Below, one piece after another: positions 1-37,175 of a stretch of DNA of 37,175 nucleotides (positions within the stretch are counted from its first letter, which is position 1; each line of letters starts with the position of its first letter). Location of the stretch: assembly GCA_003245695.1 (NCBI GenBank), contig QKCK01000063.1, positions 1-37,175 of the forward strand, written 5' to 3'. Below the pieces are notes generated by a model that was not told the DNA's origin, did no database searches, and saw nothing but the letters and a program-made list of their open reading frames with translations. Source of the stretch: Bacteroidota bacterium (GTDB lineage Bacteria > Bacteroidota > Bacteroidia > Bacteroidales > VadinHA17). The translations under genes were made by a program, and so were the position numbers.

Positions 1-1560
1 TCTGCCTGGCCGGGCAGTGAAGCTCTGGCGAAAAGTTAAGTAAGTCACACCGTCGGTGCTGTAAGAGAACTGACACATGGCACCTTTTGATACACTTACC
101 CTCAGCCATACGGTATCACTCTCAAGAGTCACCGGGTCAGATCTCAGTATCTCAGCCCCTTTATCAGCATCGATGCATCTTGTGAGACACAGATGGTTTT
201 TTCCCGATTCACTCCTGACAGACAAGGTAGCATAGTCTGACCCCATAATTACTAATCCGGCCTCTTCATTATCAAAGTTAGCCCTGAAAGTCATTTTGGT
301 GGTGGCAGTGAACTCTTCGGCAGTGAACTTCTGTAACATCAGGTTTGGGATATCCCACAGATTTCTGAAGCCGTCAGGTTTAGGGATACAGTTGAGCCTG
401 AAAAAACCCATGTTACCGGATGGATAGCCCCATGTGAGCTGTTTGTTGGCATGCCATTGCCATTGCACTCCCTGAACAGGGTCATTGAACTCGTCGCTCC
501 CCGGAGGGGTAACGACTGTATAGCTCCTGCCCACATCCGGTTTGCGGAAGGTGGTCACCGGTTCGCCACACCCATCGCCATCAGGGTCAATACCAATTAC
601 AGGCCACCCATCTTTCCACACTAATGGATTAAGATGTACCACACGTCCATAGGCATCTTTATCCTGGAAGTGGATAAACCAATCCTCGCCGGCGACCGTT
701 GATACCCAGGCCCCCTGATGAGGGCCATTTATGGCAGTAGAGCCCTGTCTCATCACCACCTTATATTCATAAGGACCAAGAACATTATCAGAACGGAGCA
801 CCAGCTGCCATCCTGCCGTAACACCTCCTGCAGGAGCAAAGATGTAATATTTGCCTTCACGCTTATAGAATTTAGGTCCTTCAACTGTAGGGTGTTCTTC
901 ATGACCATCAAAGACAACAACATCATTATCGTATGTTGCAGTAGCATCAGGCTTCATTGAACAGACCATGAGCACGCTCTTGGTGCCTGCCCTGCTTCCG
1001 GCAAATGCATAGACGAGATATGCCTTCCCGTCATCATCCCATAGGGGAGAAGGATCAATGAGCCCCTTGCCTTCCTTTATGATAACAGGGTCACTCCATG
1101 GCCCTGACGGAGTACCGGCACTGATCATATAGATGCCATGATCCGGATCGGGGAAGATGATGTAATATCTTTTGTTGAAGTACCGTATACACGGGGCCCA
1201 TACACCACAGCCGTGACATACAGCTGAGTATTTCTCATAGGGAGGTAGCTTGTTCAGGGCATAACCCATAAGCTCCCAGTTGACAAGGTCACGTGAATGC
1301 AGTAGCGGTAAACCGGGTATACAGTTGAATGATGATGCTGTCATATAGTAATCACTATCAACACGTATCACATCCGGATCAGAATAATCGGCATGGATGA
1401 CAGGATTGGTGTAGGTACCATTACCATTGTCAGGACTCCATACCTCTGACACTGTCAGAGAAGAGTTTATGCCATCCTGTGCTGAGGCATTATTGCATGT
1501 GCAAAACACTGAAAACACCACTGGAATGATAACCAGATGATATATATGTTTACTGATCAT
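1..1560 (-). CDS. GH43 glycoside hydrolase (beta-xylosidase/arabinofuranosidase-like), secreted; 3' end runs off the window
   Basis: Absent from the ORF track because no stop falls in the window. Manual translation from ATG 1560 gives a signal-like N-terminus, then YTNPVIHADYSDPDVIRVDSDYYMTASSF..PGLPLLHSRDLVNW; the same frame reads FSYSTDGVTY..FTARPGR at the window edge, as in the GH43 C-terminal beta-sandwich. Confidence 0.9.
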   Translation of the reverse strand, partial: MISKHIYHLVIIPVVFSVFCTCNNASAQDGINSSLTVSEVWSPDNGNGTYTNPVIHADYSDPDVIRVDSDYYMTASSFNCIPGLPLLHSRDLVNWELMGYALNKLPPYEKYSAVCHGCGVWAPCIRYFNKRYYIIFPDPDHGIYMISAGTPSGPWSDPVIIKEGKGLIDPSPLWDDDGKAYLVYAFAGSRAGTKSVLMVCSMKPDATATYDNDVVVFDGHEEHPTVEGPKFYKREGKYYIFAPAGGVTAGWQLVLRSDNVLGPYEYKVVMRQGSTAINGPHQGAWVSTVAGEDWFIHFQDKDAYGRVVHLNPLVWKDGWPVIGIDPDGDGCGEPVTTFRKPDVGRSYTVVTPPGSDEFNDPVQGVQWQWHANKQLTWGYPSGNMGFFRLNCIPKPDGFRNLWDIPNLMLQKFTAEEFTATTKMTFRANFDNEEAGLVIMGSDYATLSVRSESGKNHLCLTRCIDADKGAEILRSDPVTLESDTVWLRVSVSKGAMCQFSYSTDGVTYLTFRQSFTARPGR

Positions 1561-1588
1561 ATAAATGAAATAAAGATTCATGCTGATT

Positions 1589-1596
1589 CAAATTTA
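1589..1596 (-). promoter_or_regulatory. Bacteroidota -7 box (TAAATTTG) upstream of the GH43 gene
   Basis: Matches TAnnTTTG about 30 nt upstream of ATG 1560. Confidence 0.45.
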
Positions 1597-1655
1597 AATA
1601 ACTATTTTAGTACATCCTATATCATCGGGTTGATAATAGGAAAACCTGATCGGAG

Positions 1656-2138
1656 ATGAATCGTACGCGTGGCCAATTCATAGTAATATGGATAATTTAC
1701 GGATTTGCTTTGCTTTTTGCACTGGAACAGACAGTTCTCCTTCTTAAAGAGCTGATAACCCTCGCCGGAATGAAGCTTGATATTGCTCCCGGCATCGTCA
1801 AATACTCACAGGCATTCTGCTATTTCCTTGCATGGGTGGCAATACTCCTGATACTTATAAAGATAATCAGAGGTGAAGGTGTCTCTTTCACTGATATAAG
1901 ATTCAGAAAATTCAGGCATCATCTCCTGATCTTTGTTATTGTGGGGATCGTTGCCCAGGTAGCAACTGAATATGTTATTAAGGCCCGAAGGGCTGCCTTC
2001 AGACCATATCTGAACAGGCATGACTCATCCATGGTCGAGTTTCTTAATCAGTCACAGGTAGTAAAAATCATTCCAATATTACTTATAGCGGCCACTCTGT
2101 TCGTTGCTTTTTTTGTTCTTACCAGAGAAGAGGAGTAG
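1656..2138 (+). CDS. Hypothetical integral membrane protein (about 4 TM segments)
   Basis: 160-aa ORF with four hydrophobic stretches, co-oriented with and close to the next two genes. Confidence 0.7.
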   Translation: MNRTRGQFIVIWIIYGFALLFALEQTVLLLKELITLAGMKLDIAPGIVKYSQAFCYFLAWVAILLILIKIIRGEGVSFTDIRFRKFRHHLLIFVIVGIVAQVATEYVIKARRAAFRPYLNRHDSSMVEFLNQSQVVKIIPILLIAATLFVAFFVLTREEE

Positions 2139-2145
2139 TTTAGTA

Positions 2146-2505
2146 ATGAAAATTGAAATAGTAACCCTTAACGGGAAGGATATTGCCGAAGTCATATCTG
2201 ACGGCATTGTAATCAGGGAGACTCAGGATGCACTTGATCTGATGGCTGACTGCAGCTACCAGGGTTGCAGCCGTATCATTATCCATGAAGAGAATATCAT
2301 TCCCGGGTTCTTCGATCTGAAAACAAGGATAGCCGGAGACATACTTCAGAAGTTCTCAACATATAATGTGCGCCTTGCCATTGTAGGCGATTTTGTTAAG
2401 TTTCATGGAAAGAGTCTTCGTGACTTTATCGTGGAAAGTAACCGATATGGACGCATATGTTTTACCTCAACAACAGAGGAGGCTCGTGAGAAACTGGCAC
2501 ATTAA
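2146..2505 (+). CDS. DUF4180 family protein
   Basis: QDALDL..FFDLKTRIAGDILQKFSTY..RLAIVGDF..SLRDFIVESNR motifs; start moved to ATG 2146 (MKIEIV), just after the upstream stop. Confidence 0.85.
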   Translation: MKIEIVTLNGKDIAEVISDGIVIRETQDALDLMADCSYQGCSRIIIHEENIIPGFFDLKTRIAGDILQKFSTYNVRLAIVGDFVKFHGKSLRDFIVESNRYGRICFTSTTEEAREKLAH

Positions 2506-2527
2506 AAGAGAGAGAGGCAAATCTCCT

Positions 2528-3166
2528 ATGATAAAAAGAAAGCGTTCGATATATGTGCTGTCACTGTTCTTTATTGGTTTAGCACTTCTCCTGGTACCTG
2601 ATATGATAGTGCGAAGGTCATGCCGTGGATTGCTGTTTACATCTGAGGAGGAAGTACCGCACAACAAAGCCGGACTATTGCTTGGCACATCAAAATATAC
2701 CGGCAGGGGTAGGCTAAACCTCTATTACAAGTACCGTATTGATGCTGCAGTAAGCTTATATAAGGCTGGTAAGATAGATTATATACTGGTTAGCGGAGAT
2801 AACAGCCGTAAAAGCTACGATGAGCCCACGGAGATGAAGAATGACCTTGTAAATGCCGGTGTACCTGCCGGAAAGATTTTTCCCGACTATGCCGGCTTTC
2901 GTACTCTTGACTCTGTAGTACGTTGCAGGGAGATATTCAGCCAGGATAGTATAACAGTTATCTCACAACGTTTTCATAACGAAAGAGCAGTATTTATTGC
3001 TAAGCATAAGGGAATAACAGCTGTTGGCTTTAATGCCAGGGATGTAACCCGTTCGTATGGAGCAAAGACCAGGGCAAGGGAAAAGCTGGCACGGGTGAAG
3101 ATGCTGGCCGATCTTGTCTTTGGCAAGAAACCGAAGTTCCTCGGAGAGAAGGTGGAGATAAGGTAA
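2528..3166 (+). CDS. sanA: SanA/YdcF (DUF218) family protein
   Basis: LLLGTSKY, YRIDAA, ILVSGDN..YDEP, DYAGFRTLDS, ISQRFHNERA and REKLAR motifs plus an N-terminal TM anchor; start moved to ATG 2528. Confidence 0.88.
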   Translation: MIKRKRSIYVLSLFFIGLALLLVPDMIVRRSCRGLLFTSEEEVPHNKAGLLLGTSKYTGRGRLNLYYKYRIDAAVSLYKAGKIDYILVSGDNSRKSYDEPTEMKNDLVNAGVPAGKIFPDYAGFRTLDSVVRCREIFSQDSITVISQRFHNERAVFIAKHKGITAVGFNARDVTRSYGAKTRAREKLARVKMLADLVFGKKPKFLGEKVEIR

Positions 3167-3192
3167 CCTCAAATACAGTTTTTATCAGCCTC

Positions 3193-3237
3193 AAAAAAAG
3201 AACCCTGCTCCGGTTATTCCGGGCAGGGTTTTCTTTT
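3193..3237. terminator. Bidirectional intrinsic terminator between convergent sanA and fba
   Basis: AACCCTGC(T)CCGG-loop-CCGGGCAGGGTT stem with an A-run on the left and a T-rich tail on the right. Confidence 0.85.
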
Positions 3238-3257
3238 AAAGATTTTAGTCCTGAAAT

Positions 3258-4229
3258 TTATGCCTTATCGTTGCTTCCCAGAACGTTAACCACCTTATGT
3301 TTATACAGTTCTTTCAGTTTATCACGTGCCGGACCCAGATAGTTGCGTGGATCAAACTCACCGGGTTTCTCAACAAACACCTTGCGGATGGCAGCTGTCA
3401 TTGCCAGACGACCATCACTGTCAATGTTTATCTTGCAGACAGCTGACTTGGCAGCTCTGCGAAGCTGATCTTCAGAGATGCCGGCAGTATTTTCCATCTT
3501 ACCACCATACTGGTTTATCTCAGCAACGATATCCTGTGGTACGGAAGAGGCACCATGGAGAACAATAGGGAAACCAGGGATACGTTTCTCACACTCTTCA
3601 AGAATGTCAAAACGAAGTGGTGGAGGCATCTCTCCGGGGGCAACCTTGAACTTGAACGCACCATGAGATGTACCTATAGAAATTGCCAGTGAATCAACCC
3701 CGGTCTTCTTTACAAAATCTTCAACCTCTTCAGGCCTGGTATATGATGAATGCTCTGCGGAAACCTCATCTTCAATACCTGCAAGAACACCCAACTCACC
3801 CTCAACAGTGACATCGTACTGATGTGCAAAGTCAACAACCTGCTTTGTAAGTCTTACATTTTCTTCATATGAGAAATGAGAACCGTCAATCATAACAGAT
3901 GAAAAACCCATCTCAATACATGACTTACATGTCTCAAATGAATCACCATGATCAAGATGCAATACAATAGGTATTGCACAACCTAACTCCTTTGAATATT
4001 CAACCGCTCCCTTGGCAAGATACTGGAGCAGGGTCTGGTTAGCATACTTACGCGCACCCTTTGATACCTGTAGTATCACCGGCGATTTTGTCTCAACACA
4101 GGCACTGATAATAGCCTGCATCTGCTCAAGATTATTGAAGTTGAAGGCAGGAATCGCATATCCTCCCTTAACAGCTCCCTTGAACAACTCTCTCGAATTA
4201 ACTAACCCTAATTCCTTATAATGTACCAT
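3258..4229 (-). CDS. fba: Class II fructose-1,6-bisphosphate aldolase
   Basis: PAFNFNN, LHLDHG, SVMIDGS, VEGELG, IGTSHGAFKF, VLHGASS, KINIDSD and FDPR motifs. Confidence 0.97.
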   Translation of the reverse strand: MVHYKELGLVNSRELFKGAVKGGYAIPAFNFNNLEQMQAIISACVETKSPVILQVSKGARKYANQTLLQYLAKGAVEYSKELGCAIPIVLHLDHGDSFETCKSCIEMGFSSVMIDGSHFSYEENVRLTKQVVDFAHQYDVTVEGELGVLAGIEDEVSAEHSSYTRPEEVEDFVKKTGVDSLAISIGTSHGAFKFKVAPGEMPPPLRFDILEECEKRIPGFPIVLHGASSVPQDIVAEINQYGGKMENTAGISEDQLRRAAKSAVCKINIDSDGRLAMTAAIRKVFVEKPGEFDPRNYLGPARDKLKELYKHKVVNVLGSNDKA

Positions 4230-4436
4230 AATAATTTGTGTTTAAATGATCTGGTTAAGATACGTCTTTTAGAGGTAGCTGCAAAATCTTTTACAAAAAT
4301 CAGAACAATGCTTTAAATCATTCAGTGTCTGTTAGCGGATCTTCTGGTGCCTGTCTCTGCACTTATCCGGCAATTGAACTTATGTTATGCACTCATACTG
4401 TTTTTATGATTCGTAATAAAAGAAAAAGTCAAAAAT

Positions 4437-4469
4437 TTTGTATTTGTAAATATTAATATTTTATATTTG
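4437..4469 (+). promoter_or_regulatory. Bacteroidota primary-sigma promoter of the padR operon
   Basis: TTTG (4437-4440), 21-nt spacer, TATATTTG (4462-4469). Confidence 0.7.
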
Positions 4470-4472
4470 CAA

Positions 4473-4491
4473 TATATAAGAAACTTATATA
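4473..4491. promoter_or_regulatory. Putative PadR operator
   Basis: Perfect inverted repeat TATATAAG-aaa-CTTATATA over the expected transcription start, 9 nt before the padR ATG. Confidence 0.6.
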
Positions 4492-4500
4492 ATAAGAAAT

Positions 4501-4845
4501 ATGATATCAACAGATTTGATTAAGGGGTCGCTTAAGACGATAGTCCTTAAAGTACTTGAAGAAAACGGACGCATGTATGGGTATGAGATAACGCGTAAGG
4601 TTGAGGAACTCACTGAAGGGAAGATCAAGCTTACCTACGGAGCTCTCTACCCTGTGTTGCATAAGCTTGAGAGTGACGGGGTTCTTGTAACAGAGTCGGA
4701 AAATTACAACAACCGTATTCGCATCTACTATTCTCTTACCGAGAAGGGGCATTCAGTGGTAGCAGAGAAGATAAGGGAGATGAAGGATTTTATTGAGTCT
4801 CTTCAGAGCATTGTTAACCCGCAGACTGGTATTAGTTATGCCTGA
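4501..4845 (+). CDS. PadR family transcriptional regulator
   Basis: KGSL..IVLKVL..MYGYEI..GALYPVLHKLE..R.YYSLTEKG winged-helix signature, 114 aa. Confidence 0.95.
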   Translation: MISTDLIKGSLKTIVLKVLEENGRMYGYEITRKVEELTEGKIKLTYGALYPVLHKLESDGVLVTESENYNNRIRIYYSLTEKGHSVVAEKIREMKDFIESLQSIVNPQTGISYA

Positions 4846-6283
4846 GTTGACTCTCAACGAGATAGACAGGATAAGCCGTGACGTGAGGTCACAGGAGATC
4901 ACCTTTTCACATCTGGCTGATGAGCTTATAGATCATATCTGTTGTGATGTGGAGTATGAGATGATGCATGGTCTTGAGTTTCATGATGCATATAGGTCTG
5001 TCAGGGAGAGGATAGGTACGCGGAGGCTAAAGGAGATTCAGGAAGACACTTTGTATTCAGTTGACACAAAATACAGAAAGATGAAAAAGACAATGAAGAT
5101 TTCCGGCATAGCGGGCACGGGGTTGCTCGGTATTGCCGCAATGTTTAAGATTATGCACTGGCCCGGTGCCGGCATAATGATGACTCTAGGTGCATTGGCG
5201 CTGGCCTTTGTATTCTTACCTTCTTCCCTGACTGTTCTCTGGAAGGAGTCACACAGCGGAAAGAGGTTATTCCTCTTTATCTCTGCATTCTTTGCTGGTA
5301 TGTTTTTTATAGTGGGAATTCTCTTTAAGATACAGCACTGGCCGGTGGCTGGTGTAGTATTGGCTTTGGCAGTAGTTACGGCCCTTTTCTTCTTATTGCC
5401 GGCATTACTGACATATCAGTTGAAGAGACTGGAAGATAAAACTTTAAAGAAGATTTACATTCTGGGGGCTATAGGGCTGGTATTTTATATCATTGGGCTA
5501 TTCTGTAAGATACAGCATTATCCCGGTGCAAATATTATGCTGCTTACAGGAGTGATATTTCTGTTCTTTATTGTATTTCCATGGTATTCATATTTAAAAT
5601 GGAAAGATGAATATAACATCAGTTCCGGGTTTCTGTTTATTGTTATTGGTTCAGTAGCTCTTGTTGTTCCTTCATTACTTGTAAGTCTGAACCTTCAGCG
5701 ATCGTATGAGGTAGACTTCTATTCTCATCAGAGAGAGCAACAGGCACTCTTTAATTACAGCTATAATATTAACAGTGAGTACAGGTCAGCATGCAATGAC
5801 ACTGCTGATGCAAGATTAATGTCAGAGGTAGATGCTGTAACTGAAGAAATTCTGAATCTGGTTTCCGGAATAGAAAAAAAGATGGTTACGACATCAGAAG
5901 GTAAACCAGGCACGCCTGCAGATGCAGGGCTCTATTTTATTTCTTCGGAAAGTGGGAATGAAATACGATATGCAGCCTTAAAAAGGCCGTTTAATATCTC
6001 TGCTTACAGCTACTTCCTTGCTGCAGGAACAGAAACGAGGACTATGCTGGATGATTCTTTACAGAAGTACTCTTCCTATATCGCATCCTTTGCTACGGAT
6101 AATGCTGCCATGGCTTATACCAGGCTGCTTGATCCCTCTGCTTATTTTGATGTGGCTTCATCTGTAGAAAGTGTTCCGTTGATGAGAGCACTTCATATGA
6201 CAGCATTGCTTAAAAACAGTATACTGGCAGCTGAAGCAATGGTATTAAAGTCAATAACGAACAAAGCAGTAACAAAAAATTAA
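4838..6283 (+). CDS. Membrane protein: N-terminal HAAS/permease-prefix-like helical domain, three GldL-like TM hairpins, one GldM-like TM helix and periplasmic domain
   Basis: Start moved to ATG 4838, overlapping the end of padR. ELIDHICCDVEYEM..G..F.DAY..V..RIG; FKIMHWPGA, FKIQHWPVA and CKIQHYPGA at exactly 60-aa spacing; final TM ends SLLVSLNLQRS; C-terminus VPLMRALHMTALLKNSILAAEAMVL. Confidence 0.75.
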   Translation: MPELTLNEIDRISRDVRSQEITFSHLADELIDHICCDVEYEMMHGLEFHDAYRSVRERIGTRRLKEIQEDTLYSVDTKYRKMKKTMKISGIAGTGLLGIAAMFKIMHWPGAGIMMTLGALALAFVFLPSSLTVLWKESHSGKRLFLFISAFFAGMFFIVGILFKIQHWPVAGVVLALAVVTALFFLLPALLTYQLKRLEDKTLKKIYILGAIGLVFYIIGLFCKIQHYPGANIMLLTGVIFLFFIVFPWYSYLKWKDEYNISSGFLFIVIGSVALVVPSLLVSLNLQRSYEVDFYSHQREQQALFNYSYNINSEYRSACNDTADARLMSEVDAVTEEILNLVSGIEKKMVTTSEGKPGTPADAGLYFISSESGNEIRYAALKRPFNISAYSYFLAAGTETRTMLDDSLQKYSSYIASFATDNAAMAYTRLLDPSAYFDVASSVESVPLMRALHMTALLKNSILAAEAMVLKSITNKAVTKN

Positions 6284-6287
6284 AGCC

Positions 6288-7223
6288 ATGAAAAAGAAGC
6301 TATATATTTTAGGTTTAGTAGATGTGGGTGTTATTGTTCTTGGTGCAATATTCAAGCTCAATCACCTTCCTGGTGCCGGCATTCTTCTTAGTGCAGGTAT
6401 TATCACTATGGTTTTTATCTTTCTCCCTCTGGCACTATGGAGTAATTTCCGTTACGAAGACGAGAAGCAGCCGGCTCTCCTTAACATTGTTACATGGATC
6501 ACCTGTTTTGTGATTTTTATCTCAATGCTGTTCAAGCTTATGCATTGGCCTGGTGCCGGTAAAATGCTTATGGTGGCACTTCCGTTCCCATTCCTGGTAT
6601 ACCTCCCTGTTTATCTTGTTGTTACATCCAGGATAAAGGGTTACAGTATTTATAAGACAGTGAATGTGTTGTTCCTTCTGGCCGCTGTAGCAGTTATTTC
6701 AGCCTTACTGGCTCTTAATGTCACAAAGGAGAGGATAAATGACAGTCTGGCATTGTCAGAAGACTATAATAAGGTAGAGGCGTTACTGGCTGATCTGCCG
6801 CATCAGGAGACAGACAAGGCTATGTATGATGGTATTGATAATGTTCTGGCTGTTGTTGATGATTATCAGAGAGAGATATTAATGGTCTACGGGCTGTCTG
6901 AAGAAGAATGGAACAAAAACCCTCAGGCCATAGTCGATTACGCAACAAGGAAAGTTGGTGCCGCCGGGCTCATAAGGGGTGACGGGCAGCATGCTGACAC
7001 CAGGCTTGAGGATGCACTTATCGCTCTGCTAAAGATATCTGATGAGGCAGGAGAGACAAAGGCATTAACCATGAGCATTGGAGACGTTGTTGGTTTACGT
7101 AAGCCTTTTCATGAGCACGGTCTGTGGAGCAATCTTTTATTCGGAAATGTGACGCTGTCGTGGGTTTTAGTGTACCTCGATGGTCTTGAGACAGATCTTA
7201 AGATTATCAGGTCAACGCTCTGA
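6288..7223 (+). CDS. Membrane protein: two GldL-like TM hairpins, one GldM-like TM helix and periplasmic domain
   Basis: GAIFKLNHLPGA and MLFKLMHWPGA at 60-aa spacing; ALLALNVTKE resembles the GldM/PorM motif A(M/L)LALNVS(K/A)E; C-terminus WSNLLFGNVTLSWVLVYLDGLETDLK. Confidence 0.75.
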   Translation: MKKKLYILGLVDVGVIVLGAIFKLNHLPGAGILLSAGIITMVFIFLPLALWSNFRYEDEKQPALLNIVTWITCFVIFISMLFKLMHWPGAGKMLMVALPFPFLVYLPVYLVVTSRIKGYSIYKTVNVLFLLAAVAVISALLALNVTKERINDSLALSEDYNKVEALLADLPHQETDKAMYDGIDNVLAVVDDYQREILMVYGLSEEEWNKNPQAIVDYATRKVGAAGLIRGDGQHADTRLEDALIALLKISDEAGETKALTMSIGDVVGLRKPFHEHGLWSNLLFGNVTLSWVLVYLDGLETDLKIIRSTL

Positions 7224-7272
7224 CCGGAAACATGTAAAGGATAAAGCGAGACAGGGTGCAATGGAGACAATC

Positions 7273-8373
7273 CTATTTCACCCTGTTTATCTCTTTAAAG
7301 AGGGCCCTGAAACATGCTGCTTCACTTTTTTTCTCTGACTGATCAGGGTTATAGAACGAATCCAGGAATCTGTTGTTTCCTGACCATACTGTCTGCATCA
7401 TTCCCTGGTAGTTTTCTTTTATGGTGGCATCAGATCTTTTTCTAAAGTGCCTGATCATTCGGGTCTGTTTCACTGCAACGGAGGGGTTTCTCCAGGGGCA
7501 GGTAATGACTCTCAATCCTTTTTCAGCAAACAGAGGGGCAGTCTTGTGGGCATGTTCATAATGCCAGTCACATATCACGATGTCCTTTTTTATCATCTCT
7601 ATTGCAGGCCAGGTGCCGTTGAAACTTCCTTCCCATCCGCCTGTACCTGAGGTGTGTCCGTCGATGAGGCGGTCACCCCATATCCACAGCTCACGATTTC
7701 TGAGAGCCAGATGATCACGGATTCTGTTCACTTCGTCTGCAAACAACTCTGCCCTGTTATGGCCAGCACACCGTGTACAACGACCGATATAAAACACCTC
7801 ATCCATACCGGCATGGAAGGCATCGCTCTCAAATACATCACATATCTCATCAACGATATCAAAAACGATCTGGTGTACATCAGGATGTAACGGACAATAG
7901 CTCTTGCAATAGAGACTATCCTTGTTTGGCCATTTATACTTCTCCGGCATTTCTACTTCCGGTGTCTCGTCAAACTCAGGGTAGGCAGAAAGCAGCTTGC
8001 CTGTTCTCTCTGCCCACGACTGATGACCAAGGAGATTTACCTGGGGGATGAGCCTGATGTTATTCTTGCGGCATACCTCTACCAGCTGTTTTACATCGCT
8101 CTCAGACAACCCTGAGGGGTCAGCAAGTTCCGGATGACTCTTATACCTGTAACCGTATTGCACCATGAGTACAATGACATTAACATCCCTGGGAGCCAGT
8201 TCCTCGTCAATGAACCTGACAAACCTCTCAATATGTTCAGGAGCCGGGGCAGAGATGCAGAATCCTCTTACCGGTAGTATACTATCATCATGCCTTAAAG
8301 AGCAAGATAATGCAAGTATTCCTGAAAGTACAATTATTACTGACAGACCTGAAAATACAATTATTCTTCTCAT
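7273..8373 (-). CDS. GH20-like glycoside hydrolase (hexosaminidase-like), probable lipoprotein
   Basis: LALSC lipobox-like signal; IPQVNLLGH, FHAGMDEV (catalytic DE pair), WGDRL and CDWHY motifs. Confidence 0.8.
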   Translation of the reverse strand: MRRIIVFSGLSVIIVLSGILALSCSLRHDDSILPVRGFCISAPAPEHIERFVRFIDEELAPRDVNVIVLMVQYGYRYKSHPELADPSGLSESDVKQLVEVCRKNNIRLIPQVNLLGHQSWAERTGKLLSAYPEFDETPEVEMPEKYKWPNKDSLYCKSYCPLHPDVHQIVFDIVDEICDVFESDAFHAGMDEVFYIGRCTRCAGHNRAELFADEVNRIRDHLALRNRELWIWGDRLIDGHTSGTGGWEGSFNGTWPAIEMIKKDIVICDWHYEHAHKTAPLFAEKGLRVITCPWRNPSVAVKQTRMIRHFRKRSDATIKENYQGMMQTVWSGNNRFLDSFYNPDQSEKKSEAACFRALFKEINRVK

Positions 8374-8541
8374 GGCTTTTTTTTATTAAATGTCAGAAAA
8401 ATATTGATCTGAGCAAAAAACATTGATCGGTAGAAATCTGTTATTCTGATATCAGCAGAATAAAATATAGCGTGTATCTTAGCGTATATCTGTGGTAATA
8501 ATACCTGAGAGATATTTATGGTGGAGTAAAATAAAAAGGGG

Positions 8542-9288
8542 ATGAGATTCAAGGGGAAAGTTGTTATAATAACAGGATCTGGTCATGGTATAGGTGCCTC
8601 TATTGCCATGGCTTATGCCTCCGAAGGAGCGTCTGTTATTATTGCAGAGAAGGATCAGGAGCTAGGATCGGAGACGGAGAAGATCATAGTAACAGAGGGG
8701 TTCAAAGCAACACATATACTTACAGATGTAAGTAATCCGGATGACATTAAGGCTTTGGTAAGCAAGAGTGTATCTCTTTTTGGAAGGGTTGACATACTCG
8801 TAAACAATGCCGGCATTTCGCTCATGAAGTCACCCTATGAGCTCACTGTTGATGAGTGGGATACTGTTTTAAACACTAATCTCAGAGGCATGTTTTTATG
8901 TTCACGTGAGGTAGCAATGGTGATGAGAGATCACGGTGGAGGATCAATAGTCAACATTGCTTCAACGAGGGCATTCATGTCTGAGCCCGGGTCTGAAGCT
9001 TATGCAGCTTCAAAAGGGGGTGTCGTTGCTCTTACCCATGCTCTGGCAGCCTCACTTGCAGCAGATAACATAAGGGTGAACTGTATAAGTCCCGGATGGA
9101 TAGAGACAGGAGATTATGGCGTCTTAAGGGAGGCTGACCATAAGCAGCACTTCTCCGGGCGTGTAGGCAGACCCGGCGATATAGCACAGGCATGCCTTTT
9201 TCTTACATCTGAGGGTAATGAGTTTATCAATGGAGAGAATATAGTCATTGACGGAGGCATGACCCGTAAGATGATCTATGAGCCATAG
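8542..9288 (+). CDS. Classical short-chain dehydrogenase/reductase
   Basis: TGSGHGIG, NNAG, S..YAASK, NCISPG and IDGG motifs. Confidence 0.93.
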   Translation: MRFKGKVVIITGSGHGIGASIAMAYASEGASVIIAEKDQELGSETEKIIVTEGFKATHILTDVSNPDDIKALVSKSVSLFGRVDILVNNAGISLMKSPYELTVDEWDTVLNTNLRGMFLCSREVAMVMRDHGGGSIVNIASTRAFMSEPGSEAYAASKGGVVALTHALAASLAADNIRVNCISPGWIETGDYGVLREADHKQHFSGRVGRPGDIAQACLFLTSEGNEFINGENIVIDGGMTRKMIYEP

Positions 9289-9396
9289 TATATTGATATA
9301 TTCTTGTTTTGAGGGATCAAAAACAGTATTGAAACTGAATCAGTAATTATTTTTAGTATCTTCATTTTTAAAGTTATACATTGAATATCTTTAAAG

Positions 9397-10662
9397 ATGA
9401 AAGAGCTCCGTCATTACCCCCCGTATCGTTTTATTGTGCTTGCAGTCTTCATGCTTATAACAATTGCCATTGAGATACAGTGGCTGTCGCATGCTGCTGT
9501 TGCCAGGCCGGCGGAGGTCTTTTATGCAGGTCAGTTCAACCCTGCCTCTTTCCTGAATATTGATTTCATGGCAATGGTTTATATGCTGGCTTTCCTTGTG
9601 ATGAGTTTCCCGGCCTCATATGTGATTGACACCTATGGCATAAGACAGGGACTGGGTATAGGTGCTGCACTGCTTGGTGTCTTCAGTATCATCAAGATGC
9701 TCTATGCCTCAAGTTTTACAGGGGTCATCATAGCTCAGACAGGGTTGGCAATTGCGCAGCCTTTTATCTTAAATGCTGTTACAGCTCTTACTGTTAGATG
9801 GTTTCCTCTTAATGAAAGAGCTATGGCAGCCGGTCTGTCTGCCCTGGCACAGTATGTAGGCATTGTAATAGCCATGCTTGTAACACCTCTGCTGGTTGGC
9901 TCTGACCCCTCCTCACCTGATTATGGCTCCGGCTTTGAACACATGCTGCTTATCTATTCCATATTAAGTGTCGGGAGTGTTTTGCTGTTTTTCATTTTTA
10001 TGCGTGAGACACCTAAAGGAGTCCCCTTTGATGTGAGCGCGAGAACACCTTTCATGAAAGGGATGAGACTGATACTCTCTCATCGTGATATGAAGATAAC
10101 TATATTCCTTTTTCTCATAGGACTGGGTATCTTTAATGCTGTAAGCTCAATGACAGACTCAATAGCAGAGCGCCTTGGGGTGAGGGACTCCGACGGACTT
10201 ATCGGTGGTCTGATGCTTATCGGTGGTATAGCAGGAGCTATAATAATACCTCTCTTATCTGACTATTACCAAAAACGCAGGCTATTTCTTATTATATGCC
10301 TTGCCGGCATGGTACCAGGTGTTGCGGGGCTTACCTTTGCGCCTGTGATGGCACATCAGCCTGAGACAGTATATACTGTTGCCCTTGTGTCCTCTTTTAT
10401 ACTCGGTTTCTTTGTTATGAGTGCCGGGCCGATAGGGTTTCAGTATGCTGCTGAAGTCAGTTACCCTGCTCCCGAGTCAGCTTCGCAGGGGATATTGTTA
10501 TGGATAGGCCAGCTGACAGGGATGGTTTTTGTTGCAGGTATGAGTATAGATAACAATCATTACCTGGGGAAGATTATGATACTCTTTTCAGTGCTAAGTA
10601 TTGTTTCATTAATTGCAGTCTTTTCACTGCGTGAGAGTCCGCTTATGAAGACAAAGGGATAG
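9397..10662 (+). CDS. MFS transporter, FLVCR/SLC49-like
   Basis: About 12 TM segments; AQPFILN..RWFP.NER and GFQYAAEVSYP..ES.SQG segments resemble FLVCR-family sequences. Confidence 0.85.
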   Translation: MKELRHYPPYRFIVLAVFMLITIAIEIQWLSHAAVARPAEVFYAGQFNPASFLNIDFMAMVYMLAFLVMSFPASYVIDTYGIRQGLGIGAALLGVFSIIKMLYASSFTGVIIAQTGLAIAQPFILNAVTALTVRWFPLNERAMAAGLSALAQYVGIVIAMLVTPLLVGSDPSSPDYGSGFEHMLLIYSILSVGSVLLFFIFMRETPKGVPFDVSARTPFMKGMRLILSHRDMKITIFLFLIGLGIFNAVSSMTDSIAERLGVRDSDGLIGGLMLIGGIAGAIIIPLLSDYYQKRRLFLIICLAGMVPGVAGLTFAPVMAHQPETVYTVALVSSFILGFFVMSAGPIGFQYAAEVSYPAPESASQGILLWIGQLTGMVFVAGMSIDNNHYLGKIMILFSVLSIVSLIAVFSLRESPLMKTKG

Positions 10663-10679
10663 GGCAGAGGTAATGCCTG

Positions 10680-12050
10680 TCAGAAGGTATAGCCAAAACC
10701 GACATAGAGAGCATTATTACCTGCTCCGGCATTAATGGAGTGTGCCCAGTCAAGTCCTATTACAGTGTTTTCATTCATAACCAGTTTGCCTCCCAGACCA
10801 TATGATGAGTACCATTTACTGTCTGTATTGCTGAAGTATTTCTGTTGTTCAACAGGTGTTAATGAAGAGAGGTCCATTTCTATCGGCTTGATGAGGTAAC
10901 CGGTATGAAAAAGAGGGACAGCTCCAAGATACCAGTTCTGTTTTATGAATCTGAATCTGACGAGTTTTGCTCTCAGCTCGAAATTGGCCATTACGAATTG
11001 TCGGGCCATAATACGGTTCTGATGTATCCCCCACAATGTACCTGTACCACCAAAGCCCTCAGTGCCGTCAGCCAGTACCTGCCTGGTATAGAAAGGCAAT
11101 GACCCGAAGCAGGCATCATAACGCAACCGATATGCAAATGAGAGCTTTTCAGATACCAGGGTGATATAATGCCGGTGAGTGATGGCTATCTGCAGGGCAT
11201 TGTCATTGTTACCAAGAAAAGAAGGGGTATAACGTAAGGTGAAGTCTGTCCATATACCCTTCATCGGGTTTGTGAGACGATCACGTGTGTCATATACCAA
11301 TGCTCCTCTTAGGGCATTAGCCCACCCACCATCTTTTTCATTACTGCCAATGATGCCCCATGCGATATACTGATCATATAATGTTGGCACATCAGGTGCT
11401 ATATCGGTATCATCAACACCCTTGTTCAGTTTTTCAAAGTCGACCCTTGATGTATTGTAATGTGCTATATCAGCCCCTGCCTGCCAGTTGATAAAGGTAC
11501 CGGGGATAGTGTCCTGGATGAAAACAGCAATACGTGCCACCCTCTGCTCATAGTTGTAGAATGGTGCTGTGATATAGCTTGCAGAGCTGCTCTCATGGTA
11601 ATCTGAGTCGTATATGGTCTGATAACCATTGTAGCCGTAGAAGGGATAGAGAGTTGATCTGGTATATGATACTTTTGCCGATAGCAGAAACCTGCCATAA
11701 TCGAGATACTCAAGGCCGAAGTTTGTCTTGCCCTTTGTCCCATGCGCCGCAGCTATGGTAAGCGAACGGTAGAAATTTGGATAGAGTCTGCCGTCGCCAT
11801 AATCAAAGATTGTTGAATAGATCCCCAGGTACAGACCTATGAACGGATCTATCTGGAACTCAGGCAGAGGGGCCAGGTTATACCCTGTCTTGGCTATATA
11901 TTTGTCAGACATGAAGAGTGAGGTGTCGGAAGCTTCCCTGCCTGCCCTGAGAGTGTCAGTCTGCCCTGCAACAGTGGCTGTCAGCATCAGCATCATAAGA
12001 GAGAGTATTGTTGTAATCTTCTCTTTTTGACGGCGGATTTCTATATGCAT
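10680..12050 (-). CDS. Omp85/BamA-TamA-like outer-membrane beta-barrel without POTRA domains
   Basis: Signal peptide, YDTRD..NP.KG, ANFELR and C-terminal beta-signal LYVGFGYTF; 456 aa leaves no room for POTRA domains. Confidence 0.8.
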   Translation of the reverse strand: MHIEIRRQKEKITTILSLMMLMLTATVAGQTDTLRAGREASDTSLFMSDKYIAKTGYNLAPLPEFQIDPFIGLYLGIYSTIFDYGDGRLYPNFYRSLTIAAAHGTKGKTNFGLEYLDYGRFLLSAKVSYTRSTLYPFYGYNGYQTIYDSDYHESSSASYITAPFYNYEQRVARIAVFIQDTIPGTFINWQAGADIAHYNTSRVDFEKLNKGVDDTDIAPDVPTLYDQYIAWGIIGSNEKDGGWANALRGALVYDTRDRLTNPMKGIWTDFTLRYTPSFLGNNDNALQIAITHRHYITLVSEKLSFAYRLRYDACFGSLPFYTRQVLADGTEGFGGTGTLWGIHQNRIMARQFVMANFELRAKLVRFRFIKQNWYLGAVPLFHTGYLIKPIEMDLSSLTPVEQQKYFSNTDSKWYSSYGLGGKLVMNENTVIGLDWAHSINAGAGNNALYVGFGYTF

Positions 12051-12060
12051 AGTACATGTA

Positions 12061-12726
12061 TTAGTGTCTGTTCGATTTATCCCGGGCTGAATATTTTTTC
12101 AGATATACCTGATGCATCAGGTAAGCTTCAACGCCGTTGATGTTTTTAGCGCCACCAAGAAACTCTGCCTCAATGAAAGCTTTACAGGCTTTCTCGAGTA
12201 CCTGGGCAACGACAAACGCCTCTTCCATATCGCGGCCGATGCATACTGCACCATGATTAGCCATCAGTGCAGCCATCCTTCCCTTGAGAGCCTTCAGGGT
12301 CCCTTTTACTATCTTCCCTGTCGAAGGCAGGGCGTAAGGTGCAACACGTACAGAAGGCCCTATGATCTGAGCCATATCATCGAGGACAGGAGGCACCTCC
12401 CTTCTTGCTGCCGCACATGTTGAGGCATTCATCTGATGCGTGTGTATGACAGCATTTATCTCCCTGCGCGTTCGATATATCTCTGAATGAAGCCTGTGTT
12501 CAGATGAAGGTTTTATCTCTCCTGTATATTCAGAACTGTTTATATCAACCAGTACTATGTCCTCAGGAGACAAGCCATCATATTTTCTGCCACTGGGTGT
12601 TATCAGCATATGATCTTCATCTGCCCTTATACTTACATTACCCCATGTGCGAGCCACAAGACCTTCGTTAAGCAGCATGAGGCCTGCTTCAATAACCTGT
12701 TTTCTCTTTTCATCAAGTGATTCCAT
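12061..12726 (-). CDS. Class II aldolase/adducin family protein (fuculose-1-phosphate aldolase-like)
   Basis: WGNVS, ITPSG, KPSSE..H, IHTH and NHG Zn-binding motifs. Confidence 0.92.
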   Translation of the reverse strand: MESLDEKRKQVIEAGLMLLNEGLVARTWGNVSIRADEDHMLITPSGRKYDGLSPEDIVLVDINSSEYTGEIKPSSEHRLHSEIYRTRREINAVIHTHQMNASTCAAARREVPPVLDDMAQIIGPSVRVAPYALPSTGKIVKGTLKALKGRMAALMANHGAVCIGRDMEEAFVVAQVLEKACKAFIEAEFLGGAKNINGVEAYLMHQVYLKKYSARDKSNRH

Positions 12727-12727
12727 A

Positions 12728-14260
12728 TTACGAGCTGAACCGTTTTGTATTAATATTCTTATATGTCTGTCGGAGGTTTACATACAGCTCTTTGTATGTT
12801 TTGTAGAGTGAACTGAATATCTCCTGCTTGTCGGCTTGTGGTTCAAACACCTTCCTGATATGTATCATTTTGTTTACCTCTGAGAAGCTGCTGAAGGTAC
12901 CGTTGCCAACGAAGGCGCAGACGGAGGCTCCTATTGCTCCGGCCATTGTCGGCTCTGTGATGGTCTCAATACGTTTGCCTGTGATATTGGCAATGCCCTG
13001 CATCCATTTTTCATTGACAGAGCCGCCACCGATGGCACGCAGGGTGTCAACAGTGAATCCGAAGTCTCTTTCGTAGTTCTCAAGTATCCAATGCAGGTTA
13101 TATCCTATACCTTCAAGCATGGCTTTGATCATGTGACCGCGTTTATGCTCCAGGCTGAGATTGAAGAGTGTACCGCGCGTTGTGGTGGTGCTTACCGGAC
13201 ATCGCTCTCCCAGAAGCCATGGTGTAAAGATCAGATGGTCAGAGCCATCAGGTATGCCTTCTGTCTCTGAGTCAATGAAGTTGTAGATGTTTTCAATCTT
13301 TGGATCTTCTTTCTCAAGCTTATAAAAGTTATCAATCATCCAGTCGAAGTTTGAGCCGGCTGACTCTGTTATTCCTACGAGGAGGTTTAGATCAGGGTCG
13401 GCACTCTGAAGGAAGAAAGCACCGTTTTTATGTTTCAGTATCTTTTGTGTTGCCAGTCCGGCCCAGGCTGATGTGCCAAGATAGATGTGTGCCCTTCCGT
13501 CGCTGTTGGCTCCTGAGCCCATGGCTGCACTCTGTGTGTCATCACAGCCGCCGAAAACGGGTATCTGCCCCGGCAGATTCATCGCAGCAGCGGCCTCAGA
13601 GGTAAGGGTGCCGATGACATCTGTTGAACGTACCAGTGGAGGCAGCTTACGCATATCTATACCTGCTGCCTTGAAGACAGTGCGTTCCCAGTCTTTTCGC
13701 TTAAGGTTAAAGCCATAGGAGCAGGCACCTGTCCATTCAAACACCTTTTTGCCTGTAGCCCTGAACTTAAGATATCCGTTGACATCAAGGAGAGTGTCGG
13801 TATTATTATATACTTCAGGACAGTGTTGTTTCAGCCAGCTTAATTTTGGTATTACATCCTTACCTGTTATCTCAACCCCTATCAGACTCCTGAACACCTT
13901 TTTCCCTCCAAGCATTCTCATCAGTCTCTGGGCTTGTTCTTCTGCTCTGCCATCAACCCAGGTGATATTTGGATAGAGGATATTACCACCGGCATCAAGA
14001 GGGATAATGCCCATTGACTGTGTAGAGAAGACAATGCCTGTGATGTGGGCAGTGTATCTGATATCCGTGGCAATGATCTGTCGTGTGTTTTCAATCACGC
14101 TGTTCCAGTAGTCTTCGGGGTTCTGTTCAACCCATCCGGGCTTGGGATACCTGAAAGGGTATGAGGTGGTATGGCTGGCCACCACTACACCACGGTCACT
14201 TACCAGGGCGCTCTTGACGGAGCTGGTGCCTACATCATGTGCCAGAACGTATCTATCCAT
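12728..14260 (-). CDS. FGGY-family carbohydrate kinase (xylulokinase-like)
   Basis: HDVGTSSVK, WVEQNP, W.DGRA, YLGTS, PWLLGERCP, LEG and GGGS motifs. Confidence 0.92.
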   Translation of the reverse strand: MDRYVLAHDVGTSSVKSALVSDRGVVVASHTTSYPFRYPKPGWVEQNPEDYWNSVIENTRQIIATDIRYTAHITGIVFSTQSMGIIPLDAGGNILYPNITWVDGRAEEQAQRLMRMLGGKKVFRSLIGVEITGKDVIPKLSWLKQHCPEVYNNTDTLLDVNGYLKFRATGKKVFEWTGACSYGFNLKRKDWERTVFKAAGIDMRKLPPLVRSTDVIGTLTSEAAAAMNLPGQIPVFGGCDDTQSAAMGSGANSDGRAHIYLGTSAWAGLATQKILKHKNGAFFLQSADPDLNLLVGITESAGSNFDWMIDNFYKLEKEDPKIENIYNFIDSETEGIPDGSDHLIFTPWLLGERCPVSTTTTRGTLFNLSLEHKRGHMIKAMLEGIGYNLHWILENYERDFGFTVDTLRAIGGGSVNEKWMQGIANITGKRIETITEPTMAGAIGASVCAFVGNGTFSSFSEVNKMIHIRKVFEPQADKQEIFSSLYKTYKELYVNLRQTYKNINTKRFSS

Positions 14261-14266
14261 GGGTAG

Positions 14267-15736
14267 TCAGTTTACTCCTTCGATATTCTGAAAGACTCTT
14301 TCAAAACGTGCCAGTGCATCATCAATGACTTCGTCAGTGTCAGCGGCGCTTGTATACATACGGCTTCCTGCCAGGGTGACAATTCCTTCGGCCATGTATG
14401 CTGCCCCCATCTCTTCCATCATATGTTTTCTGACCTTGACCTCTTTCAGGGCGTGGGGCAGTGTCCAGGGACGTCTCATGTTTATCCTGACAAACATGGT
14501 GGCTGATGTCTCCAGGTGGCATATAGACCCCTGGTTGTATGCCACGAAGGGAAGGTTGTATTTAATGATCAGTTCCTGTAATCCTTTTGTTAGTCTGTCG
14601 CCGGCACGGCCTGCCCTGGCACAGGCATCACTCTTCTCAATCTCAAGCAGGGTATGAAAGCCTGCTGCAGAGCTCAGGGGGTTGGCTGACATGGTCCCCC
14701 CGACCATGGCACGTTTGCTGGCCCCCTGTAGCCCTGCTGCCAGGCATGACATATACTCTTTTTTACCTCCCAGGCCTCCTGCTGCCGGATAGCCTCCTGC
14801 CACTACCTTACCGAAGATTGTCAGGTCAGGCATGACATTGTAATATCCCTGTGCACCTGAAAGCCCTATCCTGAAAGCAGTGACCACCTCATCGAAGATA
14901 AGCAGCGCCCCGTAACGTGTGCATAACTCACGTACCCTGGCGTTGTAGTCAAAGTCAACAGGACGCGTACCACTCTCAGGCCCTACTGGCTCCAGAATCA
15001 CTGCCGCGGTGCCGCCCAGCAGCCTGTTACGCCTCAGCCTCCTCTCCAGCGCCTTTATGTCATTGGGATAGACCTCCTGCGTGTGTCTTGTGCATCCACG
15101 CGGTATGCCATGTGCATCAAACCTGCCAGTGCCCGGAACACGCATACCATAAACCATCTGGTCACTCCAGCCATGGTATGCTCCCCCGACCTTGATAATC
15201 TTCTTCCTGCCGGTGACGAGCCTGGCAACCCTGATAGATGCCATAACTGCTTCAGTGCCACTGCCCAGCATGCGAAATAACTCAACCGAAGGGATATGAT
15301 TACAGATGAACTCTGCTATCTTATACTCATACTCATGAAAGAGGCCTGTGGAAGGACCACATTCATTGATGACCTCTATGGCCTTCTCCCTTACAACCTG
15401 ATGATTACTGCCGAGGACCGTGGGACCACCAGCCTGAATGAAGTCAATATACCTGTTGCCATCAAGGTCATAAAGATATGCCCCCTCAGCTTTGGTAAAT
15501 ACAAGAGGGAAGGGGTAATTGAAAGCAAGGTTGTGCTGTACTCCTCCCGGAATAAAATTCATGGCTGTGGATATCATCTCTTTTGACTTTGTACACCTGC
15601 TCTCAAAATATTCAAGGTAATGCTTCATCTTCTCACTGGTGACAGGACGGACAGGCATTCCGACGAGACTGTCAAGCCTTTGGTATATTTCGTCAACATT
15701 GTGATACTCAGAGATGGAAAAACCGGTTTTAGTCAT
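14267..15736 (-). CDS. Class III PLP-dependent aminotransferase, HemL/GSA-aminomutase-like but divergent
   Basis: DLDGNRYID, SGTEA, YHG, ILEPV, LIFDEVVTAFR and DLTIFGK (PLP lysine); HemL PGGVNSPVR is replaced by PGGVQHNLA. Confidence 0.9.
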   Translation of the reverse strand: MTKTGFSISEYHNVDEIYQRLDSLVGMPVRPVTSEKMKHYLEYFESRCTKSKEMISTAMNFIPGGVQHNLAFNYPFPLVFTKAEGAYLYDLDGNRYIDFIQAGGPTVLGSNHQVVREKAIEVINECGPSTGLFHEYEYKIAEFICNHIPSVELFRMLGSGTEAVMASIRVARLVTGRKKIIKVGGAYHGWSDQMVYGMRVPGTGRFDAHGIPRGCTRHTQEVYPNDIKALERRLRRNRLLGGTAAVILEPVGPESGTRPVDFDYNARVRELCTRYGALLIFDEVVTAFRIGLSGAQGYYNVMPDLTIFGKVVAGGYPAAGGLGGKKEYMSCLAAGLQGASKRAMVGGTMSANPLSSAAGFHTLLEIEKSDACARAGRAGDRLTKGLQELIIKYNLPFVAYNQGSICHLETSATMFVRINMRRPWTLPHALKEVKVRKHMMEEMGAAYMAEGIVTLAGSRMYTSAADTDEVIDDALARFERVFQNIEGVN

Positions 15737-15746
15737 AAAGCTTGTA

Positions 15747-17129
15747 TTATATGTTTCTGTTCAGTAAGCGTTTAAAAAGTCTTAGTGTCTTATATTGCCC
15801 TTTATATGGCGGATACCTGAAGGGGAGGTCAGGGTTGAGCTTATAGTGAACACCCTTAAGGTTACTGAAGGTATTGAACGAAGCCTCCCCGTGATATTTA
15901 CCCATACCACTGTTACCGACACCGCCAAAGGGCAGGTTCTTGTTTACATAATTGAGCATAGAGTCATTGATGCAAACGTTGCCTGATGATGTGTGTCTTA
16001 TGTATTGCTCCTGTTCTTTGCGTACGGAGGAAAAAATATATACCACCAGGGGCTTCTCACGTGAGTTGATAAATGAGATGACATCCTCACTATTCTTATA
16101 GGTTATAACAGGTAAAACAGGGCCGAAGATCTCATCCTGCATAACAGGCAACTCTGTGTTGTGAGGCACTATCAGCGTTGGCGATAACTGCAGGTTATCA
16201 GCCGAGTAGTCTCCACCATAGATGATATCCCCCTGTTTGAGATAGTCAATAAGTCTGGTGAAGTGATTCCTGTTTATTATCCTGGTGTAATCAAACCTGC
16301 TGTTACTTATGAACTGTTCAGTATGTGACTTAAAAGCATCGCAGAATGCCTTGAAGTCATTGTCATGGACCATGACATAGTCAGGGGCCACGCACGACTG
16401 TCCCGCATTGAAGAACTTGCCCCAGGCGATGCTCTTTGCGGCCTTTTCTATATTGTAGTTTTCTGTAATGATTACAGGACATTTACCTCCCAGTTCAAGC
16501 GTCACCGGTGTAAGGTTGGCAGCAGCCATCTTCATCACCTCCCTGCCTACCGAAACACTGCCTGTGAAAAAGATATAGTCAAAGCGCAACTGTAACAACT
16601 CCCTGGCTGTCTCAACGCCGCCCTCACAGACACATACATATTCATCATAAAAGACCTCGCCAAGAAGATCCCTGATAAGAGCCGAAGTGTGAGGAGTGAA
16701 TTCTGATGGTTTCAGCATAACTGTATTGCCAGCAGCGATGGCACCTATCAGAGGAGACATACAAAGATCAATGGGATAATTCCAGGGCGCAATAATCAGC
16801 ACCTGCCCATAAGGCTCAGGGACAACAGATGCCTTCGAAGGGAAAATCATCAGTGGCGACCTCACACGCCTCTTTCTGTTCCATTGCTTTACATTAGCAA
16901 TAGCAGTATCCAGCTCATGAAGCATACCCATGTATTCTCCCAGAAATGATTCCTGTACAGGTTTACTCAGATCTCTTCTTAGTGCTTTGTATATGCTTAT
17001 CTCATTCTCGTGAAGCACTCTTTTCAAATCCTTTAGTGCCTTTAGCCTGAAATCAATGTCAAGCGTCCGGCCTGTTCTAAAGAACTTTTTTTGTTGTGCG
17101 TGTATTTCGTTTAACTGAATCATGATCAT
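15747..17129 (-). CDS. NAD(P)-dependent aldehyde dehydrogenase, ALDH3/fatty-aldehyde dehydrogenase type
   Basis: EPYG.VLII.PWNYP, AGN..LKPSE, FFTGS, LELGGK, GKF.NAGQSCVAPDY, EIFGP and PFGGVG.SG.G.YHG; start moved to ATG 17129 because the longer ORF overlaps tetR. Confidence 0.93.
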   Translation of the reverse strand: MIMIQLNEIHAQQKKFFRTGRTLDIDFRLKALKDLKRVLHENEISIYKALRRDLSKPVQESFLGEYMGMLHELDTAIANVKQWNRKRRVRSPLMIFPSKASVVPEPYGQVLIIAPWNYPIDLCMSPLIGAIAAGNTVMLKPSEFTPHTSALIRDLLGEVFYDEYVCVCEGGVETARELLQLRFDYIFFTGSVSVGREVMKMAAANLTPVTLELGGKCPVIITENYNIEKAAKSIAWGKFFNAGQSCVAPDYVMVHDNDFKAFCDAFKSHTEQFISNSRFDYTRIINRNHFTRLIDYLKQGDIIYGGDYSADNLQLSPTLIVPHNTELPVMQDEIFGPVLPVITYKNSEDVISFINSREKPLVVYIFSSVRKEQEQYIRHTSSGNVCINDSMLNYVNKNLPFGGVGNSGMGKYHGEASFNTFSNLKGVHYKLNPDLPFRYPPYKGQYKTLRLFKRLLNRNI

Positions 17130-17141
17130 TTTTGATAAAAT

Positions 17142-17172
17142 CAAATGTAGTAATATATGTAAATAAAACAAA
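17142..17172 (-). promoter_or_regulatory. Promoter of the ALDH-aminotransferase operon
   Basis: Minus-strand TTTG (17169-17172), 19-nt spacer, TACATTTG (17142-17149). Confidence 0.65.
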
Positions 17173-17186
17173 TAACCGATATTAAA

Positions 17187-17207
17187 AAAATGACCAATAG
17201 TCAGTTT
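17187..17207. promoter_or_regulatory. Putative TetR operator
   Basis: AAAaTGAC-caata-GTCAgTTT inverted repeat between the divergent promoters. Confidence 0.5.
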
Positions 17208-17227
17208 AATTATATGGGTTAAATTAT

Positions 17228-17235
17228 TACATTTG
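17228..17235 (+). promoter_or_regulatory. -7 box (TACATTTG) of tetR
   Basis: Matches TAnnTTTG 16 nt upstream of ATG 17252. Confidence 0.55.
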
Positions 17236-17251
17236 TAACTGACAAGTACAA

Positions 17252-17881
17252 ATGGGAATAGCAGAACGAAAGGAGAGAGAGAAGCAGAGGCGCAGGGAGG
17301 AGATCCTTGATGCAGCTGAAGAGATATTCTTTGACGCCAACGGAGAGAAAGGGACAATGGATGATGTGGCTGAGAGGGTTGAGCTCAGTAAGGGGACACT
17401 TTATCTTTATTACCGTAACAAGAATGATTTATTATATGCTATAGCTGAGAAGGGTGTAGGGTTATTACTTGAATATTTTGCAGGGGTTATCAGGGAGGGG
17501 CTTTCAGGCCGTAATCAGTTATCTGATATAGGTGATGAGTTTGTAAGGTTTGTGGAGGATTATCCGAAGCATTTTGAGCTGATTCTTCGTTTTGAGCTTG
17601 CTGGTTATCAGTCGCCTGATGGAGGTGACAGGTTGTTGATGGAGCCTGCTTTAGCATTTCTGCGTGAGGTGCTTGTTCGCGGGCAGAAGGATGGCTCTAT
17701 CAGGGATGATATTACAGAGGATGAGATTGTGATTATTTTATGGTCTCAGATGATAGGGCTGATGCAGAGTATTCTGCGTAAGGAGCGATATATAGATTTT
17801 TACGGTGTGGAGCTGAAGAGGGTAATAAAGGGGCACTATCGCATCATAATGAAGGGCATTGAGCCTAAGTCAACGGAATAG
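17252..17881 (+). CDS. TetR/AcrR family transcriptional regulator
   Basis: RREEILDAA..F..TMDDVA..ELSKGTLYLYY..K.DL helix-turn-helix. Confidence 0.95.
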   Translation: MGIAERKEREKQRRREEILDAAEEIFFDANGEKGTMDDVAERVELSKGTLYLYYRNKNDLLYAIAEKGVGLLLEYFAGVIREGLSGRNQLSDIGDEFVRFVEDYPKHFELILRFELAGYQSPDGGDRLLMEPALAFLREVLVRGQKDGSIRDDITEDEIVIILWSQMIGLMQSILRKERYIDFYGVELKRVIKGHYRIIMKGIEPKSTE

Positions 17882-17921
17882 CAAAGGCAAAAGCGAGGCT
17901 ATAACATCATAAGCTTTACCA

Positions 17922-18719
17922 CTATGCATAGCTTTCAGGGTTCCTGATAGCATTTTTGATGTATTTAAACAGTCGTGCTCCGTGAGATGCATCCGCCAGG
18001 CGATGATCGATGGCAATAGTAAGTGACATCATTCTGCGGATGGTTATTTCATTATTTACTACAACAGGTTTCTTCTGTATACCCCCCATTACAAAGACGA
18101 ATGAGAAATTGGCAGTAGGCAGCAGTGCCGGAAACCCGAAGTCAAGTCCCAGACTACCGATATTTGTCAGCAGGAAAGAGCCGTTGGTATTGGGTGTAAG
18201 ACCCAGTCCTGGTATTGAGAGTCCCCAGTCAAGTGTCAGCAGTTTGAATAATCTGAAGAGCCAGTTACGGAAGGGCCAGGGGAGGCGTGCCAACACATTT
18301 TTGCTTTTGGTGAAGTCATTCTCACGTCCACCACGTGACTTGTTTATTGCACTGTTCATATAACCCTGAAGGGTCTCATAGGTAAGAGTGTCGGCTTCAG
18401 GGACGATGACTGAGCTCATGTCACCGGTGGCCTGCAGGACGCTTACACCCACATCCACCGACGGACGGGGCAGTATCTTACCCCTGCGCGGGTAGGTATT
18501 GAACTCGGGGATATCATTTTTTACAGCCCTGGCAAGTACCAAAACGAAGAAATGTGTTAGCGTAATCTTCTGTCCCTCTTTTCTCTTCTGTGCAATATAG
18601 TCTTCGAGATCGGTGACGTCTATCTCAACACCACCGAATATCTTTGAGTCAACAGGTTTCTTATAGATTGTAGTGGCTACCTTACGCCATGTAGAGTTAA
18701 ACTGCTCGTGTGAATCCAT
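17922..18719 (-). CDS. Stand-alone 2-oxoacid dehydrogenase E2-type acyltransferase catalytic domain
   Basis: PEFN, GSFLLTNIGS, KPVV..I..R.MMSLT.AIDHRLADA; no lipoyl or E3-binding domain in 265 aa. Confidence 0.85.
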   Translation of the reverse strand: MDSHEQFNSTWRKVATTIYKKPVDSKIFGGVEIDVTDLEDYIAQKRKEGQKITLTHFFVLVLARAVKNDIPEFNTYPRRGKILPRPSVDVGVSVLQATGDMSSVIVPEADTLTYETLQGYMNSAINKSRGGRENDFTKSKNVLARLPWPFRNWLFRLFKLLTLDWGLSIPGLGLTPNTNGSFLLTNIGSLGLDFGFPALLPTANFSFVFVMGGIQKKPVVVNNEITIRRMMSLTIAIDHRLADASHGARLFKYIKNAIRNPESYA

Positions 18720-18793
18720 TGAATATAAAATAAGAAGTTCAAAAGTGGGATTTTTTTTGATGTTATCCTACAGTGGATGATTTACTTTCATGA

Positions 18794-19378
18794 TCACTCT
18801 CTCTTTTTCCCCAGAGAGATATCTACTCCTGCCTTAAATGATGACATCATGAAATAATCATTGCCAAAGCAAATATTAAAAGGTGATATCTCATAGGTAA
18901 CCCTGCTGTTGCGGGGGGTTATTCTCAATCCGGCGGCTACCATTGCCCCATAGTATGCCTTATAAAAGTATTCTGAGTTATTTGTTGTCTGGTCCATGCC
19001 TCCTGTTCCCAGCAATCCGCGTGAGTAGTTTATGTTTCCTCCTGCCTCAATGAATAATGCTAATGGCTTATACTTTATGAGGTCATAGCTGCAGTTCAGT
19101 CCTATAGATGTAACTCTGTAATACTGGTCTCGCTGGTCGGTGATTCCAAAAGGCAGGAAACTGCCAGCCATGATACCGGGACCTATCCTTAGCCTGTTTT
19201 TATAAAATACCTTCTGATAGCTGATTTGCACAACGCCTCCCACACCAATCTCCCTTGATCCTTCATTTATTGCAATACCTGCGGTTGTTTTCAAGCTTGA
19301 TCCTGATGTCTGCTGCCCTGCAATATCAGGGATCAGTATAATGAAAAACATCAATAATGATAGTACTTTGATCTTCAT
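18794..19378 (-). CDS. Small outer-membrane beta-barrel-like protein
   Basis: Signal peptide and alternating amphipathic beta-strands; TATCTTTG -7 box at 19410-19417. Confidence 0.65.
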   Translation of the reverse strand: MKIKVLSLLMFFIILIPDIAGQQTSGSSLKTTAGIAINEGSREIGVGGVVQISYQKVFYKNRLRIGPGIMAGSFLPFGITDQRDQYYRVTSIGLNCSYDLIKYKPLALFIEAGGNINYSRGLLGTGGMDQTTNNSEYFYKAYYGAMVAAGLRITPRNSRVTYEISPFNICFGNDYFMMSSFKAGVDISLGKKRE

Positions 19379-19561
19379 GCGTCTTGTTTTTGTATGGTAG
19401 TACGTTGCTCAAAGATATTGTTTTTGGTATAATTCTTATTTCTCCGGTCGATTTTGTATATAAGGCAAAAGAAGTGGTAATTTTGTATATGGCTGACATT
19501 GTTGAGAATATGTTCGGGTGATGTTCTTAATAAGGAACAGCAATGATAGCAAGTTATTTAT

Positions 19562-20719
19562 ATGAAAGGTATTATAGTAACATTAGCATTTCTCTCTCTC
19601 GCAGCCGCTTTGTCAGCGCAGGGAGATCCTCCTTTCAGTGTTAACGATCTCTTTGATCACAGTGAGCCTGAGACATTAGGGTTATGCATGATTCCGGGTG
19701 CTGAGACCATAACAGTGTTCTCTCCGGGCAGTGCTGATAACAAGTATAATCACGGGGTGGTTCTGTTCCCTTTTAAGGGGATGCTTTATGCGCAGTGGCA
19801 GAGTTCTGCTGTTGATGAAGACAGTCCTGATACGAAGGTGTTTTACAGCAGGAGCAGTGATGGGAAGTGTTGGAGTGCCCCCCTGTTACTGGCTGATACA
19901 TATGATGGCATTCTGACCACCGGCGGAGGGTGGTGGAGTGATGGTGATACTCTGGTTGCATATCTCTGCCGATGGAGGAACGGGGATAGTGCTATACGTG
20001 AGGGATACACAGTATATTTCACTTCTGTTGACGGTGAGGAGTGGAGTGATGCCAGGCCAGTGACAGACTTTCAGGGAGACACTCTTAAAGGTATTATAGA
20101 ACAGGATGTTCATTCTCTTTCTGACGGGAGGATAATAACAGCCTTTCATCTGCAGCCGGGGCTGCAGGTTACCCCCTTTTTCACAGATGATCGTATGGGT
20201 GTCAGTGGCTGGAGGGCAGGGGTGATGGAGCATCTTCTGTCAGATGATAGATACATTACCAGGGAGCTTGAACCATCATGGTTTTACAGGAGTGATGGTG
20301 CTGTGGTGATGATCTTTCGTGATCAGACCGGGTCATTCAGGAGTCTGGCCTCAGTGAGTTATGACAGAGGTGTTACCTGGAGCACCCCTGTGGTAACAGA
20401 CATTCGTGACTCCAGGGCGAAGCAGAGTGCCGGTAACCTGCCGGATGGGACTGCCTTTATAGTTAATAATCCTTCAGGTACCAGGAACAGGTTTCCATTG
20501 GTTCTGACAGTGAGCAGCGACGGTTTTGTTTTTGACAGGGCCTATCTGCTGCGCAGCGGTGGCGATGATATGCAGTCTATGCGATACCAGGGTCGCTATA
20601 AGCGTCCGGGTTTCAGTTATCCAAAGAGCGTGGTATGGGGCAGTCATCTCTTTGTTGGTTATGCCACCAACAAGGAGGATGTGGAGATAACACGTATACC
20701 CATAGATTGTCTTCGTTAA
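19562..20719 (+). CDS. Secreted BNR/Asp-box beta-propeller protein (sialidase-like fold, no RIP motif)
   Basis: Signal peptide; SSDGKCW, SVDGEEW, SYDRGVTW and SSDGFVF Asp boxes; C-terminal FSYPK; TAATTTTG -7 box at 19478-19485. Confidence 0.75.
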   Translation: MKGIIVTLAFLSLAAALSAQGDPPFSVNDLFDHSEPETLGLCMIPGAETITVFSPGSADNKYNHGVVLFPFKGMLYAQWQSSAVDEDSPDTKVFYSRSSDGKCWSAPLLLADTYDGILTTGGGWWSDGDTLVAYLCRWRNGDSAIREGYTVYFTSVDGEEWSDARPVTDFQGDTLKGIIEQDVHSLSDGRIITAFHLQPGLQVTPFFTDDRMGVSGWRAGVMEHLLSDDRYITRELEPSWFYRSDGAVVMIFRDQTGSFRSLASVSYDRGVTWSTPVVTDIRDSRAKQSAGNLPDGTAFIVNNPSGTRNRFPLVLTVSSDGFVFDRAYLLRSGGDDMQSMRYQGRYKRPGFSYPKSVVWGSHLFVGYATNKEDVEITRIPIDCLR

Positions 20720-20772
20720 GATTGATCACACGCTGACTGTGGCTCACTAAGTGTCTTTCGGTTCGAAAGAAA

Positions 20773-22026
20773 TCAGTCGTCAGTCTTGTTTGCTACAGCA
20801 GGTCTCAGTGTCATAAGCTGCAGTATTACAGCTATTGCAACAGGTATGGCAAGCATGGCCATATCTTTACCAAGATGTCCTGAGTCGGTTGACTTGCCTA
20901 GCATGTTTGTGATAAATGCACCTGCAAACACACCTGTCATATTCATCAGACCGTATCCGGCAGCACGATGTCGTGAGGAGACGAACTGGCACAGTATGGG
21001 CATATTGTTTGCATCAAACATACCAAATCCGATGCCGAAGAGTACTCCGCCGCCAACTATAAGCAATGGAGCTGTCCCAAACCCAAGGAGACCCAGTGCC
21101 GGAATAAGGAGTGAGAGGCCTATTGCTCCCGTAAAGATCCTTCCTCTCAGGTTTGTCTGTATCCATCTGTCAGCAAGCAGTCCTCCAACGATAACACCTA
21201 TGAATGATGATGAGGCTATGGTTATTGTTGACAATGGTCCGGCTACTGTCATATCGAGACCCATACTTTCTGAGAAGAGGGTAGGCAGCCAGTTTTTTGT
21301 TGCCCAGCCCGGGAAGCTGGGTACGGCAAAGTAGAAGAGGATAACCCAGAAGCTTATTGTTCCCAGTAGTGCTCCCATACTCTGATATATTGATTTTATT
21401 CCAAAGCCATGTTTTATTGCAGGAGTGGTTGAGGTGCTCTCCTCTCTGACAGGGTCTTTCAGGAAGAGTATAAGTATCAGGCTGTATACCACCCCAATCA
21501 GGCCAAAAGAGTGAAACGCTGTCTGCCATGAGAAGGAATGGGCCAGGGTAGCTCCAAAACCGCCTATTGCCTGACCCAGGTAGAGGCCTGTCATATGAAT
21601 TCCTATTGCCAGTGAGCGTGTGGTCTCTTTATGATATTCAACTATCAGGGCCAGGCCTGCCGGTATATACAGTGCCTCGCTCAGACCCATAATTGCTCTG
21701 AGGGCATAAAGGACGTTAAAATCATGTGCATAACCCATCAGCAGGGTGACACTTGACCAGACACCCAGGCTGCCAACGATAAGCCATTTCTTGCTGAGCC
21801 TGTCAGCAACAAAGCCTGCCATGGGACTGACAAAACCATAGACCCACAGGAAGACGGCCATAAGATATCCGAAGTTCTCAGCGCTCTCAAGCTCTTTGAT
21901 GTCAGCCATCATTGATATTCTCATGGTTGACAGCATCTGCCTGTCCATATAATTCAGTAATGCTACAAACCATAAAAGTCCTACCACAACCCATGGATAG
22001 AAAGATTTGTTATTTCTTTGTTTCAT
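20773..22026 (-). CDS. nanT: MFS transporter, Bacteroides NanT-like sialic acid permease
   Basis: LNYMDRQ, ADRLS, RAIMG.SEA.Y.PA and GMFD.NNMPILCQ; last gene of the nan PUL. Confidence 0.75.
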   Translation of the reverse strand: MKQRNNKSFYPWVVVGLLWFVALLNYMDRQMLSTMRISMMADIKELESAENFGYLMAVFLWVYGFVSPMAGFVADRLSKKWLIVGSLGVWSSVTLLMGYAHDFNVLYALRAIMGLSEALYIPAGLALIVEYHKETTRSLAIGIHMTGLYLGQAIGGFGATLAHSFSWQTAFHSFGLIGVVYSLILILFLKDPVREESTSTTPAIKHGFGIKSIYQSMGALLGTISFWVILFYFAVPSFPGWATKNWLPTLFSESMGLDMTVAGPLSTITIASSSFIGVIVGGLLADRWIQTNLRGRIFTGAIGLSLLIPALGLLGFGTAPLLIVGGGVLFGIGFGMFDANNMPILCQFVSSRHRAAGYGLMNMTGVFAGAFITNMLGKSTDSGHLGKDMAMLAIPVAIAVILQLMTLRPAVANKTDD

Positions 22027-22123
22027 CTTCTTTGTCTTCCTTGTTATTTAAAAGTCAGCACAGGATACTCACTTCTGCTTTTCTCAGGCATTAAATCAAA
22101 CGGTATAATGGCTGGTGCCTGAT

Positions 22124-23758
22124 TTACTTATTTATAATATCTGACAATGGTATTTTCTCAAATACAAGATCAGCCTGGCTACTTTCATATAAAACGGCTA
22201 TTTCGTTTTCATTTACAGAGGTAATGCATGAATATCCCCTTGACTTCATCTCATCTAATAGTATCCAGTATTTCTCCGGCCATGTCATGCCATCATCGAA
22301 GCTTACTTTGAGAGTCATATTCTCTCTTTTCGTTTTTGAGTTGGGATTAGAAAACAGAAGCATCTCTTTCTGAACCCCATTGACCGTATAGTAATGTTTA
22401 TGTATTGAGGCCATGCATACAGGTTCCGGGAGACCTCCTCTTGATGTGGGATGCTCGGTCCATGATTCACCCAGGTCTTTTGTCACAGCAACAGCTCTGC
22501 CGTTGTTGTCGGAGAGGTTGTTTCTGTTGCTATTAAGCCTCATGTTCAGCATTATTGATCCGTTAGAAAGCTCTACTGCCATGTTTTCTGTTGTGTTGTG
22601 GTATGCAGGTTTGCCGGTATGCCATGTCACACCGTTGTCGCGGCTCCATATTATAGTTGAAAAAGGGCTTCCCTTTTCATCGCGGCCCTGTGAAGGCAAT
22701 ACTATTGTTCCATCGCGGAGGGTTATGCCATGGCCTGGTGTTGGGGCAATCAGCCACCACTCTCTTTTTTTCACCATTGTGGTTATTACAGCCGGGTCGC
22801 TCCATGTTACTCCGTCGTCACTGCTGTGAGAGATCACAAACTGTGTTGTCTCTTTCACCCCAAAACCTGGTTGTGATCCTTTGTTTTTCCACTGGTGGTT
22901 CCATACCTCAGAGCTGTCTGTCAGTCCTTCTATCCACTTGCCATTTTCATCTAATACGCCATGCATCCACAGGCCTGTGATAAACAGGTAATTATCATCA
23001 TCGGCCACTACTCCGGGATCGCTTACGCCATTGAACTTCTCGGGCAGGCCTCCCCATTTGCCCATGTCAAGTACTATCTTCATGGGCTCCCATGTTTTAC
23101 CTCCGTCACAGCTCCTGCTCATCCCTACATCTATGTCGCCCTGCAGATCGCGGCTGCTTCTCCTGCGGGCATCATACACTGCTATCAGCGTCCCTTGTTT
23201 TGTTGTGGTGATGCCCGGTATACGGTAGGTATCAACATCATCGTCCATATGTTTTCTGAGAGCGTATCCTATCCGCAGCTCACGCTTGTCACCCTCCTCC
23301 CGGGGAATGGCACGGCCTTCACTGCTTTTAACTGAGACACACGATATGCTGATCTTATGTAATAACTCCGCCTCACTGTTCAACTCTAAAGAGACCCACA
23401 GGTTGCAGCTGTCTTTAAACCTGACCTCATCACTGAACTTTATCTTCATTGATGGTTTTTGGTCTTTACCATATTGGTTTGCAGTAATGAACTCAGACTG
23501 TGTTGCTGAGTAGAACAGCCTGACAGCACTGAGATCATTAAGATCGGTTGTCCCTTCAAGGCTTATGGAGACTTCTGATACAGAGATACTGTCATGGGTG
23601 TCAGCCCTTAACAGTATTTTCAGAACGGGGTTGTCAGTTTTGTTAGTCAAAACAGGAACCTGGTACAGTGTTGTTTTAACTGTTATCTTTTCAGACATAC
23701 ATCCTGCAGTTAATGCAAGAAAAGCAAGGCTGGTTATCAGGATCTCTTTAAAGTGCAT
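22124..23758 (-). CDS. nanH: GH33 exo-alpha-sialidase, NanH-like lipoprotein with N-terminal domain
   Basis: YRIP, DARR..DLQ, five Asp boxes (SCDGGKTW, SSDDGVTW, SRDNGVTW, TKDLGESW, SFDDGMTW), TTE, NMR and GYS. Confidence 0.9.
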   Translation of the reverse strand: MHFKEILITSLAFLALTAGCMSEKITVKTTLYQVPVLTNKTDNPVLKILLRADTHDSISVSEVSISLEGTTDLNDLSAVRLFYSATQSEFITANQYGKDQKPSMKIKFSDEVRFKDSCNLWVSLELNSEAELLHKISISCVSVKSSEGRAIPREEGDKRELRIGYALRKHMDDDVDTYRIPGITTTKQGTLIAVYDARRRSSRDLQGDIDVGMSRSCDGGKTWEPMKIVLDMGKWGGLPEKFNGVSDPGVVADDDNYLFITGLWMHGVLDENGKWIEGLTDSSEVWNHQWKNKGSQPGFGVKETTQFVISHSSDDGVTWSDPAVITTMVKKREWWLIAPTPGHGITLRDGTIVLPSQGRDEKGSPFSTIIWSRDNGVTWHTGKPAYHNTTENMAVELSNGSIMLNMRLNSNRNNLSDNNGRAVAVTKDLGESWTEHPTSRGGLPEPVCMASIHKHYYTVNGVQKEMLLFSNPNSKTKRENMTLKVSFDDGMTWPEKYWILLDEMKSRGYSCITSVNENEIAVLYESSQADLVFEKIPLSDIINK

Positions 23759-23775
23759 ATAGTAAGTTATTGATT

Positions 23776-23817
23776 CAAAAATAAATAGTTACAGGGAGCA
23801 TTCTATCTCCCTGTAAC
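23776..23817 (-). terminator. Intra-operon stem-loop or weak terminator
   Basis: 11-bp stem GTTACAGGGAG/CTCCCTGTAAC followed on the minus strand by TATTTATTTTT. Confidence 0.65.
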
Positions 23818-23830
23818 ATGATTAACATAA

Positions 23831-25348
23831 TTAAAGTCCAAACAAATTACTAACCTCTGTAGCTGTTAATGGTCGGTTATATAAAATCAGTTCATCTATT
23901 GAGCCGGTGAAGAATGCAGAATAGGTACCTCCGCCTGTGGCTTCCTGGGCTCCTATCTTAAATGGCTGTGAGCTCGATACCTCTTTAATGGAGGTTGCGT
24001 CCTGGCTCAGAGCCAGAACACCGTCAATATATACGCTGCTGGTAAGTCCTTCCCTGATACATACCACATGGTGCCAGCTGCCGTCAGAGACACCTGTTGC
24101 CACATTTACGATGTTTGATCCGCTGGCGTCCTCACAGTCAAACCTCACTTTGCGTGTGGTTGTGTTATCGCCAATCCTGAGCCATGTCTGCAGGTCGCCG
24201 GTGCCTATTACCCCGCCGCTCTCCATCCATATCATCATCTTTGTTGTCAGTGTTGTCCTGACCCAGCATGAGATAGAGAAGTCATTTGTTCCGAAGTTGA
24301 AGGCTGAGTTGTCAGGTGCAACAAGCACGCTGGCGCCATCGAAAGTAGCACATGTGTTCACTGACTGTCTGTCAGCCTCAGTGTAGATGATTGTGCCTGT
24401 GCCGTTGTTTGAAGGATCAACCTTGTTTGGTCCGGCGTCCTTGCTGTCTCCGTCAAAGGGATAGAAGGCTACGATGCCGCTTCCGGGAACAACAAGCACA
24501 TATTTTGTTATCTCTTTTTCAGATGACTTGAATTCGTTAGCCACCACAAGCTTAACGGTATATCTGCCTGCAGTGCTGTATGTAACAACAGGATTCTGAT
24601 CTGATGATACTGACGGTGATCCTCCTTCAAAGGTCCAGCTCCATGATGTAGCTGAGCCCAGCGATTTGTCAGTGAAATTAATGGCTCCTCCTTCATAGGT
24701 GCTATTGAAGTCAGAGGAGAAATCTGCCTCCACAGATGTTATGTCGATGACAGTGAGAAAGTCACTTTTGACTTCGGTGTCAGAGCTTATTGGGTTGGTA
24801 ACCTTTAATGACACTGTATATACACCCGGAGAGGTGAAGGTGATGGTCGGATTCTGCTCTGATGACCTTATGGTATCTCCACCGGCAGCAGTATACATCT
24901 TCCATGACCATGCCGTTGGTATGCCTGTGGAGAGGTCAGTGAAGGAGACACTGTTATCCTGGTTTATAGTGGTAACGTTGCTGGTGAAGTCAGCAGCCAC
25001 GTCATCATAACTGACAGTGATGAAGTCTTCTTCTGATACTGAGACAGTATCACCCTGTCGGCCAATGGTAAGAGTTACCTTGTAGCTTCCCGGGATTGAA
25101 TATGTCACTTCGGGGCTTGTCAGGTTGGAGGTGGAAGGAGAGCCTCCTTCAAAGGTCCATTTCCATGTTGAGGGGCTTCCTGTTGACTCATCAGAGAAGA
25201 TCACTTTGCTTCCGGCAACTATCACCTGATTGTCAGCAGTGAATTTTGGTTCAAGCGTATTTTCAATCTCATCTTTGCAGGAATAGAAGATTCCTGCAGT
25301 AAGAAGAGAGATACATATGTAAAAAACAGTTCTTTTCATCATAATCAT
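23831..25348 (-). CDS. Lipoprotein with three PKD domains and a C-terminal LamG-like domain (probable surface glycan-binding protein)
   Basis: FYSC lipobox; three F.D.S.G....W.W..P..T(Y/F)...G.Y.V.L repeats; FSISCW, WHHV, F.G.IDEL..YNR.LT. Confidence 0.85.
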   Translation of the reverse strand: MIMMKRTVFYICISLLTAGIFYSCKDEIENTLEPKFTADNQVIVAGSKVIFSDESTGSPSTWKWTFEGGSPSTSNLTSPEVTYSIPGSYKVTLTIGRQGDTVSVSEEDFITVSYDDVAADFTSNVTTINQDNSVSFTDLSTGIPTAWSWKMYTAAGGDTIRSSEQNPTITFTSPGVYTVSLKVTNPISSDTEVKSDFLTVIDITSVEADFSSDFNSTYEGGAINFTDKSLGSATSWSWTFEGGSPSVSSDQNPVVTYSTAGRYTVKLVVANEFKSSEKEITKYVLVVPGSGIVAFYPFDGDSKDAGPNKVDPSNNGTGTIIYTEADRQSVNTCATFDGASVLVAPDNSAFNFGTNDFSISCWVRTTLTTKMMIWMESGGVIGTGDLQTWLRIGDNTTTRKVRFDCEDASGSNIVNVATGVSDGSWHHVVCIREGLTSSVYIDGVLALSQDATSIKEVSSSQPFKIGAQEATGGGTYSAFFTGSIDELILYNRPLTATEVSNLFGL

Positions 25349-25387
25349 TGATTGATATATTTATCTCAGATGAAAAAGCATCTGAGA

Positions 25388-26569
25388 CTATAAAAAGTCA
25401 GTAAGAAATATACTTTCGAAAGTTATCCCCTCATAAGGCGAGGAGCTTCCTTTCTCATAGAGTATAGCTATCATCTCATCGGAGATCATTACTATGTCAG
25501 AGTAAGCAGAGGGGCCGCTGTAGACCTGATATGACTTTACCCAGGTATTACCGTCGTCCCTGCTCATTCTTATTGTCATATTAGTGCGTGTTGTGCTTGC
25601 TGCGTTGGCACAGAACACAGTATGTGTTCCGGATATATCGGCTGACACGCTGCTGCCCTGGCATACCGGGTCAATAAGGGTATAGTCGGTTGCTATTGCT
25701 GACCATGTTGTTCCGCCATCAAGGCTTTTAGATACTACCCGGCGGTATCCGTTGTTTTTGCATCTCATGTTCAGCATCAGGTTGCCATCAGTCAGTTCAG
25801 CTACTGTACTCTCATTAGGGTTGACAGAGGCATCAGGAGTTACTCCTCCCAGTTTCCACGTTGCACCGTGATCATCAGAGTAGATTATGTGCGAGTGTCC
25901 TTTGCCACCCTCTGACGATAATTCAATATCATCGCAGGGAACAACAAGCCTGCCGGCAAAAGCACCTGCATTGATCTGAATGCCATGACATGGGCCGGTA
26001 GCATACCATCCCCACTCAGCCTTTTTGACTGATGATGTTATCTCTGTGGGTTCACACCATGTTACGCCATCATCGTCGGAGTGGGTTACAAACACCCTGC
26101 GGGTGTCAGTGCTTGTTCCGTTATTGATAGTGCTGATATCGTCAGTGCCAAGGTTCCATGTCATCAGCAGGTAGATACGACCTGTTGACTGATCGACGAC
26201 AGGAGCGGGGTTACCACAGGTGTTCTCACCGTCACTCCATACAACCTGTAGCGTGCTCCATGTCTTGCCATAGTCTGATGACCTTTTCAAAACGAGATCA
26301 ATGTCACCTTCATCACCACAACTGGTCTTTCTTCCCTCAGCAAACGCCAGGAGTGTACCTTCGTTGGTTATAGCCATAGCAGGTATCCTGAAGCAATAGT
26401 AATCATTTGTTCCCCTCTTGAACGGAGTTGCAGATGTCTCTGTAAGAGCATCATCGTCATCATCATCATCGCCTGGCTGTAACGGTTCATCACCTCCGTT
26501 GCATGAAAAGAGATAACACATGATGAATACAATGACGGTCTGCCATTTTAAAGATGACACTTTTCTCAT
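25388..26569 (-). CDS. GH33 sialidase, lipoprotein, catalytic domain only
   Basis: LFSC lipobox, acidic linker, FRIP, AEGR, five Asp boxes, NE, NMR and AYS; start moved to ATG 26569. Confidence 0.9.
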   Translation of the reverse strand: MRKVSSLKWQTVIVFIMCYLFSCNGGDEPLQPGDDDDDDDALTETSATPFKRGTNDYYCFRIPAMAITNEGTLLAFAEGRKTSCGDEGDIDLVLKRSSDYGKTWSTLQVVWSDGENTCGNPAPVVDQSTGRIYLLMTWNLGTDDISTINNGTSTDTRRVFVTHSDDDGVTWCEPTEITSSVKKAEWGWYATGPCHGIQINAGAFAGRLVVPCDDIELSSEGGKGHSHIIYSDDHGATWKLGGVTPDASVNPNESTVAELTDGNLMLNMRCKNNGYRRVVSKSLDGGTTWSAIATDYTLIDPVCQGSSVSADISGTHTVFCANAASTTRTNMTIRMSRDDGNTWVKSYQVYSGPSAYSDIVMISDEMIAILYEKGSSSPYEGITFESIFLTDFL

Positions 26570-26588
26570 TTCTTTATTATTAATTGAA

Positions 26589-28019
26589 TCAATAACCGGT
26601 TGTCTGTTCAAGGTTTGGATTTACATTAATATCGTCATCAGGTATCGGGAAGAACAGTGGGATAGTCTTTCCGGCCAGATTCGGTACAATGGTATAGGCA
26701 TCAATTGTTCCTCCATAATGAAAACGTACTATGTCAGGCCACCGTTTTTGTTCGAACCACAATTCCCTGAAGCGTTCATCAAGTATCTCCTTCTCTACGG
26801 ACTCCTTGTCTGTAGCGCCGGTGTATACTCCTGTGCCGGCACGCTGTCTTACCTTTTCGAGTTCGGTGATTGCCTCACCGGGGCGGTTGAGGGCGGCCAG
26901 TGCTTCGGCCTTAAAAAGAACGATCTCTGCAGCCCGGTATAATACAATGTCGTTTTCCCAGTAGCGGTCATCAGTATAGACTGTGCCTCTGAACTTATTG
27001 TCGAATATGCCTATGACATTGTTACTTGCATCAAGGGCAGTGATAACAGAGGCGGCTTTTCTGACATCATTGGAGGCAAAGAGATTCTGTATTGTCTCAC
27101 TGGGGGCATATACGCTTCTGGCGCCGTTGGTAGAATAGGCAATCAGGCTTTTATTTGCCGCACTGCTCACAAAGAGAGCTCTTGGCTTCAGCCTGCTGCC
27201 ATACTGGTCTGACTTCTCGTCGCGGAGGAAGAACAATGAAAAAATGATTTCACTGTTTTTCTTGTTCCCGGTATCATGGATCTTCGTGAAGTCAGAGATA
27301 AGTGACACACCAGACAACATTACCGAGTCAGCTGCATTTATAGCACCGGTGAGATCATCATCAGTGCCATTGAGAACTTTGTTTTTCCATAGCAGTGCAT
27401 CAGCCCTGAGGGCATATGCAGCCGGTTTTGAGGCTCTGTTTTTATCCTTGAAGCCATCCTCTGGGAAGAGTGAGATTGACTTTGTAATGTCGCTGAGTAT
27501 CTGATCCATCACCTCTGTTGCCGGAGCTCTCCCTGGCATATCTGACTCACTTGACTCAGTGGGATCGAGGACAAGAGGTACATCGCCCCATGATTTGATA
27601 AGCATAAGGTATGTATATGCCCTGATGAAATATCCCTGTGCAAGGCATCTCCTGACATTATCTGTTGCCGGTGATACTTCAGAACCATATTTTATAAGCA
27701 GGTTGCAGTGGTGTATCACTGTATAGAAGTCAAGCCAGCCTGGAGCGTTGGCTGCTGTCAGTGTCTGTGCCCATGCTACGGTCACTGAGCCTTCCAGCCC
27801 GGGTACAAAGGCATCACTTCGGTCTTCGAAATAGTAGGTAGTGTTTACCAGGCTTCTCAGTTCAGAATAGATACCTGTGGTATATCCTGTTACATCAGCT
27901 TCTCCCTGCCAGTAGCTGTCACTGGTGATATATGAAACTGTATCAACATCGAGCAGCTTATTACAGCCGGAGGCAATAACAAGAAACGCTATCAATACGG
28001 AAGTTATAATTTTTTTCAT
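26589..28019 (-). CDS. SusD/RagB family lipoprotein (NanU-like)
   Basis: ASGC lipobox, WGDVPL, YRAAE..L.KAEA, ER.REL..E..RW.D..R, NPNL.Q..GY. Confidence 0.95.
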   Translation of the reverse strand: MKKIITSVLIAFLVIASGCNKLLDVDTVSYITSDSYWQGEADVTGYTTGIYSELRSLVNTTYYFEDRSDAFVPGLEGSVTVAWAQTLTAANAPGWLDFYTVIHHCNLLIKYGSEVSPATDNVRRCLAQGYFIRAYTYLMLIKSWGDVPLVLDPTESSESDMPGRAPATEVMDQILSDITKSISLFPEDGFKDKNRASKPAAYALRADALLWKNKVLNGTDDDLTGAINAADSVMLSGVSLISDFTKIHDTGNKKNSEIIFSLFFLRDEKSDQYGSRLKPRALFVSSAANKSLIAYSTNGARSVYAPSETIQNLFASNDVRKAASVITALDASNNVIGIFDNKFRGTVYTDDRYWENDIVLYRAAEIVLFKAEALAALNRPGEAITELEKVRQRAGTGVYTGATDKESVEKEILDERFRELWFEQKRWPDIVRFHYGGTIDAYTIVPNLAGKTIPLFFPIPDDDINVNPNLEQTTGY

Positions 28020-28042
28020 GCTATTATCTGTTTATATCGATT

Positions 28043-31000
28043 CTAGAATGTTAGCTGTGCTCCGAAGGTAAACTCCAGTGGACGGGGATAAGAACCCTGG
28101 TCGTTCCCGGTGTAGATCTCGGGCATCAGTCCGTCATACTGTGTAATATATCCCATATTGTATACACCGCCAAAGACTTCGAATCCGCTTACATAATGCA
28201 GTTTCTCAATGACTTTGGATGAGAACCTGTAGTTGAAAGAGATCTCCCTGAATGCCAGGAAATCGCCCTTGGAGTAATATAGCGAGTTATTGGTAGTATA
28301 ACCTGATGAGGATCCAAGGTTATTGGATTTCCTGAGGTGATTCCGGTATGTATAGTCAGCATCACTCTGAACAGTATACTTTGGAATAGATGCAATATCG
28401 CCCTGTTCTTTCCAGATATCATCGCTAAGGACATCAGTGAGAGTCATGTTGTTATTTCTCGCACTGCCAATAGATCTTCCTCTGAATGAGTTGTCAATGA
28501 CATGGCCCATGGCATAGTCGGCAACAACCCTTACTGTGAGTGATTTATAACGGAAGGTATTGACAATACCTCCGGTTTTGTCAGGACGGATATATCCCAT
28601 AAAGACCATATCCTGATGGTCTATCACATTATTACCGTCGACATCCTCCCAGATAGCGTCACCACCTTTTTTAGTACGTCCGTTGGCTTCTTCATCGTAT
28701 GGTGCACCAGCTGCATCAAGGTCAGTTGAATAGACACCTGTCAGATGATATGCCCAGCGACCGCCATATCTCTCACCTTCAGCAAAACCTCCAACACTCT
28801 TATATGTCTTGGTTTTGGGATCATAAACAGTATTACCTCCGATACGGTTTTTATCCTCTCCGTTATCAGGCAGATCAACAACTATTGATCTGTTGAATGA
28901 GAAGGTAAAGTCTATATTCCATGAGAAATCATTGATAGTCACCGGTGTGGCAGATAATTCAACCTCAAATCCACGTGTTCTGATGGTGCCATAATTACTT
29001 GTGATAGAGCTGAATCCTGTTGATGAGTCAAGAGGTTTGCTGAAGATTCTGTCAGAGGTTAACTTATTATAGTAATCAACAGCAACCATAATTTTGTTTT
29101 TAAGGAATCCAAAGTCAGCACCGAGGTCAAAGGAGGTTGTGGTCTCCCACCTGAGATACTTGTTTGCCAGAGTGGTGTTAAGTATCCCTACATCACCGGC
29201 ATATTGGTAATCAGTACTATACCGGCCCTGAGTGTCATATATTGATAGTTCGTTATTACCTGCCTGTCCCCAGCTTGATCTTATCTTAAAAGTGGGGATA
29301 TAGGTGGCTATTGGCTTCCAGAAAGATTCGTTATTCACATTCCATCCGGCAGAGATGCCAGGGAAAAATCCCCATTTGTTATTATCAGCAAATTTTGATG
29401 ATCCGTCATCCCTGAGACTGACAGAGGCAAGGTATTTGTTATCCCAGTCGTAACTCACACGCCCGAAGAAGCTGAGCATGGCATCGTATGATTGGGTGGT
29501 TGATATCTGCTGTGTCTCCGTTGAGGTGGCGTTGAGTGTCTTTACGTTATCAGTAGGAGCACCATAACCTGAGCCACTCATTGAATAATTGAAGTTGTTG
29601 ATGTAACTGGTTCCAATTACAGAGGCTACATGGCCTTTTTTCCCGATATCCCTCTTATAATTAAGCAGGAGGTCGACCTGTGCTTCCCTGATGAATGCAT
29701 CAGACTCCGAAGCATTCCGGTTGATGTTTACCTCGTTGTAGGCTTCAAAAGCAGAAGAACGGCTCTGTGTTGTGAACCAATATACTGATGGATTGAATGA
29801 TAACCCCGGAAGGATATCCCAGTCAGCACCTACTTTGATTGTGGTTCTGTATATTTTGTTGTCATCATATTGATCCCTGTAGTACAACTCATGATTTCTG
29901 TTTCTGAAAGAGGTTATTCCTTCGCCCGGGGCAGGAGTACCGTCTTCATAGGTAAGCCTGTAGGTGAAAGGCATGGTTACAGAGCGGCTTAATACATTCT
30001 GATAGCTGCTTACACTGTTATAGTCGCGTATCTGGTATTTTATATTTGTATACACTCTCCATGAGTCGGTTAGCTGATAGGTGCTGTTAAAGAGCAGGTT
30101 GTAGTTTTTTGTATAGGTACCCAGTACAATACCGCCTTGGTTAAGATATCCGAGACCAAGGTAATATGATGCTTTATCATCTCCACCGCTGATATTGAAG
30201 TCGTATGACTGCTTGTTGGCCTTCTGGAATGTGACATCCTGATAGTTGGTTTCCTTGAATATGAGCTTCTTGCCGGTAACAGGATCATCCATTGTCTCCC
30301 AGCCCTGGTTATCAATGAGGTCGGCTACATACTCTGAGCCATAGTTTTCGATATATGTGTCAAGAAACTCAAGAGTATTCTTAGTGTTCCTTGCATTTCC
30401 TGTAGACATACCGTATGTCCCTCCTGTGAGGAAGAGGCTTGGGTTTGTTGTATTATATAAAGAGGTGTTCAGGCGGCTGATGCGGATATAATCCCTGGCA
30501 CTTGTAAAACTGTATTTCTTACCCATCTGCTCAATGCCTGTTGTAACCTTGAAGTTAATGACAGGCTTACCCTTTATGGTGCCCGATTTAGTCTTTACGA
30601 TGATGATTCCGTTAGCGGCTCTGGCACCATAGATGGCAGTGGAGGCAGCATCCTTCAGCACCTGTACCGTCTCTATGTCATTACCATTCAGTTCGCTCAG
30701 GTTTCTGAGGCCTCCGACGATGCCGTCAACAATTATCAGAGGTGAGTCTCCCTCGGGTGAGGTAGAGGTACCTCCTCTTATGAATATCTGAGGGTTAGCT
30801 CCCGGCTGACCGTCAGATATCTGCAGGGTCAGACCTGCTACCTTGCCTTGCATCTGCACTATCGGGTTTGCTGTGGGAGCATTCTTAAACTCGTCAGAAT
30901 TTACTTTTGAGATTGAGGCGGTGACTTTTGATCTTGACTGTTCACCATAACCTACTATGACCACCTCTTCAAGACTCTTAACATCAGGAGTGAGACTTAC

Positions 31001-31348
31001 CTCAATATAATTTTCGCCTTTAAGGGTTACACTCTCTTTAATATACCCTATGCATGAAAATATCAGGACTCTCTTGTCGGCCGGGGCTTTCACTGCAAAT
31101 TTGCCGTCGGCGTCGGACATAGCTCCAATAAGTGTACCTTCCACAACAACATTTACTCCCGGGAGCAGCTCACCTGTGGAGGCATCTTTTATTATACCTG
31201 TAATCTCCTGGTAATTATTGTTTTGTGCTAAAATTGATGAACACAGGAGCATGAAAGACACTATAAGCAGCAGAGCCTTGCTTAGGACTGGTGCTATGGC
31301 ACTGCTGTTGTCAGGATAGGGTGACTTTAAAAAAGGATTTTTTTTCAT
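28043..31348 (-). CDS. SusC/RagA TonB-dependent transporter (NanO-like)
   Basis: LEEVVIVGYG, PLIIVDG, VLKDAASTAIYGARAANG, R.DGSSKF, LRWETT, C-terminal YP..F.FG..LTF. Confidence 0.97.
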   Translation of the reverse strand: MKKNPFLKSPYPDNSSAIAPVLSKALLLIVSFMLLCSSILAQNNNYQEITGIIKDASTGELLPGVNVVVEGTLIGAMSDADGKFAVKAPADKRVLIFSCIGYIKESVTLKGENYIEVSLTPDVKSLEEVVIVGYGEQSRSKVTASISKVNSDEFKNAPTANPIVQMQGKVAGLTLQISDGQPGANPQIFIRGGTSTSPEGDSPLIIVDGIVGGLRNLSELNGNDIETVQVLKDAASTAIYGARAANGIIIVKTKSGTIKGKPVINFKVTTGIEQMGKKYSFTSARDYIRISRLNTSLYNTTNPSLFLTGGTYGMSTGNARNTKNTLEFLDTYIENYGSEYVADLIDNQGWETMDDPVTGKKLIFKETNYQDVTFQKANKQSYDFNISGGDDKASYYLGLGYLNQGGIVLGTYTKNYNLLFNSTYQLTDSWRVYTNIKYQIRDYNSVSSYQNVLSRSVTMPFTYRLTYEDGTPAPGEGITSFRNRNHELYYRDQYDDNKIYRTTIKVGADWDILPGLSFNPSVYWFTTQSRSSAFEAYNEVNINRNASESDAFIREAQVDLLLNYKRDIGKKGHVASVIGTSYINNFNYSMSGSGYGAPTDNVKTLNATSTETQQISTTQSYDAMLSFFGRVSYDWDNKYLASVSLRDDGSSKFADNNKWGFFPGISAGWNVNNESFWKPIATYIPTFKIRSSWGQAGNNELSIYDTQGRYSTDYQYAGDVGILNTTLANKYLRWETTTSFDLGADFGFLKNKIMVAVDYYNKLTSDRIFSKPLDSSTGFSSITSNYGTIRTRGFEVELSATPVTINDFSWNIDFTFSFNRSIVVDLPDNGEDKNRIGGNTVYDPKTKTYKSVGGFAEGERYGGRWAYHLTGVYSTDLDAAGAPYDEEANGRTKKGGDAIWEDVDGNNVIDHQDMVFMGYIRPDKTGGIVNTFRYKSLTVRVVADYAMGHVIDNSFRGRSIGSARNNNMTLTDVLSDDIWKEQGDIASIPKYTVQSDADYTYRNHLRKSNNLGSSSGYTTNNSLYYSKGDFLAFREISFNYRFSSKVIEKLHYVSGFEVFGGVYNMGYITQYDGLMPEIYTGNDQGSYPRPLEFTFGAQLTF

Positions 31349-31513
31349 AGCTTTGTAATGTTTTGTTTGATTCCTGGCATAAATGATATTTCGCGGAATG
31401 AACTTTTCTTCCCTTAAATAGCCTTTGAGAGACTATTTCCGGCAGAAAAGCATACCCCTGAAATACCCGGGAAGAGAGGATGTCACTGTGGAGAGAGGCA
31501 TCCTCATTTTTTT
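31348..31513 (+). ncRNA. Candidate antisense small RNA upstream of susC
   Basis: Plus-strand TAGCTTTG -7 box at 31348-31355 and a GAGGATGTC/GGCATCCTC hairpin (31476-31505) followed by AT7, both oriented against the operon. Confidence 0.35.
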
Positions 31514-31561
31514 CTACTTGGAATGGGTTCTGCATCTGATTTTTGAATTTTGGTTAGTTTA

Positions 31562-32482
31562 TTACTTTTTGGCTATTCTCTGAAAGAATCCGATATCGTC
31601 GAGTTCTTTTTTCAGAGAGAGTTTTTCATCATCAGACAAGGTTCTCAAAGGAAGACGGCAAGGTCCGCACTCGACACCCAGAAACCCCATAATGGCCTTA
31701 CCTGCCAGTATTGCACCCTTGTATTTTACTAGTATATCAACCACTTTTACGCTGAACTGCTGCAGCTCTTTTGCCTTTTTCAGGTCGCCTTTACGGAAGG
31801 CATCCCAGAGTTCAAGGTAGACCGATGGCATGTAGTTGTATGTGCTTCCGACTGCGGCATTGACACCCAGTGTTATTCCGCACAGGAGTATCTCATCAAA
31901 GCCGTTGAGTACCTCATAGTATCCGTTGTCGAAGGCTATGCATTTCTGCATATCATACATGTCAGAATGAGTGAATTTCACCCCCGCAAAATTTTGTATC
32001 CGCTCTTTGGCAAGACTGAACAGCTCACTGACCTGGATATTCACTCCGGTCATTGACGGCATGTTGTAGTAGTAGAATGGCAGATCAGGAGCGGCAGCCG
32101 CTACCGGAGCCAGATATTCTATCAGGTCAGAAGCTTTTGCAGGCTTGAAGAATGAAGGTGCTATGCATCCAATGGCATATGCCCCTCTCTTCTCAGCATG
32201 TGCAGCAAGCTCCATGCTCTCGTGCTGGCAGTTACTACCAACATGGCATATTATCTTCAGCTTGTTGCCCGAGTACTTTATCCAGCTTTCAAGCACAGAC
32301 TTACGCTCTTCTGTTGTCAGAGAGAAACCCTCACCTGTTGTGCCACAGACAAAAGCCCCGGTAACACCGGAATTAATAAGATGATTGGCAAATAACTCAA
32401 TAGCGCCATTGTTGAGGTTCCCCCTTTCATCCATTGGAGTAAAGGGGGCGGCTATGAGTCCTTCCAGCTTTTTAAATTTCAT
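31562..32482 (-). CDS. nanA: N-acetylneuraminate lyase (DHDPS/NAL family)
   Basis: FVCGTTGEG, YYYN.P, GVKFT (Schiff-base Lys), GFDE and GSTYN; start moved to ATG 32482. Confidence 0.88.
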   Translation of the reverse strand: MKFKKLEGLIAAPFTPMDERGNLNNGAIELFANHLINSGVTGAFVCGTTGEGFSLTTEERKSVLESWIKYSGNKLKIICHVGSNCQHESMELAAHAEKRGAYAIGCIAPSFFKPAKASDLIEYLAPVAAAAPDLPFYYYNMPSMTGVNIQVSELFSLAKERIQNFAGVKFTHSDMYDMQKCIAFDNGYYEVLNGFDEILLCGITLGVNAAVGSTYNYMPSVYLELWDAFRKGDLKKAKELQQFSVKVVDILVKYKGAILAGKAIMGFLGVECGPCRLPLRTLSDDEKLSLKKELDDIGFFQRIAKK

Positions 32483-32519
32483 TTTCTTTCTGTTAAGATT
32501 GTTATTCGTTAAAGGATTA

Positions 32520-33725
32520 TTATTTAATGCATGCAAAAATTATCTCCGGGGTTCTGACACCTGGCTTCACCTCACCGCTGGTGATGATAAAACAGTTACC
32601 TGCCACCACAGCATTAGTTGTTACAGGCAGAGCAGAGGGTGAGCTACCTAGTTCAGAGATGCTGTTTGTTGCCGGATGATAGAGAACTACATTCCTTGAA
32701 AATCCGGAATGAGACTCATAAAAATCCAGTAACTCACTCTTTAAAGAGTCAATAATATCAGTGTATCTCTCCTTGTCTGTCCGGGAGGTATAAGCTGAGA
32801 TATCCTTTTTCAGATTGTACTCCCTGAATGCCAGATCGCTGCTTACGCCGCCGAAGATGAGTGTTCCTTTCTGCCCTGCAGGTGCTGCAGCTGCGGCCAT
32901 GAAAGGAAAGAGCGGGCCATTGGCCTCATCCAGCCTCCTCCATTGCTTCAATGCCGGGTTATACTCATAACCATCAGAGAGAACCTCCAGCGGGGCGTCA
33001 GGTGCGAAGTTACGACCGCTGAAGAGATAGAGACAGTTGTTATCACCGTTTCTGCCGGTGGCTGCCACTGCGAATGCACGTGGCGGGCCGGGCCATGATA
33101 CCACAGACTCCCATCCCTTCCACTTGTCGTTGATGTCAATAACAAAGAAGTTTCCTGTTGCCTTCTGATGGTTGATATCCTCAATACCACCAGCGATATA
33201 CACCTTACCGTCAACCAGCGCTCCGCTCATGTTTGCCAGTGGGACAGGCAGTGAAGGCCACTTTTCATATCTGAACTCACGGCCGTCATACCTCATAAGA
33301 AATACATCCGGGCTGGCATGTTGGGCGTCGCAACCGCCAATGCATAAAATGCCATCCGGGAGAGTAACAGATACTCCATAAGCAAGGTGACTGTAGAAAC
33401 TATCCGGATATGTCTCCCACTTTCTCTCATCCTTATTGACAGAGCATACGTAAATATCTTTCATGAAAGATTTCTGCCCTCCACGCCATGGCATCTCGTC
33501 CCTGAAATTAGCACCGCCGGCTATTATCAGCATCCCGTCTATGATGCCTGAGAATGCCCCGGCAACACCTGGCTGAACTGTGTCGCCCGGCAGAGGTGGC
33601 AATGTTGGAAACTCTCCCCAGTCAAGCCATGCAGATGTGTTGTTATTGCCATCACATCCCATGATGGCTTTAAAAATTGTAAAAACTGAAGCAAACATTA
33701 ATATTATAATAAGACTCTTCTTCAA
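32520..33725 (-). CDS. Kelch-repeat NanM-like (cyclically permuted) mutarotase
   Basis: AGGANF, AYG.S, CIGG, YIAGG, PR..A, SGR and GEVKPGVRTP motifs; TTG start. Confidence 0.8.
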   Translation of the reverse strand: MKKSLIIILMFASVFTIFKAIMGCDGNNNTSAWLDWGEFPTLPPLPGDTVQPGVAGAFSGIIDGMLIIAGGANFRDEMPWRGGQKSFMKDIYVCSVNKDERKWETYPDSFYSHLAYGVSVTLPDGILCIGGCDAQHASPDVFLMRYDGREFRYEKWPSLPVPLANMSGALVDGKVYIAGGIEDINHQKATGNFFVIDINDKWKGWESVVSWPGPPRAFAVAATGRNGDNNCLYLFSGRNFAPDAPLEVLSDGYEYNPALKQWRRLDEANGPLFPFMAAAAAPAGQKGTLIFGGVSSDLAFREYNLKKDISAYTSRTDKERYTDIIDSLKSELLDFYESHSGFSRNVVLYHPATNSISELGSSPSALPVTTNAVVAGNCFIITSGEVKPGVRTPEIIFACIK

Positions 33726-33765
33726 AACCGTAGTACTATTTATTCACCGACGATGTACGGGTCAG

Positions 33766-34497
33766 TTATTTTTTTGTAATCCCTTTGGAGAGGAAGCTAT
33801 AGTAAGGTGCAAAATGGTCAATCATTGCCTGACGGAAACCCTCCTTATCCCTCTTTTTAAGATAATTGAGGAGATCCTTGTGTGTCACACGTTTCCCTGA
33901 ACCCTCCAGTTCCATATTCGTTGGAAGAAAATAATCCTTGAATTTCTCTTTAAGAAAGACAGAGACGGGTCTTATAACCTCCTGAAACTCCGTGATTGTT
34001 TTGTTTCCGGTAATCTCATAAAGCTTGGTGTGAAACTCAAACTCGCTTACCGGAGTGTATTCCCCATAATTGAAGACCACGCCTCTGTCGACTATATCTT
34101 CTATCTCTTTAATATTCTCATCGGTGAGATTGTTAAATATCAGGTCGCATATACCTATCTCTAGTGCCACCCTGAATCCCAGGAGGTCAAAGAGCGCCTC
34201 ATCGCCCAGTATACGTGGTTCGACAACTCTTTTCAGGCTGCCAAGTATAGATGGCTCTGTGAGTATCATCCCTCTTCGGGTGCGCGATTCTATCAGGCCC
34301 AACATCCTCAGCCTGCTCAGTGCTTCTCTCAGGACACTCCTTCCCACGCCCAGGGCTTCAGCTAGTTCCTGTTCTTTCGGTATTGAATCACCAGGTTTGA
34401 GATTCATTATTTTAAAGTAGTCAAGTAGCTTATCCTCAACCTGATCCACTAAAGTGGTCTGATGATCTGTTATTTTCAAGTTATACATATTCGTCAT
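33766..34497 (-). CDS. GntR/FadR family regulator of the nan PUL
   Basis: LKPGD.IP.E.ELAE.LGVGRS.LREAL helix-turn-helix and FCD domain (R..LE, FH..LY..GN); start may instead be ATG 34488. Confidence 0.93.
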   Translation of the reverse strand: MTNMYNLKITDHQTTLVDQVEDKLLDYFKIMNLKPGDSIPKEQELAEALGVGRSVLREALSRLRMLGLIESRTRRGMILTEPSILGSLKRVVEPRILGDEALFDLLGFRVALEIGICDLIFNNLTDENIKEIEDIVDRGVVFNYGEYTPVSEFEFHTKLYEITGNKTITEFQEVIRPVSVFLKEKFKDYFLPTNMELEGSGKRVTHKDLLNYLKKRDKEGFRQAMIDHFAPYYSFLSKGITKK

Positions 34498-34516
34498 ATT
34501 TGTCAGACAAATATGA
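34494..34516. promoter_or_regulatory. Putative GntR/FadR operator
   Basis: Perfect palindrome TCATATTTGTC-A-GACAAATATGA with 11-bp arms. Confidence 0.7.
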
Positions 34517-34539
34517 ATAATAGTTTTTAATAATTCAAA
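34508..34539 (-). promoter_or_regulatory. Promoter of the nan operon
   Basis: Minus-strand TTTG (34536-34539), 20-nt spacer, CATATTTG (one mismatch to TAnnTTTG). Confidence 0.55.
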
Positions 34540-35112
34540 TTTTTTTTATGATTTTGACGAGAAATATTCCTGGTGTTGTTAAAATGAATCTGGGAATGAA
34601 TGGATGATTCAGTTTGCCAGGGTGAAGACATAAACCATGAAGGAATATTGGTTATTGTTTGGTGGGTGTGTTTAATTGTTCAAAGCAGAAGAGAATAGGA
34701 GTCTGCTATAATACAGATGTATAGAGTGTGTTTATGGTGATGTTTTTCCAGGATGGGGCGGAAGCCCATGCTAGTTGTTGAGTAATAGTTAAACATAATT
34801 TTTAACAGTTTATTTTGCATTAAATATTGGCTTGCAGGGGGCAAGGGTTATGCACAGTTGAATAAGTGTATAAACAAAAGGCGCTCAAAGACATATAGCA
34901 GGTTAAACAAGGCAGGTGGTTTTGCAATAAATATGGCAGGTTTTATTTCAAATTTACAGTATAAGTGCCGGGAATGTTAAAAAATTATACGCCGGAAAAA
35001 TAAAAATATTCTCATTTTGCCATTTAATAGGGGTTTTCGCTATATTTATGGCAGGAAAGGAATCTGCTGTTATCACTTCCTGCATTTTAAAGTTCTTAAT
35101 AAGTCGTTGTGT

Positions 35113-35463
35113 ATGAATGATACTGTTGTGAAAAGGTTCTCAGTGCAGCTGGGATTTGAAGAGATTTGTCTGCCTCCCTTTGAGGATATTCTTATACTTG
35201 GTCGTAAGTGTCCCCAGGGAAAGATAGGGCTTTCGAAGTCGTTTGAGTTACTTACGCCAAATGAGTTTGAGGTTTTTGAGATAGAGAGTCAGGTTATAGA
35301 GGCGGTTTTTATCAATAAGCGGATACTGCGTAAGATTGACAGGAAGTATGTGCTTCAGATACTTGAGGAGAAGGTTTTTCCTTATGTCTCTGAGTCGGAG
35401 ATTCTGAAGGTTGATTTTAAGCTGAGGGTTAATTTTGATTCGATAGAAATAGAGTATACATGA
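35113..35463 (+). CDS. Hypothetical cytoplasmic protein, 116 aa
   Basis: Start moved to ATG 35113; its stop overlaps the next start (ATGA). Confidence 0.75.
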   Translation: MNDTVVKRFSVQLGFEEICLPPFEDILILGRKCPQGKIGLSKSFELLTPNEFEVFEIESQVIEAVFINKRILRKIDRKYVLQILEEKVFPYVSESEILKVDFKLRVNFDSIEIEYT

Positions 35464-36581
35464 TAGTCGATGCGCTAATAAAGAGGGATTACCCTTTTGT
35501 GGATTTTCTTGCTGGTGTGAATGTTATAGAAGATGAGCTTATCGAGAAGAAGTATTTTGTTGTCTTTGATGAGGAGGTTGGTTTCAGGGGGATATTGACG
35601 CCGCATGATTTGGTTTTGCGGCCTCACAAGCTTGTGGCCGACTGTCTGGTTCCGAAGGATACTGTATCAGCTGACGACACACTTTCTGTCACGCTCGATC
35701 TGTTTGAGAGGAACAATACCATTGCGTTGGCAGTATTTAAGGATGGTGATTTTGAGGGTATCCTGGAGAAGGAGACAGTAATTGAGGAGCTTCACAGGGA
35801 GTTCAGGGCGTTGAGTCAGAAGAGTGTGATCTCGGAGAGGGTAAAGAGCAATTTTCTTGAGAACATATCGCATGAGATCCGTACGCCCTTGAACGGCATT
35901 ACCGGTTTCATTGAGTTACTCAGGGATTACAGGGAGATGTCGACCATAGATGAGAGGGAGAGGGCTCATGATATTATATCTGAGTGTATGGATCGCTTTC
36001 TTTTTTCGATGCAGAATCTGCTGGAGCTCTCTCTGATACAGTCGGGGATAAAGAGTTGTCTTAAGGAGGAGAGAGTAAGTATAGGTAAGATGTTTTCGGG
36101 CATTGAGCGTTATTTTGATACTGTAGAGGTTCGGTTTGAGGAGAAGAAGAGGATAATATTCACTGAGAGCGAAGAGGACTTAAGTATTTTCACTGACAGG
36201 GAGGTATTGACGGAGGTGGTATATCATCTTATAACCATGGCGCATACCGTTTTCAATACTGAGAGTATATATATAGGTTACACGGTATATGATGGTGGTG
36301 ATGACGTTGTGTTATATGTCTCTGACCACAGGCTTTTGATGGAGGAGCAGTCTCCGTTGTTTCTTGCAGATCTCTTCTCTGATGAGCGTGAGAAGGAGTT
36401 TGTCAGTGACGGTATGGGTATAGGGTTGATATTGATAAAGGAATATGGATCGTTGATAAATGCAGAAATAAAGACAAACAGGGGTCAGGTGATAGACCGG
36501 TTTTACTGCAGGGTACCTATGCGTGGTGATGGGGAGTTGTTGGAAGTCAGTGTATCAGAGGCGGGTATGCGGCAGTGTTGA
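35460..36581 (+). CDS. Soluble CBS-domain/HisKA protein with a degenerate HATPase domain
   Basis: CBS-like segments FVVFD...FRGILT..DL and LAVF.DG.FEGIL; H box SHEIRTPLNGI; G2 box GMGIGL; N and G1 boxes degenerate. Confidence 0.85.
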   Translation: MIVDALIKRDYPFVDFLAGVNVIEDELIEKKYFVVFDEEVGFRGILTPHDLVLRPHKLVADCLVPKDTVSADDTLSVTLDLFERNNTIALAVFKDGDFEGILEKETVIEELHREFRALSQKSVISERVKSNFLENISHEIRTPLNGITGFIELLRDYREMSTIDERERAHDIISECMDRFLFSMQNLLELSLIQSGIKSCLKEERVSIGKMFSGIERYFDTVEVRFEEKKRIIFTESEEDLSIFTDREVLTEVVYHLITMAHTVFNTESIYIGYTVYDGGDDVVLYVSDHRLLMEEQSPLFLADLFSDEREKEFVSDGMGIGLILIKEYGSLINAEIKTNRGQVIDRFYCRVPMRGDGELLEVSVSEAGMRQC

Positions 36582-36621
36582 AGTAAAAAGAGTCTATTGT
36601 GAAAAATAAATAAAAATTTAC

Positions 36622-36629
36622 TATTTTTG
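36622..36629 (+). promoter_or_regulatory. -7 box (TATTTTTG), probably driving the repeat leader and tRNA-Cys
   Basis: Matches TAnnTTTG just upstream of the first repeat unit. Confidence 0.5.
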
Positions 36630-36634
36630 CAGGC

Positions 36635-36782
36635 ACGATGGTCGGTTGTCCGCCAGTTGATGGTGAGGCAATGGATCAGAAGTAAAAGGGTCAGCTGTTC
36701 TACTTTTGATGGTGAGACAGCAGATCAGAAATACGATGGTCGGTTGTCCGCCAGCTGGCGGATAGGCATGATCAGCAAAACA
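36635..36782 (+). repeat. Three tandem ~49-bp degenerate copies of the tRNA-Cys 5' half
   Basis: Units start at 36635, 36684 and 36733; units 1 and 2 align ungapped at 34/49; units 1 and 3 share 22 identical bp; units 1 and 3 contain GGTCGGTTG as in the tRNA, unit 2 has GGTCAGCTG. Confidence 0.75.
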
Positions 36783-36783
36783 G

Positions 36784-36854
36784 GGTCGGTTGGCCGAGTG
36801 GCTAGGCATCGGTCTGCAAAACCGGGTACGGCGGTTCGAATCCGCCACCGACCT
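36784..36854 (+). tRNA. tRNA-Cys (GCA)
   Basis: Acceptor stem GGTCGGT/ACCGACC, anticodon loop CTGCAAA, T arm GGCGG-TTCGAAT-CCGCC, U discriminator; CCA not encoded. Confidence 0.95.
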
Positions 36855-37094
36855 CAACCAAAATCCCCTCACTGAGCGCAGCGAAGGGGATTTTTTGTTT
36901 TCCGACCGAAGCCCGCTTGCGAGGCTGAGGGCGGAAAGCAAAAAACCCCATGGCTGCCACTGGCAGACAGTGAGGGGATTTTGGTTGAAGGGTTCCACGA
37001 GCCGGATCACGCCAGTAATCCGCCCAGGCTGCTTGCAGGGCTGAAGGCGGAAAGCAAAAAACCCCATGACTGCCACAGGCAGACAGTGAGGGGA
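36854..37094. repeat. REP/MITE-like mosaic of inverted and direct repeats
   Basis: Perfect 21-bp inverted repeat at 36854-36874 and 36968-36988; 64-bp direct repeat at 36915-36978 and 37031-37094 (59/64 identical). Confidence 0.8.
36859..36901 (+). terminator. Intrinsic terminator after tRNA-Cys
   Basis: AAAATCCCCT/AGGGGATTTT stem followed by a T-rich tail. Confidence 0.7.
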
Positions 37095-37175
37095 CTCCAA
37101 TTTAACTGACAGGCTTGTTATGTGGAGACAATAAAGATTAGTGCTGTTTTTTATAAAAGAATGGCAATTTTATAA

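Follow-up and report, generated by a model that had tools for sequence, protein, structure and literature searches.

Sphingoid bases are degraded in eukaryotes by sphingosine kinase, S1P lyase and ALDH3A2/Hfd1. L-fucose and L-rhamnose catabolism combines an isomerase with an FGGY kinase, an adjoining FucA-family aldolase carrying metal and acid/base residues, and an aldehyde dehydrogenase, the expected products being DHAP and an aldehyde. The 5-deoxyribose salvage pathway or DHAP shunt (DrdK, DrdI and DrdA) uses an MtnK-type kinase and an MtnA-type isomerase (available text of PMC6079011). FumI, the hydrolysed-fumonisin aminopentol aminotransferase, belongs to class III and removes the amine at C2 of a sphingoid-like amino-polyol; that substrate lacks a C1 hydroxyl, and its deamination is therefore not followed by a kinase or aldolase step.

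We compared these systems with a locus on a 37,175-nt stretch of Bacteroidota DNA (the window). A first-pass annotation had reported five tightly spaced genes divergent from tetR, and the ORF list and Pfam matches confirm that this operon is real, with five co-directional minus-strand ORFs separated by 10, 6, 1 and 10 nt (Table 1). The TTG start at 17357 listed for the aldehyde dehydrogenase (ALDH) ORF yields a 536-aa ORF that overlaps tetR; the ATG at 17129 is the likely start, giving 460 aa and thus a divergent intergenic region of 122 nt. Sugar isomerase families were, as had been noted, absent from the 29 window ORFs searched by family profile scan. The locus resembles fucose and rhamnose operons in its kinase, aldolase and aldehyde dehydrogenase but has a class III aminotransferase (AT) where they have an isomerase. 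It also differs from them in that its kinase and aldolase score under all named model cut-offs, its ALDH is ALDH3-class rather than AldA-type, and it has TetR control and an FLVCR-like transporter.

Table 1. Features of the locus, in window positions. Positions of the five minus-strand genes and tetR follow the ORF list, except for the ALDH start (ORF list, 15747..17357).
Feature	Position	Strand	Evidence or remark
SDR oxidoreductase	8542..9288	+	adh_short_C2 3.3e-62; membership doubtful
FLVCR-like MFS transporter, 421 aa	9397..10662	+	convergent on operon; best PDB matches FLVCR1 (6.6e-30), FLVCR2
Omp85-family outer-membrane protein	10680..12050	-	last operon gene; Omp85 1.8e-09 (Pfam)
Class II FucA/DrdA-type aldolase, 221 aa	12061..12726	-	Aldolase_II 2.3e-50
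FGGY-family kinase, 510 aa	12728..14260	-	FGGY_N 5.3e-54, FGGY_C 1.6e-24
Class III GSA-aminomutase-like PLP aminotransferase (AT), 489 aa	14267..15736	-	conserved core gene; Aminotran_3 1.4e-50
ALDH3-class aldehyde dehydrogenase, 460 aa	15747..17129	-	Aldedh 4.4e-83
TACATTTG, candidate -7 promoter element	17142..17149	-	~13 nt upstream of ALDH ATG
Candidate TetR operator, imperfect palindrome AAAnTGAC-N5-GTCAnTTT	17187..17207	.	in 122-nt intergenic region
TetR-family regulator, 209 aa	17252..17881	+	divergent; PF00440 3.4e-11, TetR_C_33 3.2e-4

The earlier interpretation of this operon is partly supported. From sequence comparison we tentatively propose, with slightly less than even confidence, that it encodes TetR-repressed catabolism of a 2-amino-1,3,4-triol amino alcohol, phytosphingosine-type 4-hydroxy sphingoid bases being the likeliest substrates. 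The base would be taken up by the FLVCR-like MFS transporter, its C1 hydroxyl phosphorylated by the FGGY kinase and its C2 amine converted to a ketone by the AT, these two steps in either order, to give a (3R,4R)-3,4-dihydroxy-2-oxoalkyl 1-phosphate, a long-chain homologue of 5-deoxy-D-ribulose 1-phosphate. The FucA/DrdA-type aldolase would then split C3-C4 into DHAP and a fatty aldehyde (pentadecanal from a C18 base), and in this organism the ALDH3-class enzyme would oxidise the aldehyde to the acid. Transamination would replace the aldose-ketose isomerase of the fucose, rhamnose and 5-deoxyribose pathways. The first-pass annotation had transamination precede phosphorylation; operons that carry S1P lyase suggest that the kinase may act first. 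The proposal shares with eukaryotic sphingoid-base degradation its substrate class and an ALDH3-type final step, but the eukaryotic route uses S1P lyase, which the window and its genome lack, and a DAGK-like rather than an FGGY-type kinase. The proposed aldolase cut at C3-C4 would release DHAP instead of phosphoethanolamine, the amino group being kept by transamination. If true, phytosphingosine-type amino-alcohol lipids would be degraded by a route undescribed so far: our literature search found no paper describing this amino-triol route. Against the proposal, no FGGY kinase or FucA-type aldolase is known to us that works on a C18 lipid.

AT orthologues, 64-82% identical, were found in 80 loci from many phyla, including Bacteroidota, Chloroflexota, Planctomycetota, Bacillota, Verrucomicrobiota and Thorarchaeota. 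Among the 47 loci that extend 4 kb or more to each side of the AT, a synteny survey, which had been suggested as a check, found the AT, kinase and aldolase together in 34, and this arrangement is therefore not due to chance; in the same loci, the aldolase occurred in 42, the kinase in 37, the MFS transporter in 21 and TetR in 20. Across all 80 loci, the aldolase lies near the AT in 63, the kinase in 54, the MFS gene in 24 and the ALDH in 5, and TetR lies within 8 kb in 28. By these counts it is the kinase and aldolase, and not the ALDH, that accompany the AT as conserved partners, and judging from gene neighbourhoods the three form a conserved unit across phyla. The five-gene pathway drawn earlier thus stands for this trio, but not for the ALDH (L004, L006, L039, L043 and L058; 6/81 including the window) or for the Omp85 gene, which has no relatives in any of the 80 AT loci. 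At the Omp85 position of L004, the closest locus, there is no ORF, and a paralogue (34%) lies on contig C284 of the window's own genome. The Omp85 protein passes NCBIfam Omp85_fam NF047779 (254 bits; cut-off 200), and by this comparison its gene is a local addition, unique to the window among the loci compared. The best PDB matches of the ALDH are 6k0z (3.4e-118), rat ALDH3 (1ad3, 4.3e-106) and human fatty aldehyde dehydrogenase (4qgk, 2.4e-104), and it does not reach the cut-off of the MdlD model (399.5 bits; cut-off 550). The lack of an ALDH at most AT loci counts against a sphingoid substrate.

The kinase scores 304.8 bits against the XylB model (cut-off 380.25), with all other named kinase models likewise under cut-off, and the kinases near the AT fall into two divergent groups (identity about 53-74% in one, about 30% in the other). 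Three Dehalococcoidia loci have an MtnW-like RuBisCO-like protein (RLP) in place of the aldolase; DrdA-type aldolases and MtnW-like families both use 1-phospho-2-keto-3,4-diols with a hydrophobic tail. The window's aldolase has the metal and acid/base residues of the FucA family; Glu76, His95, His97 and His158 are present in it and are shared by 57 of the 70 aldolase-family sequences from the clusters. Its best PDB match and closest solved relative, 6btd (1.2e-31), is B. thuringiensis DrdA, and the configuration handled by FucA and DrdA is (3R,4R), according to the available text of PMC6079011. On stereochemical grounds, the 2-ketone from (2S,3S,4R) D-ribo-phytosphingosine would be (3R,4R), and the proposed intermediate would share this diol with 5-deoxy-D-ribulose 1-phosphate of the salvage pathway. 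That pathway differs from ours in its MtnK-type kinase and MtnA-type isomerase, where the window has an FGGY kinase and a ketone derived from an amine.

A conserved component missing from the earlier annotation is the MFS transporter, which, as judged from its relatives, is part of the system: these adjoin the AT at 63-71% identity in Bacteroidota and 32-43% in Chloroflexota, Bacillota and others. FLVCR1 and FLVCR2 are ethanolamine/choline transporters; they carry small solutes, which would suit a short water-soluble amino-polyol equally. Four of the five FLVCR1 ligand-site residues (W125, Q214, F348 and Q471; roles as given in the available text of PMC11168923) are kept and Y349 is replaced by Asn, a pattern invariant in 24/24 cluster MFS proteins. 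The predicted ligand site fits an ethanolamine-like head group.

Sphingolipid context came from other loci. Two related Planctomycetota genomes (L039 and L043) carry an operon in the order FGGY kinase, S1P lyase, ALDH3, AT, aldolase, whose lyase has 3mad, a solved S1P lyase, as a match (E = 1.4e-188); a TAA interrupts the lyase reading frame of L043, where the kinase is also split over two ORFs. Only 1 of 301 Planctomycetota genomes searched had the AT, and it is one with this operon. A third S1P-lyase match, in L025, is doubtful: it is 40% identical and MfnA-like, it neighbours an amino-acid permease, and the same genome holds a better lyase at another place. An endoglycoceramidase-like GH5 lies beside the trio in four Bacteroidota SusCD PULs (L036, L033, L062 and L068); in PDB comparison it matches endoglycoceramidase II best (3.2e-43), and it scores 138.7 against the endoglycoceramidase model, far under the cut-off of 700. 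GH30 occurs in the trio PULs of L068, L006 and L062, and a 791-aa PUL protein has a predicted fold like GH101/GH129/GH36 glycosidases. GH5, GH30 and GH1 enzymes are also active on ordinary glucans. The neighbourhood of the cluster yielded no ceramidase; lacking a deacylase, the AT could not be supplied from ceramide. A search of the window's own genome found no S1P lyase, endoglycoceramidase-like GH5 or GH30. The link to sphingoid bases made earlier thus gains context from S1P lyase, GH5, ALDH3 and the FLVCR-like transporter and is weakened by the missing ceramidase.

Taken by family labels, the genes would be hemL for haem synthesis beside common genes for xylulose and fuculose. GSA aminomutase, XylB and FucA/AraD models do head the NCBIfam matches, and some sources (JGI) call AT relatives "glutamate-1-semialdehyde 2,1-aminomutase", the kind of label that had been predicted. 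HemL is the closest sequence family of the AT, with the PLP-lysine motif kept (FGKVVAGG, Lys310), and PDB comparison gives GSAM 2.8e-69 against 2.6e-21 for FumI (6hbs), so that FumI, cited earlier as a parallel, is only a distant relative. However, all three scores fall under curated cut-offs, the AT reaching 277.9 bits against TIGR00713 (hemL; cut-off 527.3) and remaining under both curated hemL cut-offs, and model match ranges give it an N-terminal extension of ~48 residues relative to HemL. Profile searches of the 94.4%-complete genome, which covered the suggested check for a separate hemL, found hemB nowhere and neither hemL nor hemA at a score above cut-off. Because of this low score and these missing partners, the AT is, on profile evidence, not HemL, and HemL function is excluded; with the AT also travelling with kinase and aldolase across phyla and no isomerase among the scanned ORFs, the label-based reading is scarcely credible. 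Alternatively, the AT and ALDH could convert a terminal amine to an aldehyde and then an acid, while the kinase and aldolase-family enzyme handle a sugar acid or an unrelated sugar. Class III aminotransferases and ALDHs are a common pair, PDB-listed relatives in the GSA-like clade use terminal or beta amines, the second-best kinase score is to the gluconokinase model, and decarboxylases, among them OtnC (87.3 bits), belong to the aldolase family, but the rarity of the ALDH beside the AT makes this distinctly improbable. We consider it very improbable that the pathway runs as a biosynthesis, with the aldolase joining DHAP to an aldehyde, the AT aminating the ketose phosphate to an amino-triol phosphate and the MFS protein exporting what is made. 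Neither a kinase that spends ATP nor an ALDH3 that removes aldehyde would make sense there, SusCD/GH loci enclose the trio, and other biosynthetic genes are absent. In favour of this reading, TetR with an MFS protein is a common export pair, and a class III AT aminates C2 of a ketose phosphate in deoxynojirimycin biosynthesis. Class II aldolases are, in addition, reversible (available text of PMC6079011).

The S1P lyase within the L039 and L043 operons would also suit salvage of its other product, ethanolamine or phosphoethanolamine, which the AT would convert to glycolaldehyde (phosphate) for the aldolase to join with DHAP into a pentulose phosphate that passes to the kinase or RLP. The transporter resembles ethanolamine/choline carriers with site residues kept, RLP is present in three loci, and the aldolase matches the ribulose-1-phosphate aldolase model (122.5 bits, under the cut-off of 300). 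Yet at least 77 of the 80 loci have the trio without S1P lyase, RLP substitutes for the aldolase instead of acting downstream of it and is MtnW-like, not of the carboxylase type, and ALDH3 and the endoglycoceramidase-type PULs are left without a role; we know of no precedent, and salvage appears improbable. The same chemistry as in our proposal could instead act on a short 2-amino-polyol, soluble in water, whose 3,4-diol is D-erythro, such as a 2-amino-2-deoxy-tetritol or -pentitol, an unknown natural product or a glycoside aglycone, giving DHAP and a small aldehyde. Soluble sugars are known substrates of FGGY kinases and FucA/DrdA aldolases, the nearest matches of the MFS protein, FLVCR1/2, carry small solutes, the Bacteroidota trio lies in glycan-type PULs with no ceramidase, and ALDH3 is missing at most loci. 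Against this, control by TetR, an ALDH3-class enzyme, S1P lyase inside the operon and the endoglycoceramidase-like GH5 all point to lipids, and no natural 2-amino-alditol with this configuration is known to us to be abundant. The common hexosaminitols, including the glucosaminitol and galactosaminitol suggested in the first-pass annotation, would by stereochemistry give D-threo or L-erythro ketoses, unfit for a (3R,4R) aldolase. We therefore regard a short polyol as unlikely, if the most serious of these alternatives, and retain phytosphingosine-type bases as the tentative substrates.

Upstream of the MFS gene, and ending 108 nt ahead of it, lies a co-directional SDR gene, with one 29% match as its only relative near the AT in 80 loci. 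Relatives of tetR adjoin the AT in L004 (67%), L033 (52%) and L005 (44%). The candidate operator block is conserved in the intergenic alignment with L004, where it forms a perfect 10+1+10 palindrome. Of the 10 TGAC-N5-GTCA sites in 1.25 Mb of loci, 3 lie within 250 nt of orthologous tetR (L004, L005 and L033), and the palindrome adjoins tetR in 4/4 orthologous Bacteroidota loci. The candidate promoter element TACATTTG matches TAnnTTTG, which we take to be the Bacteroidota -7 consensus, and the aligned position in L004 reads TATATTTG.

ORF, Pfam and NCBIfam scans of positions 10680-17881 recovered the five tightly spaced minus-strand genes described in the first-pass annotation (gaps of 10, 6, 1 and 10 nt), which encode, in order of transcription, an aldehyde dehydrogenase (ALDH), a class III aminotransferase (AT), an FGGY kinase, a class II aldolase and an Omp85-family protein, with a divergent TetR regulator on the opposite strand. 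The ALDH start had to be corrected because its long TTG-initiated ORF runs into tetR; moving it to the ATG at 17129 gives a 460-aa protein and a 122-nt intergenic region. A convergent MFS gene that is part of the conserved unit had also been overlooked. No isomerase family was found among the 29 window ORFs scanned, in agreement with the earlier claim that a sugar isomerase is lacking. The Omp85 protein was the only operon product above a curated NCBIfam cut-off (NF047779, 254 bits against 200), and the regulator matched the TetR_N helix-turn-helix domain (43.2 bits against a gathering score of 24).

Coordinates of features in the window and in loci of other genomes that carry AT relatives (L-numbers)
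Feature	Position	Strand
Two tandem genes (496 and 311 aa) with repeated GldL N-terminal domains	window 4793-7223	
MFS gene, convergent	window 9397-10662	
Five-gene operon	window 10680-17129	minus
Candidate TetR operator	window 17187-17207	
tetR	window 17252-17881	plus
265-aa E2-domain protein, convergent on tetR	window 17922-18719	
Sialic-acid utilisation locus	window 19562-34497	
Second aldolase-family paralogue (~200 aa)	L021:12034-12636; L025:12036-12638	
FGGY kinase, MtnW-like RuBisCO-like protein and AT	L059:7067-11440	
Secreted 122-126-aa protein	L036:9485-9865; L068:9500-9868; L062:1015-1392; L006:1673-2041	
438-aa POTRA/BamA-like outer-membrane protein	L068:15096-16412	
785-791-aa family	L068:16422-18797; L006:6134-8491	
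476-480-aa protein with M19-like C-terminus	L021:6827-8269; L110:52-1482	

The AT has the fold of class III PLP aminotransferases (PF00202, 172.6 bits against a gathering score of 30.5) and retains an FGKVVAGG motif with Lys310, which we take to be the PLP-binding lysine motif. It scored below the cut-offs of both HemL models (277.9 bits against 527.3 for the equivalog TIGR00713; 306.5 against 398 for PRK00062). The window's own genome, a Bacteroidota metagenome-assembled genome of 3.59 Mb in 363 contigs and 94.4% complete, contains three class III matches and no hemL above cut-off, so that the earlier reading of this gene as something other than hemL was upheld. In the same genome the best hemA match reached 20.9 bits against a cut-off of 209.55, and there were no PF00490 matches for hemB (ALAD); at this completeness, hemA and hemB are probably absent. 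Because neither hemL nor hemA was found above cut-off and hemB had no match, a role for the AT in tetrapyrrole synthesis is very unlikely, even allowing for the missing 5.6% of the genome. Among solved structures, GSA aminomutases (2.8e-69) and D-phenylglycine aminotransferase come nearest to it. The fumonisin enzyme FumI, which had been cited as a precedent, does match (6hbs, 2.6e-21), but the relationship is distant.

The kinase belongs to the FGGY family by Pfam, yet it fell below the cut-off of every named kinase model (XylB 304.8 bits against 380.25, GntK 242.4 against 648.55, FucK 152.8 against 470.9 and RhaB 67.2 against 527.95). The aldolase likewise scored below both FucA models (TIGR01086, 101.4 against 400.25; PRK06833, 143.8 against 264). 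It carries the class II catalytic set Glu76, His95, His97 and His158, as do 57 of the 70 aligned cluster sequences, and we take these residues to be the equivalents of FucA E73, H92, H94 and H155. Its closest solved relative is the 5-deoxyribulose-1-phosphate aldolase DrdA (6btd), for which Glu76 is named in PMC6079011. The ALDH scored below the MdlD cut-off (399.5 bits against 550) and belongs to the ALDH3 class, with fatty aldehydes as its predicted substrates, as had been proposed; its closest solved relatives are ALDH3 proteins (1ad3, 4.3e-106; 3sza, 1.3e-104; human FALDH 4qgk, 2.4e-104). In several Chitinophagales loci (L021, L025, L110-L112 and others) a second aldolase-family paralogue directly follows the true aldolase. 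About 12-13 of the 70 aligned aldolase-family sequences lack the Glu and His residues and, with these missing, the paralogue may be a non-catalytic subunit.

A protein search with the AT returned thousands of relatives, the best 120 of which were 71-100% identical. Scanning one genome per species gave at least 584 relatives, and the best 80 loci (64-82% identical) were retained. These 80 fall in Bacteroidota, Chloroflexota, Planctomycetota, Bacillota, Verrucomicrobiota, Thorarchaeota and Promethearchaeota, Hydrogenedentota, Nitrospirales, Marinimicrobia, spirochaetes, one actinomycete and one deltaproteobacterium. Cultured carriers include Maribellus sediminis, Ornatilinea apprima, Chengkuizengella marina and Wukongibacter baidiensis. 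Neighbours within 8 kb of the AT were counted by tblastn with several queries per family, and 47 of the loci have at least 4 kb on each side.

Gene families near the AT in the best 80 of at least 584 loci
Family	All 80 loci	47 loci with at least 4 kb on each side
Aldolase	63	42
FGGY kinase	54	37
Aldolase and kinase together	50	34
TetR	28	20
MFS	24	21
Crp-type regulator	11	6
ALDH3	5	2
S1P-lyase-like	3	2
RuBisCO-like protein	3	3

AT, kinase and aldolase therefore recur as a unit, as the synteny prediction had held, but the prediction does not extend to the rest of the operon, since an ALDH is found in five of these best 80 of 584 loci and Omp85 in none. Two of the 47 well-flanked loci (L007 and L034) have neither kinase nor aldolase. 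Relatives of the window's ALDH lie beside the AT only in L004 (64% identity), L006 (41%), L039 and L043 (45%) and L058 (31%), and Omp85 is missing even from L004, the closest locus. Kinase and aldolase each occur in two divergent types (~53-79% and ~30-37% identity to those of the window), with the AT at 64% or more throughout. The module was present in 4 of 401 sampled Bacteroidota genomes, three of the four in one family, and in 1 of 301 Planctomycetota; this rare, patchy occurrence, together with high AT identity across phyla, suggests lateral spread between phyla. In three Dehalococcoidia loci (L054, L059 and L064) an MtnW-like RuBisCO-like protein replaces the aldolase, and its 386.2 bits nearly reach the cut-off of 409 of the MtnW (DK-MTP-1-P enolase) model. 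The substrates of DrdA-type aldolases and of the MtnW family alike are 1-phospho-2-keto-3,4-diols that carry an apolar tail, and the swap fits the intermediate predicted below.

Some of the evidence on the substrate comes from the company that the module keeps. In two Planctomycetota loci, a Phycisphaerales chromosome (L039) and a Pirellulales contig (L043), the operon consists of an FGGY kinase, a PLP enzyme, ALDH3, AT and aldolase, and the PLP enzyme matches solved sphingosine-1-phosphate (S1P) lyases (3mad, 1.4e-188; human SGPL1, 3.3e-133). This link stands on these two related genomes only, and the L039 lyase had no tblastn match at E 1e-10 in the window's genome. The L043 lyase gene contains one internal TAA and its kinase is split over two ORFs, reflecting either decay or an assembly error. 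A lyase-like gene near the AT in L025 was rejected as a further link: it is 40% identical and MfnA-like, it adjoins an amino-acid permease, and a better lyase lies elsewhere in that genome.

In four Bacteroidota loci (L036, L033, L062 and L068), AT, kinase and aldolase sit within a SusC/SusD/PKD locus that also holds a GH5 enzyme. The best solved relative of this GH5 is Rhodococcus endoglycoceramidase II (3.2e-43), with sterylglucosidase also matched; in NCBIfam it matches only endoglycoceramidase I, with 138.7 bits where the cut-off is 700. Companions are GH30 (L068, L006 and L062), GH1, GH29 and GH92. This glycolipid-type context is no more than suggestive of sphingolipids, since all five families degrade ordinary glycans too. 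No ceramidase was found among ten neighbours without a family (Pfam at E up to 1), nor by NCBIfam, Atlas or PDB sequence searches. The protein whose size fitted best (791 aa) was rejected, as its AlphaFold model (pLDDT 71.6) matches GH101, GH129, GH36 and GH31 glycosidases. It belongs to a 785-791-aa family that neither Pfam nor NCBIfam recognises, that many Bacteroidota encode (Pedobacter, Flavobacterium) and that is conserved in two polysaccharide-utilisation-type loci (PULs). The model speaks against a ceramidase, and the family may represent glycoside hydrolases of a kind not yet described. Chitinophagales loci (L021, L027, L030, L045 and L110) have near the AT a protein with a weak match to amidohydrolase-type peptidase M19, a candidate amide hydrolase. 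Directly upstream of the AT, several loci encode a secreted protein of no known family, for which each of four queries matched relatives in 4 to 8 Bacteroidota loci. The BamA-like protein of L068, with fragments in L062, lies inside the PUL next to GH30 and echoes the window's Omp85; it was rejected as a counterpart, having no pairwise similarity to it.

The MFS protein is closest to FLVCR1 and FLVCR2, the human ethanolamine/choline carriers (FLVCR1, E 6.6e-30). Four of five FLVCR1 ligand-site residues are kept (W125, Q214, F348 and Q471 identical; Y349 is Asn, residue 247), and W, Q, F, N and Q occupy these columns in all 24 cluster-linked MFS proteins. In FLVCR1, according to PMC11168923, the amine is bound by W125 and Y349 through cation-pi contacts and the hydroxyl by Q214 and Q471. 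Retention of these residues suggests that the substrate probably has an ethanolamine-like head, which fits sphingoid bases and small amino alcohols alike.

The pathway that we infer, in all its reactions, would start with the import of an amino-triol base by the MFS protein. The FGGY kinase would phosphorylate C1, the AT would convert the C2 amine to a ketone, retro-aldol cleavage by the aldolase would give DHAP and a fatty aldehyde, and ALDH3, where encoded, would oxidise the latter. The original scheme placed the AT before the kinase; the kinase-first order is at least as likely, because the single kinase of the S1P-lyase operons would have to supply the lyase with base 1-phosphate. Deoxynojirimycin biosynthesis provides an example of a class III enzyme that works on C2 of a phosphorylated ketose. 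Sphinganine and sphingosine would not be cleavable by this route because both lack the 4-hydroxyl, a requirement that would explain why S1P lyase is added in some lineages. By our own derivation, (2S,3S,4R)-phytosphingosine would yield a (3R,4R) 2-oxo 1-phosphate, because turning the amine into a ketone at C2 reverses the ranking of the substituents at C3 but not at C4. FucA makes and cleaves this configuration, and for DrdA it has been inferred (PMC6079011).

On balance, we favor the conversion of a 2-amino-1,3,4-triol to DHAP and an aldehyde as the function of the module. D-threo and L-erythro ketoses are handled by other aldolase families, and these are the products that, again by our derivation, glucosaminitol and galactosaminitol would give, so that the amino-alditols once offered as alternatives are mismatched in stereochemistry. 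Bacteriohopane aminotriol was rejected by reasoning, as its terminal amine would lead to an aldose and still call for an isomerase. A short, soluble amino-triol is a serious rival to a lipid base. We know of no lipid substrate for FGGY kinases or FucA-type aldolases, which counts against a lipid, as do the failure of the searches to find a ceramidase, the absence of sphingolipid-linked accessory genes from the window's genome in a genome-wide search, the confinement of the lyase link to two related genomes and the small solutes moved by FLVCR-type carriers. A phytosphingosine-type base as the natural substrate is a possibility that we place somewhat short of even chances. In its full form the proposal is put forward tentatively and with more doubt still: a new prokaryotic, S1P-lyase-free route for 4-hydroxy sphingoid bases, in which the FGGY enzyme would be a long-chain-base kinase, the GSA-aminomutase-like transaminase would form the 2-ketone and the DrdA-like aldolase would release DHAP and an odd-chain fatty aldehyde. 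On this reading, gene transfer would have carried the module into ten or more phyla, Asgard archaea among them, and it would serve glycosphingolipid PULs of Bacteroidota and be joined to an S1P-lyase operon in Planctomycetota.

The fucose, rhamnose and 5-deoxyribose routes follow the same logic, from ketose 1-phosphate to DHAP and an aldehyde, whereas here a transaminase would replace the isomerase; the MtnK-like kinase and MtnA-like isomerase families of 5-deoxyribose salvage (drdK-drdI-drdA) are absent from the scanned window ORFs. The S1P-lyase/ALDH3 route deals with the same proposed substrate class but differs in cleavage site and products. In plants, fungi, animals and Bacteroidota, sphingolipids rank with the commonest lipids; to our knowledge, S1P lyase is the sole established exit from the sphingoid-base pool, and no bacterial long-chain-base kinase has been described. 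If correct, the sphingoid-base reading would add a second exit, yielding DHAP and an odd-chain fatty acid, and alter the interpretation of sphingolipid turnover in sediments, soils and guts. It would also assign an activity to widespread genes that at present bear the names hemL, xylB and fucA, bring lipids into the substrate range of FGGY kinases and class II aldolases, and provide enzymes to make or cleave long-chain amino-triols. Even with another amino-polyol as substrate, the exchange of isomerase for transaminase would define a conserved multi-phylum pathway; the titles and abstract openings of the literature searched describe no such pathway.

TetR regulators adjoin the AT in several phyla, with a Crp-type regulator instead in one Bacteroidota family. 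The TetR of L004 is 67% identical to that of the window, and the two intergenic regions can be aligned. The block conserved between them is a palindrome, AAAATGACTG-C-CAGTCATTTT in L004 and with 8 of 10 arm positions paired in the window, and is a candidate TetR operator. The 1.25 Mb of loci hold only 10 copies of TGAC-N5-GTCA, three of them within 250 nt of an orthologous tetR (L004, L005 and L033). Ahead of the ALDH start, the window and L004 share the word TAnnTTTG, which we take to be the Bacteroidota promoter consensus.

Elsewhere the contig has genes for SusC/SusD and GldL-like proteins as well as a sialic-acid locus. The protein convergent on tetR comprises only the catalytic (acyltransferase) domain of a 2-oxoacid dehydrogenase E2, and it is not conserved beside the AT in the best 80 of 584 loci. 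Beyond it, the sialic-acid locus encodes three BNR sialidase-like proteins, an MFS protein, SusC/SusD, a PKD/laminin-G protein, a DHDPS-family (NanA-like) lyase, a NanM-like epimerase and a GntR regulator, with no evident tie to the operon besides adjacency. The tandem GldL-domain genes duplicate a component of the gliding/T9SS motor, which is unusual.
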